64,000 nucleotides of DNA. It comes from Candidatus Multivoradales bacterium. Lineage in GTDB: Bacteria; Acidobacteriota; Thermoanaerobaculia; Multivoradales; JAHEKO01. Below the pieces are notes generated by a model. The model worked only from the letters and a program-made list of their open reading frames with translations. It had not been told where the DNA came from and ran no database searches. The stretch lies in NCBI GenBank assembly GCA_965223855.1, contig CBDCXM010000009.1, positions 3,008,001 to 3,072,000 of the forward strand. The letters are read 5' to 3'. Position 1 is the stretch's first letter. The number at the start of each line of letters is the position of its first letter. The translations under genes and the position numbers were made by a program. Shown here one piece after another: positions 1-64,000 of this stretch.

Positions 1-2301
1 GGCCGGACTGGTCGCATGCACCGCAAACTCGATCTCGACATGACGACCGAGGCCGCGGCGAGCGAGCGCCATGAGCTGCGCCAGCGTCTCGACGAGAGGC
101 AGCGACCGGTGTTTGAGGATGTTGTGAAAGGTCACGAGCCTTGGCCCCTGCCGGCTCAGGTCCTCGACGAGGCGCTCCTCGTCGGGCAGTGCGACGCTCC
201 CGACCAGCTCGAGCACGCCGTCGTCCTCCGCGTCGCCGAGTTCGAAGCGCTGGACGGCGTCCATCGGATCGACCGTCCCGTCGCCCGAGAGGGCCACCCC
301 GTAGAAGTGTCTCTGTGTGGACCTCAGGGCGACCCGGGGCGCCGCTGTCTGCGGCAGGACACCCGGATGCCGCGGACTGAAGCGCAGGGACAGCCCGCCG
401 TCGACGATCATCCTGCCGAGCCCGAGCGCGAGGTGCACCACACCGTCCTCGGGGCGTTGGGGGCCGATCGGATAGAAGTTGCGGGTCAGCGCCACTCCCG
501 AGACCGCAGGATAGAAGCGATCGCCGTGGCGCCCGCCGATCAGCTCCTGGATCATCACCGCCATCTTCTCGCGCTCGGTGGGCGCTCCGGTCGATTCGCG
601 GTAGCTGCAGGCGTCCCGGTAGTAGGTCGACGCCCAGACTCGGCGTACCGCCTCGCTCAGCTCCTCGCGGCGCTGCTGCGGGGTGGAGCAGTTGGGGATC
701 ATCAGCGTCGCGTAGACGCCGGCGAACGGCCGGTGAGCGGAGTCCTCCAGCAGGCTGGAGGAGCGCACCGCCAGTGGGCCATCGAACTGCTCGGCGATCG
801 CATCGAGTGTCCGTTCGACTCCCGCCGGCATCGGCCGCTCGACGAACCGTCGGTCGATCGCGTTGTCGTCGTCGCAGGCGATCGCCCAGGCGACGAGATC
901 GTCGTCGACGAAGGCGTCGAAGACCTCGGTGGTCAATGTCACGGTGCGGGGCACTCGAACCGGCAGCGGGCCGATCTGAGGGAGATCCTCGCGGTGCAGA
1001 CGCTGGTGGAGAAAGGCGAGCCCCCGTGCCTTGGCCCCGAGCGACCCCTCGCCGACCCGTGAGAACGGTCCCACGTCGGTCTCGCCGTCGGCGAACTCGG
1101 TGACGATGCCGCGTCGGTCGCGGTAGCGCGTCGCGCGCAGATTGTCGATCAGATGCCGGCGCAGCGCCTCGACGTCCGGGAAGTCCGAGATCTTCTTCGG
1201 ACGGAGTTGCTCTGCGAGCGCGAACTCGGAACGCGCCATGAGCCAGATCGAGAAGTGGTCGTGAGCGGCGTGAAACTCGATCGACTCCAGAGGCACCTCT
1301 TCCAGCCGCTCACTCAACTCCCGCACATCCGCAGCCCGGGCCACCTCGGTGCCGTCGGGAAGCCGGAAAACGAACGAGCCGAAGCCGAGCTGTTCCGCGA
1401 GGAACGACTTGACCGTCCGCACGATCTTGCGCGAACCCTTGTCGAAGAAGAGCACTCCGAGTTCCTCGGCTGCCGCGGCGTTCTCCGGTTCGGCCGAGTG
1501 GAGGAGCATCGGAAGGTCGGGAAGAGAGTCCTTGAGCCGTCGGGCGAAGTCGAGCCCGGCCCGCTCGTCCAGGCTCCCGTTTCTCGGAATGCCGATGTCA
1601 CCGATCAGGGCGACCAATCGATCTCGATAGCGATCGACGAGCTCGACCCCCTCCTCGTACGAGGTCGCCAGCAGGATCTTCGGCCGCGAACGGATGTACA
1701 CCCGCCGCTGCAGTTCGGTCAGCCCCTCGAAATAGAGAGACTTCGCCTGCGTCATGAGCTCCTCGTAGAGGAGTCCGAGGAAGGTCGAGTAGAAGCGTGG
1801 GGAGTCCTCGAGGACGAGGATCACCCGCACCCCGGCGGCGGTGTCCTGAGGCGTGTTGAGCCGGTCTTCCACCGACTTGATCAGGCCGAGGAGCACACTC
1901 GAGTCCCCGGTCCAGAGGAAGGACCGGTCGACCACCGTAGGGTCGAGCGATCGTTCGGCGTCCTCGAGCTCCCGCGGGTCGAGAGCGAGATAGACGATCG
2001 GCTTGCCCGGGTAGAGCTCCCTCACAGCTGCGGAAAACCGGTTGATGCTGTCGCCCACCAGGCTGCTCATCACGAGGATGAGATCGAAACGGGTCTGCTG
2101 CAGGCGCCTCAGCGCTTCGTGACTCGACGAAGCGTGGTGGAAACGCGGCGGAGCCGAAAGCTCGAGCGCCCTGAAGTCGTTGTAGACCTGGTCGCTGAGC
2201 CTCCCGTCCTCTTCCAGGATGAAGGCGTCGTAGGGCGACGAGACCAGCAGAATCTCGCGAACCCGATAGGGAATCAGGTCGTGAAAGCGAGTGACTTGCA
2301 C
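1..2301 (-). CDS. PEP/pyruvate-binding (PPDK_N) domain protein with N-terminal receiver-like domains; 3' end runs off the window
   Basis: Absent from the ORF track because there is no stop in the window. Translated by hand from GTG at 2301: VQVTRFHDLIPYRVREILLVSSPYDAFILEEDG...GSLGAKARGL...PLAVRSSSLLED..FAGVY...MAVMIQELIG. The + ORFs 16-1062 and 1153-2448 are its antisense shadow. Confidence 0.85.
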   Translation of the reverse strand, partial: MQVTRFHDLIPYRVREILLVSSPYDAFILEEDGRLSDQVYNDFRALELSAPPRFHHASSSHEALRRLQQTRFDLILVMSSLVGDSINRFSAAVRELYPGKPIVYLALDPRELEDAERSLDPTVVDRSFLWTGDSSVLLGLIKSVEDRLNTPQDTAAGVRVILVLEDSPRFYSTFLGLLYEELMTQAKSLYFEGLTELQRRVYIRSRPKILLATSYEEGVELVDRYRDRLVALIGDIGIPRNGSLDERAGLDFARRLKDSLPDLPMLLHSAEPENAAAAEELGVLFFDKGSRKIVRTVKSFLAEQLGFGSFVFRLPDGTEVARAADVRELSERLEEVPLESIEFHAAHDHFSIWLMARSEFALAEQLRPKKISDFPDVEALRRHLIDNLRATRYRDRRGIVTEFADGETDVGPFSRVGEGSLGAKARGLAFLHQRLHREDLPQIGPLPVRVPRTVTLTTEVFDAFVDDDLVAWAIACDDDNAIDRRFVERPMPAGVERTLDAIAEQFDGPLAVRSSSLLEDSAHRPFAGVYATLMIPNCSTPQQRREELSEAVRRVWASTYYRDACSYRESTGAPTEREKMAVMIQELIGGRHGDRFYPAVSGVALTRNFYPIGPQRPEDGVVHLALGLGRMIVDGGLSLRFSPRHPGVLPQTAAPRVALRSTQRHFYGVALSGDGTVDPMDAVQRFELGDAEDDGVLELVGSVALPDEERLVEDLSRQGPRLVTFHNILKHRSLPLVETLAQLMALARRGLGRHVEIEFAVHATSPA

Positions 2302-2375
2302 GGCCGTTCGATCCTAACGGGCGCGAGCCCGGCCTGTCGCAGGTGCCCGGGGCGTTGCCGGCTGCGGGCGGTTGC

Positions 2376-3719
2376 TTACACCAGCCCCTGGTCGAGCATC
2401 GCGTCGGCGACCTTGATGAAGCCGGCGACGTTGGCGCCCTTCACGTAGTCGACATGACCGTCGTCGATCCGGCCGTGCTCGGCGCACTGCTCGTGGATGC
2501 TCGACATGATCCCCCTCAGCCGTTCGTCGACCTCTTCGCGGGTCCATGCGAGCCGCATCGCGTTCTGGGTCATCTCGAGTCCGGACACCGCCACACCGCC
2601 GGCGTTCGACGCCTTGCCTGGAGCGAACGGGATCCGAGCCTCGTGGAACCGCTCGACCGCCTCCGGAGTACACGGCATGTTCGCCCCCTCGCCGACGGCG
2701 ATACAGCCGTTGCCGAGCAGGGTCTCGGCGGCAGCCCCGTCGAGCTCGTTCTGCGTGGCGCACGGCAGGGCGATGTCGACGGCCACCGACCAGGGCGCCT
2801 CGCCCTCGAGAAAGCGCGAGCCGCTGAACATGTCCGCGTACTCCCGGATCCGTCCGCGACGCTGGTTTTTGAGCTCGAGCACCCACTCGAACTTCTCTCG
2901 ATCGATCCCCTCCTCGTCGACGATGGTGCCGCCGGAGTCGGAGAGGGTGATCACCTTCCCGCCCAGCTCGAGGACCTTCTCGGTGGCGTACTGGGCCACG
3001 TTCCCAGATCCGGAGATCGCCACCCGCCTGCCCTCGAGGCTCTCGTCTCGTGTCGCGAGCATCTCCTGAACGAAGTAGACGAGTCCGTAGCCCGTCGCCT
3101 CCGGCCGGATCCTCGAGCCGCCCCAGCCGAGCCCCTTCCCGGTCAGCACCCCGGTGAACTCGTTTGCGAGCTTCTTGTACATGCCGAAGAGAAACCCGAG
3201 CTCTCGGCCGCCGACGCCGATGTCACCGGCGGGCACGTCGGTGTCGGGACCGATGTGGCGGTAGAGCTCGGCCATGAACGCCTGGCAGAAGCGCATCACC
3301 TCTCCGTCGCTCTTCGCCCGCGGGTTGAAGTCCGACCCCCCCTTGCCACCTCCCATCGGCAGGGTGGTGAGGCTGTTCTTGAAGACCTGCTCGAAGGCGA
3401 GGAACTTGAGAATGCTCAGGTTGACGCTCGGATGGAACCTCAGCCCCCCCTTGTAGGGGCCGATCGCGCTGTTCATCTCGATGCGGAAGCCCCGGTTGAC
3501 CTGGATCTCACCCTGATCATCGGCCCACGGAACCCTGAACATCACGACCCGCTCCGGCTCGACGATCCGGTCGAGGATTCTGTGGCTGCTGTAGCGGGGA
3601 GTGCGCTCGACGACCTGCCACACGGAGTCGACCACCTCCTCGACGGCCTGGAGAAACTCGGTCTCTCCGGTGTTGCGAGCGGCAACGCGGTTCAGGAAAT
3701 CGCTCTTGGACGACGACAT
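2376..3719 (-). CDS. gdhA: NADP-specific glutamate dehydrogenase
   Basis: GPYKGGLRFHPSV, LPMGGGKGGSDF, DVPAGDIGVG, RPEATGYG and GSGNVA motifs. Confidence 0.97.
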   Translation of the reverse strand: MSSSKSDFLNRVAARNTGETEFLQAVEEVVDSVWQVVERTPRYSSHRILDRIVEPERVVMFRVPWADDQGEIQVNRGFRIEMNSAIGPYKGGLRFHPSVNLSILKFLAFEQVFKNSLTTLPMGGGKGGSDFNPRAKSDGEVMRFCQAFMAELYRHIGPDTDVPAGDIGVGGRELGFLFGMYKKLANEFTGVLTGKGLGWGGSRIRPEATGYGLVYFVQEMLATRDESLEGRRVAISGSGNVAQYATEKVLELGGKVITLSDSGGTIVDEEGIDREKFEWVLELKNQRRGRIREYADMFSGSRFLEGEAPWSVAVDIALPCATQNELDGAAAETLLGNGCIAVGEGANMPCTPEAVERFHEARIPFAPGKASNAGGVAVSGLEMTQNAMRLAWTREEVDERLRGIMSSIHEQCAEHGRIDDGHVDYVKGANVAGFIKVADAMLDQGLV

Positions 3720-3964
3720 CTCGGGCTCCTTGGGGGATCTGTTGAAGGTCGGAAGGGGTCAGCTCGTGCTTCCGGCACGCGAATGGTGGGCCACCCGGTT
3801 GCCGGATTGCAACCCCTCCCCGGGGGATCTCCAGAGCTCGCGCCGGCCGATCACGCAGGCCTGTGACGCAGGCCTGGGCCTGGAACCAGGGAAGGACCCT
3901 CGAGGCGAGCCGCTCGAGCGTCCGCTCAGCGCCCGGGCGCACTGGACCGGTTCACGGGACTGGC

Positions 3965-5287
3965 TCACTGAACGGGGAGCAACTCCAGAACGGCGATCGT
4001 CATGGCTTCGACCCCTGACGTGACCGCCGGCTCCGGTTCGATGCGGAAAAACGGGGAATGGTGAGCCGGGGCGGGCGGACCACCCTCCTTCTCGGCTTCG
4101 ATCTCCTCCTCGAGTGTCCCACCGACGACGAAGTAGGCGCCGGGGACCTTCTCCTCCGTGCGGGTGAAGTAGGCGAAGTCTTCCGCGCCCATCCCCGACC
4201 GCAGATCGCGGTAGAGACCTTCTTCACCGAAGGCTCCCTCGAAGACCGGTCGCAGGCGAGCGACCAGCGCCTCGTCGTTGACCGTCGTCGGCGTGGACTC
4301 GAAGCCGTGCTCCACAGTGGGGAAGAGCGCCTCGTCGAGACCCGCCGATACGGCGATGCCTCTGGCGATCCTCTCGATGCCCTCGAGGAGGGTTTCGCGA
4401 GTCTCCTCGCTGTCGGCCCTGACCGTCAGCTGGAGCCTGGCCTCGTCGGGGATGATGTTGTGCTTGAAGCCGGCATGGAAGGAGCCGACCGTGACGACTC
4501 CCGGCTCGAGCGGCGAGAGCTCCCGACTGACGAGACTCTGCAGCGCGACGACGATCCGCGACGCGAGGTAGATCGGGTCGCGCCCCTTGTGGGGAGACGC
4601 CCCATGCGCTCCCACCCCACGAACGGTGATGTCGACACTGTCGGAGGAGGAAGCGATGAGGCCCGGCTCGAGGGCGATCTTGCCGGCGGGCTTGCCGGCA
4701 GCGACGTGCAGCGCGAGAGCGAAGTCGGGAACACCGAATCGCTCGTAGAGCCCGTCCTCGAGCATCGCCTTGGCGCCGCCGATGCGTTCCTCCGCCGGCT
4801 GGGCGACGAACATCACGGTACCGCTCCAACGTTCCCTCGCCTCGACGAGCTGGCGCGCCGTACCGATGAGCGAGGTGATGTGGACATCGTGGCCGCAGGC
4901 GTGCATCACCGGCTTGACGACGCCGTCGATGTCCTCCTGCGTAGCGGTCGAGGCGTACTCGAGCCCGCTGTCCTCGAGAATCGGCAGACCGTCCATGTCC
5001 GCGCGCACCAGCACACGAGGGCCTTCGCCGTTCTCTAGTATCCCCACCACGCCGGTACCGCCGACTCGTTCGGTGACGGCAATTCCGAGCTTCCGCAGCT
5101 CATCGGCAATTCTCCGTGCCGTCTCGGTCTCGCGGAACGACAGCTCGGGATTGCGATGGAAGTGTTCGAAAAGGGCGGCCAGGTTGGTTGCGTAGTCCGC
5201 ATCGATCCTGGCCCGCAGATCCTCGGAAGAGGCCGGCATGGCGGCCGACACGGCGAGCAGCAGGAGAAGGGTCCGGCACGAGCGCAT
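3965..5287 (-). CDS. M20D family amidohydrolase with signal peptide
   Basis: HRNPELSFRE, RADMDGLP, MHACGHD, QPAEE and GAEDF motifs. Confidence 0.92.
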   Translation of the reverse strand: MRSCRTLLLLLAVSAAMPASSEDLRARIDADYATNLAALFEHFHRNPELSFRETETARRIADELRKLGIAVTERVGGTGVVGILENGEGPRVLVRADMDGLPILEDSGLEYASTATQEDIDGVVKPVMHACGHDVHITSLIGTARQLVEARERWSGTVMFVAQPAEERIGGAKAMLEDGLYERFGVPDFALALHVAAGKPAGKIALEPGLIASSSDSVDITVRGVGAHGASPHKGRDPIYLASRIVVALQSLVSRELSPLEPGVVTVGSFHAGFKHNIIPDEARLQLTVRADSEETRETLLEGIERIARGIAVSAGLDEALFPTVEHGFESTPTTVNDEALVARLRPVFEGAFGEEGLYRDLRSGMGAEDFAYFTRTEEKVPGAYFVVGGTLEEEIEAEKEGGPPAPAHHSPFFRIEPEPAVTSGVEAMTIAVLELLPVQ

Positions 5288-5342
5288 CGTCAGGTCTCCA
5301 TCGTTGTTCGTTGTTGGAAGCGGCGATTCCCGGCGGGTTCGG

Positions 5343-7520
5343 CTACTGGAGATAGCCCAACGCCTTGAGACTCGCCTCGAGTTCGGGGTCGATCTCCGCC
5401 TCCGTGGCGGTCAAACGGTAACCGACCTGCAGCAGGGCCGCCTCGATCCTGGCACCCAGATAGTCGGTCGTCACCGGCCACTCGCCGGACAGATCGACCT
5501 CTTCCTTCGGGTCGGCGAGCTTGTCGAACAGCAGACGCGACGCCACGTGCTGGGAGCCGGCGTTCCACTTCTGCACCATCTTCCAACGCCCCTCCGTCAG
5601 GCTGACGGAGCGTGGCCCGTCGAGCTGCAGATGGGAGTAGAGCGGCCGCCGCGGTTCCGACGCCGCGGCGCTTTCGAGCGGCAGGCCGTCCACGAACGGG
5701 GGCTTCTCGGTCCCGGTGTGGGCGAGGATCGTCGGCAGGACGTCCACATGCTGTGCCGGTGCGGCGGTGCGCACCCCTTCGGTCTGCCCCGGGTACTTGA
5801 CGATCAGGGGGACGTCGAGGTTGGCCGCCCGCAGGTTCTTGCCGTGCGTCCAGGCACCATGATCGTAGAACTCCTCTCCGTGATCGGAAGTGAGCACGAT
5901 CAGGGTGTCGTCCCACAGACCCCGTTCCTCCAGCGCCTCGACGAGGGCGCCGAAGTTGCGATCGTTGTCGGCGATCTCGGCGTCGTAGAGGTTGCGCAAC
6001 CCGGGAGCGTCCTCCGGCAGCCACACCTCCTTGCGGCGACCCTCGAGGATCCGCGCCACGAGAGCGTCGGAGTCGGGAGCGAAGCGCTCGCGCAGGTCGG
6101 GTGGCGGGATGTAGGGGTGGTGCGGATCGATCGTGTGGAGGTAGAGGAAGAACGGCTCCTCCCGATCGAGCTCGTCGAGGATCTCGATCGCTCCCCGCGT
6201 GACGAACTTCGAGTTGCGGAAGTTGTCTTCGAACTGGACCCAGCGGTCGAACCCCTGGTCGAATCCGAAGCTGCGGTAGACGTTCGGGTTGGTGACGATC
6301 GCAGCGGTCTGATAGCCGTCGGCCGAGAGCAGGTCGGCGAGGGTCACCGCTTCCTCCATCAGTCGATCGCGCCGCCCGACCGCACCGTGCGCCTCGGGCC
6401 AAAGACCGGTCAGCACCGACGCGACCGAGGCACGAGTCCAGCTCGACTGCGCGACCGCACGCTCGTAGAGCACCGAGCGCGAGGCGAAGGCGTCGATGTA
6501 CGGCGACGTCTCGCGGGAGTAGCCGTAACAGCCGAGATGGTCGGCGCGCAGCGTGTCGATCATGTAGATCAGCACGTTCGGGCGGGTATCGGATGGGGGA
6601 GCGGAGACCGCCGGCTCGCTCGCGAGTTCCGTCGGCGGCGCGACGATTCGTGGCGCCCCCAGGCCCACTCCCGCTCCCGCAGATGCGCGATCGAAGTCGG
6701 TGCTGCGAAGCGACAGCCGGACGATCGTGCGTTCATCGAGGCCGAGATCGATCCTCTGCGGTGCCTCCGGGTCCGCAGCGGTGACGACTCTCTCGGCAGG
6801 AGCGCCGTCGGTCTCGAGAATCATGTCGAGGGCACCCGGCTCCTCGCCGCGAAAGAGCCAGCGGTCGACCTCGAGGGAACTTCCGGCCGGCAGCTCGAGG
6901 AGGTACTCGACGCCGGTCCCGGAGGGAACGAAGAGGAGCCCTCGATCGGAAAGAGCAGAAGGTGCCTCCTCAGCCGCGCGCCCGACCAGCCGGACGCCGT
7001 ACCAGGCGATCCGTACGGCCCGGCGCCGCGTCTCCTCGGACGGATAGCGCAACACCAGACGGTTGTCGCCGAAGCGGACGATTTCCCTCGGCACATGCAC
7101 GTTCACCGGACGCTTCGCCTGACGCTCGAGCACGACAGAACCGACCTCGACGCCGTTGAACTCGACCTCGATCGTCCGGGAGCGCTCCGGTCCGAGCGGC
7201 CTGCCGTCGAGTTCGAAGGTCAGACCCCGCACCGCCACGACCTCGATCTGGAGCTCGGAGCTGAACCCGGTGTTGATGACGAAGGGCGCGCCCCGCTCCG
7301 GCTGCTGGATCGGCGACCAACCCGACACCATCACCGCCCGCGATTCCTCCGCGGCGAAGTCGAGTACCGAGGTCTGGACCCGGGTGCGCGCGAGCGGGAA
7401 CCCCTCGAGAAGATCCGCCACGGGCGCGGTGGAGGCGGGGCCGCTGCCGCAACCTGCGGCGACGAGCCCGGCAAACAGCAGGCCCAGGAGCGCCGGGCAC
7501 CGCAGGCGGCTACGTGGCAT
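5343..7520 (-). CDS. Sulfatase-like lipoprotein (alkaline phosphatase superfamily)
   Basis: Lipobox-like LVAAGC; PNVLIYMIDTLRADHLGCYG, SSWTRAS, DPHHPY, TSDHGE; start refined to ATG 7520. Confidence 0.88.
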   Translation of the reverse strand: MPRSRLRCPALLGLLFAGLVAAGCGSGPASTAPVADLLEGFPLARTRVQTSVLDFAAEESRAVMVSGWSPIQQPERGAPFVINTGFSSELQIEVVAVRGLTFELDGRPLGPERSRTIEVEFNGVEVGSVVLERQAKRPVNVHVPREIVRFGDNRLVLRYPSEETRRRAVRIAWYGVRLVGRAAEEAPSALSDRGLLFVPSGTGVEYLLELPAGSSLEVDRWLFRGEEPGALDMILETDGAPAERVVTAADPEAPQRIDLGLDERTIVRLSLRSTDFDRASAGAGVGLGAPRIVAPPTELASEPAVSAPPSDTRPNVLIYMIDTLRADHLGCYGYSRETSPYIDAFASRSVLYERAVAQSSWTRASVASVLTGLWPEAHGAVGRRDRLMEEAVTLADLLSADGYQTAAIVTNPNVYRSFGFDQGFDRWVQFEDNFRNSKFVTRGAIEILDELDREEPFFLYLHTIDPHHPYIPPPDLRERFAPDSDALVARILEGRRKEVWLPEDAPGLRNLYDAEIADNDRNFGALVEALEERGLWDDTLIVLTSDHGEEFYDHGAWTHGKNLRAANLDVPLIVKYPGQTEGVRTAAPAQHVDVLPTILAHTGTEKPPFVDGLPLESAAASEPRRPLYSHLQLDGPRSVSLTEGRWKMVQKWNAGSQHVASRLLFDKLADPKEEVDLSGEWPVTTDYLGARIEAALLQVGYRLTATEAEIDPELEASLKALGYLQ

Positions 7521-8358
7521 CGTCCCGATCGATCGACAGCGGGATCGAGGAGCTTCCGCGACCGGCATGCACACTCAGCTGAGGGAAGGGGATCTCGATC
7601 CCCGCTTCCCGGAACGCTCCGTGGATTTCCTCCTGGAGACCTGTCTTCAGTTCGAGATAGCTCTCCTGAGTAGCCCAGACCGCGAGATGGAGATCGACCG
7701 ACGAGCTTCCGAACGCAGTCACCCAGAGAATCGGCGCCGGCTGCTCCAGCGACAGCGGATTGCGGTCGCAGACCTCGAGCAGAACCTTGCGCACCCGACC
7801 GAGATCCTCCCCGTAGCCGACCCCGAACTTCAGGTCCGCCCTGCGGATGGGAAAGCGGGTGAGCGAAGTGACCTCGGACTTGATCAGGGTCTCGTTGGGG
7901 ATACGCACGTAGAGGTTGTCGAAGGTCCTCAGCTTGACCGACAGCAGGTCGATCGACAGGACCTCGCCGATCGTCGATCCGACGCGGATCGTGTCGCCGA
8001 CGCCGAAGGGTCGTTCGCCGATCAGGAAGAGCCCGCTGATGATGTTCGACGCCGAGGTCTGGGAGGCGAAACCGATCGCCACAGAGAGGATCCCGGCGGC
8101 GCCGAGCAGAATCGTCAGATCGAACCCGACCTCGTTCAGCGCCGCGGCGAGGAAGAGCGCGCAGACACCGTAGAACACCGCCCGTCGCGCGAGCCGCGCA
8201 GCCTCGATCTCGACCTTCGAATGGAGAAGGCGCTCGACCGCGGCACCGAGCAACCGCGCTGCCACGAGACCGAGAGCGAGGATGAGCGCCGCGCGGGCGA
8301 CTGCGATCAGGGTCCCGGAGGTCCACCAGCGCTCGAGCAGGGCACCGAGGTCAATCAC
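7510..8358 (-). CDS. mscS: Small-conductance mechanosensitive channel (MscS family)
   Basis: AIGFASQ..NIISGLFLIGERPFGVGD, RIPNE, GIEIPFPQ. Confidence 0.92.
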   Translation of the reverse strand: MIDLGALLERWWTSGTLIAVARAALILALGLVAARLLGAAVERLLHSKVEIEAARLARRAVFYGVCALFLAAALNEVGFDLTILLGAAGILSVAIGFASQTSASNIISGLFLIGERPFGVGDTIRVGSTIGEVLSIDLLSVKLRTFDNLYVRIPNETLIKSEVTSLTRFPIRRADLKFGVGYGEDLGRVRKVLLEVCDRNPLSLEQPAPILWVTAFGSSSVDLHLAVWATQESYLELKTGLQEEIHGAFREAGIEIPFPQLSVHAGRGSSSIPLSIDRDDAT

Positions 8359-9175
8359 GGTCCATCCTCGAATCCGGCTGAAACAGGCCGAAGAAGGCGC
8401 GGGCGAGGAGGCTGGTCTCCCCGGGCGCCCTGGGCGACTGGATCGACTCCGCCCGGGCGGCTTCCTTGGGCGGGCCGGAAGCGACCTCCACCTCTACCGA
8501 ACCGTCCTCCCGCTCGCGGCGCATCGTCACCGCATTCGTCCACAATCGACCGTCGTCCGCCTCGAACAGCGTCAGAGTGCGGACCGGCAGTTTGACTCCG
8601 GTGATCGCGGACGGGGTCGCCGCCCGATTGACGACCCGGAGCGGGGTCACCGCCCTGGTCGTCGTGTGCTTGAAGTTCTCGAGGGACTGAACCGCGCGCG
8701 ACCGGCTGGCGTAGCACAGCTCTCCCTCGAGCTTCGACGGCCCGAACCAGGTATCGCTGCTGCGCCTCAGCGGACTCTCGACGACGACGGACGGAGGAGT
8801 CTGGACCTCGACCTGAGCCCACAAACCGGTCGAGACGTAGAGCGTCGCGCTCTGGCCCGGAAGCAGGTGCGTCGCGACCCGCGGCGACGCCACGACCGAT
8901 CGATCCGCCAGCGTCGGTCTGATCCTGAGGCTCGAGCTTTCCTCGTCGAAAACGAAGCGACTGATCGTCGCGAGATCGTCCAGGTCGAGCCCTTCCCCGC
9001 GGGAAAGGCGCCACTCCCGCTCGTCCCCGTCCAGCCGCTCGGCAGAACGGCTCACCTGCACCTGCCATTCGCCGAAGTCGCTCTGCACTCGCAGGTCCAG
9101 CTCTTCGGCACGCAGTCGCAGGGAGTCGCCGGACGGGAGATCGAAGTCCCCCCACCAGCGGTTCGGCTGTGGCAT
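8351..9175 (-). CDS. Hypothetical protein (DUF432-like), co-transcribed with mscS
   Basis: SDTWFGPSKLEGELCYA and PVRTLTLF motifs; 8-bp overlap with mscS; start refined to ATG 9175. Confidence 0.65.
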   Translation of the reverse strand: MPQPNRWWGDFDLPSGDSLRLRAEELDLRVQSDFGEWQVQVSRSAERLDGDEREWRLSRGEGLDLDDLATISRFVFDEESSSLRIRPTLADRSVVASPRVATHLLPGQSATLYVSTGLWAQVEVQTPPSVVVESPLRRSSDTWFGPSKLEGELCYASRSRAVQSLENFKHTTTRAVTPLRVVNRAATPSAITGVKLPVRTLTLFEADDGRLWTNAVTMRREREDGSVEVEVASGPPKEAARAESIQSPRAPGETSLLARAFFGLFQPDSRMDRD

Positions 9176-9272
9176 CGATGTCGTTTCTCTGGCAGTCACT
9201 ACGGGGGCGGAGTCTAGCCTGAACGGCCCTGGCCGGTTGACGCCGCAGGCCGCCGATGGAACGCTTCGCCCG

Positions 9273-9635
9273 ATGTTGAGGATGTCCATGGACCTCTTCG
9301 AGGCGGCGGTCGAGTCGGCGCTCCAGACGATCCCTCCCGACCTGCTGGCCCATCTCGAGAACGTCGTCGTGGTGGCCGAAGACGAGCCGTCCTGCGACGA
9401 CCTCGAGTCGGTCGGTCTCGGACCGGAGGACTCTCTGTTCGGCCTCTACCAGGGGGTGCCGCTGCCCCTGAGGGAAACCGGGGGCTTCGGCGAGCTGCCG
9501 GATCGCATCGTCATCTACCGCAGACCCCTGCTCGAGGCCTGCGCCGATCGCAGGGAGTTGATGCGAGAGATCCGCGACACCGTCATCCACGAAGTCGGGC
9601 ACTACTTCGGCTTCGAGGAGGAGGACCTGCCGTGA
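9273..9635 (+). CDS. Zincin-like minimal metallopeptidase (Zincin_1)
   Basis: LFGLYQGVP, PDRIVIYRRP, TVIHEVGHYFG. Confidence 0.9.
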   Translation: MLRMSMDLFEAAVESALQTIPPDLLAHLENVVVVAEDEPSCDDLESVGLGPEDSLFGLYQGVPLPLRETGGFGELPDRIVIYRRPLLEACADRRELMREIRDTVIHEVGHYFGFEEEDLP

Positions 9636-10612
9636 CGGCCGCCGATGCACGACCCCGGGCGACGCTCGTCGACTACGTGTCGATCGCCCGGCCGAGCCAC
9701 TGGATCAAGCACATCTTCATCGTTCCCGGCATCGTCCTCGCGGCGCTGCTGCAGCCGAGCCGTCCGGCCGATCTTGGATGGAATCTGCTGCTCGGCTTCG
9801 CTTCCGCCGCGTTGATCGCCTCGGCCAACTATGTGCTCAACGAATGGCTCGACGCGGAGTTCGACGCCCATCACCCGGTCAAATCCGAGCGTCCCAACGT
9901 CGTTCGCCGCCTGTCACCGGTCGCTGTGTGGAGCGAGTACGCCCTCCTCGTGCTCGCCGGCCTTGCCCTGGCGAGCCAGGTGTCGCGACTCTTTGCTCTC
10001 ACTGCGGCCGCCTTCGTGGTGAGCGGCTGGATCTACAACGTGCAGCCGCTGCGACTCAAGGACCGGGCGGTGCTGGACGTCGTGGTGGAGGCGCTCAACA
10101 ACCCGATTCGCCTTCTCCTCGGCTGGGCGATGGTCGACGGCTCGACGCTGCCCCCCAGCAGCCTCGCACTGAGCTACTGGGCCGGCGGCGCGTTCCTGAT
10201 GACCGTCAAGCGCCTCGCCGAGCGCCGTTCCGTCCTCGAACGGAGTCCGGAAGCGGTGCTGGCGCGATACCGGAGGTCGTTCGCCACCTACACCGAGAGC
10301 TCGCTGCTGGTGCAGGCGCTCATCTGCGCCGTCACCGCCGCCTTCCTGCTCGCCGTCTTCCTGGTGAAGTACCGGATCGAGTACCTGCTGGCGGTGCCCC
10401 TCTTCGCGGCCCTCTTCGGCCGCTATCTGGCTCTCGGACTCGTCAGCGGGTCGGCCGCCGAGACCCCCGAGCGCCTGTTCCGCGAGAAGGGCCTCGTCGG
10501 GCTCGTGCTCGCCCTTGCGGTCGCGCTGGTCGTCCTGACGCGCTGGGATCTGCCGTGGCTCGAGGTGCTGGCCGATCCACATTTCCTGCGGCTGGACGAG
10601 CTCCTGCCCTGA
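9632..10612 (+). CDS. UbiA-family prenyltransferase (decaprenyl-phosphate phosphoribosyltransferase-like)
   Basis: ARPSHWIKH, NYVLNEWLDAEFDAHHPVKSERP; multiple TM segments; GTGA overlap with upstream gene. Confidence 0.85.
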   Translation: MTAADARPRATLVDYVSIARPSHWIKHIFIVPGIVLAALLQPSRPADLGWNLLLGFASAALIASANYVLNEWLDAEFDAHHPVKSERPNVVRRLSPVAVWSEYALLVLAGLALASQVSRLFALTAAAFVVSGWIYNVQPLRLKDRAVLDVVVEALNNPIRLLLGWAMVDGSTLPPSSLALSYWAGGAFLMTVKRLAERRSVLERSPEAVLARYRRSFATYTESSLLVQALICAVTAAFLLAVFLVKYRIEYLLAVPLFAALFGRYLALGLVSGSAAETPERLFREKGLVGLVLALAVALVVLTRWDLPWLEVLADPHFLRLDELLP

Positions 10613-10876
10613 GTTGCTCGGCGACTTCGACTCTCGCCGAGATCACCCGGAGTCGCTTGCAGGTCTGGAGCGGTACGGAATGGAACCCTCTACCGTGGGC
10701 GACTCACGCAGGCTCGCGAAGGTAGGAGTCGGGGCGTCGTGAAGGGATTCAGGTAGGGCGAAGGGGCTTCGGCAGTCTGAGTCTCGGCCTCCTTGAGCAG
10801 CAGTTGCCAGGCCTGGTGCGAGCCGGGGATGGCTCGAACTCTTTGGTGTCGGACGCTTGCAGATCGGCTGGAAGCG

Positions 10877-12835
10877 TCAGGAACCGGCCACCAGCGGCGG
10901 TGGCCGCCAGATCGACCACACCACCCGGATCTCGTGGCCGGGATGGAGGCCGTCGAGCGAGTCCCGCTCGAAGCGGATTCTCAGCCTGCGGGCGCCGGGG
11001 GCGAACCGCGTCGTCGTGTAGAGATGGCTGGAGCCGCGTTTGCCGGCGTAGTGGAGAGGGCGCTCGTCACCGTTGACCCGCAATTTTCCCCCTTCGGGGG
11101 CGGGCGCGAGGTCGGGCGTCGGCAGGACGAGCGCTACCGACAACAGGACCTCGTCGTTGCGCAGGGCGGCGACGAGTTCCTCGTCCAGCTCTACTTCGCC
11201 GACCCGGCAGAGTGTCGCCGCAGGGCAGCGTCGCAGCTCGAAGTCGGATGTCCCCTCCGCGCGATGCAGTCTTCGGACCGCCACCATCGACTCGCCACGC
11301 ACACTCAACAACCTTGGTGAGAACGTCTGCAGGTTGCCGCGGCCGGCGCCCGCCATCAGGGCTGCGTGAAAACGCGCACCCGGTTCGACGAGCCGGCGGC
11401 CTCGGAAGATGAGCCCGTCCGCCGCCCGCAGCTCCTCGGGCGGGACGCCGTCGAGACGCTCCACCTCGAGAGTGACGCCCGGAATCGAGCGTTCACCGAA
11501 CCATCCCTCGGGCTCGCCCGCGGCTCCTTCGACGAGGACCGAGCGCACCTCGTCTCGCGGCATCGGCTGTCGCAGGAAGAGCACCGCCTGGTCGTAGGTT
11601 CGCGGTATCCGCTCACGATAGACGTACGTCCAGCCAGGAGTGACGATCCAGACCGCGGCCAGGCTCGCGAGCACTACGGTGGCGAGCGTCCGGTGACGAG
11701 GGGGAAAGGCCTGTCGCAGGAAACCGCCACTGCGAGCGAGCGCCAGCCCCAACCAGAGGCAGGTCAGCGGCACCACCGGCAGTAGGTTGTTGGGCTTGAA
11801 GTAGGTCGTCTGTGAAACGTAGACGAGGAGGTAGAGAATCGGGTAGGCGACGAGGCCCGCCTCGGCAGCGTCCCGCCAGTCGCGCTCTGCACCCACCTTC
11901 GATCGCCGCGTCCACAGCGCGATCGCGACCGCGACGACCGTGACCAGGACGACCAGGCTCGCGCCGCGACCGTGCACCCACCGATCGCCGAAGAACTCCA
12001 GCGACGAGCGCAGGACGTCGAGGCGGGTCTGCCCGAGCGCGTCCGCGCGCATCTGATAGTCCCTCTTCAAAGCCTCCAGGTAGTGAAGGTAGGCCCAGCC
12101 GTACGGATTCGTCACGGCAAAGGCGACGAGGCTCGTGAGGGCGGCGACCCCGAGACGCTTCCACCGCGGAAGGTCGAAGCCGCTCGGCCAGACGGTGGCG
12201 ATGGCGATCGGCGCCGCCACCAGCACCCCCGTCAGCTTGGCGCTGGCTGCCAGGGCGATGCCGACGCCGGTGACGATGGCCCACCGCGTCGAGCTCGCCT
12301 CGAGGCAGCGAACCGTGGCGTAGAGAGTCCATGTCACTGCCAGCACGAGCAGCACATCGGGCTTGAAGATGCCGCTTGCGTGGAGATGCCAGGGGAGGAA
12401 ACAGAGACTCGCCGCGGCCAGCCACCCCGCCGCGTCTCCGTAGAGACGCCGGCCGAGTCCGAAGAGGATCACGACGGTCAACGCTCCGTAGAAGGCCTGC
12501 CATGCACGCAGCCCCATGTAGCCTGCCGCCTCGAAATGCTGCGGTGACATCGCCGACCAGCGATCGTCCCCGGTGGCCCCCTCGACCCGCTCGAGCAGCG
12601 CGACGATTCCCGCCGCAGGGAGATTGAACACTGGAGACGGGTAGTACGACCGGACCGGCCGGAGCGTCCCGTCTTCCAGGATCGAGCGGACGTTCTCGAG
12701 CGCATAGCGCTCGTCCCAGAAGCGCCTCGGATCGAGACCGCCGCTGCCGTACCAGACGCGCATTGCAAGCCCGGCGAGGAAGAGTGCGCCGACGCCCCAG
12801 AAGAGGGCGCGCGAACGGTTGGAGCGGGAGTTCAT
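10877..12835 (-). CDS. GT-C fold membrane glycosyltransferase (ArnT/PMT_2-like)
   Basis: N-terminal TM followed by FWDE; many TM helices; KPD and SAKLTG motifs. Confidence 0.78.
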   Translation of the reverse strand: MNSRSNRSRALFWGVGALFLAGLAMRVWYGSGGLDPRRFWDERYALENVRSILEDGTLRPVRSYYPSPVFNLPAAGIVALLERVEGATGDDRWSAMSPQHFEAAGYMGLRAWQAFYGALTVVILFGLGRRLYGDAAGWLAAASLCFLPWHLHASGIFKPDVLLVLAVTWTLYATVRCLEASSTRWAIVTGVGIALAASAKLTGVLVAAPIAIATVWPSGFDLPRWKRLGVAALTSLVAFAVTNPYGWAYLHYLEALKRDYQMRADALGQTRLDVLRSSLEFFGDRWVHGRGASLVVLVTVVAVAIALWTRRSKVGAERDWRDAAEAGLVAYPILYLLVYVSQTTYFKPNNLLPVVPLTCLWLGLALARSGGFLRQAFPPRHRTLATVVLASLAAVWIVTPGWTYVYRERIPRTYDQAVLFLRQPMPRDEVRSVLVEGAAGEPEGWFGERSIPGVTLEVERLDGVPPEELRAADGLIFRGRRLVEPGARFHAALMAGAGRGNLQTFSPRLLSVRGESMVAVRRLHRAEGTSDFELRRCPAATLCRVGEVELDEELVAALRNDEVLLSVALVLPTPDLAPAPEGGKLRVNGDERPLHYAGKRGSSHLYTTTRFAPGARRLRIRFERDSLDGLHPGHEIRVVWSIWRPPPLVAGS

Positions 12836-12965
12836 GGCCGGGGCCGGAGAGGCTCAACGGACCCTAGCAGACCGCCGCCATGGCGCCCTACTCGAGCCAC
12901 AAGCGTCGTCAGGCGAGGCCGGAGCGGCACGGCGGCTGCAGCGGCCCACCATGCCAGAATGCCCC

Positions 12966-14744
12966 ATGCGTTCCCTTCTCGCCGGCTTCTTCTGTGGCGC
13001 ACTGGTGCTGGCAGCTCCAGCCTCCGGTGACGGGACCCAGCGGCAGGACCCGCCGATGCCGTGGAACTACTCCGGTGTCCTTCCGCGAGAGCCGCGGGTG
13101 CCCGCGGTCGCCGGCAATTGCCCGGTCCCCGCGACGGCGGAGCGGGTGCTTGTCGCGGGCGACAGCTGGGCGCAGTACCTGTGGGATGACGACGCCCACA
13201 ATCTCGTTTTCGATCGCTTCGGCCATGCGGACAAGTTCGCGATCAGCCGCTCGCTCGGTGACGACCCGGGTCCCGGGCACACCGGCCCCGAGTACGCCGT
13301 GTCGGGAAGCGAGGCCCGGCAGTGGGTCGATACCGCGAACTACCCCTGGATCGCCAACGTCGTGGCGGAGTTGCAGGCGCTGCCCTCGATCGACCACGTC
13401 ATGCTCAGCCTCGGCGGCAACGACATCCTCGCCGCCCGCCCCGGTGGCGGCTGGTACAAGGACATGGATCTCGACGTTCCCGGTTCGGAGGCGGCGCTCT
13501 TCGAGCGCATCCTCGACGACCTCGACACCATCGCGACCGAGTTCCGCTCCGTCCGACCGGGGATCGACGTGCTCGTTTCGAGCTACGAGTATCCGAACTT
13601 CAACGTCGACCCGCTGTGGTGCTGGATCTACGCCTGCCCGAAGCGCGAGGAGCTCAGCCGCGACCCTGTCAACGACCTCATTACCGACGTCGAACTCAAC
13701 GCCATGATCGTCGACGTCGAGGCCGAGCGCCGCGACTGGATCGTGGCGACGCCCGGCCTGTCGTTCGATCACGGCGTCGGGACGATGCACCACTACTACG
13801 GCGACGGCGTGACCGCCCCGGGAGCCCTTCCCCGGCCCGGTCAGCTGCCGCCCGACTTCTCGCCGTTCCCGGGAGGCAATCCGCTACGGCCGACCTTGCG
13901 CGAGAACTTCCGTCGCCCTCTGGGTCTCGACGCCGACCCGATTCACCTCGACGAGGAGGGCTACCTGTACAAGGTCGCGCTTCAGACCGAAACGCACTAC
14001 TTCCCGAGCTTTCGGGGCGAGGTCTCGGTGACGCTCGAGTCCGAGGGAGGGGTCCGGGACGGCTGGACGAACGGCGACAGCAGCGGCACCGAAGCGATCC
14101 GGGTGGGAGACGACGGAGCGCGGCTGTATTTCGGACTGCTCAGCTTCGACACGGCGAGCCTCCCGCCCGGCGCCGAGATCGCCGGTGCCACCCTCTACCT
14201 GCTCCGCAACTCGGGAAGCGGCTCCAATCCGTTCACGAGCGGCGACCTCGGGGTGCCGAGTGTCGACGTGAAAACCGGCTCGTTCGGAGCTCCGGCCGTG
14301 GAGGTCTCGGACTGGAACGAGCCGGCGGACGCCGAAGACGCCGGTTGCCTTGTCGGCTCGGCGCGCGACGAGTTCGGAGCGCTCCGCATCGACCTCGGGG
14401 CGGAGGGGATCGCCGCCATCAATCGGGAGGGGTTGACGCAGTTCCGCCTGCAGTTTTCGGCCATCGACACGGGAGAGGACCGCGTCGACTTCAAGGACGG
14501 CGATGCCTCCTTCGCGGCCCAGCCTCCCGTCCGGCTCCGGTGGCACACGAAGACGGAGGGGACGGAGCCGGCCCTCGTCGGCTCGATCGCCCACCGTGGG
14601 GTCGCGGAGGTCTTCGGCAGCGCCAGGCCGCGCCTCGAGCTCCGCTTCACCGGCCCGATCTTCGAAGACGGATTCGAGTCCGGGGACACCTCCGCCTGGA
14701 GCGCGACGGTGAGACTGCCAACCCCTGAGACTGCCAACCCCTGA
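12966..14744 (+). CDS. Secreted SGNH/GDSL hydrolase with C-terminal beta domain and IFEDGFESGD tag
   Basis: Signal peptide; GDSW (block I), SLGGND (block III), DPIH (block V). Confidence 0.75.
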   Translation: MRSLLAGFFCGALVLAAPASGDGTQRQDPPMPWNYSGVLPREPRVPAVAGNCPVPATAERVLVAGDSWAQYLWDDDAHNLVFDRFGHADKFAISRSLGDDPGPGHTGPEYAVSGSEARQWVDTANYPWIANVVAELQALPSIDHVMLSLGGNDILAARPGGGWYKDMDLDVPGSEAALFERILDDLDTIATEFRSVRPGIDVLVSSYEYPNFNVDPLWCWIYACPKREELSRDPVNDLITDVELNAMIVDVEAERRDWIVATPGLSFDHGVGTMHHYYGDGVTAPGALPRPGQLPPDFSPFPGGNPLRPTLRENFRRPLGLDADPIHLDEEGYLYKVALQTETHYFPSFRGEVSVTLESEGGVRDGWTNGDSSGTEAIRVGDDGARLYFGLLSFDTASLPPGAEIAGATLYLLRNSGSGSNPFTSGDLGVPSVDVKTGSFGAPAVEVSDWNEPADAEDAGCLVGSARDEFGALRIDLGAEGIAAINREGLTQFRLQFSAIDTGEDRVDFKDGDASFAAQPPVRLRWHTKTEGTEPALVGSIAHRGVAEVFGSARPRLELRFTGPIFEDGFESGDTSAWSATVRLPTPETANP

Positions 14745-14747
14745 GAC
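14710..14747 (+). repeat. 16-bp tandem duplication spanning the stop codon
   Basis: tgagactgccaacccc x2 plus tgagac. Confidence 0.85.
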
Positions 14748-14772
14748 CGTCCCCGGGGGATCGCAACCCGGC

Positions 14773-16284
14773 TCAGCGCTCGACACGCCGGTCCAGAGCG
14801 CGGTACTGGATCGCTTCGGCGAGATGCGCCGTGCCGACCTCCGAGGCGCCGGCGAGATCGGCGATCGTCCGGGCGACCCGCAGCAGACGGTGAAGGCCGC
14901 GGGCGGAGAGGCCGAGCCGATCGAACGCCGCCCGCACCAGCTCTCTGCCGTCGGGGGAGAGGGAAGCGGCGCTCTCGACGCGGTCCGGGGCGAGCTCGGC
15001 GTTGGTACACGCCTGCCGCCGGAGCTGGACCGTCCTCGTGCCGACGACCCGATCGCGCACGTCCGAGCTGCTGTCTCCGGCCGCACGGGAGGTGAGGACG
15101 TCGAACTGCTGTGCCGGCACCTCCACGTGAAGATCGATCCGGTCGAGGAGTGGGCCGGAAATCCGCGCCCGGTAGCGCTCGATTCCCCGGCTCGAGCATT
15201 CGCAGTCGTGAAGCTCGTCGCCGAGGTGGCCGCACGGGCAGGGGTTCATCGCCGCCACCAGCTGAAAGCGGGCCGGGAAGCGGAGGCGCGCGTAGGCGCG
15301 CACGAGGAACAGGTGTCCTTCCTCGAGCGGCTGTCGGAGCGCCTCGAGCGTCGAACGTCGGTACTCGGGCAACTCGTCGAGGAACAGCACTCCTCGATGC
15401 GCGAGACTGATTTCGCCAGGGCGAGGCACCCCGGCGCCGCCACCCACCATCCCCGCCTCGCTGATGCTGTGATGCGGAGCCCGGAAGGGGCGCATCGAAA
15501 CGAGTCCGTTGGGAGGCGTCTCGCTCACGAGCGAGTGGATCTTCGTCACCTCCAGCGCTTCCTCGCGCTCGAGCGGCGGGAGGATCCCGGCGAGACGACG
15601 GGCGAGCATCGTTTTGCCGCTTCCCGGAGGACCGACAAAGAGCAGGTTGTGGCCACCGGCGGCGGCGACCTCGAGAGCTCTCTTGGCACCCTCCTGACCT
15701 CGGACCTCCGCGAGATCCGAGGTCTCGGCGAGCGGCGTCTCCGGCTCCACGGCCACCGCGGGCACCCGCGTCTCGATGCCGAGTAGATGCTGGAGCGCCT
15801 GCGCGAGCCCGCTCACCCCGATCACCGGCAGTCGCCTCAGCGCCGCCGCCTCGGAGGCACACCCTTCGGGAAGCAGGACCTCGCGTGAGCCCAGGCGATC
15901 GGCAAGGTGGGCGATCGCCAGAGCGCCACGAATCGGCCGGGTACGACCGTCGAGCCCCAGCTCGCCGCAGAACAGGCGACCGGCCAGGACCTCCTGCGGA
16001 ATCTCCTCGTACGCCGCCAGCAGGGCGACGGCGATCGCGAGATCGAGGTGGTTCCCCGCCTTCTTCATGTCGGCCGGCGCCAGATTGACCGTCACAACAC
16101 GCGGCTCGAGGCGGATTCCGCAGTTGCGGATCGCCGTCCTGACCCTCTCGCGGCTCTCCCTCACGGCGGTGTCGGGAAGCCCGACGATCTGCATCTGAGG
16201 GAGGCCGTGGCGGACATCGACCTCGACCTGCACCGGCCGGGCGTCGATTCCCCAAGGGGTCGCCGCTGTCGCGCGCGCCAACAT
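14773..16284 (-). CDS. comM: YifB/ComM Mg-chelatase-like AAA+ ATPase
   Basis: IVGLPDTAVRESRERV, GPPGSGKT, GEISLAHRGVLFLDE, AMNPCPCG. Confidence 0.95.
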   Translation of the reverse strand: MLARATAATPWGIDARPVQVEVDVRHGLPQMQIVGLPDTAVRESRERVRTAIRNCGIRLEPRVVTVNLAPADMKKAGNHLDLAIAVALLAAYEEIPQEVLAGRLFCGELGLDGRTRPIRGALAIAHLADRLGSREVLLPEGCASEAAALRRLPVIGVSGLAQALQHLLGIETRVPAVAVEPETPLAETSDLAEVRGQEGAKRALEVAAAGGHNLLFVGPPGSGKTMLARRLAGILPPLEREEALEVTKIHSLVSETPPNGLVSMRPFRAPHHSISEAGMVGGGAGVPRPGEISLAHRGVLFLDELPEYRRSTLEALRQPLEEGHLFLVRAYARLRFPARFQLVAAMNPCPCGHLGDELHDCECSSRGIERYRARISGPLLDRIDLHVEVPAQQFDVLTSRAAGDSSSDVRDRVVGTRTVQLRRQACTNAELAPDRVESAASLSPDGRELVRAAFDRLGLSARGLHRLLRVARTIADLAGASEVGTAHLAEAIQYRALDRRVER

Positions 16285-16361
16285 TCAACCATCCAGACGC
16301 CGTCGCCGCGGGCGATCTCACACCGCCCGCTTCTCCCCGGGGAGTGACTAAACTACCGGCA

Positions 16362-17874
16362 ATGATCGAACTCACCGGCAGCGCTCTCGACCTGGCCACC
16401 GTCGGCAGGATCGCCGGGGGAGAGGCGTGCTCGTTGAGCCCGGGCGCGATCGACCGCATGGAAGGCTCCCGCGGTGAGGTCGAGCGAGCCGTCGCCGCAC
16501 AGGTACCGGTTTACGGCATCAACACCGGGTTCGGCGAGCTGGCGACCGTCTCGATTCCCTGCCGGGAAGGCGGCGGAGCTGCAGCGCCGCCTGCTGCTGT
16601 CGCACGCCGCGGGCATCGGGCGAGCGCTCGAACCGGCCGTCGTACGCGTCATGCTGGGACTGCGTGCCAATGCGCTGGCGGTGGGGCTTTCCGGCATTCG
16701 CCCCGCGGTCGTCGAGCGTCTGCTGCTGTTCCTCGAGCGCGACTGGTTGCCTTTCGTCCCGCGACGGGGCTCGGTCGGGGCGAGCGGCGATCTCGCCCCT
16801 CTGGCGCACCTTGCCCTGCCGCTCCTCGGGGAAGGCCTCTTCCTAGGAGAGGAAGACCGACCCGTACCGGCGATGGAGCAGCTCTCGCGAGCCGGGCTCG
16901 AGCCGCTGGCCCTGGAGCCCAAGGAGGGTCTCGCCCTCATCAACGGCACCCAGGCGATGACGGCGGTCACCGCGGTGGCGGCCCTCGAAGCCGGCCGCCT
17001 CGTCCGCCTCGCGGACCTCGTCGGCGCACTCTCCCTAGAGGCGCTCCGCGGCTCGGACACCGCCTTCGATCCCCGGCTCCATGCGGCACGCCCCCACCCC
17101 GGGCAGGAGACGAGCGCCCGCAACCTCCGTGCACTGCTCCAGGGGTCCGAGATCCGCGAGTCACACCGCGAGAACGATCCCCGGGTGCAGGACCCCTACT
17201 CGTTGCGCTGCATGCCTCAGGTTCACGGCGCCGTCAGGGACGTGCTGGCCGACGTCGTCCGCCGGTTGGAGATCGAGTTCAACGCGGTGACCGACAACCC
17301 GCTGGTCTTCGCCGACGGCGGCGAGATCCTCTCGGGCGGCAACTTCCACGGTGAGCCGATCGCGTTCGCCGCCGACTTCCTCGGCATCGCACTCACGGAG
17401 CTCGCCTCGATCTCCGAGCGCCGGATCGAGAAGCTGACCGATCCGCACCATTCCGGCCTGCCGCCGTTCCTGGTGACCGACGCGGGCCTCGACTCCGGCT
17501 TCATGATCCCGCAGGTGACCGCGGCGGCACTCGTGTCCGAGCTCAAGGGACTCGCTCATCCGGCTTCGGTCGACTCGATCCCGACGTCCGCCGGTAAGGA
17601 GGATCACGTCTCGATGGGGATGACGGCCGCTCTCAAGCTGCAGCGGATCGTCCTTCATGTCCGCCGCGTGCTGGCGATCGAGACCCTCGCAGCCGCTCAG
17701 GGGCTCGAGTTTCATCGCCCACTCCGATCCAGCCGTGCCCTCGAGGCCTTTCACGCCACGGTGCGTGAGATCGTCGAGCCGTGGGAGCGAGACCGATGGG
17801 CACATCCCGACCTCGTGTCCATGGAACGCCGGCTCGGCGGCGACCTCTCCCTGCACCTCGACACGCTCGAATAG
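16362..17874 (+). pseudogene. hutH: Histidine ammonia-lyase with a single extra-base frameshift near 16557-16560
   Basis: N-terminus (VYGINTGFGELA) lies in one frame; the rest (GSVGASGDLAPL MIO motif, QDPYSLRC, GGNFHGEP) lies in the next frame. Confidence 0.9.
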
Positions 17875-17925
17875 ACCCCCGGACCTCCTGCCCCTCGGGG
17901 TCGAGAGGAACTGAAAGGACCGACG

Positions 17926-19610
<1,685 letters not shown>

Positions 19611-19614
<4 letters not shown>

Positions 19615-22600
19615 GGGTTGCCGATCGGTTGAGATCTCCGATGGCTGGGGAGTCACTCGGTTCGTCCTCGGCGGGCCCAAGCCGATTCGAGCGATTTCTC
19701 GTCGCAGCGCTGGCGATCCTGGCCCTGGCGGCGGCAGCCGGCGAGGGGTGGCGCCACCGGACCGTCGCGACCCAGGACGAGCTCATCGCCGCAGCCCGGG
19801 CCGGATACGAGGCGCTCTGGCGACGGATCGACGCCCTGTCCCAGCGGGCCGCCGCAGAGGATCTGACCTCCCTCCCGCGAGAGGAGCGCTTTCGCCGCCT
19901 CGCTCGCCTCGTCGCCTCGCAGAGCGACTTCGACTGGTCGATCTACTATGTCGACCCCCAGGGGAGGATCGACGCGTGGGCGGGGGCGGGCCTGTTGCAC
20001 GAGCTCGACCGCTTCTCCCTGCCGCGAGCCGGGCGCACATCGCGCGCGAGCCTGACCGCCTCGAGTCTGCTCTCGGTGGTTCCCATCGCAGGCAACGCAG
20101 GCCGCGTGGTCGCGGGCGTGAGCCTGAGTTCGGAAACACTGCCCTTCGCTCTCCCGGGAGGAGCGGAACGTGGCACCCGCTGGAGCGCCATTCCCTTCGG
20201 CGGCGCGGTGCCCGGTGGACGAGCGGCCGTCGTCGTCAGTGAGACTCCGACTCTGCTGCTCGACACCGGTTCGCTGGGCGGGGATCGAAGACCGGACTGG
20301 CGGCTTCCCATGGCATTCGGCGCACTGCTGCTTTGCGCGATCGGAAGCGGCAGGCGAAGGCGCTACCCGGCTCTTGCGGCGCTCGCGCTGGGCGGCGGCA
20401 TCGGTCTCCTCTCTATCGCCCTGGCCGTCTCACCGTGGATCGCCGTTGCGGTCGGGCTCACGGCAGGGCTGCTGGCGTGGCTGGCCACGCGAAGGCGATC
20501 CGACCCGGGTGATCGGGACGGGTTCCAGGGTGTCTTTCGACGAGTGGCCGGTCCGGTGCGGGGATCGGTCACCGTGCTGGCGACGACTGCGTTGGCCGGC
20601 TGGATCACCCGCTCCGGCAACCCCGACCTGGGCGAGTCGTTCCTGATCTCTCCGGACGCGTGGGCCCAGCGGGTTCTGCTGCTCCTCCTGACCTTCCTGG
20701 TCTGGGAACTGCTCGCGGCCCTCGGGGTGCGGGCTTCGAGTACGAGCTCGCAGGAGAGCCGGCTGTGGTGGGCCGCCGGGCTGCTCGTCGCCGCGGCCGC
20801 GATCGTAGACCTCACGGTGCTGGTTCTCGGACTCGCGCTGACGGCCGGGATCCTGGCCGCGTCCGGTCTTTCGGCCGTCAGTCTGCGCGGCCGGCCGCTC
20901 CTCACCGCGGGCGTGACGCTGCTGGCGGCGCTCCTTTCCGCCACCGTTCACGAGACGATGTTCCGCTGGCAGCTGAGGCACGACCTCGCCGGGCCGACCC
21001 TCGACGCCCTCGCCCCGCCGACCCGCAACGAGACGGTCGAACTCCAGGACCGTCTCCGGGAGCACTTCCATCGCCTCGACCTCGCCGATCTCAGCGCCGG
21101 CTCGATTCGTGAGATGGACCTTTCGGACCTCGCCTTCGAAACCTGGCGGAGGTCCCCCCTGGCGCGGCAGCGTGCCGTGTCGGCGATCACGCTGGCGGGC
21201 GACGGTGGAGAAGGAAGCTCGTTCTCCTTCGGGATCCCTCTCGATGACGGAGGGACACCGACCGTCCAGTCCCGGGAGCGCCCGTTCGACCGGCCGGTCT
21301 GGGACCACGCACTCGTCACCGACCGGCTGCCGATCCTGCTGGAGGATCGTGAGTGGGGGACGCTCGAGTACTGGCTGCTGGTGCGCCCCGGGCATCGTCT
21401 GGCATCCGGGCCGATCGAGGATGTCGGCCGCGACCTGCTCAGGGGAGGGCCCAGCGGGCGGGGAGCCGTGCAGGAGATCCTCTCGCCGGCCGCCTACGCT
21501 CTCTACGGCAGTCCCGACGATCCGAGGATCTCGCCCTGGACGGATCCACCGCCGCTGGAGCGGGCGGCGCTTTCCGACGGCCGCGGCCGTCTCGAGCACG
21601 ACGAGACGTGGTGGTGGTTCTGGAGCGCTACCGAGCCGGACGGCTATCGGTTGGCGTTGCTGCCACGCGCCACGCCGATCGAGGGTCTGACCCGGGTCGC
21701 CACCCAGGCTGCGGGAGCCTGGCTGCCCCTCGCTCTCCTGACGTTGGCGAACCTCCTGTTGCGCCTCTCGCGACGGGCCTTCCGTGACCGCGCGCGGCTT
21801 CTCTGGCGTTCGTACTCGCGCCGGCTCGTGCTGGTCTTCTCACTGCTGGTGATCGTGCCGGCGGTCCTCGTCGATCTCGTGGTCCTGCGCGCCCTCGAGG
21901 AGAGGCTGGCAGGCGAGAAGCTCGCCGAAGGTCGGCGCGCTCTCGCCTCCGCGCGTCAGGTGGTGAGTGAGTACGCCGCAGCGAGAGAGCCGGGCAGCGA
22001 GTTCGCGACCGATCTCGACAACTCCCTGATGGCGTGGCTCGCAGGCGTTCTGCGGCACGACGTCAACCTCTACTGGACCGGCAACGACGTCGTCATCGCT
22101 TCGAGCCGGCCCGAGCTCTTCGCCACCGGAATCCTGCCGCGACGCGTGCCGGGGGCGGTCTACGACGCCCTCAAACTCCGCGGTCGACGCTCCGCCTCGC
22201 GCCTTCAGCAGGCGGGATCCACCCGCTACACCGAGCTCTACGCACCGGTGACGCTGCCGGGCGAGGAGGCGGGCGGAGCCCAGTTCCTCATCTCCGTGCC
22301 CCTCATGGCGCAGGAGGAGGCGGTCGCGGGTGAGGTCGCCCGGCTGCGGCGGCAGATCCTCCTGGCGACCGCCGCCCTGGTGCTGCTGCTCGTCGCTCTC
22401 GGGACCCGCCTGGCCACCCGATTCACCCGACCGCTCGAGGAGATCGTCGACGGGACGCAGCGCATCGCCGCCGGAGCGACACGGCTCGACCTTGCCCCCG
22501 ACGCACTCGAGCTCGCCACCCTCGTGCAGGCGATCGACCGGATGGCTCAGCACATCGCCGAAGGGCGGAGCCGCCTGCTGGCGGAGAAGGCGGTCGTCGA

Positions 22601-23624
22601 GAGGATGGTCGACAACATCACGGCGGCGGTGGTATCCCTCGACGGCGAGGGACGGGTGCTGATGCAGAACGCGGTCGCCGCCGAGCTGCTCGGAACCAGC
22701 GTCGGAGAGGCGATCGAGGTGGCACTCGCGCGGCGCGAGGCGCTCGCCGGGTTGCCGGACGCTCTCGCGAAGGCGCGCGATCGCCGCAAGCCGCAGACTC
22801 TGACCTTGCCGGCGATCGGGGACGAGGAGCCCCGGGAATGGACGATCGTGTGGGCCGACGTACCCGGCGAAGGGAGTCCGGTGGCCCTCGTGGTGGTGGA
22901 AGACGTGACGGAGGTCATTCGCGGAGAGCGCCTCGAGGCGTGGGCCGAGATGGCGCGGATGATCGCTCACGAGATCAAGAACCCTCTGACCCCGATCCGG
23001 CTTTCGGCCGAACATCTCAGAGAAGTGCGCCAGCGCAACCCGAAGAACTTCGACGAGGTGTTCGAGCGCTGCACGACGAACATCCTGCGCCACGTGGAGG
23101 AGCTGCGCGCGATCTCGAGCGAGTTCTCGACCTATAGCCGTATCCCCAGGATCGAGCCCGGGCACGGGGACCTCGTCGCCGCCGTTAGGAGCCTCGTCGA
23201 CGGATACTCGACCTCGCCTCCGGCCGGCGTGGAGGTCCTCTTCGAGAGCGCGGAGGAGAGCCTCGAGTGCGAGTTCGACCCCAAGCTTCTGCAGCGCGCG
23301 CTGCGCAACCTTCTCGAGAACGCGCTGAGGGCGGTCGCCGACGGCGGGCGGGTCACCGTCGCCGTAGAGCGGGGCGAACACGCGATCGTGACCGTTCGGG
23401 ACGACGGTCCCGGCGTTCAGGCCGGCGCCCTCGCGCGAATCTTCGACCCGTACTTTTCGACACACGATACCGGCACCGGACTCGGCCTGCCGATCGCCCG
23501 CCGCATCATCGAAGAGCACGGTGGCGAGATCTCGGCTCGCAATCGCTCCGAGGGTGGGCTCGAGGTCAGAGTGCGGCTTCCGCTCGCCTCGGCACGCGCC
23601 GGACGGGCCGACCCCCTGCGGTAG
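19611..23624 (+). CDS. Large multi-TM sensor histidine kinase (HAMP-PAS-HisKA-HATPase, NtrY-like)
   Basis: [21 protein letters not shown]-box, NLLENA, DDGPG, GTGLGL. Confidence 0.9.
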
Positions 23625-23678
23625 GATCTGCCGGTCCCAACCACACTCCGACCAAGCCCCCGACGAGGAGGATTCGCG

Positions 23679-26192
23679 TTGATCTCGAGGTACTCCGTCC
23701 TGACAGTCCTTCTCACCAGCGTCGCCCTGGCCGCCTGCTCCGGCCTCGCTCCGACCGGGAACCCGAGCTCCGAAGCCGCCGAAGAATCGTCGGACTGGGG
23801 TGACGCTCTCGACGGCTTCGAGCGGCGGTCGGGGTTGCTCGATGTCCACGTCCACCCGAAGAAGGGGAGCGTGCTGCTCGAGCTGCCTTCGCCGGGGGAG
23901 CGGGGGGTCGTCGGAACCTACCTCTATGTCGAGGGGCTGACGACAGGGCTCGGTTCCAACCCCGTCGGACTCGATCGCGGCCAGCTGGGGGAGACCCGGG
24001 TGGTGGAGCTGAGGCGGATCGGCAGCCGCCTCCTGATCGAGGCGCCCAACCTTCGGTTCCGCGCGCTGAGCGACAACGCCGCGGAGGTACGAGCGACCAG
24101 GGAGGCCTTTGCGACCTCGGTGCTCTGGGCCGGCGAGGTTCTGGAGACCGCCGAGGACGGGCGAAGCCTCGTCGACATCACCAGTTTCGTCGTGCGCGAC
24201 GCTCATGACGTCGTCGCCACCCTGGCGGCGACCGGCCAGGGCTCCTACCGGCTTGACGCGGATCGCAGCATGCTCGACCCCGGGGCCGTGCTCGCCTTTC
24301 CGGACAACCTCGAGTTCGAGGCACTGCTCACCTTCGCCGGAGACGGCAGCGGCGGCTTCGTTCAGGCGACCGCTCCGATGGCCCAGGCGATCACGCTCAG
24401 GCAGCACCATTCCCTGATCCGACTGCCGGACGACGGCTACCACCCCCGGCGCTTCGACCCGAGGATGGGATCGTTCGCGATCTCGTTCAGCGACTATGCG
24501 ACGCCCTTGGGAGAGCCGATTCAGGAGCAGTGGATCGTGAGACATCGCCTCGAGCGGACCGATCCCGAGGCGGAGTCGTCGGCCGCGGTCGAGCCGATCG
24601 TCTACTACGTCGACTCCGGCGCACCGGAACCGATTCGCTCGGCTCTGATCGAGGGCGCCACGTGGTGGGCAGAGGCGTTCGAAGCCGCAGGGTTCGAGGA
24701 CGCCTTCCGCGTCGAGCTGCTGCCGGAAGGCGCCCATCCCCTCGACGTGAGGTACAACGTCATCCAGTGGGTGCATCGCTCGACCCGTGGATGGTCCTAC
24801 GGCGGAGGGGTGATCGATCCCCGCACCGGAGAAATGATCAAGGGGCACGTCACCCTCGGTTCGCTGCGGGTGCGTCAGGACATCCTCCTCTTCGAGGGAC
24901 TGACCGGGGTGGAAGCGACCGGCAACGGCGGTCCTCAGGATCCGATCGAAGCGGCGCTGGCGCGGATCCGGCAGCTCTCGGCGCACGAGGTCGGCCACAC
25001 TCTCGGCTTCGCGCACAACTTCGCCGCCAGCACCTACGGCCGAGCCAGCGTGATGGACTACCCGGCGCCTTTTCTGCGGGTCGTCGACGGCAGGGTCGAT
25101 CTCTCGGACGCCTACGACGTCGGCATCGGCGCGTGGGATCGGCACGCGGCCGACTTCGCCTACCGGGACTTTCCGGACGGGACGGACGAGGATGCCGGCC
25201 TGGCCGCCATCGTCGAGCGGGGCCTCGACGAGGGGATGCTCTTCCTCAGCGACGCCGATGCGCGGCCTGAAGGAGCGGCACAGCCGAAGGCCGGGCTCTG
25301 GGACAACGGCTCCGATTCCGTCGCCGCTCTCGCGCAGACCATGGAAGTGCGAGGCGTCGGCCTGGAGGCCTTCGGGGCGAGCCGCATTGCCACTGGCCGG
25401 CCGATGGCCGCCCTCGAGGAGGTGTTCGCGCCCCTCTACTTTCATCATCGCTACCAGCTGGGCGTGACCGCCAAGCAGGTCGGTGGCGTCGACTATCGCT
25501 ACAAGGTCGCGGGCGACGACCAGCCGCTGCCGCAGCCGGTTTCACCCGAGGTCCAGCACGCCGCCCTGGCGACGCTGGCGGCGACGCTGTCGCCCGAGGC
25601 TCTCGAGGTTCCGGCCAACGCCCTGGCGGTCCTTCATCCCCGCAGTTTCGGGCTCTGGTCCAACCGCGAGCTGTTCGCCGGCGCAACCGATCCGCTGTTC
25701 GACCCGGTCGCGGCGGGTGCTACGGCGGCCGACCTGACCGTCCGGTCGTTGCTCGCACCCGAGCGTCTCAACCGCGTCGCCCAGCAACACGCCGCCGACG
25801 GGGCCCAGCCGGGAGTGGGTGGAGTCCTCGCGGCGCTGGCCGACTCGCTCAACGCTCACGAACGGACTACGCCGCTGGGTGCCGCGGTGCGAGGCGTCTG
25901 GGTCGAAGGGTTGATGCGCGCCGCCTCCTCGCCGGCGACCTCGGCCGCGGTCCGCAGTGAGCTCGAACGGGAGCTGGAGCGTTTCCAGGCGTCGCCGGAA
26001 GCCTCGCCGCCGCTCGCGCGCCGGATCGCGCGTTTCTGGGACCGTGCCCTGCCTCCTGCGGAGGCACCTGCAGCCGCCCTCGAGGCGCCCCCCGGGTCGC
26101 CGATCGGTGGTGGTCCTGCGATCGGCTCGCCGGCAGACTGGCTCGGTGGCTGCTCCCTCGACGCCGTCACCGCTGACATCGGAGCGCGGTAG
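23679..26192 (+). CDS. Zinc-dependent metalloprotease lipoprotein (DUF5117/DUF4953 type)
   Basis: Lipobox LAAC; HEVGHTLGFAHN; SVMDY Met-turn; DPRTGE. Confidence 0.88.
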   Translation: MISRYSVLTVLLTSVALAACSGLAPTGNPSSEAAEESSDWGDALDGFERRSGLLDVHVHPKKGSVLLELPSPGERGVVGTYLYVEGLTTGLGSNPVGLDRGQLGETRVVELRRIGSRLLIEAPNLRFRALSDNAAEVRATREAFATSVLWAGEVLETAEDGRSLVDITSFVVRDAHDVVATLAATGQGSYRLDADRSMLDPGAVLAFPDNLEFEALLTFAGDGSGGFVQATAPMAQAITLRQHHSLIRLPDDGYHPRRFDPRMGSFAISFSDYATPLGEPIQEQWIVRHRLERTDPEAESSAAVEPIVYYVDSGAPEPIRSALIEGATWWAEAFEAAGFEDAFRVELLPEGAHPLDVRYNVIQWVHRSTRGWSYGGGVIDPRTGEMIKGHVTLGSLRVRQDILLFEGLTGVEATGNGGPQDPIEAALARIRQLSAHEVGHTLGFAHNFAASTYGRASVMDYPAPFLRVVDGRVDLSDAYDVGIGAWDRHAADFAYRDFPDGTDEDAGLAAIVERGLDEGMLFLSDADARPEGAAQPKAGLWDNGSDSVAALAQTMEVRGVGLEAFGASRIATGRPMAALEEVFAPLYFHHRYQLGVTAKQVGGVDYRYKVAGDDQPLPQPVSPEVQHAALATLAATLSPEALEVPANALAVLHPRSFGLWSNRELFAGATDPLFDPVAAGATAADLTVRSLLAPERLNRVAQQHAADGAQPGVGGVLAALADSLNAHERTTPLGAAVRGVWVEGLMRAASSPATSAAVRSELERELERFQASPEASPPLARRIARFWDRALPPAEAPAAALEAPPGSPIGGGPAIGSPADWLGGCSLDAVTADIGAR

Positions 26193-28147
26193 TGGCTTCG
26201 GACGGCCTCGACCGCACGGCCTACGAGCCGATCCCGGAGGGGGAGCAGTACGAGCCCTTCGTGTCACACGCCGAGAGCCCGCCCGAGTTCACTCTCAAGG
26301 CGGTCCTTGCCGGGATCCTGTTCGGGATCGTCTTCGGCGCCGCCAACGCCTACCTCGGCCTCAAGGTCGGGCTGACGATCTCGACCTCGATCCCGGTCGC
26401 GGTGATCACCGTGGCGACCTTCCGCCTGCTGGCGAAGAGCGGTGTAGAGAACTCGATCCTCGAAGCGAACCTGTCGCAGACGGTCGGCTCGGCGTCGAGT
26501 TCGGTGGCGAGCGGAGTGATCTTCACCCTGCCGGCGCTCTTCCTGTGGGGCCTCGACCCGACGCTCCTCCAGATGACCCTGCTGGCGATGTGCGGCGGCC
26601 TGCTGGGAGTGCTATTCATGATCCCACTGCGCCGGTTTCTCATCGCCCGGGAGCACGGCCGGCTCCCGTACCCGGAAGGGACGGCGTGCGCCGAGGTGCT
26701 GGTCGCGAGCCAGGTCGGCGGCGGCAGGGCGAGCAACGTCTTCCGCGGGCTGGCGATGGGAGCCGGCTTCAAGCTGCTCGTCGACTGGCTCAAGCTCTTC
26801 CCGGGAGAGCTCACGGCGAAGGTCCCGTTCCTCAAGAAGGGCCAGCTCGGCCTCGAGAATTCGGCGGCGCTCTTCGGCGTCGGCTACATCCTCGGGCCCC
26901 GCATCGGCGCGATCATGGTGGGAGGCGGGCTGCTGTCGTGGCTCGTGATCATCCCGCTGATCGCCTGGTGGGGAGAGGGACAGACCGCCCCGTTCTACCC
27001 CGAGACCACGCTGACCATCAGCGAGATGAGCCCCGGGCTGCTGTGGACCCGCTACGTCCGCTACATCGGTGCAGGGGCGGTAGCGGCAGGCGGGCTGATC
27101 ACCCTCGTCCGCAGCCTGCCGACCATGATCGAAAGCTTCCGGGTCGGGGCTCGCCAGCTGCGGCGCCGGCTTGCAGGGGACGATGCAGCCGAGAAGCGCA
27201 CCGAGAGCGACCTCTCCCTGAGGGTCGTCGGGATCGGAGTGCTCGTCCTCGCCGCCGTGATGACGCTCGTGCCGGACGTCTTCGCCGCGCTCGAAAGCAC
27301 AGCGGGCCGACTGCTGGCGGCGGTCCTGGTGGTGATCGCCGCCTTCTTCTTCGTCACCGTTTCCTCGCGCATCGTCGGCATGGTCGGAGTGACCTCCAAC
27401 CCGACCTCCGGCATGACGATCGCGACCCTGCTCGCCACGTCGAGCATCTTCCTCGTCCTCGGCTGGACCGGCGACATGGGGAAGGCGGCGGCGCTGACCG
27501 TCGGCTGCGTCGTCGCCATCGCGGCTTCGATCGCCGGAGATACCTCACAGGATCTCAAGACCGGCTTTCTGCTCGGTGCCACCCCTCGTCGCCAGCAGAT
27601 CGGCGAACTCGCCGGGGTGCTGACGTGCGCCGTCTTCGTCTGCCTCACCGTCCTCGCGCTGCACGAGTCCTATGGGTTCGGTACGAGCGAGATCCCCGCC
27701 CCGCAGGCGACGCTGATGAAGATCGTGATCGAGGGCGTCCTCGAGCAGTCGCTGCCATGGGGGCTGGTCGGCATCGGCGTCGTCATCGCCGTCGTCGCCG
27801 AGTTGTTCCGAATCCCGAGCCTCGCCTTCGCGGTCGGCGTCTATCTGCCCGTTTCGACGATGGTGCCGGTCTTCCTCGGCGGATGCATGCGTCACCTGGC
27901 GGAGAAGGGAGCGGGGGAGGGCGACGCCGCCTCGGTGCGCGAGCGGGGAGTGTTGTTCGGCTCCGGTCTCGTCGGTGGCGAGGGCCTGCTGGGCGTGGCG
28001 ATCGCTCTGGTGGCGGTGTTCCTGGGCCGCGCGCCCGCAAGCGTCGGGCACGAATGGGCCGGTGCCGGTGCGCAGTGGCTCGGTCTCGGCGCCTTCACCC
28101 TGCTGGCCGTCATCTTCTGGCGGGTCGTGCAGAGGTCCGAGCGTTGA
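26192..28147 (+). CDS. OPT family oligopeptide transporter
   Basis: [38 protein letters not shown]. Confidence 0.93.
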
Positions 28148-28166
28148 GCTGTCCGCGGCTCGGCCG

Positions 28167-28955
28167 GTGACTCCTCAGCGCCTTCTCAGGGCGTCCCTCG
28201 GGTTCGCCTGCCTGCTGGCAATGCTGCTGCTGGCGGCTCGCTGCCGGGCGGCCTCCGGCGAAGTGGAGAACCTCGTCGCAAGAGTCCTCGCCAGCTACCC
28301 GCACGACCCCGCGATCTACACCCAGGGGCTCCTGTTTCACGACGGTACGCTGTTCGAGAGCGGCGGTCAGTACGGTGAGTCGCGCCTGCGCGAGGTCGAG
28401 ATCTCGACCGGTCGGGTCCTCCGGGAGATCGAGCTGCGGGACGACCTCTTCGCCGAGGGGCTGGAGCGCGTCGGCCGGACGCTCTATCAGTTGACGTGGC
28501 GCGAGGGTCTGGTGCTGCGCCACGGACTGGATGACTTCGAGCCTCTGGTGGAGAGCCGCTACTCGGGGGAAGGGTGGGGGCTGTGCGGCGACGACACAGG
28601 CCTGTGGATGAGCGACGGCAGTGCGCGGCTCGTTCTCCGTGATCCGGCGACGTTCGCTTCGCTTCGCGAGTTCGAAGTCCACCTGAACGACCGCCCGGTC
28701 GATCGTCTGAACGAGCTCGAGTGCGCCGAAGGCTGGATCTACGCCAACGTCTACGGCAGCGAGCAGATCGTGCGGATCGATCCGGTCGACGGCAGGGTGA
28801 GCGCCGTCATCGACGCCTCGGGACTTCTCACCCCCTCGGAGCGCGAAGGGATCGACGTCTTCAATGGAATCGCCTACGACCCCCGGCGTGAGGTCTTCTA
28901 CGTCACCGGAAAGTACTGGCCCAGGCTGTTCGAAGTCGTCTTCGAGCCTCGCTAG
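28167..28955 (+). CDS. Glutaminyl-peptide cyclotransferase
   Basis: YPHD..YTQGL, FAEG, QLTW, GEGWG, LNELE, NGIA, TGKYW; start uncertain. Confidence 0.9.
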   Translation: MTPQRLLRASLGFACLLAMLLLAARCRAASGEVENLVARVLASYPHDPAIYTQGLLFHDGTLFESGGQYGESRLREVEISTGRVLREIELRDDLFAEGLERVGRTLYQLTWREGLVLRHGLDDFEPLVESRYSGEGWGLCGDDTGLWMSDGSARLVLRDPATFASLREFEVHLNDRPVDRLNELECAEGWIYANVYGSEQIVRIDPVDGRVSAVIDASGLLTPSEREGIDVFNGIAYDPRREVFYVTGKYWPRLFEVVFEPR

Positions 28956-28981
28956 CGCCGAGCCTCGCGGCCCGGCTGACC

Positions 28982-29530
28982 TCAGGCGCCCGCTTCGCTC
29001 GACGACAGCGCGGCGCCGCCGCCCGAGCCGGTGGGGGGCGTCGCTTCCGGCTTGCCCTCCTTGCCGGAGCCCTCCTTGGCGGACTTCGAGTGTGGAGCGT
29101 CCGCTCCCGCAGGCTTCGATTCGTGATGACCGGTCATCTCGACCCGGCCCTTGAAGAACGCTCCATCACCGATCACCATGCCGGGCGAGGAGACGTCTCC
29201 CTGAAGACTGCCGGTCGAGAGGATCTCGACGCTTTCACGGCCGCGAACGTTGCCCTCGACTTTGCCGGCGACACGTACCCGACGGGCCTGGATCTCGCCC
29301 CGCACGACGCCCTGTTCGCCGACGGAGACGTCTTCCTTGGGATGGATCTTGCCCTCGACGGTCCCCTCGATCATGACGTCGGTATCGCCGCTGATCTCGC
29401 CCACCAGCTTGGCGCCGGCGGCGATGAGGGTCGTCTTTCGCTGGGCGGAGCGGCTGCTCGTGGCCCGAGCGGGAGGAGTGCTGACGGAGGGAGTGGGTCG
29501 TTCGTCGGATTCGCGGCCAAACAGTGCCAT
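28982..29530 (-). CDS. Bactofilin (polymer-forming cytoskeletal protein)
   Basis: Beta-helix repeats IEGTVEGKI, VRGEIQA, VAGKVEGNV, GAFFKGRVEM. Confidence 0.92.
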   Translation of the reverse strand: MALFGRESDERPTPSVSTPPARATSSRSAQRKTTLIAAGAKLVGEISGDTDVMIEGTVEGKIHPKEDVSVGEQGVVRGEIQARRVRVAGKVEGNVRGRESVEILSTGSLQGDVSSPGMVIGDGAFFKGRVEMTGHHESKPAGADAPHSKSAKEGSGKEGKPEATPPTGSGGGAALSSSEAGA

Positions 29531-29604
29531 GTGAAACCCCTTGGTTCGGATTCCGGGCGACGCTTCGCAAGCTCGCGATCGTCGCAGGAATCAGCGTCGA
29601 GAGA

Positions 29605-29680
29605 TGGAGCGGGCAACGGGACTCGAACCCGCGACATCAAGCTTGGGAAGCTTGCACTCTACCAGCTGAGTTATGCCCGC
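29605..29680 (-). tRNA. tRNA-Gly(CCC)
   Basis: Reverse complement GCGGGCATAACTCAGCTGGTAGAGTGCAAGCTTCCCAAGCTTGATGTCGCGGGTTCGAGTCCCGTTGCCCGCTCCA. Confidence 0.96.
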
Positions 29681-29769
29681 TCAGCGGCCTTCGGCCGAAG
29701 AAAGTACCACAGACCGATCGCGCCGAGAGGGCTCGGTACGCTCGCTCCCAGGCGCTATACTGATGCGGG

Positions 29770-30045
29770 ATGGCGAAGAACGAGACAGGCGTCGAGCTTC
29801 CCACGGTCTACTTCTTCCCCGAGCGCGACGTGACCGAGGACGAGGTGCGGCGCATGCTCCTCTCGAAGCTCCCCGGCGAGCGCGAAGAGGTGGTTTCGCA
29901 TCTGCTCCGCTACGCCGAGTGGGACGACATCTGGCGCTACGTCTCGCGGGATGAGGTGCGTTCCATCTTCGATCGCCTCGACCTTCCGGACTCGCTCCGA
30001 AAGGCGTGGGCGCGGATGCTGAAGATCGAGCCGGTCCTGTCCTGA
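29770..30045 (+). CDS. Small hypothetical protein
   Basis: Typical codon usage; TATACT at 29756-29761 just upstream of the ATG. Confidence 0.75.
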   Translation: MAKNETGVELPTVYFFPERDVTEDEVRRMLLSKLPGEREEVVSHLLRYAEWDDIWRYVSRDEVRSIFDRLDLPDSLRKAWARMLKIEPVLS

Positions 30046-30372
30046 GGTCGAGCGGATGGAGGCCCACCGGCGGCCGTCCCTGGGACCCGAGTCGATCGGG
30101 CCCTACCGTCTTCGAGAAGGGCTCCGGGTAGGGCTGCAGGTCCCGCCTCCGCGGCAGCTGACGCCCGGTTTCGGCCCGACCGATAGCGCTCGCAGCGCCC
30201 GACCGAGGCTGCTCGAGATCGGCCTCGACCAGAACCGACCCCGGACCTGTTGCAGCCGCCCTCGACGCGGCGATCAGGATCCCCGCCCCCCTGGACGAGC
30301 TCCCGTCCAGGGACCGGTCGGATAGGTAGAACCTGAGGTTTCCCCGCACACTCCTGGCGGCCCGGCTCTCGG

Positions 30373-31419
30373 CTACTCCCGGACGATTGACGGATCCCTC
30401 GGAAGTTCGCCCCCGCCGAGAGCCCTCCACAGATCCCGCAGGTCCGCGGGTAGCGGAGCCGAGATCGCCAGCCGGCTGCCATCGGCGGGGTGCGACAACG
30501 ACAACTTCCAGGCATGGAGCGCCGGGCGCGGGAACGCCTGGAGGACGCCCCGCGTCGTCGCCGGAGCGCTGCGCGCCCGCTGGCCGGAGTAGAGCGAATC
30601 TCCCACCAGCGGATGGCCCAACGAGAGCAGGTGCACCCGGATCTGGTGGGTCCGGCCCGTCTCCAGATCGAGTTCCATCAGGGTGGCCCCGGGCACCCTG
30701 CCCAGCACCCGGTAGCGGGTACGGGCCGAGCGACCGTCGGAGCGCACCGCCATCCGCCGCCGATGCTTCGGGTGTCGCCCGATCGGCTCTTCGATGCGAC
30801 CGGCGTCCGGCCCGACCTCGCCGAGCGCGATCGCCAGATAGCTCTTGTGAACCTCGCGTTCTCCGAAGGCCTTCTGGAGGGCGAGGTAGCTCCGCTCGTT
30901 GCGGGCGATACAGACCGCACCGGTGGTGTCGAGATCGAGCCGGTGCACAATGCCCGGGCGATCGCGGCCGCCGACGGCAGCGATCTCGGGATAGCGGTGG
31001 AGCAATCGATGGGCGAGGGTGCCGGTGCGCCGGCCCGCGCCGGGATGCATGGCCAGCCCGGCCGGCTTGTCGATCACGACGACGTCGTCGTCCTCGTAGA
31101 GAAGCGACAGCGGCCCGTCCTCCGGCTCGACCTCTCCCGCCGCTTCCTTCGGGCTCGCGCGACAGATCACCTTCGCACCGGGCGAAAGCCGGAACGAAGC
31201 GCGGCGGGGTGTGCCGTCGACGGTCACAGCCTCGTCGCGAATCCACTGCTGCACCTGGTTTCGCGCGGCCTCCAGTCGGCCGGCGACCATCTGATCGAGG
31301 CGCAGGTCGCTCTCTTCCGAAGCGACGGTCCACTCGTGGATCGCGGGCTCTCCGGTCCCGGGGGCGGGCGCGCTCACGGGGTCGATCCTTCCGCCGGGGC
31401 CCTCCGACCCACCGCGCAA
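30373..31419 (-). CDS. rluD: RluA/RluD 23S rRNA pseudouridine synthase
   Basis: S4 domain RLD, DKPAGL, HRLDLDTTG, TGRTHQIRVH; true start may be GTG 31377. Confidence 0.92.
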   Translation of the reverse strand: MRGGSEGPGGRIDPVSAPAPGTGEPAIHEWTVASEESDLRLDQMVAGRLEAARNQVQQWIRDEAVTVDGTPRRASFRLSPGAKVICRASPKEAAGEVEPEDGPLSLLYEDDDVVVIDKPAGLAMHPGAGRRTGTLAHRLLHRYPEIAAVGGRDRPGIVHRLDLDTTGAVCIARNERSYLALQKAFGEREVHKSYLAIALGEVGPDAGRIEEPIGRHPKHRRRMAVRSDGRSARTRYRVLGRVPGATLMELDLETGRTHQIRVHLLSLGHPLVGDSLYSGQRARSAPATTRGVLQAFPRPALHAWKLSLSHPADGSRLAISAPLPADLRDLWRALGGGELPRDPSIVRE

Positions 31420-31423
31420 CGCC

Positions 31424-31921
31424 TCAGGAAGCCGGGCTCTCTTCCGGCACGCGCCGGCGCTGCAGCAGGAGATCGAGGAGCATCAGCGAGATTCCGATGG
31501 TGATCGCGCTGTCGGCAACATTGAACGTGTGCCAGTGGTAGCTGCCGACATAGGCGTCGATGAAGTCGGTCACCGCCTTGTTGACGACCCGATCGATCAG
31601 GTTGCCGATCGCCCCCCCCAGAATCAGCGCCAACGCCCACAGCAGCAGCTTCTCCGACACCGGCGTCTGGCGGAAGTAGACGGCCACGACGACGATGGCG
31701 ACGACTCCCGCGGCAGCCAGGACCCACGGTCCCCAGTCGCCGAGCGAGCTGAAGAGGCCGAACGCGACTCCGCTGTTGCGGACATGAGTGAGGTTGAGGA
31801 ACCCCGGAATGACGGTCTCGACGGCATGCCGTGGCAGGTTGCGGACGATCCACACCTTGGACAGCAGATCGAGCGCACAGACCGCCGCCGCAAGGAGCAG
31901 AAGTCGGGGTTTGAGACCCAT
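31424..31921 (-). CDS. lspA: Lipoprotein signal peptidase II
   Basis: DLLSK, NSGVAFG, GGAIGNLIDR, VTDFI, FNVADSAI; starts MGLKPRLL. Confidence 0.95.
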   Translation of the reverse strand: MGLKPRLLLLAAAVCALDLLSKVWIVRNLPRHAVETVIPGFLNLTHVRNSGVAFGLFSSLGDWGPWVLAAAGVVAIVVVAVYFRQTPVSEKLLLWALALILGGAIGNLIDRVVNKAVTDFIDAYVGSYHWHTFNVADSAITIGISLMLLDLLLQRRRVPEESPAS

Positions 31922-32304
31922 CAGCTCTTCTCCAGCACTGCGACGGCGGCCGCCACGCCGGCGTCGTGGGTGATCGACAGGTGGATCCGTGTCACTCCGA
32001 GCTCCGCCGCCGTGTCCGCAGCCACGCCGTGGAGCCGGACCTGAGGCCTTCCGCGATCGGAGTGCGTGACTTCCACCTGCCGGAAGCCGAGTCCGCCGTC
32101 CCATCCGGTGCCGAGCGCCTTGAGCACCGCCTCCTTGGCCGCGAACAGACCTCCGATGTGCTGAGCCCGAGCGCTTCCCTGACGCCGGTTCTCTTCTCCG
32201 GGACGGCAGATCCTCTCCACGAACCGAGCCCCATGGCGCGCGAGCACGTGCTCCATCCGCTCGACGGCGACGACGTCGATGCCGATCCCGGCGAGTCCGT
32301 TCAT
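31921..32304 (-). CDS. acpS: Holo-ACP synthase
   Basis: GIGIDVV, FAAKEAVLKALGTG, HLSITHD. Confidence 0.95.
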   Translation of the reverse strand: MNGLAGIGIDVVAVERMEHVLARHGARFVERICRPGEENRRQGSARAQHIGGLFAAKEAVLKALGTGWDGGLGFRQVEVTHSDRGRPQVRLHGVAADTAAELGVTRIHLSITHDAGVAAAVAVLEKS

Positions 32305-32963
32305 TTCGGGGCGAAGCACTCGAGGGCGGTTGGCAAGCGGGAGCCGGCTGGCGGAGTGGAGCCGGACGGAGAGTCGAAAGAGGCGCTGGAAGAAGTGTCG
32401 GAAGCGGGATCGAAGAGCGAGATGCCGGCGACCCCCGCCGCACCTGCCCCGGCAATCTCGGGAAGGCGCCCTATTGTAACGCCCCCCAGGGCGTAGACCG
32501 GGATGTCGCGTCGACACGCCTCCGCGAGGCCGGCCAGGCCGAGCCCGGTTCGCTCCGCGGGCTTGCTGAGCGGCGCGAAGACCGGGGCGAGGAGGACATA
32601 GTCGACCCCTTCCGACACCGCTCGATCCACCCCGTCGAGATCGTGCACCGAACGCCCGATCGTGAGCGCCACATCGACCTCCCGGGCGACTTGCGCCGGC
32701 ACACCCCTCTCCGGCAGATGCACACCACCGGCCCCGCCGGCCGCCGCCAGATCGGCTCTACCCGTGATCGACAGCAACAGATCGGGCCAGCGCCGGCGGG
32801 TCGCCACCGCCACCTCAGCGACCTCGCGATCCGTCCAGTGCGGCTCTCGCAGCCGAAGCCAGCGGCCACCGAGACGGCGCACTCCCTCGACCCAGCGCGC
32901 CCAGTCGTCGATCCCGCCGAGATGCCCCGGCGAGATAGCCTGCGCAGGTGGAAGCGGCCTCAC
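32301..32963 (-). CDS. Thiamine-phosphate synthase (ThiE/TenI family)
   Basis: LRLREP, GVHL, IGRSVH, DYVLLAPVF..SKP, PVYALGG; start estimated at GTG 32963. Confidence 0.82.
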   Translation of the reverse strand: MRPLPPAQAISPGHLGGIDDWARWVEGVRRLGGRWLRLREPHWTDREVAEVAVATRRRWPDLLLSITGRADLAAAGGAGGVHLPERGVPAQVAREVDVALTIGRSVHDLDGVDRAVSEGVDYVLLAPVFAPLSKPAERTGLGLAGLAEACRRDIPVYALGGVTIGRLPEIAGAGAAGVAGISLFDPASDTSSSASFDSPSGSTPPAGSRLPTALECFAPK

Positions 32964-32979
32964 GGAAGGGTGCCCCAGG

Positions 32980-33234
32980 CTAGGACTTGCGGGCGCCGAA
33001 CCACTCGCCCAGCAGCAGTTCGAGATCGTGAACGCCCCACACGAGGTGGACCACTCCGAAGCCGGTGACCGCTCCACGCAGGAGGGGGTTCAGACCGATC
33101 GCCCGCAACCCCATCGCCGGCACTTCCAGGAGATGCCGCTCCCACAGCGCCGACCACGGCATCAGGGCGAGGAACACCCCTGCCTCGACGCAGTAGAGAA
33201 CGAAAAGGAGCCGGAAGAACGATCCGCGCGACAC
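32980..33234 (-). CDS. Small membrane hypothetical protein
   Basis: Two hydrophobic segments; fills the gap in the minus-strand operon. Confidence 0.7.
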   Translation of the reverse strand: MSRGSFFRLLFVLYCVEAGVFLALMPWSALWERHLLEVPAMGLRAIGLNPLLRGAVTGFGVVHLVWGVHDLELLLGEWFGARKS

Positions 33235-33268
33235 CGACGGATCATAGACGAACGGCTACGCGCGCGCG

Positions 33269-35602
33269 TCAGTTAGCAGGTGGGCGGCGACTCGATCGGC
33301 GGGAGCTGGACGACGATTCCCGGCCACCCGACCGGCGGCTGCCGGAATCGCGGCTGCCACGTGCCGAGGATCGCCGGGAAGAGCGCTCAGAAGAAGAGGC
33401 TCGAGACTCCGAGCGCTCGCGCGTCGATCCACGATCGGACGAGGCACGCGGCGGCTCGCTGCGGCGAGTGCTCGAACGCGTCGTCGAGTCACTGCTCCGC
33501 GAAGAGCGCTCCCGCGACGGCTCCGAAGCGCGGTCGGAATCTCCGCGGCGAAGGCGGTCGATCACCCGCCTGCCGACCGATTCCCGCTTCGTTGTGTAGC
33601 GGCCGGTGTCGTGGCGACCGGCGTCGTAACGCTTCGGCTCGTACCTCCCGGAGTCGACACGGCCCGTCTCGGCACGATCGGAGTCTCGACCGTCGCTACC
33701 GCGAGTGCGCACGGTCTCCCGCAGCCGGGTGGAGGAGCGACCCGACGGGGGCGAAGCCTCCGACGCTTCGCCGCGCCCATAGCGCCGCAGGTCCATCCGA
33801 TCCCGCGTGTCCGTGCGGCTCCGCGTCTCTTCGCGGCGGCTCTCGATGTCCGTCGCTTCCGGGCGCCCATGCCGCACGCGCCCCGTCACCGACCGCCGCT
33901 CTTCCGAGCGCTCGACCCGGACCCTGCCTCGCTCCACGGAGGCTTTCTCTCGTGTCCCGGGAAGCGAGCGGGCGAGACTCCGCCGGCCCCGCTCCGATTC
34001 GCTTTCGCTCCCGCGCACGACCTCTGCGCGCTTGCGAATCTCGGATCGGCTGTCGGAAGACCGGGCACCTGCGATCGCATCGGGCCGACCCCGGCGTGCG
34101 GAGCGCATATCGACGAGGGCAGTCGCCTCCGCCGTTTCCCGCCGCATCTCACGACGAGCGACGAACTCCGACACGTCTCGCAGCTCGCTGCGGGTCGTCC
34201 GCGCGTGAACCGCCTTGAGGCTCTGTTCCACGCGTCGCGGGTCCCTCAGCACGGAACGGTCGAGAGAGCGGGTGTCCGTCGCAAGCACACCTCTGGGAAT
34301 CTCCCGGTACGGCGCGTGGCGCCCCAGGTCTCGGCCGGAGCGAAAGTGGTCGCGGTAGCGCCCGCGGCCGAAGTAGCGGGTCGGGCAGAAGGTCCACTCG
34401 GCGAAGACGTTCCAGCCGCCACCTACCCATCCGTGAACCCCGAACCGCGGACCGACGCGGTAGCGGTGGCCGTGAGGGGCGTAGTGGGCCGTGTAGTAAC
34501 CCGAAGGCACCCACGCCACGTGGCTCGGCCCCCAGTACCAGTAGACCCATGCCGGCGCGTAGGAAGCCCCGGCGAACCAGATCCAGCCGTGCCCCGGAAC
34601 GAGGTCCCAGGTGCCGTAGTGGTACGGCACCCAGCCCCACGGCTCGGAGGAGACCCAGGTCAGCCCGGCCGGAGTGTAGACCCAGGAGCCGAGAGAGTAC
34701 GGGCGCCAGTCCGAGCCTACCCAAGGCCTCCAACCACGGCGGCCGCCGACGTCGACCCAGGAGCCGTAGCGCTCCATGCGGGCCGCGCGGTAGCGCAGGT
34801 TCGGTTCGACCTCCGGCACCGAGGCGAGTCTCGCCTCGGCCTCGAGATCGCTTCCCCAGGCCTCGAGCCCGCTCAGACGAGGCGCCCGGTCACGGTCGAT
34901 CGAGAGCCACTCCCGCCCGGTGAGAGTCACGCTCTCACCCGCACGCAGCAGCATCGACCCCTCGTCGGTCAGCACTTCGGCCGACCCCTCGCGGACCACC
35001 AGCTCACTGCGGTCGGTACCCGAAACGGAAACCAGGTAGCGACCCGGCGCACGGAGAAAGAACACCGTGTTGGGTGCCTCGACCTCGAGTTCCGATCCCG
35101 TCGCCATGAACTCGCCCAGCACCCACTGAGCGTCGCCTCGATCGAGCCGCACGCGGCTTCGAGAATCCTGGGAGTCCGCCGTGCCGGCCAACTGGTCGAA
35201 GAGCACCTCGGCCGGGCCTTCGAGACGGGCGATCGTCCCGTCCGCCAGCACTGCCTCGACTCGACCGCTGCCGTGAACCGACATCCAGTCGCCGGGAGCA
35301 ATCGGCTGATTCTCCGTCAGCTCGAAGGTCTCACCGTCGTGTCCCGCCTCGATCGTGCCACTCGCTTCCACGGTGCGCAGATAGGAGTACGCGTCATCCT
35401 GCCCGGCCTGCCAGTCCTGTCCAGCCTGCCAGTCCTGTCCAGCCTGCCAGTCCTGCCCGGACGCAACGCTCCAGGCGGTGACGGCCAGCAGCCCTCCCAG
35501 CAGGAGTGCCAGGAGGGGGCGCGTCGCAGGCCGGATCGCCGCAACCGGCGAAGCCGGCGTCGGAAGAGGGTGCCGCGGTAGAGGGTCTCGGGTCGCTCGC
35601 AT
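33269..35602 (-). CDS. Secreted FecR-like plus DUF6600 protein with Arg/Ser-rich disordered tail
   Basis: Signal peptide; WRPYSLGSWVY..GLTWVSSEPWGWVPYHYGTW..YAPAWV; low-complexity C-terminus. Confidence 0.82.
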   Translation of the reverse strand: MRATRDPLPRHPLPTPASPVAAIRPATRPLLALLLGGLLAVTAWSVASGQDWQAGQDWQAGQDWQAGQDDAYSYLRTVEASGTIEAGHDGETFELTENQPIAPGDWMSVHGSGRVEAVLADGTIARLEGPAEVLFDQLAGTADSQDSRSRVRLDRGDAQWVLGEFMATGSELEVEAPNTVFFLRAPGRYLVSVSGTDRSELVVREGSAEVLTDEGSMLLRAGESVTLTGREWLSIDRDRAPRLSGLEAWGSDLEAEARLASVPEVEPNLRYRAARMERYGSWVDVGGRRGWRPWVGSDWRPYSLGSWVYTPAGLTWVSSEPWGWVPYHYGTWDLVPGHGWIWFAGASYAPAWVYWYWGPSHVAWVPSGYYTAHYAPHGHRYRVGPRFGVHGWVGGGWNVFAEWTFCPTRYFGRGRYRDHFRSGRDLGRHAPYREIPRGVLATDTRSLDRSVLRDPRRVEQSLKAVHARTTRSELRDVSEFVARREMRRETAEATALVDMRSARRGRPDAIAGARSSDSRSEIRKRAEVVRGSESESERGRRSLARSLPGTREKASVERGRVRVERSEERRSVTGRVRHGRPEATDIESRREETRSRTDTRDRMDLRRYGRGEASEASPPSGRSSTRLRETVRTRGSDGRDSDRAETGRVDSGRYEPKRYDAGRHDTGRYTTKRESVGRRVIDRLRRGDSDRASEPSRERSSRSSDSTTRSSTRRSEPPRASSDRGSTRERSESRASSSERSSRRSSARGSRDSGSRRSGGRESSSSSRRSSRRPPAN
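35397..35460 (-). repeat. In-frame 18-bp tandem repeat encoding GQDWQA, about 3.5 copies
   Basis: tcctg(t/c)cc(a/g)gcctgccag units. Confidence 0.9.
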
Positions 35603-35657
35603 GGCTGTCTCCCTTCAGGAGTCTCGCGGCTCGATGGTGCCGCACGCCAGGAGATAC

Positions 35658-35674
35658 AGCAAGTTCGCTGCCAG
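35658..35674 (-). promoter_or_regulatory. Putative sigma-54 (-24/-12) promoter of the DUF6600 gene
   Basis: Minus strand CTGGCAGCGAACTTGCT, GG-N10-GC spacing, about 55 nt upstream of the ATG. Confidence 0.6.
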
Positions 35675-35779
35675 CCGGCCCGCCCCCGCCCGACCGACGA
35701 CCCTGCCCGTCGCGACTGATACTCTGCGCCTGGCGGTGCGCCGAAGTTTCGGCGACCGTCCTCTCGAGAGAACACCCTG

Positions 35780-36652
35780 GTGAAGAACTGGCTGCGCAAG
35801 GGCACACGGGGCGGCAACGAGGCGTCCCGGGAGCTCACTGTCGACGAACTCGTCTCCCTAGGGCGTCTCGAGGATGCGAGGCAAATGCTGGAGGAGCGAG
35901 TCAAGGGCTCGAGCCGCGACCGGCGCTCGCTAGTCAAGCTGGCGGAGGTGCTGCTGGCGCTCGAACGCAAGGACGAGTCTCTGGAGCTCTACGAAGCCGC
36001 CGCCAAGAGCTACGCTGCGGACGGCTTTCACGACCGGGGCATCGCCGTCCTGAGGAAGATGCTGAAGATCGCTCCCGGCCACCCTCGCGCCGCGATCTCG
36101 ATCGACCAGCTCGAGCAGGCCAAGCGGCTCGAGGCGAAGCGTGCCATCGTCCACCGCAATCTGAGCCGCACCACAGACACCGGAGCGCGCGGCTTCGACT
36201 CCCTCCAACTGGCGCAGTCGTGGCGCAACCTCTCCAAGAGCCCGCTGGTCAGGAATCTGGAGACGAATCTCCTCGGTCGGCTCTTCGCCCAGTTGAAGCC
36301 GCGCGATTTCGACCCGCAGGAAGAAATCGTCGCCCGCAAGGACGAGTTGGAAGAGCTCTTCGTCGTCGCGGAGGGCAGCGTCGAGGTCATCGAGAAGCGT
36401 GCCGACGGCGCACCGATCGTCCTGCGCACCTACGAGGCGGGTGACGTCTTCGGCGAGTCGGCGCTGCTGGAACACCAACCGTGGGCAGCGGCGCATCGCG
36501 CGCAGGGCTCGACACGACTGCTGTGTCTCGACCGCGATGGGCTGACGAAGCTGCTCCCCGGGCTCGAGGATCCGAGGGGTTTCCTCGACAGCCTCCGCAC
36601 CCAGGGCAACGACGCCTCGCTCGCCGAGATGGTCGGGCAGCGCTCCTCCTGA
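35780..36652 (+). CDS. TPR plus cyclic-nucleotide-binding domain protein
   Basis: TPR-like N-terminus; ELFVVAEGSVEV..GDVFGESALL. Confidence 0.85.
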   Translation: MKNWLRKGTRGGNEASRELTVDELVSLGRLEDARQMLEERVKGSSRDRRSLVKLAEVLLALERKDESLELYEAAAKSYAADGFHDRGIAVLRKMLKIAPGHPRAAISIDQLEQAKRLEAKRAIVHRNLSRTTDTGARGFDSLQLAQSWRNLSKSPLVRNLETNLLGRLFAQLKPRDFDPQEEIVARKDELEELFVVAEGSVEVIEKRADGAPIVLRTYEAGDVFGESALLEHQPWAAAHRAQGSTRLLCLDRDGLTKLLPGLEDPRGFLDSLRTQGNDASLAEMVGQRSS

Positions 36653-37173
36653 TGGCCGTCCTCCCGATCAGGCTCTACCCGGATCCGGTCCTGAGACAGG
36701 TCGTCGATCCGGTCTCGGAGTTCGACGACGAACTGCGCCGGCTCGCCCGCGACATGACAGAGACGATGTACGCCGCACCGGGCGTCGGTCTGGCGGCACC
36801 CCAGGTCGGCATCTCGAAGAGTCTCGCCGTCGTCGACGTGACGGTTGGCGAAGAGGAGGGCGCTCTGCTCGTCCTCGTCAATCCGGAGATCGTGGGCGAC
36901 GACGGCCGTGACACCGACCTCGAGGGGTGCCTGTCGATCCCTGACTACACCGAGAAGGTCGAGCGCCCGCTGCGCATCGGCGTGCGGTCACAGCGTCTCG
37001 ACGGCAGCCGCTTCGAGTTCGAGGCCGAGGGTTTCCTCGCCCGCGCGATCTGTCACGAGATCGACCACTTGCACGGTATTCTCTTCATCGATCGCCTTCG
37101 AGGACTGCGCAGGGAGAGGGGACGCAGAGTCCTCAAGCGCCTCAGGCGATCGTCCGCGGAGATCACGGCATGA
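36652..37173 (+). CDS. def: Peptide deformylase
   Basis: GVGLAAPQ, EGCLS, HEIDHLHG; start MAVLPIRLYPD. Confidence 0.96.
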   Translation: MAVLPIRLYPDPVLRQVVDPVSEFDDELRRLARDMTETMYAAPGVGLAAPQVGISKSLAVVDVTVGEEEGALLVLVNPEIVGDDGRDTDLEGCLSIPDYTEKVERPLRIGVRSQRLDGSRFEFEAEGFLARAICHEIDHLHGILFIDRLRGLRRERGRRVLKRLRRSSAEITA

Positions 37174-37745
37174 GACCACTTTCGAAAGCAGCAGCGGCGA
37201 TCCTCGGCGTGGCGGTGGCGATCGCCGCTCCCGGTTGCGGTGGCGGAGGCGGTGGCGGCGGCTCCACACCGCCGACCGACCCGCCACCGCCCACACGAAG
37301 CCTGATGTGGAGTTCGAACGCTCCTGGCAGCGGTCAGACGGTCTACCTCGACGTTCGCGATGTCAGCAACGTCGACCGCTTCGTGCTCCAGGTCCGCATC
37401 AGCGGAGGCGGAGACCTCTACGGGGTCGCCTTCGACATCGTCTTCCCGAGCGATCTCGTCTCGTTCGATGAGGCAGGAGTCGAAGAGGGCAACTTCCTTC
37501 CGGGGTCCTCGTTCGACACCGAGCTCCAGATCGCAGAGAGCCCGGCCGGCAACCTCGTCGTCGGCTACACCCGTGTCGGCGACGTCAGAGGGCGCAACGG
37601 CAACGGCCTGCTGCTCGAGCTCCCGTTCACCACCACACAGAGCGGAACGGCCGCCTTCCAACTCGATCCCGGTGGGGCGTTCGACAGCGGCGGCGGCGCT
37701 CAGCCCACCGACTGGCTCGGTGGCGAGCTCACCATCCGCCGCTGA
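37170..37745 (+). CDS. Lipoprotein with cohesin-like domain
   Basis: Lipobox Cys, Gly/Pro linker, LYGVAFDIVF..EGNFL..GNGLLLEL. Confidence 0.7.
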   Translation: MRPLSKAAAAILGVAVAIAAPGCGGGGGGGGSTPPTDPPPPTRSLMWSSNAPGSGQTVYLDVRDVSNVDRFVLQVRISGGGDLYGVAFDIVFPSDLVSFDEAGVEEGNFLPGSSFDTELQIAESPAGNLVVGYTRVGDVRGRNGNGLLLELPFTTTQSGTAAFQLDPGGAFDSGGGAQPTDWLGGELTIRR

Positions 37746-37777
37746 ACCGGCGCCCGTCGTTACCTCTGGAGGCTCCG

Positions 37778-39201
<1,424 letters not shown>

Positions 39202-39205
<4 letters not shown>

Positions 39206-39585
39206 GCCGGCCACGCTGGCGGGGAAGCTCACACCAGCGCGGTCGCGCCGCCGAGGACGCCGCCACGCGCTGGCTCGAACGTCGCGGCTACCGGATCGTC
39301 GAGCGCAACGTCCGCACCGCAGCGGGAGAGATCGACCTCGTCGCCGTCGACGGCGAGACGCTGTGCTTCATCGAGGTCAAGGCCCGCCAGGGCGATCGGT
39401 ACGGGCGTGCGGTGGGGTCGCTCGGCTTGCGTCAGCAGGGGAGACTCGCGCGGGCCGCGGCGCTCTTCCTTGCCGGACACGATTGGGACGGACCCTGCCG
39501 CTTCGACGTCGTCGGCCTCGAAAGGGGCCCGCAGGGATGGTCGTTCGAGCTCGTCGCCGACGCCTTCGAAGCGCCCCCCGGGTAG
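39202..39585 (+). CDS. yraN: YraN family (UPF0102) nuclease
   Basis: GRAAE, ERN, GEIDLV, FIEVKAR, RFDVV. Confidence 0.93.
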
Positions 39586-39622
39586 AGGGCGCGGACGTCT
39601 CACGACCGCCGCCCGGGCGTTC

Positions 39623-39651
39623 TTGACACCCCGCTGGCGCCTCACTATCCT
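39623..39651 (+). promoter_or_regulatory. Sigma-70 promoter of the tRNA pair
   Basis: TTGACA-N17-TATCCT. Confidence 0.75.
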
Positions 39652-39663
39652 TACCAGCCGCGA

Positions 39664-39738
39664 GCGGGAATAGCTCAGTGGTAGAGCACAACCTTGCCAA
39701 GGTTGGGGTCGCGGGTTCAAATCCCGTTTCCCGCTCCA
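39664..39738 (+). tRNA. tRNA-Gly(GCC)
   Basis: GCGGGAATAGCTCAGTGGTAGAGCACAACCTTGCCAAGGTTGG...CCCGCTCCA. Confidence 0.97.
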
Positions 39739-39786
39739 TTCACCGGACGCACCGGGGCCGCGAGGCGGCCCCGTTCTCTCGTTTCG

Positions 39787-39861
39787 GGCGACGTGGCCAA
39801 GTGGTAAGGCAAGGGTCTGCAAAACCCTCATTCGCCGGTTCGATTCCGGCCGTCGCCTCCA
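39787..39861 (+). tRNA. tRNA-Cys(GCA)
   Basis: GGCGACGTGGCCAAGTGGTAAGGCAAGGGTCTGCAAAACCCT...CGTCGCCTCCA. Confidence 0.97.
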
Positions 39862-39947
39862 TGCGACCGTCCGAGTCGTAAACCCCGGGAAGAGAGTACG
39901 AGCCCGGGCTTCTGATACCGTCTCCACCGTTCCCACGGAGACCGACC

Positions 39948-41399
39948 ATGCGCGTAGCCATGCTCAAGCCGCCGATCGGCGGCATCCTCGGCCTCGAGAT
40001 GCTCACGTTCGTCGAGCCGCTCGGCTTTCTTTGCATCGCCGGCGGGGTGGAGGAGCTCGGTCACGAGTGCAAGATCTTCGATCTGAGGATCGACGGCCTC
40101 GAGCCCGGACTCGAGGCGACGGTCGCGTTTGCTCCCGACGTCGTCGGGCTGCAGTGCAACTTCACCACCGAGCGGTTCCGCACCCTCGATCTGGCGCGCC
40201 GGGTTCGCGAACTGCTGCCCGAGGCGTTCGTCGTCGTCGGTGGCCATGACAGCTCGCGCGAGCCGGAGTGGTTCGAGCGCGAGGAGTTCGACGCCGTGGC
40301 GATCGGCGATGGGGAAGAGGTCTTCCCGCACCTGATCGACGCCCTCGAGCGCGGGAGCGACCCTGCAGAGGTCGCGGGCCTGCGCGTTCGCAGCGGCCGG
40401 GATTGGGTGACCACCGGGCCGGCGCCGGCGCGGCGCGACCTCGACACCCTGCCGATGCCGGCAAGGCACCTGATCCCGCACTACGCGCCCCACTATTACA
40501 TCAACTTCCGCAAGCCGCTCGCGTTGATGGAAACGGCGAGAGGCTGCCCCTTCAAGTGCAACTTCTGCTCGGTTTGGAAGTTCCACGAGAGCACATTCCG
40601 CGAGAAGTCGGCCGCCCGCGTGGTCGCCGAGCTCGAGCAGATCGAAGCGGACAACATCTTCATCACCGACGACATCTTCTGGCTCGATCGCAAGCGTGGG
40701 GAAGAGCTCGCCCTCGCCATCAAGGAAGCGGGAATCCGCAAGTACTTCACCGTTCAGACCCGGACCGACATCATCGTCAAGTTCCCGCACCTGATCGAGA
40801 TGTGGAAGGACTGCGGCGACCTGGCGATCTTCCTAGGCCTCGAAGCGGTGACCGACGAAGGGCTCGACTCGGTCAACAAGTCGAACACGGCGGACAACAA
40901 CGTCCGTGCGATCGAGATTCTCAAAGATCTCCAGGTCGGCTTCACTCCGAACTTCATCGTCGATCCCGGCTGGGAGCGCGAGGACTTCGCGCGGCTCAAG
41001 GACTGGATCTCGGACCAGGGGGCCTACAACAGCGGCTTCTCGGTGCTGACCCCGCTCCCTGGGACCGACCTCTGGGACGAAGCGAAAGCGCAGGTCACGA
41101 CTCACGACTGGGAGATGTACGACATCATCCACACCGTGCTGCCGACCAGGCTTCCGCTCGACGAGTTCTACGCTGAGTACTCGGCGCTGTGGCGGCACGC
41201 CCTCGACGTGCGCTACCGGATGCGGGGCAAAGCCCGCACCTACGTGCAGCTGGGCGCGGCGCTGGCGACCGGCAAGGTGAGCCTGGGCGCCGTGCGCAAG
41301 GGGATGAACATCGCCAAGGTGTTCAGCAAGCCCGAGACGTTCCTCGAAGCGCATCGTGAGCGCAACATCGGTACGGTGCCGCTCGGCGTTCAGGGCTGA
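39948..41399 (+). CDS. B12-binding radical SAM methyltransferase (HpnR-like)
   Basis: EPLG, VGGH, RGCPFKCNFC (CxxxCxxC), TPLPGT, HTVLPTRLPLDEFY. Confidence 0.88.
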   Translation: MRVAMLKPPIGGILGLEMLTFVEPLGFLCIAGGVEELGHECKIFDLRIDGLEPGLEATVAFAPDVVGLQCNFTTERFRTLDLARRVRELLPEAFVVVGGHDSSREPEWFEREEFDAVAIGDGEEVFPHLIDALERGSDPAEVAGLRVRSGRDWVTTGPAPARRDLDTLPMPARHLIPHYAPHYYINFRKPLALMETARGCPFKCNFCSVWKFHESTFREKSAARVVAELEQIEADNIFITDDIFWLDRKRGEELALAIKEAGIRKYFTVQTRTDIIVKFPHLIEMWKDCGDLAIFLGLEAVTDEGLDSVNKSNTADNNVRAIEILKDLQVGFTPNFIVDPGWEREDFARLKDWISDQGAYNSGFSVLTPLPGTDLWDEAKAQVTTHDWEMYDIIHTVLPTRLPLDEFYAEYSALWRHALDVRYRMRGKARTYVQLGAALATGKVSLGAVRKGMNIAKVFSKPETFLEAHRERNIGTVPLGVQG

Positions 41400-41444
41400 G
41401 GCGTTCAGAGCCGAGGCGTTCAGGGCTCAAGCGCTCAGGGCTGA
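41385..41444 (+). repeat. Degenerate 15-bp tandem repeat, 4 copies, overlapping the stop codon
   Basis: ggcgttcagggctga / ggcgttcagagccga / ggcgttcagggctca / agcgctcagggctga. Confidence 0.85.
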
Positions 41445-41559
41445 GCGGTCGCGGCCGACTCGAGCACCGCGATCCTGACTGCAGTTTCTCTGGGTCGGCC
41501 TGACCCGGCCGAGTCCGATGCGCGGGCTTCGCAACGCCGGATGGGCAAGGCCCGGCAAG

Positions 41560-41590
41560 AAAAAGGGCGACCCCCGAGGGAGTCGCCCTG
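41560..41590 (-). terminator. Rho-independent terminator of the peptidase gene
   Basis: Minus-strand stem AGGGCGAC...GTCGCCCT followed by a T run. Confidence 0.8.
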
Positions 41591-41612
41591 AAAGGAAGCA
41601 GTAGGGGAACGA

Positions 41613-43967
41613 TCAGTCGATCGTTTCGCTCCACTCGCTGGTGTCGCCGGACTCGAAGTCGTCCTCGAAGATGTCGGGACCCTGCGGCGTACCGCCGAGG
41701 GAGACACAGTCGCTCGCCGGGCCGAAGCACGACGGCTCGCTGTCGACCATCGGGATGACGATGTACGAGTACTCGCGCCCCTCCATGAGCTCCATGTCGG
41801 TGTAGGTCGTCCCACTGGTCGTGGTAATCAGCGTCTTGCCGAAGTCGCACTGGTGCTCACCGTCGGTCCGGTAGACGTTGTACTCGACGCTGCCCTCGGA
41901 AGTCGTCCAGCTCAGATCCGCACCCTGAACGAGGTCGGTCGCCATCAGCGTGGGAGCGGTGGTCGGGACGCCTGCGCAACCGGAGTCCTGCACCGTCGGG
42001 CCGCCGTTGCCGGCGGTGCAACCGATCTCATGGCGGTCGAAGGCCGAAGCGATCGCCTCCATGTGCGGCGTGCCGTCGGCGACATTACCGTTGTCGTCGT
42101 CGGCAGCGAGGTACTGCAGGTAGGCCTGGGTCGCACCGCAGGCCGCCGCCCCGGGGGCGGGACCGGTGCGGTCGAACCAACCCGACGCGTTGCCGGCACC
42201 GATGAAGGTCAGGCGCGTCGTCACCTCGAGGGCGGTGTTGTCGTCCATCGAGTAGAAGGTCGGCAGGTCGCGCTTGATGAGATCCCAGACGGTCTCCGAG
42301 TACGCTGCGCCGAGGCAATGTACCGTGGTGCCGCAGTTGGCCCGCACCCAGGTCAGGTCGTGCGGCACGCCGCTCGTGCGATCCGCAAAGTCTACCGAAC
42401 GGATGCCGGTGCAACCGGAAGCCGCCGTGCAGGGGTCGCCGTAGCCGCCACAGAGCTGGCCGTTCTGGAAGAACCCACGGCCGACGCACGCCTGGTTGAG
42501 GCGCAGCGCCGCGTAGATGTCGGCCATCCCTTCACCGCCACCCTGACTCGAACCGGGGATCGAGCCGTTGACGTCGAAGTCATCCATGCCGTGGCCCCAT
42601 TCGTGGTCGAAGACGCCGGCGAGCTGGCCCGTGTTGCCGCAGATGCCGGTCTCACGGAAGAACTGGATGACCGATCCGGTCCAGAACGCGTTGCACGTCT
42701 GGCTGATGTTCATCTGGGCCGTGAGCTTGTTCTGCAGCCAGGTGTTGGCCGGCAGCTGCGCGCGCGCCATCTCCTTGATGCGATTGACCTCGTAGAAGCC
42801 TGACCGCGCGGCGGCGGTGTTGCCGGCCGAACCGGCGTTCTGGCAGTCGGTGTCGCCGTCGGTGCCGCCGAGGTCTATGTCGCCGGTGTCGGTCTCGCTG
42901 ATCGCACCGCAGAACTCCTGAATGCGGACAAACTCACCGTTGAGGGTGGTCGTGACCGAGCCCGCGGCGTCGAAGTGCCCGCCCGAGTTCGTGAAGCCAC
43001 CCGTGCTCAGGTCGGCGTACGGCATCGGATAGTTCTGCACCATCGAGCCGTCCGGCGGGATACCGTCGTAGCTCACAGGATAGACGCCGCCGACGATCTT
43101 GCGATCGACGCCGTAGTGGTTGAGATCCTGGAAGGCCAGCATCTCGCCGGTGTGTGCGTCCACCAGCGCTTCCCACTGAGCGAGGTCGCCGGGGATCGAA
43201 GGATGGACCGCCCAGGCGAGGCGGTGGGCATAGCCGGCGCCCTTTCCGCTGCCCGGCAGGAGCACCAGCTCGGACGTCTGACGGAGGCTGTCGATGGAGA
43301 AGGGGCTCACGAAGCTGGTCACCGTCGCCAGGGCCGATTCGGCCGGCAGCGAAGGCGTGAGGCCGACAGCGATGTCGCCCCAGCTCTCAGCGCCGAAGAG
43401 GACGAGATTGCCGCTGTTGATCACGGCCGTGACCTTGGCGCCACGGACAGGGATGCCGGCGACGTAGCTCGATGGCATCGAGATCTGGATCAGCTCGCCG
43501 TCGTCGTGGACCGCGATGCGATGAGACAGCTCATCGACGTTGATCCGCAGCGAGTCCTTGTTGGCGGCGATGAACTCCCGCACGCGCGACCAGGCGATCT
43601 CCTCCCAGGCGGCGGTGTCGGCCGGAGCGCCAACGCCGAGACCGTCCCAGGTGAGGGCGTTGCCCACGCCGTTGCCGGGCAGGAGCGGGTGGCTCAGCAG
43701 CAACGTCCGCCAACGACCGCCGCGGCGATCGAGGAAGGCCGGAGCCGAGCCGACGCCGAGAGCATCCAGCTCGGCGCGGGCGACATTGGCGAGCGACAGC
43801 GGCAGATCGGCCACGCTGTCCGCCCGGGGCGTCGAATCCAACTCCGCCGCCACGAACGCGCGCGGCGCCAGCGGCGAGTCGTTCTCGTAGACGAACGCCC
43901 CGGCGGCACCCGCAACGGCGAGCATCAGGCCAAGGCTGACGAGAGTCCTGCTTCTTCCTACACCCAT
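41613..43967 (-). CDS. Secreted thermolysin/fungalysin-like (M4/M36) metallopeptidase with FN3-like domain and C-terminal tag
   Basis: Signal peptide, PepSY-like VDAHTGE, CNAFWTG, HEWGH, EGMAD. Confidence 0.82.
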   Translation of the reverse strand: MGVGRSRTLVSLGLMLAVAGAAGAFVYENDSPLAPRAFVAAELDSTPRADSVADLPLSLANVARAELDALGVGSAPAFLDRRGGRWRTLLLSHPLLPGNGVGNALTWDGLGVGAPADTAAWEEIAWSRVREFIAANKDSLRINVDELSHRIAVHDDGELIQISMPSSYVAGIPVRGAKVTAVINSGNLVLFGAESWGDIAVGLTPSLPAESALATVTSFVSPFSIDSLRQTSELVLLPGSGKGAGYAHRLAWAVHPSIPGDLAQWEALVDAHTGEMLAFQDLNHYGVDRKIVGGVYPVSYDGIPPDGSMVQNYPMPYADLSTGGFTNSGGHFDAAGSVTTTLNGEFVRIQEFCGAISETDTGDIDLGGTDGDTDCQNAGSAGNTAAARSGFYEVNRIKEMARAQLPANTWLQNKLTAQMNISQTCNAFWTGSVIQFFRETGICGNTGQLAGVFDHEWGHGMDDFDVNGSIPGSSQGGGEGMADIYAALRLNQACVGRGFFQNGQLCGGYGDPCTAASGCTGIRSVDFADRTSGVPHDLTWVRANCGTTVHCLGAAYSETVWDLIKRDLPTFYSMDDNTALEVTTRLTFIGAGNASGWFDRTGPAPGAAACGATQAYLQYLAADDDNGNVADGTPHMEAIASAFDRHEIGCTAGNGGPTVQDSGCAGVPTTAPTLMATDLVQGADLSWTTSEGSVEYNVYRTDGEHQCDFGKTLITTTSGTTYTDMELMEGREYSYIVIPMVDSEPSCFGPASDCVSLGGTPQGPDIFEDDFESGDTSEWSETID

Positions 43968-44318
43968 GTCGGGCATCCTCCAGTCTGCTTCTGGTTCGGG
44001 AAACGCGGACGACGTCGCGACGCCGCCGGCGATTCGGGTCGGTCTAGTGACTACTGGGGAGATTTGCACACGAGCCGACCGATTTCAAGGTAGCTGGCCA
44101 CTAGATATGGCCTCCTCCGCCTGGGACTGCCCCAAGGGATTGGGCTCGGGCGCTCCAGTAGGGTAGGCGCCAACCCCAAGCGCGCCGACCGGATCGAGCG
44201 TCGTTCGCACTCGCCACGGAATCGAGGAGCAGCACGTGTAGACTTACGCGACATTTCCATTAAGCACAACTAGCCAGCCGACGTATCTCCGCCACCGGGC
44301 TGGGAAGGGAGTTCCGGA

Positions 44319-44639
44319 ATGCCGAGCCAACCATCCTCCTCCTCAATCCGCCGGGTCGTAGGCCGTCTCGCCGTACTCGCCCTGCTGGCGGCGTTCGCCC
44401 CCCGGGCGCAGGCGCAGCCCGAAAGCGAGATCGGTGCCCGCGGCTTTCACGCCGACAAGGTGTACAACCTTTCCGGCATCGACAGCGTCAACCTCTTCAA
44501 CGGCAACCTCACCCTCGCCATCCCTCTCGGAATCGAGTACCCGGTCAGCGAGAAGCTGTCGTACCGCTTCCACCTGACCTACAACTCGTCGGCCTGGGAC
44601 TACGAGGACGTCGAGATCCCAGGAGAGGAGGTTCCGTGA
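44319..44639 (+). pseudogene. Truncated N-terminus of an RHS/YD-repeat protein
   Basis: Signal peptide plus DSVNLFNGNLTLAIPLG..LTYNS; stops just before the repeat/transposase element. Confidence 0.7.
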
Positions 44640-44674
44640 ATCGTCGAAGGGACCTTGCACCCCCCAAAGTGGTT

Positions 44675-44960
44675 CCCCAAAGTGGTTCCGGGTGAATAGT
44701 CGAAAGCCGGCCGAACTCGTCGTGGATCGCTCGTTGTCCGCCTCATCCGATTCGAAGTTTCGGACGGTCCAGTCGTTTCCGCTGCTCCGAAGCGATGACG
44801 CGTAGGCATTTCAGGGCCCCCAAAGTGGTTCCGGGTGAATAGTCGAAAGCCGGCCGAACTCGTCGTGGATCGCTCGTTGTCCGCCTCATCCGATTCGAAG
44901 TTTCGGACGGTCCAGTCGTTTCCGCTGCTCCGAAGCGATGACGCGTAGGCATTTCAGGGC
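44675..44960 (+). repeat. 143-bp tandem duplication (44675-44817, 44818-44960) of the element end
   Basis: Apparently identical units; preceded by an extra 13-bp ccccaaagtggtt (44662-44674). Confidence 0.92.
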
Positions 44961-46025
44961 CATCTCGCTCCTTCTCGGCACTCCGGAGACAAGGAGTTCC
45001 CGACGACCCAGGAACGGTCGTGGAGTACGACAATCGGGAGAAGTCGCTCTCGCTTACCCGGCGCGCGCTGTCACCGGCTGGTAGCACGGTGGGCGGAAGC
45101 AGCCTTCGGGAAAGCGCGCCTCTCGGCATCTGCGGAGGTTGTCCGAAGCAAGACGGTACTCGACTAGGAACCACCGGTACGCCTCTTCCATCGCCCGACG
45201 CACCTTGCCGTCACAGGCATGGAACCTCGGGGCAGGGGTGCGCTCGAAGTGTTCAGGCCGGTCGTGAGGATCCTGCGCCAGGATTGCCTGGCGCCCCAGC
45301 ACCGGCTTGCCGGTCTCTTCGTGGTCCTTCTCCACGGCCTTGACCATCTCGCGGACTCGCTTGCGATAGTCCGAGCTGTCGAGATGCTCCCAGCAAGGGA
45401 TTGGCGTCAGTTCGAGACGATGCTTGGAGGCGAAGCGTCGCGAAGGATTCGCCTCTCCGCGGCGGAATGCTCGATACTGCTCCGAACGGTCGATCCACTC
45501 GCCTTCCATCGTCTCTCCCGAGAGAAGCGCATGCGTACTCGTCGCTCCAGGCCAGTGGCGCGGTGAAGCAACGAGTCGCTCCTTGACGCCCTGCTCGAGG
45601 AGATAGCGGAGTCGCCGAACGTGATCCTCAGGCGTTTCGCTGACGACGACATCCGTGTAGCGACGGCCCCAGAAACGCTCCCTCCAGTCGTGCAGCCTTC
45701 CGATCTCGCGCGCGACATTGGAATTGACGTAGGCCATGAAGCTGGCCATCTGCTGAACGTCGGTAGGCCTCAGGAGCAGGTGAGCGTGGTTCGACAGGTA
45801 GACGAAGCCGCAGACCCGCATCCCGGTTCTCTCCTGAGCGCGCGCGAGAATCCCGACGACGCGGTCGCGCACCTTGGCTGAGGGTCGCAACAGATAGCGG
45901 CCCTGTTGGGTCCGGACCGTGATCTCGACCAGCGACTCTTCCGGCAGGTAGCGAAGCTTCCTAGACATTCCATGGAGAAGGACGCAACCGAGGCGGAGAA
46001 TCTTGCACTATTCACCCGGCACCTG
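44827..46025 (-). mobile_element. RAYT-type element bounded by inverted 17-bp motifs
   Basis: Left ggttccgggtgaatagt (44827-44843, also 44684-44700); right actattcacccggcacc (46007-46023); 16/17 inverted match. Confidence 0.7.
45054..45968 (-). CDS. Y1 HUH transposase (RAYT/IS200-like)
   Basis: ITVRT, YLSNHAHLL (HUH), FWGRRY, LRY candidate catalytic Tyr. Confidence 0.88.
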   Translation of the reverse strand: MSRKLRYLPEESLVEITVRTQQGRYLLRPSAKVRDRVVGILARAQERTGMRVCGFVYLSNHAHLLLRPTDVQQMASFMAYVNSNVAREIGRLHDWRERFWGRRYTDVVVSETPEDHVRRLRYLLEQGVKERLVASPRHWPGATSTHALLSGETMEGEWIDRSEQYRAFRRGEANPSRRFASKHRLELTPIPCWEHLDSSDYRKRVREMVKAVEKDHEETGKPVLGRQAILAQDPHDRPEHFERTPAPRFHACDGKVRRAMEEAYRWFLVEYRLASDNLRRCREARFPEGCFRPPCYQPVTARAG

Positions 46026-46164
46026 TTCTCGGGGCGCACACCGTACCCGCACCGAACTCCGGACTCCTGGATCGGGCCCGCGCGCAAAGGCCATCAGAGA
46101 AGTCGCCTCGGGAATAGGATAGTCGCTGCAACAGACAACAACGCTCCCGGGAAGGAGTCGACGG

Positions 46165-47136
46165 ATGAAGAAGTACCGCAAGGACGGCAAGATCACCGGC
46201 GAGTACTACTCCCAGGCGCTGGGGCAACTCCAGGAAGAACTGGTGGAGCTCCAGGAATGGGTGAAGCTCAAGGGGCGCCGTGTGGTCGTGATCTTCGAGG
46301 GCCGCGACGCCGCCGGGAAGGGCGGCACCATCAAGCGCATCACGCAAAGGCTCAACCCCCGAGTGGTCCGCGTGGTCGCGCTGGGTGTGCCCACCGAGCG
46401 CGAACGCGGACAATGGTACTTCCAGCGCTATGTGCCCCACCTGCCGGCGAAGGGTGAGATCGTCCTCTTCGACCGCAGCTGGTACAACCGCGCCGGCGTC
46501 GAAAAGGTGATGGGCTTCTGTACCGACGACGAGTACCGGGAGTTCTTGAAGTCGTGCCCGCAGTTCGAGCGCATGCTGGTGCGCTCGGGGATCATTCTCA
46601 TCAAGTACTGGTTCTCGGTCAGCGCCGAGGAGCAGGAGCGGCGTTTCCAGGAGCGGATGAAGGACCCGCGCAAGCGCTGGAAGATCAGCCCGATGGACGA
46701 GGAGTCACGGCAAAGATGGGTGGACTACTCGAAGGCCAAGGACGCGATGTTGACCTACACCGACATTCAGCAGGCGCCCTGGTACCTGGTGGACGCGGAC
46801 GTCAAGAAGCACGCGCGGCTCAACTGCATCAGTCACCTGTTGGGCTTGATCCCCTACGAGAAGGCGCTCATTCCTGAGCGCGAGCTGGCCGCACGGCCGA
46901 TCACAAGTGACGATTACGATCGCCCGGATCCTACGACCCAGCACTGGGTGCCCGAGATCTTCGGAGGCGGTGATGAGAGCGAAGAGGAGCTTCAGAGGCT
47001 TCTCGAGGAGCGCCGCAAAGCGCTCAACAGAGTGAGCGAACTCGACGAGGAGCTCAAGAGCTCGGTCCACGTCGGCGAGAAGATCGCCAGGAAGGAGAAC
47101 GTGGAGGAGATCGCAACATCCGAGAAGCCAGAGTAG
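46165..47136 (+). CDS. ppk2: Polyphosphate kinase 2
   Basis: FEGRDAAGKGG, QWYFQRY, FDRSWYNRAGVE. Confidence 0.96.
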   Translation: MKKYRKDGKITGEYYSQALGQLQEELVELQEWVKLKGRRVVVIFEGRDAAGKGGTIKRITQRLNPRVVRVVALGVPTERERGQWYFQRYVPHLPAKGEIVLFDRSWYNRAGVEKVMGFCTDDEYREFLKSCPQFERMLVRSGIILIKYWFSVSAEEQERRFQERMKDPRKRWKISPMDEESRQRWVDYSKAKDAMLTYTDIQQAPWYLVDADVKKHARLNCISHLLGLIPYEKALIPERELAARPITSDDYDRPDPTTQHWVPEIFGGGDESEEELQRLLEERRKALNRVSELDEELKSSVHVGEKIARKENVEEIATSEKPE

Positions 47137-47280
47137 TGGCCTCATCCTGCCGGTCGTGGTGCTGCTGGTCGTGGTGTCGGGCGAGTCGTCGGCAACGCCG
47201 CACACCAGGGTGCGCACCGAGCCCAGGCTCCTGAAATCGGGCAAGTCAAGTAGGCGAGATAGGCTGTCCCACCTGACCCA

Positions 47281-47367
47281 GCCGGAGTGGCGGAACTGGC
47301 AGACGCAGGGGACTTAAAATCCCTCGACCTCCGGGTCTTCCGGGTTCGAATCCCGGCTCCGGCACCA
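47281..47367 (+). tRNA. tRNA-Leu(TAA), copy 1
   Basis: GCCGGAGTGGCGGAACTGGCAGACGCAGGGGACTTAAAATCCCT...GGCACCA with long variable arm. Confidence 0.95.
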
Positions 47368-47411
47368 GCAGCATTCGGCTCCAGAACACCCGGCATCAGG
47401 AAGGGACCCTC

Positions 47412-48015
47412 TTGAAGCGCATCCTCGTCCTCTTCGCCCATCCCCGGCCCGACCGGTCGGAGGCCAACGTCGTACTGGCCGAGGTGGCCCGGCGGTCGGA
47501 GGCGGTGACGTTCGTCGATCTCTACGCCGAATACCCGACCTTCGAGATCGACGTCGATCGCGAGCAGGAGCGGCTGGTCGAGCCGACGTGATCGTCTTCC
47601 AGCACCCGGTCTACTGGTACTCGAGCCCCGATGCTCAAGGAGTGGCAGGACCTGGTGCTGGAGCACGGCGCCTACGGTTCGACCGGCCACGAGCTCGAGG
47701 GGAAGCTCTTCTTCAGCGCCGTCACCTGCGGCGGCCGTCGCGGCGTGTACTGCGAGACGGGGGCCAACCGCTACGAGTTGCGTGAGCTCTTCGCGCCGTT
47801 CGAGCAGACGTTCCTGCTGTGCCGCATGCGCTACCTGCCGCCGTTCGCGCTCTTCGCCGCCGGCCACCGTCGACGAGGGTCGACTGGAGGGGCATGCCGC
47901 CGACTACGATCGCCTGCTCGACGCCGTCGCTCACCCGCCTCGATCTGGACCGTGCCGAACAGGCGCTGACACCTCCGACGATCTCGACAGCCTGCTGCAG
48001 GCGGGGGAGGGGTGA
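47412..48015 (+). pseudogene. kefG: Frameshifted copy of kefG
   Basis: Several 1-3 nt deletions relative to 49998-50612. Confidence 0.85.
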
Positions 48016-48426
48016 TGGAGTTCCTGGCCGACGCCTTTCTCTACCTCCTCGCCGCCGTGATCGCGGTGCCGCGGTGCCGGTCGCTCAGCGCCTCGGGCTC
48101 GGCTCGGTCCTCGGCTATCTGCTGGCCGGCATCGTCATCGGCCCGCTCCTCGGCCTCGTCGGGGCGGAGACCAAGGAGGTCAAGCACTTCGCCGAGTTCG
48201 GCGTCGTGATGATGCTGTTCCTCGTCGGCCTCGAGCTGCAGCCGTCGATGCTCTGGCGCCTGCGGGACCGCCTCCTCGGCCTCGGCGGACTCCAGGTGCT
48301 CGTCACGACCGCCCTCGTCTTCGGGATCTGCCTCGCCCTCGGCGTCGCCTGGAAGCCGGCCCTCGCCATCGGCATGACGCTGGCTCTCTCCTCGACGGCG
48401 ATCGTCCTTCAGACACTGGAGGAGAA
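48015..48426 (+). pseudogene. kefB: 5' fragment of kefB, frameshifted and truncated
   Basis: Matches 50612-51015 with a small internal duplication; breaks at the element copy. Confidence 0.85.
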
Positions 48427-48433
48427 AAAGAGA

Positions 48434-49408
48434 GGTTCCGGGTGAGTAGTCGGAAGCGGCCCCCGGTTGGCCGAACCCGTCGTGGATCGCTCGTTGTCCG
48501 CTTCATCCGATTCGAACTTCCGGCGGTTCACTCGGTTCCACTTCTCCCAAGCGATGACGCCTAGGCCGTTTCAGGGCATCTTCCTCCTTCTCGGCACTCT
48601 GGAGGCAAGGAGTCCCCGACGACCCGGAAAAGGTCGTGGACGACTCCGGGGGAAGTCGTTCTGGCCTTCGTCATCACCGGCAGGTAGCACGGTGGGCGGA
48701 AGCAGCCTTCTCTGCGGAGTTTGTCGAAGCAACACGGTACTCGACTAAGAACCAGGCTTCTTCCATCGCCCGACGCACCTTGCCGTCACGGGCATGGAAT
48801 CTCGCGCGGGCGTGCGCTCGAAGTGCTCAGGCCGGTCGTGAGGATCCTGCGCCAGGATTGCCTGGCGCCCCAGCACGGGCTTACCCGTCTCCTCGTGCTC
48901 CTTCTCTACGGCCTTGACCATCTCGCGGACTCGCTTGCGGTAGTCCGAGCTGTCGAGGTGCTCCCAGCAAGGGATCGGCGTCAGCCCGATGCTTGGAAGA
49001 GAACCGGAAGATTCTCTCCGCGGCGAAACGCTCGATACTGCTCCGAACGGTCGATCCACTCGCCTTCCATCGTCTCTCCCGAGAGAAGGATGCGTGCTCG
49101 TCGCTCCAAGTGGCGCGGTGAAGCAACGAGGCTCCTTGACGCTCGAGGAGGTAGCGGAGTCGCCGAACGTGATCCTCAGGCGTTTCGCTGACGACCACAT
49201 CCGTGTAGCGGCGGCCCCAGAAGCGCTCCCTCCAGTCGTGCAGCCCGATCTCACGGGCTACATTGGAGTGACGTAGGCCATGAAACTGGTGGCTCGACAT
49301 CCGAAGGCCTCAGGACGTGAGCGTGGTTCGACAGGTAGACGAAGCCGCAGACCCGCATCCCGGTTCTTTCTTGAGCGCGGCGAGAATCCCGACGACGCGG
49401 TCGCGCAC
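48434..49408 (-). mobile_element. Degenerate truncated second copy of the RAYT element
   Basis: Homologous to 44827-45872, starts ggttccgggtgagtagt; carries substitutions and many deletions. Confidence 0.85.
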
Positions 49409-49722
49409 TGCATCAGTCACCTGTTGGGCTTGATCCCCTACGAGAAGGCGCTCATTCCTGAGCGCGAGCACTGGCCGCTCGGCCGATCACAAGTGACGAT
49501 TACGATCGCCCGGATCCTACGACCCAGCACTGGGTGCCCGAGATCTTCGGAGGCGGTGATGAGAGCGAAGAGGAGCTTCAGAGGCTTCTCGAGGAGCGCC
49601 GCAAAGCGCTCAACAGAGTGAGCGAACTCGACGAGGAGCTCAAGAGCTCGGTCCACGTCGGCGAGAAGATCGCCAGGAAGGAGAACGTGGAGGAGATCGC
49701 AACATCCGAGAAGCCAGAGTAG
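49407..49722 (+). pseudogene. ppk2: Duplicated 3' fragment of ppk2
   Basis: Matches 46823-47136. Confidence 0.85.
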
Positions 49723-49866
49723 TGGCCTCATCCTGCCGGTCGTGGTGCTGCTGGTCGTGGTGTCGGGCGAGTCGTCGGCAACGCCGCACACCAGGGTGCG
49801 CACCGAGCCCAGGCTCCTGAAATCGGGCAAGTCAAGTAGGCGAGATAGGCTGTCCCACCTGACCCA

Positions 49867-49953
49867 GCCGGAGTGGCGGAACTGGCAGACGCAGGGGACT
49901 TAAAATCCCTCGACCTCCGGGTCTTCCGGGTTCGAATCCCGGCTCCGGCACCA
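49867..49953 (+). tRNA. tRNA-Leu(TAA), copy 2
   Basis: Identical to 47281-47367. Confidence 0.95.
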
Positions 49954-49997
49954 GCAGCATCCGGCTCCAGAACACCCGGCATCAGGAAGGAACCCTC

Positions 49998-50612
49998 TTG
50001 AAGCGCATCCTCGTCCTCTTCGCCCATCCCCGGCCCGACCGGTCGGAGGCCAACGTCGTACTGGCCGAGGTGGCCCGGCGGTCGGAGGCGGTGACGTTCG
50101 TCGATCTCTACGCCGAATACCCGACCTTCGAGATCGACGTCGATCGCGAGCAGGAGCGGCTGGTCGAGCACGACGTGATCGTCTTCCAGCACCCGGTCTA
50201 CTGGTACTCGAGCCCGGCGATGCTCAAGGAGTGGCAGGACCTGGTGCTGGAGCACGGCTTCGCCTACGGTTCGACCGGCCACGAGCTCGAGGGGAAGCTC
50301 TTCTTCAGCGCCGTCACCTGCGGCGGCCGTCGCGGCGTGTACTGCGAGACGGGGGCCAACCGCTACGAGTTGCGTGAGCTCTTCGCGCCGTTCGAGCAGA
50401 CGTTCCTGCTGTGCCGCATGCGCTACCTGCCGCCGTTCGCGCTCTTCGCCGCCGGCCACGCCGTCGACGAGGGTCGACTGGAGGGGCATGCCGCCGACTA
50501 CGATCGCCTGCTCGACGCCGTCGCTCACGGCCGCCTCGATCTGGACCGTGCCGAACAGGCGCTGACACTCTCCGACGATCTCGACAGCCTGCTGCAGGCG
50601 GGGGAGGGGTGA
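49998..50612 (+). CDS. kefG: Glutathione-regulated K+ efflux ancillary NAD(P)H oxidoreductase (KefG/KefF)
   Basis: FAHP, FQHPVYWYSSPAMLKEWQDLVLEHGFAYG. Confidence 0.9.
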   Translation: MKRILVLFAHPRPDRSEANVVLAEVARRSEAVTFVDLYAEYPTFEIDVDREQERLVEHDVIVFQHPVYWYSSPAMLKEWQDLVLEHGFAYGSTGHELEGKLFFSAVTCGGRRGVYCETGANRYELRELFAPFEQTFLLCRMRYLPPFALFAAGHAVDEGRLEGHAADYDRLLDAVAHGRLDLDRAEQALTLSDDLDSLLQAGEG

Positions 50613-52480
50613 TGGAGTTCCTGGCCGACGCCTTCCTCTACCTCCTCGCCGCCGTGATCGCGGTGCCGGTCGCTCAGCGCCTCGGGCTCGGCTCGGTCCT
50701 CGGCTATCTGCTGGCCGGCATCGTCATCGGCCCGCTCCTCGGCCTCGTCGGGGCGGAGACCAAGGAGGTCAAGCACTTCGCCGAGTTCGGCGTCGTGATG
50801 ATGCTGTTCCTCGTCGGCCTCGAGCTGCAGCCGTCGATGCTCTGGCGCCTGCGGGACCGCCTCCTCGGCCTCGGCGGACTCCAGGTGCTCGTCACGACCG
50901 CCCTCGTCTTCGGGATCTGCCTCGCCCTCGGCGTCGCCTGGAAGCCGGCCCTCGCCATCGGCATGACGCTGGCTCTCTCCTCGACGGCGATCGTCCTTCA
51001 GACACTGGAGGAGAAGGGGTGGATGAAGTCGCCGCCGGGGCAGTCGGCGTTCTCGGTGCTGCTCTTCCAGGACATCGCGGTGATCCCGATGCTGGCGCTC
51101 CTGCCGCTGCTGGCGGTCGCCGGCCACGCCACAGGCGGCGCCGACGGCCACCACGGCGGTGCGCTCGACGGCCTGCCCGGCTGGGTACAGACGCTGGCGA
51201 TCCTCGGCGTCATCGCGGCGATCATCGTCGCCGGCCGCTACCTGATGCGACCGACCTTCCGCTTCATCGCGCAGTCGCGGCTGCGCGAGATCTTCACCGC
51301 CGCCGCCCTGGCGCTCGTCGTCGGCATCGCGCTGGCGATGGACCTCGTCGGCCTCTCACCCGCGCTCGGCACCTTCCTCGCCGGGGTGGTGCTCTCGGGT
51401 AGCGAGTACAGGCACGAGCTCGAGAGCGACATCGCGCCGTTCAAGGGGATCCTCCTCGGGCTGTTCTTCATCTCGGTCGGCGCGGGGATCGACTTCGAGC
51501 TCCTGGCCGACCGTCCGGCGCTGATCTTCGGAGCCGCCTTCGGCCTCATGGCGCTCAAACTGGCGGTGCTCCTCGCGCTGGCCACCGCGTTCCGGATGCG
51601 CGGCAGGCAGCGCTGGCTCTTCTCCCTGGCGCTCGCTCAGGCGGGGGAGTTCGCGTTCGTTCTCTTCGGTTTCGCCGAAGGCGCCGGCGTCATCGAGTCG
51701 GAACTCGTCACCAGCCTGACACTCTCGGTCGCCATCACGATGCTCCTGACACCGCTTCTCTTCATCGTCTACGAGCGCGTGCTCGCCCCCCGCATGGTGG
51801 AGAAGAGCTCACGCGAGGCCGACGAGATCGACGAGCGGGGGACCGCCATCGTCGCCGGTGTAGGCCGCTTCGGGCAGGCGGTGAGCCGAATCCTGATGAC
51901 CAACGGCTACCGGGTCGTCGGTCTCGACCACGACCCCGCCCTCATCGAGCTGTGGCGTCAGATCGACCTCAAGGCGTACTACGGAGATGCGACCCGGCCC
52001 GACCTCCTCCATGCCGCGGGCGCCGAGGAAGCGAAGCTCTTCGTCGCCGCCCTCGACGATCGGGAGAAGCAGACCGCGCTCGTCGAGTACGTGGCGCGCA
52101 ACCTCCCCGAGTGCCGGATCCTCGCCCGCGCCGCCGACCGCCACCATGTCTACGAGCTCGAGAAGGCGGGCGCCCACGTCGTCGAGCAGGAGCTCTTCGA
52201 GTCGGCCATCGCCGCCGGGCGGAGAGCGCTGATCGAGCTCGGCACTCATCCGTTCAAGGCCGAGCATCAGGCGCGAGCGTTCCGCCAGCACGACGGCGAC
52301 ATGCTCGACGACCTGCGCGAACGCTGGCACGAGAGCGGCGTCGATCGCCGCTACATCGACATCGCACGGGCGCGGGCCGGCGAGCTGTTCGACCTGATGC
52401 GAGGCGACCGCGCCGCCGAGCGGCACGACTCCTCAGAGCGCGGCTGGGTGCCGCCGCCGAAGGACGACGTGATCCAGTAG
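50612..52480 (+). CDS. kefB: CPA2 K+/H+ antiporter with TrkA-N domain (KefB/KefC)
   Basis: [45 protein letters not shown]. Confidence 0.93.
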   Translation: MEFLADAFLYLLAAVIAVPVAQRLGLGSVLGYLLAGIVIGPLLGLVGAETKEVKHFAEFGVVMMLFLVGLELQPSMLWRLRDRLLGLGGLQVLVTTALVFGICLALGVAWKPALAIGMTLALSSTAIVLQTLEEKGWMKSPPGQSAFSVLLFQDIAVIPMLALLPLLAVAGHATGGADGHHGGALDGLPGWVQTLAILGVIAAIIVAGRYLMRPTFRFIAQSRLREIFTAAALALVVGIALAMDLVGLSPALGTFLAGVVLSGSEYRHELESDIAPFKGILLGLFFISVGAGIDFELLADRPALIFGAAFGLMALKLAVLLALATAFRMRGRQRWLFSLALAQAGEFAFVLFGFAEGAGVIESELVTSLTLSVAITMLLTPLLFIVYERVLAPRMVEKSSREADEIDERGTAIVAGVGRFGQAVSRILMTNGYRVVGLDHDPALIELWRQIDLKAYYGDATRPDLLHAAGAEEAKLFVAALDDREKQTALVEYVARNLPECRILARAADRHHVYELEKAGAHVVEQELFESAIAAGRRALIELGTHPFKAEHQARAFRQHDGDMLDDLRERWHESGVDRRYIDIARARAGELFDLMRGDRAAERHDSSERGWVPPPKDDVIQ

Positions 52481-52546
52481 CGGCAGGATCGCGGGGCGGG
52501 CCGGAAGCACTAGAACCGTGCCTCCGGCCGCCCGGCAGAGACTCCT

Positions 52547-55000
52547 TCAGAAGCCGAGTCGCAGAACCAGCCCGACGTTCCGCCCCGGGAGCGGCACCCG
52601 GTCCTTGACGAACGAGGTGTGCGTCCGCGCTTCCTCGTCGGTCAGGTTTGAGCCCCTCAGCAGGACGTCGAGGAAGTAGGTGTCGAAGAAGAACCGATAC
52701 CCGAGGTTGGCGTTGACGAGGGTGTAGTTCGCCGTCGCCGTCTCGTTGACGGCCACACGATCCTGGCTGTCCACCCACCGCCCCTCGATGCCGCCGCGCA
52801 GCCGGTCGCCCCGGTAGTGGAGCCCGGCGCCGAAGCGCTGCGGCGGGATCCGGGGCAGGTTGCTGCCGTCGTCGAACTCGGCACGGACGAAGTCGTAGAG
52901 AAGATCGAGATCCCACGAGGCGTGCGCTCGTTGCGCGAGCAGCACCGAGAGATCGACCTCACCTCCCCAGAAGTCGGCGTCCTGCTGCGACCACTGGAGT
53001 ACCGGCAGCCCGTCCTCCTCCTCACCGGTGAAGGCCTGGAAGATGAAGTCCGAGAACTGGTTGCGGAAGAGGTTGACGGCACCGGTCACCCGGCCCTCGA
53101 CCTTGCGCAGCGTCAGGTCGAGCCCCAGGGCCGCCTCGACATCGAGGTTCGGGTCCCCGACCTCGAAGGAGGCGGTGGCGAAGTGCGCGCCGTCCGAGTA
53201 GAGCTCTTCGCCCGTCGGCATCTTCGACGAGCGAGCGAGCGACGCCCCCAGAGAGTAGGTGTCGGAAGGCTTCCACACCAGCCCGATCGAAGCCGAGAGG
53301 GCGTCGAAGTCCCGGTTCGGTGCGTCGGCGGCTCTCACCGTGGTGTCCTGGGTTTCGTAGCGCACACCGAACTGGTAGCTCCAGTTTCCGCGCTCGAACT
53401 CCTGGAAGGTGAAGAGGCCGAGACTCTCCGCCTTGACAGGCGGCAGGAACGCCTCCTCGCCGACAGCCTCGAGATCCCTCGACCGCAGCTGCACGCCGAA
53501 CGACCCCTTGTGGGCGCCACGCTGGCGCTGCAGGAACTCGGCGCGAGCCTCCCAGGCGTCGTTGAAGAAGGTCGTCCCGATCTCCCCCTCGCCCTCGAGT
53601 TCGTCGTGCTCGTAGTCGACGACGCCGAGCCGGAACTTCGCGGACTCGACCAGACCGGTAGCACGGTTGAAGCCGCCCTCGAGGTCGAGGCGCTGCTGCC
53701 GCATGTCGATACGGATGTTCTCCTCCTCCTCCTCGCCTTCGTCGTGGTCGCCGTCGTGATCCTCGTCGCCGTCGTGCCCTTCGTCTCCTTCGTCGCCGTG
53801 CTCCTCCTCGTGGCCATGCTCGACGCCGGGGATCCCGTACTGAGTGTCGTAGCCCCTGACGGCGATGCCGAAGAAGCCCCGGTCGCCGAACCGGCGGCTC
53901 ATGCCGACGCCGGCGCTCGACGTCTCGAGATCGCTGTTCGGCAGAATGCCGAAGGGGTTCTCTTCCTCGTGATCGTCGTCGTGGCCGTCGTCGTCGTGGC
54001 CGTCATCGTCATGACCATCATCGTCGTGGCCATCGTCGTCGTGCTCCTCTTCGAGCGCCGCGAAGCCGGGAATCTCGTACTCGTCCGTCTCTCGCTGCAG
54101 CATCTCGAGATGCCACGCCCAGCTCTCGTTCCCACCGTCGAGGGAAACTGCACCGGCCCGCTCGTCCGACACCGAGCCGATTCTCAGGTCCACGGTGCCG
54201 GCAAAGCCGTCCGCTGGAGCGCCGTCGGGAATCCTGTTGTCCAGCACGTTGACGACGCCGCCGATCGCGTTGCTGCCGTAGAGGAGTGTTGCGGGCCCTC
54301 GCACCACCTCGACGCTTTCGGCGAGCAGCGGATCCGCGCTGACGGCATGGTCCGGGCTGCTGGTCGCGGCATCGAGGGTGTCGAGGCCGTTCTCCATCGT
54401 CTTCACCCGGTCGCCACCGAGGCCACGGATGATGGGCCGGCTCGAGCCGGGGCCGAAGTAGGTCGACGACACGCCGGCCTCCTGCGCCAGCGATTCGCCG
54501 AGCGTCGCCTCGACCTTGGACGCGAGCTCCAGGCCGTCGAGCACGTTGATCGGCGAGGCGACGTCGAGCTCGCCGCGGGCGTCGGGCGATGCCGTGACGA
54601 CAATCCTCTCGGCGTGCACCTCCCGGAGCAGCACGATCTCGAGCGGTGCGGACTCGCCGGTGGTCGCCTCGACTCGCTCCAGGGTGCGGTCGTGGCGAGC
54701 ACTGTCGATCTCGAGCAGGTGCTCACCGGGTTCGAGGCCCGTCAGTTCGAAGCAGCCCTGTTCGTCGGCCTGGGTGCGGACTCCGGTGCCGATGACGGAC
54801 AGCACGGCATCGACGACCGGCGCGTCGTCGGCAGTCACGACACAGCCTCGTATCGATGCCGCCTCGGGAGACTCTCCGGTCTGGGCGGTTGTGGGTATGG
54901 GTAGGGACAGCAGAAGAACCGATGCGACGATCGCCAGTCCGGCGGGGAGGGAGTTCCCCGTGGCGTGCCGCCTCTTCTGGATGCAGGAAGCGAAGTTCAT
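52547..55000 (-). CDS. TonB-dependent receptor, ZnuD-like, with His/Asp/Glu-rich loops
   Basis: FGPGSSRPIIRG, SPDHAV, RGPATLLYG, HDDDG x4, terminal Phe; SD GAGAGG before ATG 55000. Confidence 0.92.
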   Translation of the reverse strand: MNFASCIQKRRHATGNSLPAGLAIVASVLLLSLPIPTTAQTGESPEAASIRGCVVTADDAPVVDAVLSVIGTGVRTQADEQGCFELTGLEPGEHLLEIDSARHDRTLERVEATTGESAPLEIVLLREVHAERIVVTASPDARGELDVASPINVLDGLELASKVEATLGESLAQEAGVSSTYFGPGSSRPIIRGLGGDRVKTMENGLDTLDAATSSPDHAVSADPLLAESVEVVRGPATLLYGSNAIGGVVNVLDNRIPDGAPADGFAGTVDLRIGSVSDERAGAVSLDGGNESWAWHLEMLQRETDEYEIPGFAALEEEHDDDGHDDDGHDDDGHDDDGHDDDHEEENPFGILPNSDLETSSAGVGMSRRFGDRGFFGIAVRGYDTQYGIPGVEHGHEEEHGDEGDEGHDGDEDHDGDHDEGEEEEENIRIDMRQQRLDLEGGFNRATGLVESAKFRLGVVDYEHDELEGEGEIGTTFFNDAWEARAEFLQRQRGAHKGSFGVQLRSRDLEAVGEEAFLPPVKAESLGLFTFQEFERGNWSYQFGVRYETQDTTVRAADAPNRDFDALSASIGLVWKPSDTYSLGASLARSSKMPTGEELYSDGAHFATASFEVGDPNLDVEAALGLDLTLRKVEGRVTGAVNLFRNQFSDFIFQAFTGEEEDGLPVLQWSQQDADFWGGEVDLSVLLAQRAHASWDLDLLYDFVRAEFDDGSNLPRIPPQRFGAGLHYRGDRLRGGIEGRWVDSQDRVAVNETATANYTLVNANLGYRFFFDTYFLDVLLRGSNLTDEEARTHTSFVKDRVPLPGRNVGLVLRLGF

Positions 55001-55129
55001 GACAGACCTCTCTTGCGTGGGGATGACAGACAGTTCCTCGACCAATGCGGGTCGAGAGGTCGCTCGGTCTCGTCGAAGAGACCGGCGGCCGCGGATCTGG
55101 GAGGGCGAGAGGATCCTCGCCCTGGCGGA

Positions 55130-55483
55130 TCAGGCGGCCGGCGGAGCGCGAGAGGTCGGTAGAGCGAAGGGCTGGTGTAGCTCCGGTCGCGCGAGGTCGG
55201 CCGGCCGGGACGCCCCGAGCAGCTCGACGCTGCCGGCGCGAACCCAGGACGGCTCGCCGATCGACTGGCGGGAAGCCTGCACGCAATCGACGCACGACGG
55301 CTCGCTCAGCTGATGAACCGCCTCGACGTGCGCCCGCTCTTCGAGCGTCTCGTGACCAGCCGAAACCGTCGGCAGGTGCTCGTGACCGAGCGATTCGTGG
55401 TCGTGCGACCAGCCGGTCCCGATCGCCGCCATTCCGACGGCGAGCGACAAGGCCAGCAGTGAGCGCAACGAGAAGCTCTTCAC
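55130..55483 (-). CDS. DUF2946/CruR-like leader protein (signal peptide, His-rich, CxxC, C-terminal RAPP)
   Basis: HDH..HEH, CVDC, ...PTSRAPPAA*. Confidence 0.8.
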   Translation of the reverse strand: MKSFSLRSLLALSLAVGMAAIGTGWSHDHESLGHEHLPTVSAGHETLEERAHVEAVHQLSEPSCVDCVQASRQSIGEPSWVRAGSVELLGASRPADLARPELHQPFALPTSRAPPAA

Positions 55484-55593
55484 GAGCAGAAAGGTAGCAG
55501 GTGTGGGAGTTCCGCGACAAGATCGCCCGACGGCAGGTGTGAGGGCTCAGCGCAGCAGCGCCGGCCGGGCCGCTCGGCTAAGATGGCGCCGGA

Positions 55594-55932
55594 ATGATCG
55601 GGAAGCGCCTTTTCGCGACAACGCTCGCCGCGCTGCTCTTCGGCGCCGTGGCGGCACCCTGCATGACCATGGAGGGTTGCGAGCCGCCGCCGGCTCAGGA
55701 GTCGCATTGCGAGCCGACCGGGCCGACGCTCGATGTCGCCTGTTGCTGCGACGGTGCCGACTCGACCGCCACGGACGCGATGCGCCCCGCCGGCGCCCAT
55801 CAGGTGTCGCCCGCCGCTCCCGCTCTCGTCGCACGGACGAGCCACGGCCCGCGGGTCGATCGGCTTCCTGAGCCGCCGCCGCCCGCCCCGCCCGGCGCCC
55901 TGCAGACCTCGCTCTGCATCTCCCTGACCTGA
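55594..55932 (+). CDS. CutF-like Cys-rich leader protein with Pro-rich C-terminus
   Basis: Signal peptide, CMTMEGC, HC, CCC, PEPPPPAPP..LC; directly upstream of copA. Confidence 0.75.
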   Translation: MIGKRLFATTLAALLFGAVAAPCMTMEGCEPPPAQESHCEPTGPTLDVACCCDGADSTATDAMRPAGAHQVSPAAPALVARTSHGPRVDRLPEPPPPAPPGALQTSLCISLT

Positions 55933-56058
55933 CCGCTTCTTCGGCGGCGCCTCGAGCGCCGCTCGATGTCGTTGCGGAAGAGCATCAGGTAGGACCGTCC
56001 TCGGAAGGTCGCAGCTCCAACACAGCTGCCCACCCGGGGATCAGCAACAGGCCGGGAG

Positions 56059-57999
56059 ATGGGTATGAATCGCAGACAGTTCTTGAAGTTCGCATCGGCG
56101 CTCGGTGGCAGCGCCGTCGCACAAGCTCTCCTGCCGCCGTGGGCGCGATCGGCGTGGGCGGTCGGCAGCGACCCGACGGCCGATCCGCTCGCGCGGCCTT
56201 CCCTCGAGACGGCCGAGAGCTTCCTCCTGAAGGTGGCAGAGAGCTCCTGGGAGATCGAGGGCCGAACCGGCCGCGCCGTGACCCTCAACGGCACCATACC
56301 GGGGCCGCTCCTGCGGTGGCGCGAGGGCACCGAGGTGACCCTCGACGTCGACAACCGACTCGGCGAAGACACGTCGATCCACTGGCACGGCATCCTTCTG
56401 CCTCCCGAGATGGACGGAGTGCCGGGCGTGAGCTTCGCCGGCATCCCGGGTCGCGAGACCTTCCGCTACCGGTTCCCGGTGCTGCAGTCCGGTACCTACT
56501 GGTACCACAGCCATTCGGGATTCCAGGAGCAGTTGGGGCACTACGGGCCGCTACTCATTGATCCTGCGGGTGCCGACCCGATCGGGTCGGATCGCGAGAT
56601 CGTCATCGTCCTCGCTGATTGGACCTTCGAGAACCCCCGGCGGGTTTTCGCCAAGCTCAAGAAGGTCAGTCACGCGTACGACTATCAGAAGCTGACCGTG
56701 AGGGATCTCTTCCGCCGCGCCAGGAACGACGGTTGGGGCGAGGCACTGCGGGAGCGCGCCATGTGGGGATCGATGCGGATGAGCCCGACCGACCTCGCGG
56801 ACGTCACAGGAGCGACCTACACCTATCTGATCAACGGGCACGGGCCGGAGGACGACTGGACCGCGCTCTTCGAGCCGGGCGAGCGGCTCCGGCTGCGGAT
56901 CATCAACGCATCGGCGATGTCGATCTTCAACGTCCGTATCCCGGGTCTGCCGATGACGGTAGTGCAGTCCGACGGGCTGCCGGTGAGGCCGATGACGGTC
57001 GACGAGTTCCAGATCGGGACCGCGGAGACCTACGATGTCGTCGTCCAGACCTCGGAGCACCGCGCCTACACCCTGATGTGCGAGTCGATCGACCGCAGCG
57101 GCTTCGCGCGCGCCACGCTGACACCGGAGCTCGGCCTCCGCGCCGAGGTGCCCGAGCTGCGCGAGAGACCGCTGCTGACGATGGGCGACATGGGCATGGA
57201 GCACCACGGGGCGCACGGCGCCCACGATGGCGGAACCGAGGCGCCCGAGGAGCAGGGTGGGCATGGCTCTCACGAAGCCATGGATCACGGCAGCATGAAC
57301 CACGACGACAAGGATCACGGCGACATGGATCATGCCGGCATGCATCACGAAGGAATGAATCACGGCGCCATGGGTCACGCGGGCATGGACGCTCACGAGC
57401 ACGGCGAAGCGGCCGGCGGCGGCTCCGCATGGCCGACCGAGCCCACCGCCAGACAGCCGGTCGAGCGCGGCCCCGGGGTGGCCAACGTCGCCGAGACGCC
57501 GCGCAACAGACTTCACGAGCCCGGCATCGGGCTCGAGGACGTGGCTCATCGCACGCTGAGCTACGCGGATCTCGAGAGCCTCGACACCAACCCGGACACC
57601 CGGCCTCCGGAGCGGGAGCTCGAGTTGCATCTTACGAGCAACATGGAGCGCTACATGTGGTCGTTCGACGGCGTGAAGCTCTCCGAGAACCCCGAACCGA
57701 TCGTCTTCCACGAGGGGGAGCGCCTGCGCCTGACGATGGTGAACAACACCATGATGCCGCACCCGATCCACCTGCACGGGATGTTCTTCGAGGTGGTCAA
57801 CGGCAAGGGCTCCAGGCAGCCGCGCAAGCACACCATCATCGTGAAGCCGGCCGAGAAGCTGTCGCTCGACGTCACTGCCGACGCCGTCGGCGACTGGGCG
57901 TTCCACTGCCATCTGCTCTACCACATGCATGCCGGGATGATGCGGGTGGTGTCGGTCCGGCCTCGCACGTCGGAGCCGGCGGCGAGGGAGGAGGCATGA
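56059..57999 (+). CDS. copA: Copper resistance multicopper oxidase (CopA/PcoA type)
   Basis: Tat signal NRRQFLK, HWHG, WYHSH, HPIHLHG, HCHLLYHM, Met/His-rich insert; start may be 56065. Confidence 0.96.
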   Translation: MGMNRRQFLKFASALGGSAVAQALLPPWARSAWAVGSDPTADPLARPSLETAESFLLKVAESSWEIEGRTGRAVTLNGTIPGPLLRWREGTEVTLDVDNRLGEDTSIHWHGILLPPEMDGVPGVSFAGIPGRETFRYRFPVLQSGTYWYHSHSGFQEQLGHYGPLLIDPAGADPIGSDREIVIVLADWTFENPRRVFAKLKKVSHAYDYQKLTVRDLFRRARNDGWGEALRERAMWGSMRMSPTDLADVTGATYTYLINGHGPEDDWTALFEPGERLRLRIINASAMSIFNVRIPGLPMTVVQSDGLPVRPMTVDEFQIGTAETYDVVVQTSEHRAYTLMCESIDRSGFARATLTPELGLRAEVPELRERPLLTMGDMGMEHHGAHGAHDGGTEAPEEQGGHGSHEAMDHGSMNHDDKDHGDMDHAGMHHEGMNHGAMGHAGMDAHEHGEAAGGGSAWPTEPTARQPVERGPGVANVAETPRNRLHEPGIGLEDVAHRTLSYADLESLDTNPDTRPPERELELHLTSNMERYMWSFDGVKLSENPEPIVFHEGERLRLTMVNNTMMPHPIHLHGMFFEVVNGKGSRQPRKHTIIVKPAEKLSLDVTADAVGDWAFHCHLLYHMHAGMMRVVSVRPRTSEPAAREEA

Positions 58000-58814
58000 A
58001 GCTGTTGCGGAACGTCGCGATTGGCGGTTGGGCCGTCGCCTTCGCCCTCGCCATGGCGGTTCGAGCGGAGGCCTCCGGCAAGCATCCCGCCGATCATGAG
58101 GATGGAATGGAGAAGGCCCGCCACCACATGTTGCGCCACCATGGAGGGCTACCGCACTGGATGGTGATGGCGGATCGGCTCGAGTGGCGGGAGGACGAGG
58201 AGTTCCTCCTCTGGGATCTCCAGGGTTGGTACGGAGGCGATCGGCATCGGCTGTGGTTCAAGAGCGAGGCCGAGTACGAGCTCGATGGCTCTGATCCCGA
58301 CCGGCTCGTCACCGGCTCGATGAGCGAAAGCGACTTTCATGAGTTCGAGCTGCAGGCTCTCTACGGCCGGGCTGTGACCACCTACTTCGATGTCCTGCTC
58401 GGGCTGAGGCACGATTTCGAGCCGGATCCGGCGACGAGCTATGCCGTCGTCGGCCTGCACGGGCTCGCCCCCCAGATGTTCGAGATCGACGCCTCTCTCT
58501 TCGTCAGCGATGAAGGCGACCTCTCACTGCGCCTCGAAGCCGAGTACGAGCTCCTGCTGACCCAACGGCTGGTTCTCCAGCCTCGCATCGAGCTGGAGGC
58601 CTCGGCTCAGGAGGTCCCCGAACGAGAGCTCGGCAGCGGCCTCAGCTCGGCCGAGGGGGGACTGCGCCTGCGCTACGAGGTTCGGCGCGAGTTCGCCCCG
58701 TACATCGGCTGGAGCTGGGAGCGGAAGCTCGGTGCCACGGAGCGGCTCGCAACGGCGGCGGGGGAGGAGGCCTCGGCCTCGACGCTCGTTGTCGGACTGA
58801 GGCTCTGGTATTGA
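57996..58814 (+). CDS. copB: Copper resistance outer-membrane protein B
   Basis: DRLEW, WYGGD..RLWFKSE, GLAP, LTQRLVLQP, LRYEVRREFAPYIG; ATGA overlap with copA. Confidence 0.93.
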   Translation: MKLLRNVAIGGWAVAFALAMAVRAEASGKHPADHEDGMEKARHHMLRHHGGLPHWMVMADRLEWREDEEFLLWDLQGWYGGDRHRLWFKSEAEYELDGSDPDRLVTGSMSESDFHEFELQALYGRAVTTYFDVLLGLRHDFEPDPATSYAVVGLHGLAPQMFEIDASLFVSDEGDLSLRLEAEYELLLTQRLVLQPRIELEASAQEVPERELGSGLSSAEGGLRLRYEVRREFAPYIGWSWERKLGATERLATAAGEEASASTLVVGLRLWY

Positions 58815-58928
58815 GGTCCTGCCCGATGCCCGACGGCCAAGTGGGCTGCGAGTTGCTGCATTCGCAACCGGCGGTCGATCGGGCTACCATGCGCGCCGAA
58901 CGCTCACCTGCGTAGAGGAGACCCGATC

Positions 58929-60146
58929 GTGTCGCCAAGCCGTAGATTCACCCTGTTCGCCGTCCTGCTCACTCTCGCTGCCCCCGTCGTCGCGCAGCCG
59001 CCGGGCGACCTCCAGATCGTCAACCTGGGCATCACGCCGAACTCGACGGTGCTGGGCGTTCGCCACGCCGGTGACGGTTCCGGCCGGCTCTTCCTGATCG
59101 AGCGCGACGGGACGATCAGCATCGTCGACGACGGGACACTGCTCCCGACGCCGTTCCTCGACATCGAGTCGGACGTCGACACCTTCTTCGAGGGCGGGCT
59201 CCTCGGCCTCGCCTTCCATCCCGACTATGCGACCAACGGCTACTTCTACGTCCACTACACGCGGGACGGCGCGCCACTGGTGTCGGTGATCGATCGCTTC
59301 ACCGTCTTGCCAGGCAACCCGAACGTGGCCGACCTCGGCAGCCGGGAGGAGATCTTCACCCTCGCGCAGCCGGCGGGCAATCACAACGGCGGCGACCTTC
59401 ACTTCAGCCCGGTCGACGGCTATCTCTACTTCGCCATCGGCGACGGCGGAGCGTCGAGCAGCACCTCGCAGAACCAGAACAACCTGCTCGGCAAGATCAT
59501 GCGGATCGACCCGTGCGACGACCCCGGGTGTGTCATCCCGTACGAGATCCCGGCCGACAATCCGAACGTCGGGCAGCCGGAGCCGGACGAGATCTGGGGG
59601 AGCGGGCTGCGCAACCCGTACCGCTTCAGCTTCGATCGCACGACGGGCGACATCTTCATCGCCGACGTCGGATCGGGTTCGCGCGAAGAGGTCTCGTTCC
59701 AGCCGTTCGACAGCGCAGGCGGGGAGAACTACGGCTGGAACTGCCGCGAGGGGGACATCGCCGGCCCGGGCGGCTGCAGCGGGACTTTCGTCGAGCCGGT
59801 GATGGTCTACACCCATGGCGGCGGCAACTGCTCGATCTCGGGCGGCTATCGCTACCGCGGCTGCATCGCCGGGTTCCAGGGCACCTACGTGTTCGGCGAC
59901 TTCTGCACCGGCAGAGTCTGGTTCGGCACCGAGGACACGCCCGGCAACTGGAGCTTCTCGGAGTGGGACGATCTCTCGGGCAGCGTCTACGGCTTCGGCG
60001 AGGACGAGGACGGCGAGCTCTACATAGCTCGCGGCAGCAGCGTCTACCGCTTCGAGAGCCCGTCGAGTTGCACCCTGCCGACCGAGATCTTCGAAGACGG
60101 CTTCGAGTCGGGCGACACCTCCGCCTGGAGCTCGACCCTGCCCTGA
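58929..60146 (+). CDS. PQQ-dependent glucose/sorbosone dehydrogenase family, with C-terminal tag
   Basis: GGLLGLAFHP, NHNGG, GDGG, GLRNPYRFSFD, NYGW. Confidence 0.9.
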   Translation: MSPSRRFTLFAVLLTLAAPVVAQPPGDLQIVNLGITPNSTVLGVRHAGDGSGRLFLIERDGTISIVDDGTLLPTPFLDIESDVDTFFEGGLLGLAFHPDYATNGYFYVHYTRDGAPLVSVIDRFTVLPGNPNVADLGSREEIFTLAQPAGNHNGGDLHFSPVDGYLYFAIGDGGASSSTSQNQNNLLGKIMRIDPCDDPGCVIPYEIPADNPNVGQPEPDEIWGSGLRNPYRFSFDRTTGDIFIADVGSGSREEVSFQPFDSAGGENYGWNCREGDIAGPGGCSGTFVEPVMVYTHGGGNCSISGGYRYRGCIAGFQGTYVFGDFCTGRVWFGTEDTPGNWSFSEWDDLSGSVYGFGEDEDGELYIARGSSVYRFESPSSCTLPTEIFEDGFESGDTSAWSSTLP

Positions 60147-60275
60147 CCGCCGGTCGATCGACCTTCTCGACGCCGCCCGAGCTTGCAGCCGGGCGGCGTC
60201 TCTGTTGAAGTTGCAGAAACTTCGATAGATACGGCGCGTCAGTCGGCCCGCTCGACGCGGCGGCAGGAGGCACCC

Positions 60276-61016
60276 ATGATCGAGATTCCGAGCCTGCGGC
60301 CGGAGACCCGCTACGGCATCCCGTCGGCCGACAGGATGCTGTTCAATCGGCAGTACATCCTCGGCTACTCCTACCTCTTCCGGCAGCCACGGTGGGCGCT
60401 GGAGCTCATCGACCCCGAGGCTCAGCGGATGGAGGAGCCCGAGCTGGAACGGCTCGACAACTTCCGCGAGGACCTGCGGGTGCCGGAGAAGTTCCGCGCG
60501 ACGCTCGCCGACTACCGGGGCTCCGGTCTCGACCGCGGGCACCTGATCGCCAGCGCCGACCGGCTGCAGCGGGCGATCGTGAACTCCGAGACGTTCCTGA
60601 TGAGCAACATGACGCCGCAGCATCCGCAGCTCAATCGCAACGGCTGGCGGCGGCTGGAAGAGGCGGTCCGCGAGCTGGCGCGTACCGAAGAGTGGATCGA
60701 GGTGTACGCGATCTGCGGACCGCTCTTCAACATCGGCGACCCGATCGAGGTGATCGGCGACAACCGCGTGGTCGTCCCCGACGCCTACTTCAAGTCCGTG
60801 CTCGCCGAATCGGCGCGAGCCAACTCCAGCCGCAGCCAGCTGGCGCTGTGGACCTTCGTCATGCCCAACGCACCGGCTACCGAGCCTCTCGAGACCTACC
60901 TGCGCGAGACCTCAGCGGTCGAAGCGTGGGCCGGCCTCTCCCTGTGGGATCGACTCCAGGGGACCGAGTTCCAGGCGCAGAAGGACATGGTCAGGGTGAT
61001 GTGGGACGACAGCTGA
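60276..61016 (+). CDS. DNA/RNA non-specific endonuclease (NucA/EndoG-like)
   Basis: DRGH, ETFLMSNMTPQ..LN..W..LE; SD GGAGG before ATG 60276. Confidence 0.92.
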   Translation: MIEIPSLRPETRYGIPSADRMLFNRQYILGYSYLFRQPRWALELIDPEAQRMEEPELERLDNFREDLRVPEKFRATLADYRGSGLDRGHLIASADRLQRAIVNSETFLMSNMTPQHPQLNRNGWRRLEEAVRELARTEEWIEVYAICGPLFNIGDPIEVIGDNRVVVPDAYFKSVLAESARANSSRSQLALWTFVMPNAPATEPLETYLRETSAVEAWAGLSLWDRLQGTEFQAQKDMVRVMWDDS

Positions 61017-61063
61017 GGCAGCTCCTGCCAGACCCTTCTTCTCGCGTCGACTCACCCAGCTGT

Positions 61064-61413
61064 CTACTCGTCTGGCACCTGCTCGAGGGCGGGAGAGATG
61101 CCCGCTGGCTACTGGCTCGGTAGCCGATTCTACAGGACCGGCACTATTCACCTGGCACCTGGCGGCGGGCCACCTGGCGGCGGGGCAGGCGCGGTGGATG
61201 CGTCGGTGCGAAGGCCCCCCAAGTACGGCAGAGGCCCGACGCGGTCTGAGCCACCGTTCACCCGGTACCTGGGAAGCGACCATTCACCTGGCACCTGGTC
61301 GAAGGGCGGGAAGTGACCATTCACCTGGCACCTGGTCGAGGGCGGGAGAGAAGCCTGCTGGCTATTGACTCGGCGGCCGGTTCGACAGGAGCACTCTATT
61401 CACCTGGCACCTG
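61064..61413 (+). repeat. Array of six 18-bp motifs, consensus C(T/C)ATTCACCTGGCACCTG (REP-like)
   Basis: Copies start at 61064 (degenerate), 61144, 61254, 61280, 61317 and 61396; an ~80-bp unit is also duplicated (61064-61143 vs 61317-61395). Confidence 0.85.
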
Positions 61414-61971
61414 ATCGAGCCACTTGTACATGACGAGGCAGTCGACGTCGCCTTGGGTGGGGTGGGCGAAGGCGCGGGGGAGGCGGCCGACGACTTCGAA
61501 GCCGAGGCTCTGCCAGAGGCGGATGGCGCCGGTGTTGGTGGCGACGACGGAGTTGAACTGCATCGCCCGGTAGCCGAGGTCGATCGCGACCTGCTGGGAG
61601 TGGCGGCACATCGCGGTCGCCACGCCGCGGCCGCGGGCGGCCGCCGAGACCATGTAGCCGCAATTGCAGACATGGGCGCCCGGCCCCAGGGCGTTGGGCT
61701 TGAGGTAGTAGGTGCCGAGGATCTCGCCCTCGGTGGACTCGCCGACGAAAGTCCGTTGCGGTGCGCGAAGCCACAGTTCCACGGCCTCGCCACGGTCGAG
61801 GTCTCGCGGCAGGGCGTAGGTCTCCCCGGCGCCGACGATCTCGCGGAAGAACGGCCAGATCTGCTCGAAGTCCGCTTCGGTCGCTTCGCGCAGATGAAAG
61901 TCACGCTCAGGGATCGGTGCGCACCTGCGGGGTCGAGCCGACGGTCGAGGCCGAGGCACCGCGTCCGACAC
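61396..61971 (-). CDS. GNAT family acetyltransferase
   Basis: GETYA, NCGYMV..ARGRGVA, MQFNSVVATN; start uncertain. Confidence 0.88.
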   Translation of the reverse strand: MSDAVPRPRPSARPRRCAPIPERDFHLREATEADFEQIWPFFREIVGAGETYALPRDLDRGEAVELWLRAPQRTFVGESTEGEILGTYYLKPNALGPGAHVCNCGYMVSAAARGRGVATAMCRHSQQVAIDLGYRAMQFNSVVATNTGAIRLWQSLGFEVVGRLPRAFAHPTQGDVDCLVMYKWLDQVPGE

Positions 61972-64000
61972 GCGCCCAGAGCCGCGTGAAGATCTCTCTC
62001 AGATCGTCGAAGAGGGTGTAGAACACCGGCACCACGAGCAGGGTCAACAGCGTCGCACTCGTCAGCCCGCCAATGAGGGTCAGGCCGAAGCTCCGGTAAC
62101 TGAGTCCGATGCTCGAGGCTCCCTGGATCGTCAGCGGGATCATCCCGGCGATCGTCGTCAGGGCAGTCATCATGATCGGCCGGAAGCGCCGCTCGGCAGC
62201 CAGTGTCACCGCCTGGGCCCGCGGGGTCCCCTCACCGCGAAGCCGGTTGACGTAGTCGATCAGCACGATGCCGTTGTTGACGACGACACCGACCAGGAGG
62301 ATCAGCCCGACGACGCCGAGAAAGTCGATGTCGAGGCCGAAGAACAGGTGCGCCCAGTAGACCCCGAGCCCGGCCAGCGGGATGGTCCACAGGATCGACA
62401 GCGGCAGGATGAAGCTCTCGAAAAGGAAGCCCATCAGGAGGTAGATGAAGACGATCGAGATGACCGCGGCGAAGAGCATGCTCTTGACGTCCTCGTCGAG
62501 CCCGGCCTCGCGGTTGCCGCGCGAGAAGGAGATCCCCTCCGGCAGGTCGATCTGCGACGACAGGGCGATCAGCCGGGCACGGGTCTCTTCTTCCTTGCCC
62601 TCCTCGAGCTCCAGGGTCACGTTGCGCGAGGTCTTCTTGTTGTTGCGCGCGATCGATGCCGCGGAGGCGAGGAAGCGCGGCTCGGTGAGAGACGACAACG
62701 GCACGGTGGCCCCGTGCTCTCCCGCGGGCACTTCGAAGTCGGCGATTTCGTCGAGCGAGTCGCGGTCCTCTTCGCGGAAGCGCACCGTCACCGGGATCTC
62801 CTTACCCTCGTACCGATAGCGGCGCAGCGACTGACCGCGCAACGCGTAGCCGACGATGGTCGAGACGATCGTCGGGTTGATCCCCTGCGACTGCGCCCGA
62901 TCCCGATCGACGACCAGGGCGAGTTCGCTCGGCGACTGATCGTCGACCTTCTGCACCCCGAGCACCCCTTCGACCGAGGTGAAGAGTTCCTCGAGGTCGT
63001 CCGCCACCGCCTCGAGCGCGTCGGAATCCTCGCCCTCGAGCACGAAGGCGTGGAGATTCTGGGTCTTCTTGTCGTCCGTCTGATCGTCGTTGCCGGTATA
63101 GACCGTCACCCCGGCCTTCTCGGGCAGCGCTTCCTTGACCCGGGTCGTCGCCTCGCGCGGGCTCACCTTGTTGGTGCGGGGGTTCTTGAACCACCCCTGG
63201 AACTCGCCGAAGGTTGCGCGGTGGAAGAGGAACCAGCCGTCGAGATCGAGCTCCTCGGCCAGCCCTTCGATCACCTTCTCGCCGGCGAGGAAATACTCCT
63301 CGGCCTCCTGGAGCGTGGTGTTGTTCGGCATCTGCACGCTCAGGAAGAAGCCCCCTCGGTCCTCCTCCTGGGCATCGACGATCTTGACCTTCTGACACGC
63401 CGTCGCCAGGGTCAGCACCGTCACCAGCATCAGGCCGACCACCAGATCGAAACGGCGTCGGAGGAAGAAGCCCAGGAGCGCAACGTAGCGGCTGTTCAGC
63501 CAGCCGAAGGTGCCGTCGTACCCCTTCTTGAGCGCCGCGGAGACGGGATGCGGCTTCTCCTCGTCGTGGTCTTCCTCCTTCGGCAGGCTGAGGTAGACGC
63601 TCAACGGGATGAAGATGAGCGCCACCAGCAGCGACCCCAGCAGCGCCACCGAGATCGGGATCGACAACCGCAGCAGGAAGAACTGCCCCATGCCGTCGAC
63701 CAGCGACACCGGCAGGAAGACGATGATCGTGGTCAGGGTCGCCATGACGATCGCCAGCGCGATCTCGCCGGCACCACGGATGCAGGCCTGCCGGCGGTCG
63801 AGCCCGTCGCGATGGAAGCGAAAGATGTTCTCAGCCACCACCACCGAGTTGTCGACCAGCAGGCCGACCGAGATCATCAACGCCAGCAGGGTGAGGATGT
63901 TGAGCGACTCGCCGACGAAGTACATGACGGTCAGCGCGATGAGGATCGACAGCGGGATCGACAGCGTCACGATGACCGTCATGCGGAACCGGCGCAGGAA
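61907..64000 (-). CDS. RND efflux permease (AcrB family); 5' end runs off the window
   Basis: GLLVDNSVVVAENI, GVVVNNGIVLID, RFRPIMMT. Confidence 0.93.
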   Translation of the reverse strand, partial: FLRRFRMTVIVTLSIPLSILIALTVMYFVGESLNILTLLALMISVGLLVDNSVVVAENIFRFHRDGLDRRQACIRGAGEIALAIVMATLTTIIVFLPVSLVDGMGQFFLLRLSIPISVALLGSLLVALIFIPLSVYLSLPKEEDHDEEKPHPVSAALKKGYDGTFGWLNSRYVALLGFFLRRRFDLVVGLMLVTVLTLATACQKVKIVDAQEEDRGGFFLSVQMPNNTTLQEAEEYFLAGEKVIEGLAEELDLDGWFLFHRATFGEFQGWFKNPRTNKVSPREATTRVKEALPEKAGVTVYTGNDDQTDDKKTQNLHAFVLEGEDSDALEAVADDLEELFTSVEGVLGVQKVDDQSPSELALVVDRDRAQSQGINPTIVSTIVGYALRGQSLRRYRYEGKEIPVTVRFREEDRDSLDEIADFEVPAGEHGATVPLSSLTEPRFLASAASIARNNKKTSRNVTLELEEGKEEETRARLIALSSQIDLPEGISFSRGNREAGLDEDVKSMLFAAVISIVFIYLLMGFLFESFILPLSILWTIPLAGLGVYWAHLFFGLDIDFLGVVGLILLVGVVVNNGIVLIDYVNRLRGEGTPRAQAVTLAAERRFRPIMMTALTTIAGMIPLTIQGASSIGLSYRSFGLTLIGGLTSATLLTLLVVPVFYTLFDDLREIFTRLWARVGRGASASTVGSTPQVRTDP

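Follow-up and report, generated by a model that had tools for sequence, protein, structure and literature searches.

A CruR-type RAPP leader and a rare Cys-rich small gene ahead of copAB lie back to back in a Multivoradales genome

Do two small divergent genes that separate a ZnuD-like receptor from copAB work as one metal switch, or are they two leaders that happen to be neighbors? The question is raised by a 64,000-nucleotide stretch of DNA from a Candidatus Multivoradales bacterium (hereafter the window), for which a first-pass annotation had described two divergent small secreted ORFs on either side of a spacer of about 110 bp. We confirmed this layout. The spacer (55484–55593, 110 bp) lies between ORF-minus (55130–55483, minus strand; 117 residues, GTG start) and ORF-plus (55594–55932, plus strand; 112 residues, ATG start), which have in common a basic and hydrophobic N-terminus and a coding-type GC3 (0.83 and 0.85, respectively). 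Their positions ahead of a ZnuD-like receptor and ahead of copAB, also proposed earlier, are confirmed by NCBIfam, Pfam and PDB matches. The reading that we favor, and hold to be reasonably probable, is that two independent cis-acting leaders stand back to back, a CruR-type import switch and a copAB leader, each of them probably leaderless, and that their juxtaposition is local.

The import-side leader and its receptor

CruR (Bp2923) of Bordetella pertussis is a DUF2946/PF11162 protein and the leader of cruR–crtA(bfrG)–bp2921; according to the portion of PMC9426467 available to us, 45 residues separate its CxxC from its RAPP motif, a distance conserved within 1–2 residues, and 3 residues follow RAPP. 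ORF-minus follows the same plan, with a signal peptide, His27, His44 and His52, a CxxC (C64VDC67), a spacer of 44 residues as against the published value of about 45, R112APP115, and then two alanines and the stop. Its N-terminus, MKSFSLRSLLALSLAVGMAAIG, reads as an export signal, judged by inspection and a simple hydrophobic-window rule. Like CruR, it is small, exported and placed first before a TonB-dependent receptor, with a long structured intergenic region that spans 129 nt here, up to the receptor ATG, and 162 nt in Bordetella (same portion of PMC9426467). A stretch richer in C than in G at the 3′ end of ORF-minus (55213–55080, C/G 1.5–1.86) is a further likeness.

Relatives of ORF-minus keep these features. 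In an alignment of 11 of them, H52, C67, R112, P114 and P115 are invariant, Cys64 is present in at least 90%, and the spacer between CxxC and RAPP is nearly gapless although its sequence is not conserved. That distance is 44 residues in 15 and 42–43 residues in 4 of 19 further leaders, and the tail after RAPP is 2 residues long, as in ORF-minus, in 15 of the 19. The downstream gene is of the receptor type in 18 of 25 homologous CruR-like loci, as it is in the window, and an R[AG]PP leader lies upstream in 51 of 73 ZnuD-like receptor loci from several phyla. Unlike CruR, ORF-minus falls under the Pfam cut-off: it aligns with PF11162 over the full length at 13.3 bits (E 0.14), versus a gathering score of 23.7 bits. 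Seven of the 11 relatives match the same model at E ≤ 10, the best at 3.8e-4. From this profile, motif and alignment evidence, ORF-minus is a CruR-type RAPP leader, in keeping with the first-pass annotation, which had named CruR (DUF2946, RAPP) as a known copper-responsive stalling leader. Its stalling, its metal response and the identity of the metal we infer from the published CruR model. It differs from CruR in three extra conserved His residues, which its leader subfamily has beside the CxxC, in its Thermoanaerobaculia-like host, and in its gene neighborhood, where the receptor is ZnuD-like rather than CrtA-like and a PepSY_TM gene is absent.

The receptor (52547–55000, minus strand; likely start at the ATG at 55000) has, in addition to a plug and a barrel, a CarboxypepD_reg domain at its N-terminus and two loops rich in His, Asp and Glu. 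Its best NCBIfam match is ZnuD (NF038289, E 1e-116), with 391 bits as against a curated cut-off of 950 bits, and its only solved match at E ≤ 1e-10 is ZnuD of Neisseria meningitidis (PDB 4rdr, E 1.8e-54). The two proteins share the SPDHA plug motif and His-rich acidic loops, and these loops are kept in receptor orthologues that are 54–64% identical. Unlike ZnuD, the receptor here has the extra CarboxypepD_reg domain and sits behind an arrest-peptide-type leader. ZnuD is under Zur control.

Could the import-side leader then sense zinc, or several metals, in place of copper, as a zinc-uptake switch that merely neighbors copAB? We regard this as a possibility of some substance, though short of probable. 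The sole solved relative and the shared plug motif point toward zinc, as do the conserved His/Asp-rich loops of the receptor and the three conserved His of the leader subfamily, but the ZnuD model score is far under its cut-off, every family member tested (CruR, CutF) responds to copper, and copAB is adjacent both in the window and in a Gemmatimonadota locus (L135).

The codons of the presumed stall site double as an anti-Shine–Dalgarno (anti-SD) sequence, another difference from CruR; the term ‘Shine-Dalgarno’ does not occur in the available portion of PMC9426467. The octamer GACCTCTC (55150–55157, minus strand), which covers the Thr-Ser codons together with base 1 of the RAPP Arg codon, is an exact complement of the receptor SD region GAGAGGTC (55005–55012, minus strand), located 5–12 nt ahead of the ATG. 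The intergenic region contains a second copy of GACCTCTC (55054–55061, minus strand), which a local hairpin is predicted to sequester. By folding, the SD and anti-SD pair with a probability of about 1.0 in the free mRNA, where the SD has a probability of 0.00 of being unpaired. A ribosome placed at RAPP raises this value to 0.17, and one placed at the stop codon leaves it at 0.00; the SD is only partly freed at RAPP because other pairing partners appear. The z score of the intergenic fold is −4.24. In one close homologue (L044), AGCCTCCC occupies the same −7 position and pairs with that locus's own GGGAGGCT, a compensating 8-mer. In a set of 26 loci, 4 have a helix between leader tail and SD with shuffle p ≤ 0.05; in a set of 51, 10 do, versus 2.55 expected, and the other 41 have no significant helix. 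Receptor starts were chosen throughout by a rule that favors SD-like motifs. By these counts the design is enriched among homologous loci.

Following the CruR model, we propose that a ribosome would stall at the RAPP of ORF-minus when metal is scarce and would cover the anti-SD and the C-rich stretch after it, so that the receptor SD would be free, Rho would be kept off and the ZnuD-like receptor would be made. Metal bound by the nascent CxxC/His sensor would release the stall. The released ribosome would terminate three codons after RAPP, the anti-SD would re-pair with the receptor SD, and the untranslated C-rich RNA would be open to Rho, with import off. Indirect evidence for this scheme comes from the C-rich stretch and from the geometry of the anti-SD.

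The Cys-rich small gene ahead of copAB

On the other side of the spacer, ORF-plus precedes copA (56065–57999, plus strand), a copper-resistance multicopper oxidase with a TAT signal (Pfam; TIGR01480, 793 versus 479 bits), and copB (57996–58814, plus strand), an outer-membrane copper resistance protein (PF05275, E 2.6e-80, 269 versus 27 bits) whose start overlaps the copA stop (ATGA). A profile search of 1.84 billion representatives for ORF-plus, a small exported Cys-rich protein, returned 4 clusters, 3 of which were the query rows. Among 300 genomes of the order, G000 and G544 each gave a clear match and G020 two, and G451 gave one that is weak but full-length. Neither ORF-plus nor its relatives match Pfam, or NCBIfam at E ≤ 10; none of five family members matches PF11162 at E ≤ 10, and hhalign of the family with the CruR-like profile gave a probability of 0.6%. 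By these searches ORF-plus is a member of a very small, rare and unannotated family, found in four genomes. Family alignment shows Cys23, Cys39 and Cys50-51 to be invariant; a conserved Pro follows the CC motif at a distance of 47–54 residues and lies 10–13 residues ahead of the stop. In four of five contexts copA lies downstream of the family gene; the relative in G544 begins 36 nt after a P-type ATPase gene, and that in G451 ends 16 nt before an efflux-type gene.

The first-pass annotation had also named CutF, the Pro-rich leader of cutFOG in Rhodobacter capsulatus (PMC9973294 and bioRxiv 10.1101/2025.02.05.636593, each in the portion available to us). Judged by the rule set in section 10 of PMC9973294, ORF-plus is CutF-like in its 112 residues, its N-terminus MIGKRLFATTLAALLFGAVAA and its 132 nt to the copA ATG, and barely so in its Pro run, the last PP being at 99–100 of 112 with 13 residues after P99. 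As in CutF, an exported protein of fewer than 150 residues, with several Cys and a poly-Pro run near the C-terminus, is encoded directly before a TAT-exported multicopper oxidase, and a complement of the oxidase SD lies near the 3′ end of the gene. Unlike CutF, ORF-plus has no detectable sequence relation to DUF2946, its Cys pattern is C-x5-C...C...CC and not CxxxC, and its Pro run lies 12–19 residues ahead of the stop. A PP-repeat is absent from three of the four relatives in the alignment: two end in RRPAFTLHA[SA]LLL, with RRPAF and no PP, and one has a single PP pair. The statement that both leaders end in Pro motifs holds for ORF-minus (SRAPPAA*), whereas in ORF-plus 11 residues follow PPPPAPPG (residues 94–101), and ORF-plus is therefore not strictly Pro-motif-terminated.

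The order of a small Cys-rich ORF, copA and copB is also that of copLAB in Xanthomonas and Stenotrophomonas, whose CopL was reportedly described by Voloudakis et al. in 2005. The available portion of PMC9973294 reports a cis-acting requirement for CopL in copper induction. No similarity to CopL was detected, CopL being set apart through family models only, with no NCBIfam match of the ORF-plus family at E ≤ 10. The resemblance of ORF-plus to CutF and CopL is one of architecture only.

An 8-nt complement of the downstream ribosome-binding region had been noted inside each leader, and both complements are exact. On the plus side, CATCTCCC (55917–55924, plus strand) ends 5 nt ahead of the stop (55930–55932) and pairs with the copA SD region GGGAGATG (56054–56061, plus strand). 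In the folding model, a ribosome stalled at the Pro run leaves CATCTCCC uncovered and does not free the copA SD: the probability of this SD being unpaired is 0.25 in the free mRNA, changes to 0.22 or 0.05 under such a stall, and is 0.31 when the ribosome stands at the stop (fold z = −1.42). Two copA leaders of G020 have no anti-SD comparable to CATCTCCC. ORF-plus is like CutF in its position, as a conserved small gene before a multicopper oxidase; the modelled stall does not make the copA SD more accessible.

A rival view is that ORF-plus is no regulator but a small exported copper-binding or chaperone protein with which the structural genes of the cop operon simply begin. We think this unlikely, though not far-fetched. 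Its four invariant Cys would suit such a role, and a family without a conserved anti-SD, a copA SD that stays fairly open in every state modelled, and gaps in G544 and G451 that look like ordinary operon spacing agree with it; what the family conserves, however, is the C-terminal tail and the CC-to-Pro distance and not the middle of the protein, which is the pattern of arrest-type leaders, and CutF and CopL, whose genes occupy the same place, work solely in cis (PMC9973294). By analogy with these two, ORF-plus, as the first gene of copAB, would most likely act in cis on copA expression.

A more elaborate scheme, which we consider very improbable, makes the locus a reciprocal switch that needs no dedicated transcription factor. 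Both mRNAs would be leaderless, so that the first ribosome would follow the polymerase from the first nucleotide, and the metal-loaded Cys2/His3 CruR-type leader would turn the importer off. ORF-plus would belong to a new class of arrest peptide, in which the conserved P-x3-P and the hydrophobic tail of 10–13 residues would pause the ribosome at or near termination, exactly over the anti-SD (55917–55924), and copper on the periplasmic Cys cluster would turn copAB on.

The divergent spacer and the pairing of the leaders

Near-leaderless mRNAs had been suggested from two −10-like hexamers, and we found both at the positions given: TACCTT (55491–55496, minus strand), 7 nt ahead of the GTG of ORF-minus, and TAAGAT (55579–55584, plus strand), 9 nt ahead of the ATG of ORF-plus. 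A −35-like TTGTCG (55515–55520, minus strand), found by reading the sequence, stands 18 nt from TACCTT; the promoter region of ORF-plus has no −35 match. Neither ORF has an SD. Comparison lends support to the suggestion, in that TANNNT occurs at −16 to −12 in 16 of 24 leader genes (two starts, in L046 and L048, being set by eye), 14 of these 16 having no SD; in a wider set it occurs in 18 of 51 leaders, at −15 to −12 only. Each of the two ORFs is probably transcribed as a leaderless mRNA, unlike cruR, which has a 5′ UTR (PMC9426467). The key CruR and CutF literature, in the portions available, makes no mention of this signature.

The spacer contains no AT-rich palindrome, and a scan of 20 ORFs from the 29.7–64 kb interval gave no match to a metal-regulator family, both as first reported. 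It does contain two 20-nt direct repeats (55497–55516 and 55533–55552, plus strand; core GCAGGTGTG), 16/20 identical and 36 nt apart, which form a possible operator through which a transcription factor may act. Copy 1 occupies the interval between the −35 and −10 of the minus promoter, right up to the −10, and copy 2 has its center some 52 nt ahead of the presumed plus start, in a promoter with no −35 match. A DNA-binding regulator encoded elsewhere might accordingly repress import and activate cop from these repeats, leaving the leaders as a post-transcriptional layer only, and the genome does hold one Fur-family gene and many OmpR-type regulators. We judge this improbable, since the motif is not enriched genome-wide (at ≤2 mismatches, 20 matches versus 15 for the control), the neighborhood has no regulator gene, and for a 9-nt exact repeat to arise by chance within 110 bp would be only moderately improbable. 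A 36-nt spacing is, moreover, unusual for OmpR-type sites.

The same spacer bears on the claim of the first-pass annotation that the two leaders form one integrated hub, without a transcription factor, in which metal would turn import off and detoxification on and the pairing itself would be functional. Some observations are consistent with it. The leaders share the 110 bp and both look leaderless, no regulator lies within 29.7–64 kb, and in the 92% complete genome no classical copper regulator exceeds its cut-off (best scores: CueR, 33.9 versus 147 bits; CopR-type, at most 188 versus 279 bits). Other divergent leader pairs recur at two loci of one relative, G020 (L040 and L043), and in L135 copAB stands in tandem with a RAPP-leader–receptor unit, the one such case among 80 receptor loci. 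Yet copAB in L135 adjoins an OmpR-type regulator gene, the direct repeat fits an operator, the two core promoters do not overlap, and folding fails to support unmasking on the plus side. The synteny check proposed with the claim also went against it: of the 25 CruR-like loci examined, one pairs a CruR-like leader with a copAB leader, namely that of the window, and of 80 fetched receptor loci none does. With the pairing so restricted, the repeat in the spacer and the copA SD not freed, we do not hold the claim of a single hub and give it little chance of being right. The juxtaposition of the two leader units looks local, and on present evidence the back-to-back arrangement is not a conserved device.

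The two units carry their own meaning. ORF-minus would widen nascent-chain metal sensing of the CruR type to take in both Thermoanaerobaculia-like Acidobacteriota and ZnuD-like receptors, and stall codons that double as an anti-SD would offer translational control as a second route next to the Rho route already published. The rare, unannotated Cys-rich family heading copAB operons may be a new test case for control of the CutF/CopL type. Placed back to back, the leaders amount to a natural construct compact enough, at about 0.9 kb, for opposite stalling logics to be tested side by side.

Layout of the divergent locus and its spacer

The TonB-dependent receptor gene occupies 52547–55000 on the minus strand, and upstream of it lies ORF-minus, a small ORF of 117 aa (55130–55483, minus strand). 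Across a spacer of exactly 110 bp, the divergent 112-aa ORF-plus (55594–55932, plus strand) precedes copA (56065–57999, plus strand) and copB (57996–58814, plus strand), which overlaps the copA stop. The layout described in the first-pass annotation, one small ORF before the receptor and the other before copAB, holds. The two small ORFs have a gene-typical GC3 (0.83 and 0.85, versus 0.82–0.87 in neighbour genes) in a window of 67.7% GC, and no island signature by composition was found around the two-leader module, GC being 0.65–0.71 over 50–60 kb.

A Pfam scan of 20 ORFs across 29.7–64 kb found KefB/KefF-type genes, PPK2, an IS200-type transposase, GNAT, a glucose/sorbosone dehydrogenase, a nuclease and an RND pump. 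None of the 20 is a metal regulator, in agreement with the first-pass statement that no regulator gene lies nearby. The IS200-type transposase gene is at 45054–45968. The surroundings also contain a direct duplication (47000–48445 and 49586–51035), about 1.4 kb long and nearly identical between the copies, which spans a kefF-like gene and the 5' part of a kefB-like gene. Its blocks are 99–100% identical at offsets of 2586–2597 nt, the varying offsets indicating small indels, and ORFs are truncated in the upstream copy. It may be genuine or may have arisen in the assembly.

The spacer itself holds two 20-nt direct repeats (55497–55516 and 55533–55552; 16 of 20 positions identical), and it is possible that a transcription factor acts through these GCAGGTGTG repeats. 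One repeat adjoins the minus -10 element; the second sits about 52 nt ahead of the plus start. The repeat motif is not enriched genome-wide (20 matches versus 15 for a control), and the genome, which is 92% complete, has one Fur-family gene, distant from the leader region, and no CueR or CopR-type regulator above cut-off.

ORF-minus and its receptor clade

The hallmarks of CruR, as given in the CruR paper (PMC9426467), are a CXXC motif, RAPP three residues from the end, a 45-residue spacing conserved within 1–2 residues, an export signal, a long intergenic region and placement as the first operon gene. ORF-minus carries C64VDC67 and R112APP115, with 44 residues between them and 2 after. A word-indexed homologue search with ORF-minus alone returned only itself; in six-frame translations of 40 relatives, full-length matches came up at E 4e-6 to 1e-4. 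In an alignment of eleven ORFs of this type, H52, C67, R112, P114 and P115 are invariant, and the spacer between CxxC and RAPP is constant in length and unconserved in sequence. Seven of the eleven match PF11162 at E<=10 (best 3.8e-4), with ORF-minus itself below that model's cut-off (13.3 bits versus 23.7).

By profile search, the ORF-minus family is present in 15 of 401 genomes of the phylum, most of them in the window's order. The 19 leaders from these loci have a gap of 42–44 residues (44 in 15) and a tail of 1–5 residues (2 in 15). A receptor-type gene (Plug and/or CarboxypepD_reg) lies downstream at 18 of 25 CruR-like loci, as well as in the window. The window's genome has a second CruR-like leader (L066, G000:C6:3758-4078; 119 aa, gap 42, end RAPPA*), which sits before another CarboxypepD_reg/Plug receptor.

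The only solved relative of the window's receptor at E<=1e-10 is ZnuD (4rdr, E 1.8e-54), with which it has an SPDHA plug motif in common; no CrtA chain appears at that threshold. Its score against the ZnuD NCBIfam model, 391 bits, is below the cut-off of 950. Two His/Asp/Glu-rich loops are kept in orthologues of 54–64% identity. Scanning species-representative genomes with a receptor alignment gave 80 loci from Thermoanaerobaculia, Vicinamibacteria, Holophagae, Gemmatimonadota, Verrucomicrobiota, Bdellovibrionota and Proteobacteria, those nearest to the window's being from Thermoanaerobaculia; this set and the earlier set of CruR-like loci share at least two loci. For 73 loci the sequence upstream of the receptor extends at least 450 nt. 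In 51 of these the receptor directly follows an exported small ORF ending in R[AG]PP; in 9 the sole candidate is a different PP-tailed small ORF, and the remaining 13 lack one.

Eleven loci of this clade from Verrucomicrobiota (L133, L136–L139, L142, L143, L149, L158, L162 and L170) have leaders that end in RGPP or RAPP and contain a single Cys in H-x-C-[AV]-[VI] instead of CxxC, with the same receptor clade downstream.

Predicted ribosome-binding site masking and start signals

Both 8-nt complements reported in the first pass are exact. On the import side, the anti-SD GACCTCTC (55157–55150, minus strand) covers the Thr and Ser codons together with the opening base of the RAPP Arg codon, and complements the receptor SD GAGAGGTC (55012–55005, minus strand), 5–12 nt before the receptor ATG. 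A second, intergenic copy of GACCTCTC (55061–55054, minus strand) is predicted to lie in a hairpin of its own. The RNA fold between ORF-minus and the receptor has a z score of -4.24, with 0 of 200 shuffles as stable, and the GACCTCTC:GAGAGGTC helix is present in both the MFE and centroid structures. In a partition-function model of the free RNA, the receptor SD pairs with the anti-SD at a probability of about 1.0. The stall geometry that we modelled, with the first Pro codon in the P site, reportedly comes from a cryo-EM study of RAPP. A ribosome footprint so placed raises the predicted P(unpaired) of the receptor SD only to 0.17, because the SD finds other partners; under the footprint of a terminating ribosome the predicted value stays at 0.00.

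At a relative's locus, L044, AGCCTCCC occupies the same -7 position from the Arg codon and pairs with that locus's own GGGAGGCT, a compensating difference. At L043 (plus side), L046, L056, L059 and L064, helices of 7–11 bp are found no more than 12 nt from the R[AG]PP codons. With receptor starts picked by a rule that favours an SD, comparison of the tail:SD helix with 200 dinucleotide shuffles of the tail gave p<=0.05 at 4 of 26 loci and p<=0.1 at 7 of 26, and in a wider set p<=0.05 at 10 of 51 loci versus 2.55 expected; most loci are therefore without a significant helix. Duplex energies of tails and SDs at five loci (matched -21.0 versus mismatched -16.7 kcal/mol) are suggestive only. The 3' end of ORF-minus and the first part of the intergenic region form a C-rich run (C/G 1.5–1.86 over 55213–55080) that resembles the C>G region of CruR, which that paper ties to Rho (PMC9426467).

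A TANNNT hexamer starts at -16 to -12 in 16 of 24 leader genes, a count that relies on visually assigned starts for L046 and L048 and on two alternative starts for L041. The 16 include both window ORFs, CruR-like leaders of relatives and members of the ORF-plus family, and in 14 of them the last 20 nt contain no SD-like motif. Base composition gives a chance rate estimated at roughly 0.02 per gene. The hexamer precedes some candidate start in 18 of the 51 leaders of the wider set, at positions -15 to -12 only, mostly at Acidobacteriota and Gemmatimonadota loci. The minus promoter also includes TTGTCG, separated from TACCTT by 18 nt; at the plus promoter nothing matches a -35 element, and a strict consensus scan (sigma-70, terminator) returned 0 sites. 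cruR has a 5' UTR, and the word 'leaderless' is absent from both the CruR paper (PMC9426467) and the CutF paper (PMC9973294).

ORF-plus and the pairing of the two leaders

ORF-plus has no Pfam or NCBIfam match, and a word-indexed homologue search with it alone found only itself. Searching 40 relatives with the single protein gave noise (best non-self E 9.5e-4 over 54 residues with an internal stop). Among these relatives, copA orthologues (58–60% identity) occur only in one, G020, in two copies, both preceded by an exported Cys-rich ORF of 131–140 aa. A profile built from ORF-plus and these two ORFs, run against 1.84 billion representatives, recovered its own three members plus a single further sequence (E 2e-6). 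When 300 genomes of the order were searched in six frames, clear matches came from the window's genome, G020 (two) and G544, together with a weak full-length match in G451 (E 4.2e-4). The G544 homologue lies after a P-type ATPase and before copA, and that of G451 is followed after 16 nt by a gene whose sequence, on visual inspection, suggests an outer-membrane efflux protein.

Cys23, Cys39, Cys50-51, Pro95 and Pro99 are invariant in the five family sequences, with 47–54 residues from the CC motif to Pro99 and then 10–13 to the stop. The C-terminal ends are RRPAFTLHA[SA]LLL*, ERPPSAALPVVMLL* and CPPPPPGPLYTLHSVLLI*, and PPPPAPPGALQTSLCISLT* in the window. A 144-aa exported ORF of G020 (L042, 1223–1657), His-rich and Cys-poor, has RAPP 14 residues before its end, ...HCSLLL*, and its tail resembles that of this family.

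The first pass named CruR and CutF as known copper-responsive stalling leaders. The hallmarks of ORF-minus are CruR-type; the profile of ORF-plus is unrelated to the CruR-like one (hhalign probability 0.6%). The CutF survey sets as rules fewer than 150 aa, a signal peptide, PP in the last 15 residues and a downstream gene within 1000 nt (PMC9973294), and ORF-plus falls only narrowly inside them. The exact complement of the copA SD region, CATCTCCC (55917–55924, plus strand), lies 24 nt past the last Pro codon, and a ribosome positioned on the Pro run would leave it uncovered. In the model, the copA SD is unpaired with a probability of 0.25 in free RNA; the value is 0.22 or 0.05 when the ribosome sits on the Pro run and 0.31 when it is at the stop. 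The ORF-plus/copA fold is not exceptional (z -1.42), and a helix comparable to CATCTCCC:copA SD is absent at the two G020 loci. Position and geometry make it plausible that ORF-plus regulates in cis, as CutF and CopL do.

A rule for PP-tailed small ORFs lying upstream of the CruR-like leader and divergent from it flagged four of 25 loci. Two were dropped by eye: L045, whose divergent ORF is presumably a ferredoxin from its appearance, and L047, whose ORF lacks a hydrophobic N-terminus and probably reflects an antisense frame. The two remaining are the window and L043 of G020 (4717–11855), where two CruR-like leaders stand back to back (8467–8826, minus strand; 8870 or 8921 to 9277, plus strand). 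Its minus side runs leader, DUF4198 gene, second leader (7001–7408, without CxxC) and receptor, making three CruR-like leaders in the locus. At L040 of G020 (3794–12546), the copA leader (10224–10646) is back to back with a His/Cys-rich PP-tailed leader (9690–10037) that ends in IEHPPQARA and, judging from the sequences, is the first gene of a cusCBA-like RND operon. Of the 80 receptor loci, one proved to contain copA and copB: L135 of Longimicrobiales (1–5717), in the order copA, copB, RAPP leader and ZnuD-like receptor on one strand, with an OmpR-type response regulator divergent from copA; this hints at a link between the receptor clade and copper.

From L043, L040 and L135 it follows that leader pairs recur and that copAB adjacency recurs once, and that the window's exact arrangement does not. 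Its lack of a counterpart in the 25 CruR-like and 80 receptor loci speaks against the first-pass proposal of one transcription-factor-free metal control hub. A literature search, not aimed at paired arrangements, found no paper that mentions CruR together with ZnuD or DUF2946 together with acidobacteria. We conclude that ORF-minus is a CruR-type leader that adds a new member to this kind and probably combines SD masking with a leaderless mRNA, and that ORF-plus represents a candidate variant of the CutF/CopL kind that is both new and very rare. Each of the two leaders matches a known principle, and the 'hub' is best read as their local juxtaposition.

Follow-up and report, generated by a model that had tools for sequence, protein, structure and literature searches.

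Gene order at the copA locus

The window (the whole stretch of 64,000 nucleotides that was analysed) carries a copAB operon preceded on the same strand by a 112-codon open reading frame, here called the leader, with 126 to 132 nt between the leader stop codon and copA (Table 1). CopA was identified by TIGR01480 (E 1.3e-238), three Cu-oxidase Pfam domains and its TAT signal, and copB, the next gene, overlaps the copA stop codon. The likelier start of copA is the ATG at 56065, 6 nt after GGGAG, in preference to the in-frame ATG at 56059. GC3 is 0.85 in the leader and 0.82 to 0.87 in neighbouring genes, the Shine-Dalgarno sequence (SD) before the leader ATG at 55594 is weak, and EF-P is encoded in the host genome.

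Back to back with the leader, on the minus strand, is an ORF that looks like CruR, a RAPP leader with 44 residues between its Cys motif and RAPP. No sigma-70 consensus match was found between the two ORFs in 55484-55593. The reading in the initial annotation requires that copA has no promoter of its own in 55933-56050; a scan of 55050-56150 with promoter and terminator consensus sequences gave no match, which agrees with this but is weak evidence for an acidobacterium (such consensus sequences are poorly informative for Acidobacteriota).

Table 1. Features of the leader-copA-copB locus, numbered from the first letter of the window
Feature	Position	Strand	Remarks
Divergent intergenic region between two leader ORFs	55484..55593		Presumed to carry both promoters
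Leader ORF, 112 codons + TGA	55594..55932	+	Open frame
Putative signal peptide, Sec-type, residues 1-20	55594..55653	+	By inspection of translation
Cys cluster C23, C29 (Cx5C), C39, C50-C51-C52	55660..55749	+	Candidate metal-binding part of nascent chain
PPPP-A-PP, residues 94-100	55873..55893	+	P97-A-P-P100, candidate arrest point
5' arm CAUCUCCC, anti-SD + anti-start	55917..55924	+	Codons for C108-I-S-L111
Predicted hairpin A	55927..55990	+	Base holds leader stop codon (ACCUGA:UCAGGU)
Predicted hairpin B	55992..56053	+	Abuts SD
3' arm GGGAGAUG, copA SD GGGAG + first in-frame AUG (56059)	56054..56061	+	
copA, multicopper oxidase with twin-arginine signal (MNRRQFLK)	56065..57999	+	
copB, copper resistance protein B (outer membrane)	57996..58814	+	PF05275, E 2.1e-80

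Motifs of the leader and searches for relatives

By eye, with no predictor behind it, the leader N-terminus has the features of a signal peptide: MIGKR (with K4-R5), then 14 hydrophobic residues as a core, and AVA just ahead of A21. Cysteines occupy positions 23, 29, 39, 50, 51, 52 and 108. P97-A-P-P100 lies 44 residues past C52, the same spacing as in the neighbouring RAPP leader, and 12 codons ahead of the stop.

When the leader was searched with phmmer against 1.84 billion representatives, only the self-match was found, and a word-indexed search gave only itself among 227 candidates. Six-frame searching of 61 related genomes produced noise (best E 9.5e-4, within a 353-aa frame), and none of the 599 stretches that matched the pattern in a metagenome scan was confirmed. 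A second metagenome scan, made with residues 1 to 80 of CopA, turned up 11 loci, matched in the TAT-signal region only (28 to 61% identity), and these were left out. Alignment by hhalign to 21 copA leaders reached 19% probability, for the signal peptide alone. At L022 and L027, copA loci in a genome of the same taxonomic family, a Cx5C ... xC[HE] ... CC pattern common to the leader can be recognised by eye, and BLASTP against L022 gave E 0.003 over 29 residues.

The leader did not match PF11162 (DUF2946/CruR; gathering score 23.7 bits) at E up to 0.1, and when the whole genome was searched with this family in six frames at E up to 1, a single weak match came up, elsewhere; sub-threshold matches were present in seven of 21 other copA leaders (E 7e-4 to 0.5). 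Nor was there a match to NF033807 (CopL; cut-off 40 bits) at E up to 10, in a search where Xanthomonas CopL scored 112 bits (E 2.7e-32). These two results rule out the leader as a recognisable DUF2946 or CopL member by sequence. Rfam gave no match in 55000-56300 at E up to 1.

CXXC is absent from the leader, with CCC at the equivalent position, and so is RAPP, with P97 in place of R and 12 residues following P100; the 44-residue distance is within the range of the CruR family (about 45 residues from Cys motif to xAPP, ± 1-2). The leader is the first gene in an order of the copL-copA-copB type. It also passes several filters used for CutF-like leaders in PMC9973294, being 112 aa long (< 150), with PP at -14/-13 (the limit being the final 15 residues), a gene less than 1000 nt downstream and, by inspection, a putative signal at the N-terminus, and the downstream SD is predicted to be shielded by a stem-loop. 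Two CutF-like traits are missing: CutF-like leaders are retrieved by iterative searching from CutF-like seeds, where the phmmer and word-indexed searches with this leader found only itself, and the Pro motif does not sit beside the stop codon but 12 codons before it.

The ORF could be untranslated, with the region serving copAB as a 5' untranslated stretch of structured RNA, as the weak SD before ATG 55594 and the lack of a family match or homologue would allow. However, a GC3 like that of real neighbouring genes, the signal-peptide-like N-terminus, the Cys pattern found also at L022 and L027 and the motif spacing make this highly improbable. It is likely that ORF 55594-55932 is a cis-regulatory metal-sensing leader of the CruR, CutF and CopL kind.

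Complementarity between the leader tail and the copA ribosome site

As the initial annotation recorded, CATCTCCC (55917-55924, in the codons TGC ATC TCC CTG for C-I-S-L) is the exact reverse complement of GGGAGATG (56054-56061), and the proline tract is encoded 24 nt upstream of 55917. Of the 25,592 segments of 21 nt across the 64-kb window, 117 (0.46%) hold an exact complement of at least 8 nt to the 22-nt block 56046-56067, as do 118 of 1,271 ORF-length stretches (9.3%). The duplex between the last 27 nt of the leader plus 8 nt and the copA ribosome site has a calculated energy of -24.4 kcal/mol; same-locus control duplexes average -20.5 ± 3.9 kcal/mol, and an energy at least as low is reached in 14.9% of the 121 control windows (a control fraction of 0.149). 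The 55917-55924/56054-56061 helix is not exceptional against same-locus controls. In this region of 67 to 68% GC, nearly any C-rich stretch is able to pair with the SD.

The control fraction, the 9.3% rate among ORF-length stretches and the many alternative partners of the SD all suit a reading without arrest sensing, in which the product of the ORF is a small Cys-rich protein, secreted or periplasmic, that binds copper, or the ORF is simply the co-translated first gene. The complementarity would then follow incidentally from a G-rich SD lying in GC-rich DNA, and copper control of copAB would be transcriptional. The coding pattern for PPPPAPP, which occurs 14 times in the genome and eight times as its reversed control, also fits. 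Against it, the Pro/Ala-rich composition of the leader and its lack of detectable relatives among 1.84 billion representatives are typical of fast-evolving leaders and not of folded proteins, its Cys-to-xAPP spacing equals that of the RAPP neighbour and matches CruR and CutF, and no copper regulator gene was seen beside the operon among the ORFs listed for the window. Together with the comparison of copA leaders below, this leaves the no-sensing reading improbable.

Predicted folds with and without a ribosome on the proline tract

In the free-RNA ensemble of 55860-56090 the helix contributes little (P about 0.04). The SD core (56054-56056) is fully paired, about 85% of SD pairing being with proline codons 55891-55896, and forcing the 55917-55924/56054-56061 helix costs 4.1 kcal/mol (-95.6 versus -99.7). 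The mean unpaired probability of the SD is 0.20 in a free-RNA fold of 55760-56100. With the proline tract excluded (55907-56075), the 8-bp helix closes a minimum-energy three-way junction of -76.2 kcal/mol, with a z of -2.93 and only two of 200 shuffles as good. A proposed extension of the helix, CCTG (55928-55931) with CAGG (56048-56051), is complementary but was not retained; in the best fold it is replaced by pairing of ACCUGA (55927-55932) with UCAGGU (55985-55990).

When 55879-55906 was held single-stranded, as by a ribosome on P100, 84% of SD pairing went to the 55917-55924 arm and the mean unpaired probability of the SD fell to 0.04. Since the Pro motif is 12 codons before the stop, an arrested ribosome would halt, by calculation, with its edge about 12 nt short of the first paired base of the helix. 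The idea that a stalled ribosome would leave the helix intact therefore holds on geometric grounds, and such a ribosome would even favour the helix.

These folds bear on the polarity of the switch. If the same leader worked as CutF does, copper on the exported Cys cluster would make the ribosome stay longer at PPPPAPP, and in that arrested state it would turn copAB on. This has a precedent before a multicopper oxidase in the genetics and biochemistry of CutF (PMC9973294; bioRxiv 10.1101/2025.02.05.636593), and PEPPPPAPP of the leader resembles the PEPEGPPPRL given there; a spacing of 44 to 45 residues is common to both. Furthermore, the proline codons that an arrested ribosome would cover are the main partner of the SD in free RNA. 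Such a ribosome cannot reach the tail helix, so it would need another way of acting. One would be to sit on the proline codons that the SD prefers; another would be to protect the transcript against Rho or nucleases up to its release through the tail. However, covering the tract is predicted to move the SD onto the 55917-55924 arm and to leave it more hidden than before, 12 codons separate the arrest point from the stop and not two as in CutF and CopL, and a 12-nt gap separates the ribosome from the helix. We consider CutF polarity rather unlikely here.

Pairing in other copA leaders

A heuristic picked 34 candidate copA loci for comparison, and this set was changed before the counts. L079-L085 were dropped as having the same leader as L075, L037 and L108 because PPP lies three residues from stop codons that are 248 and 323 nt before the copA RR codons, and L052, L060 and L092 for want of a signal-plus-Cys pattern. 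L086, similar to L090, was inadvertently omitted from the counts; L027, L088 and the 137-aa frame of L090 were included by eye.

Other copA leaders, too, have last codons that can pair with the ribosome site of copA. Over 23 copA loci the leader tail paired with its own copA site at a mean of -16.3 kcal/mol and with the sites of other loci at -11.9 kcal/mol, an excess that none of 5000 permutations reached. The tail outdid at least 95% of same-locus control windows in 14 of the 23. Tail sequences differ among L045, L049, L053 and L078, yet each has a matching partner. In the window the 8-mer is exactly at the anti-SD position of the other copA leaders (p about 0.005 there), which speaks against a reading without sensing.

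The nearest loci tell otherwise and favour that reading. L022 and L027 have no pairing between tail and SD (control fractions 0.86 and 0.95), and the SD pairs inside the spacer instead; none of nine leaders from the same phylum reached a control fraction of 0.05, the best being 0.074. The initial annotation took absence of the complementarity from homologous loci as grounds for refutation, and this applies in part, namely to the two closest. RNAalifold found no consensus pairs in a MAFFT alignment of 14 stretches from leader tail to copA start, because variable spacers shift the 3' arms out of register; duplex energies with controls were therefore used.

With a ribosome placed on the last PP, its edge was a median of 14 nt ahead of the first paired base, and this gap was positive in 23 of 25 loci. 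In Xanthomonas CopL the gap was -4 nt. On balance, we lean slightly towards the 55917-55924/56054-56061 helix being a working element.

A possible mechanism and its meaning

In the mechanism that we propose, a translating ribosome would arrest on PAPP when the Cys cluster has just cleared the tunnel and translocon. In that state it would sit over the competing proline codons, its edge about 12 nt before the helix, in which CAUCUCCC with GGGAGAUG would close the three-way junction across the 126-nt spacer, so that the copA start stays hidden and copA off. Copper bound by the nascent Cys cluster would relieve arrest, as in CruR, and the released ribosome would read the tail to the stop, unwind the 5' arm and free the copA start, turning copA on. 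We infer translation and export of the ORF, the PAPP arrest, copper binding by the Cys cluster and the polarity; the 12-codon set-back has a geometry that fits the idea of release turning copA on. The whole statement, that of an exported copper-sensing leader gating copAB translation, with this polarity included, falls just short of an even chance.

More tentatively, the locus may represent a second layout of copper-sensing leaders before multicopper oxidases, in which metal-triggered release of arrest opens the oxidase gene. This layout may be found here, as well as among other Acidobacteriota and numerous marine Alphaproteobacteria, with xAPP or PP 8 to 26 codons before the stop, and its tail codons may form the anti-SD arm. 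If they do, arrest would keep the oxidase gene closed and release would open it through termination-coupled unwinding, and the set-back layout may run on a logic that mirrors those of CutF and SecM.

Metal-sensing leader peptides (CruR, 2022; CutF, 2023-2025) are, to our knowledge, a recent post-transcriptional class with two members dissected, and these work in opposite directions. The locus and the collected copA leaders suggest a sequence rule that may separate the two output logics, namely the number of codons from Pro motif to stop and whether or not an anti-SD lies within them. The rule is open to direct test by reporter fusions and would widen the class to Acidobacteriota and to proteins missed by every family model. 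If the set-back reading is true, the two leaders lying back to back here would use a single sensing direction, in which metal relieves arrest, to shut an importer and open a detoxifier at once. If the pairing arose by chance, the leader is an ordinary one, one more unrecognised relative of the CutF and CopL kind.

Comparison with known leader peptides

We know of no dissected leader of a multicopper oxidase other than CutF, from cutFOG of Rhodobacter capsulatus. Copper prolongs arrest on CutF and arrest is the on state; a delta-efp strain is constitutively on, and a change of PPP to PAP gives off (PMC9973294; bioRxiv 10.1101/2025.02.05.636593). The spacing from Cys to Pro motif is 45 residues (PMC9973294) and the C-terminal motif is printed as PEPEGPPPRL (bioRxiv 10.1101/2025.02.05.636593). 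CutF and the window leader are alike in being small, exported (in the window, putatively) and directly before a multicopper oxidase with a TAT signal, and in the distance of about 45 residues that separates a Cys motif from the Pro-rich motif after it. In both the downstream SD is hidden in RNA structure and the leader acts in cis, as predicted and proposed, respectively, for the window. However, CutF ends in PPP-R-L-stop, so that its arrested ribosome touches the stem-loop, whereas 12 codons holding the anti-SD follow PP in the window leader. CutF has CxxxC in place of Cx5C and CCC, without detectable sequence similarity, its host is a member of the Pseudomonadota and not of the Acidobacteriota, and the proposed polarity is opposite.

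In SecM, MifM and VemP, as summarised in PMC9973294, the SD becomes exposed on arrest and is closed again on release. They have an exported nascent chain, arrest set by force on that chain and, ahead of the gene under control, a stem-loop that hides the SD, a plan that the window leader would share. What these peptides monitor is export capacity; the window leader would monitor metal, and its layout suggests the reverse logic.

CopL of Xanthomonas (sequence from plasmid NZ_CP018859) likewise precedes copA-copB and has a signal peptide (putative in the window leader), a Cys-rich segment and a C-terminal PP. The copL-copA spacer is 115 nt, against 132 nt here, and both are closed by a predicted helix ending on the copA SD. 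CopL, in contrast, ends R-P-P-I-G-stop, two residues after PP, with the helix running from the stop codon, whereas PP of the window leader is 12 codons back.

CruR (Bp2923 of Bordetella pertussis, DUF2946) has 45 residues between Cys motif and RAPP, a distance conserved in the family to ± 1-2; copper relieves arrest, Rho termination switches the importer off, and the system is independent of its own signal peptide and of EF-P (PMC9426467). CruR and the window leader have in common a Cys motif, a spacer of 44 to 45 residues, xAPP, an export signal that is predicted in CruR and putative in the window leader, first place before copper genes and a long structured spacer. CruR has CXXC and a RAPP three residues from its end, whereas the window leader has CCC and a PAPP followed by a 12-codon anti-SD tail, and the importer is switched off where copA would be switched on. 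The direction of sensing described for CruR, copper relieving arrest, is the one assumed for the window leader.

Architecture of the leader ORF and the copAB genes

The leader ORF upstream of copAB ends 132 nt before copA, or 126 nt if counted to the first in-frame ATG. Judged by inspection only, its N-terminus reads as a Sec-type signal, with MIGKR, then a hydrophobic core and AVA ahead of A21. Cysteines occupy positions 23, 29, 39, 50-52 and 108, and the proline tract PEPPPPAPP (residues 92-100) is followed by a tail of 12 residues (GALQTSLCISLT). CopA has a twin-arginine signal (MNRRQFLK) at ATG 56065, which is a likelier start than ATG 56059; the Shine-Dalgarno sequence (SD) GGGAG (56054-56058) is spaced 6 nt from ATG 56065. 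A mini-ORF of four codons (ATG GCG CCG GAA TGA; 55583-55597, + strand) overlaps the leader ATG at 55594 and may be there by chance. As the genome encodes EF-P, the EF-P dependence that the initial annotation proposed to examine is a sensible object of experiment.

Features of the copAB locus and of the divergent receptor gene
Feature	Position	Strand	Description
Leader ORF	55594-55932	+	112 codons
copA	Downstream of leader	+	Multicopper oxidase, 644-646 aa; TIGR01480, E 1.3e-238; three Cu-oxidase domains
copB	Directly after copA	+	PF05275, E 2.1e-80
Second, divergent leader ORF (RAPP leader)	55130-55483	-	117 aa; signal peptide; His-rich stretch HDHESLGHEH; C64-x2-C67; R112-A-P-P115
TonB-dependent receptor, ZnuD-like	52547-55045	-	NF038289, E 1.1e-116, 391 bits (under the 950-bit cut-off)

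Pfam and NCBIfam models gave no match to the leader ORF, nor did the CopL model NF033807 at E up to 10, a search in which Xanthomonas CopL scored 2.7e-32. PF11162 (DUF2946) had no match at the leader locus when all six frames of the genome were searched. A word-indexed protein search and phmmer against 1.84 billion representatives returned only the ORF itself, and hhalign against 21 aligned copA leaders from other loci gave 19% probability, over the signal peptide only. That the leader region is non-coding is very improbable; its GC3 (0.85) lies within that of the adjacent genes (0.82-0.87). Since the ORF nevertheless falls within the operational filters for CutF-like proteins of PMC9973294, it resembles the metal-sensing leader family in architecture, and the claim is limited to architecture rather than membership by sequence.

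Complementarity and RNA folding

The initial annotation proposed an 8-bp helix between the last leader codons (55917-55924) and the copA SD and first ATG (56054-56061), with ATG 56059 inside the 8-mer; on re-reading, all its sequence letters and coordinates were correct. Exact complements of at least 8 nt to 56046-56067 occur in 117 of 25,592 21-nt windows (0.46%) and in 118 of 1,271 ORF-length stretches (9.3%) of the 64-kb window. The duplex between leader end and copA site (-24.4 kcal/mol) is equalled or exceeded by 14.9% of 121 control windows from the same locus. The statistical weight of the complementarity is moderate.

In the predicted ensemble of free RNA (55860-56090) the SD is nearly always paired, chiefly (about 85%) to the proline codons 55885-55896. 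The overall stability of this stretch is unremarkable (z -1.86); the proposed helix has a probability of about 0.04 and costs 4.1 kcal/mol to impose. When folding starts at 55907, the helix closes a three-way junction that has predicted hairpins at 55927-55990 and 55992-56053, a fold of significant stability (-76.2 kcal/mol, z -2.93, 2 of 200 shuffles as stable). The helix is again the closing stem, holding 84% of SD pairing, when 55879-55906 is kept single-stranded to mimic a ribosome with P100 in the A or P site. Folding thus bears out the helix where the proline tract is excluded or blocked but leaves it minor in free RNA, and in these models its dominance depends on where the ribosome stands. 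The suggested CCTG/CAGG extension goes unused in the three-way junction.

Related loci and recurrence of the pairing

The source is probably an uncultured bacterium of the class Thermoanaerobaculia (Acidobacteriota), since a neighbouring RND pump has its best matches, at 68-73% identity, in MAGs given that label. CopA has a patchy distribution: a search at E up to 1e-60 detected it in 6 of 61 genomes from the same order, and one at E up to 1e-100 in 22 of 401 from the phylum, tallies that take in one unpublished genome (G005) without a CopA match. The best 80 CopA loci in a species-representative collection are mostly from marine Alphaproteobacteria (49-64% identity). Together, this distribution and these relatives suggest that copAB was acquired horizontally in the window's lineage.

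G020, a genome from the window's own taxonomic family, carries copA twice, each time behind an ORF of 137 or 140 aa with a signal peptide and, by eye, the cysteine pattern of the window ORF (Cx5C ... xC[HE] ... CC). These ORFs end in ERPPSAALPVVMLL and RRPAFTLHASLLL, and BLASTP of the window ORF against a G020 leader gave E 0.003 across 29 residues. Among the best 80, at least 20 distinct loci have a leader that combines a signal with C-A-C, a run rich in His, CxHC, PP and a tail of 9-26 residues, typically TPxxLKTRLLN in these mostly alphaproteobacterial leaders. Of 21 copA leaders from other loci, 7 gave sub-threshold matches to DUF2946. The phylum sample holds 23 CopA loci, of which 9 are preceded by a signal-plus-Cys leader with the ending PP-x8-19-[VIL]LR[IL]; judged by sequence, the window tail L-C-I-S-L-T resembles L-R-I-stop after read-through of that stop for three codons.

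Two alphaproteobacterial loci (L037 and L108) have signal-plus-Cys ORFs 248 and 323 nt ahead of the copA RR codons, ending PPP-R-T-I and PPP-K-L-S, a layout resembling that of CutF; both layouts are therefore present among relatives of one CopA clade. At their 3' end, acidobacterial copA leaders (L118, L132) carry the 11-letter RNA word CAUCUGAUCCG, which there reads R-I-stop. The word recurs 20 nt ahead of the stop of Xanthomonas copL (L137:3529-3590, - strand), reading H-L-I-R in a different frame.

Recurrence of the pairing was assessed in 23 loci (the window, two G020 loci and 20 others). In minimum-energy folds the partner of the copA ribosome site is often the last four to five leader codons and stop, a pairing that encloses the entire spacer and whose sequences vary from lineage to lineage. 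Leader ends pair better with their own copA site than with those of other loci (means -16.3 and -11.9 kcal/mol; 0 of 5000 permutations as good), and in 14 of the 23 they outdo 95% or more of the control windows drawn from the same locus. Complementarity in homologous loci thus recurs in part of the set but falls short in the closest loci, L022 and L027 (same family), which lack tail:SD pairing (control fractions 0.86 and 0.95) and pair the SD within the spacer. It also falls short in the nine phylum leaders, none of which reaches a control fraction of 0.05 (best 0.074). The window's own fraction (0.149) counts against conserved complementarity. Several phylum loci have CCUCC or CAUCUG words facing GAGG or CAGAUG, and alignment of the loci left the 3' arms out of register. 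That the complementarity is due to chance, without arrest-based control, is unlikely.

The leading edge of the ribosome was taken as P-site +15 nt, a value based on footprints. On this assumption a ribosome on the last PP stops a median of 14 nt short of where pairing in the tail:site duplex begins; of 25 loci, 23 give a positive gap, and mostly 13 residues follow the last PP in alphaproteobacterial leaders and 8-19 in acidobacterial ones. In the window the computed edge is 12 nt short, agreeing with the proposal that a ribosome stalled on the proline tract leaves the helix standing. Arrest in this set-back layout would therefore leave the helix intact. In the window it would even remove the helix's main competitor, the proline codons, and unwinding would require the ribosome to read on to the stop.

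Comparison with known metal-sensing leaders

CruR of Bordetella pertussis (DUF2946), one of two dissected systems, is described as having CXXC, a spacer of 45 residues and a RAPP motif placed three residues before its end; its nascent chain senses copper, arrest is relieved and Rho terminates transcription ahead of a TonB-dependent transporter gene. The spacing is kept within one or two residues family-wide, and function survives changes of +/-2 but not +5 (PMC9426467). CutF of Rhodobacter capsulatus, the other, carries a signal peptide, a CxxxC motif and, after about 45 residues, a C-terminal PPP-R-L. In CutF, copper lengthens the arrest, and the stem-loop hiding the SD of cutO, the oxidase gene, is melted by the stalled ribosome; expression is constitutively ON in delta-efp and OFF when PPP is changed to PAP (PMC9973294; bioRxiv 10.1101/2025.02.05.636593). 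CopL of Xanthomonas and Stenotrophomonas, encoded by the first gene of copLAB, was grouped with CutF by the CutF authors, who suggested isofunctionality (PMC9973294).

The minus-strand RAPP leader has the hallmark layout of CruR (PMC9426467) and no Pfam match. The ZnuD-like receptor, with long His/Asp-rich inserts, starts 84 nt downstream of it, and for this leader the CruR precedent predicts an arrest relieved by metal. In this leader 44 residues separate C67 of C-V-D-C from R112, as 44 separate C52 from P97 of P-A-P-P in the window leader, matching the 45 of CruR (PMC9426467) and of CutF (PMC9973294). This agreement points to PAPP, rather than the stop codon, as the candidate arrest point; in other collected copA leaders the equivalent distance is about 42 to 54.

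As the proline motif is set back from the stop and the sensor spacing is identical in both divergent leaders, we tentatively favour, as the most likely reading, relief of arrest by copper that switches copA on. Arrest on PAPP would keep the copA start closed; copper bound by the nascent Cys cluster would relieve it, as in CruR, and translation of the tail would then open the start. The main rival, that the leader keeps CutF polarity, is possible but rather doubtful, and would need some other path from arrest to expression. Only two residues follow the last PP in CutF, in Xanthomonas CopL and in the adjacent RAPP leader, but 12 in the window leader. The predicted pairing in Xanthomonas copL-copA joins the stop codon and next six bases to bases that run from just ahead of the SD into it, and a ribosome stalled there on the last PP overlaps the helix (gap -4), whereas the gap in the window is +12 nt.

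Acidobacteriota are not mentioned among the main phyla of the CutF survey in the text of PMC9973294. No description of a set-back PP with an anti-SD tail was found in the CruR and CutF text covered, or among the titles and abstract openings of the listed DUF2946 papers; the supplements of these papers may list such proteins. The kind of system is already known, the window leader being a member missed by all models, and the set-back PP with an anti-SD tail appears to be a recurrent layout that is new here.
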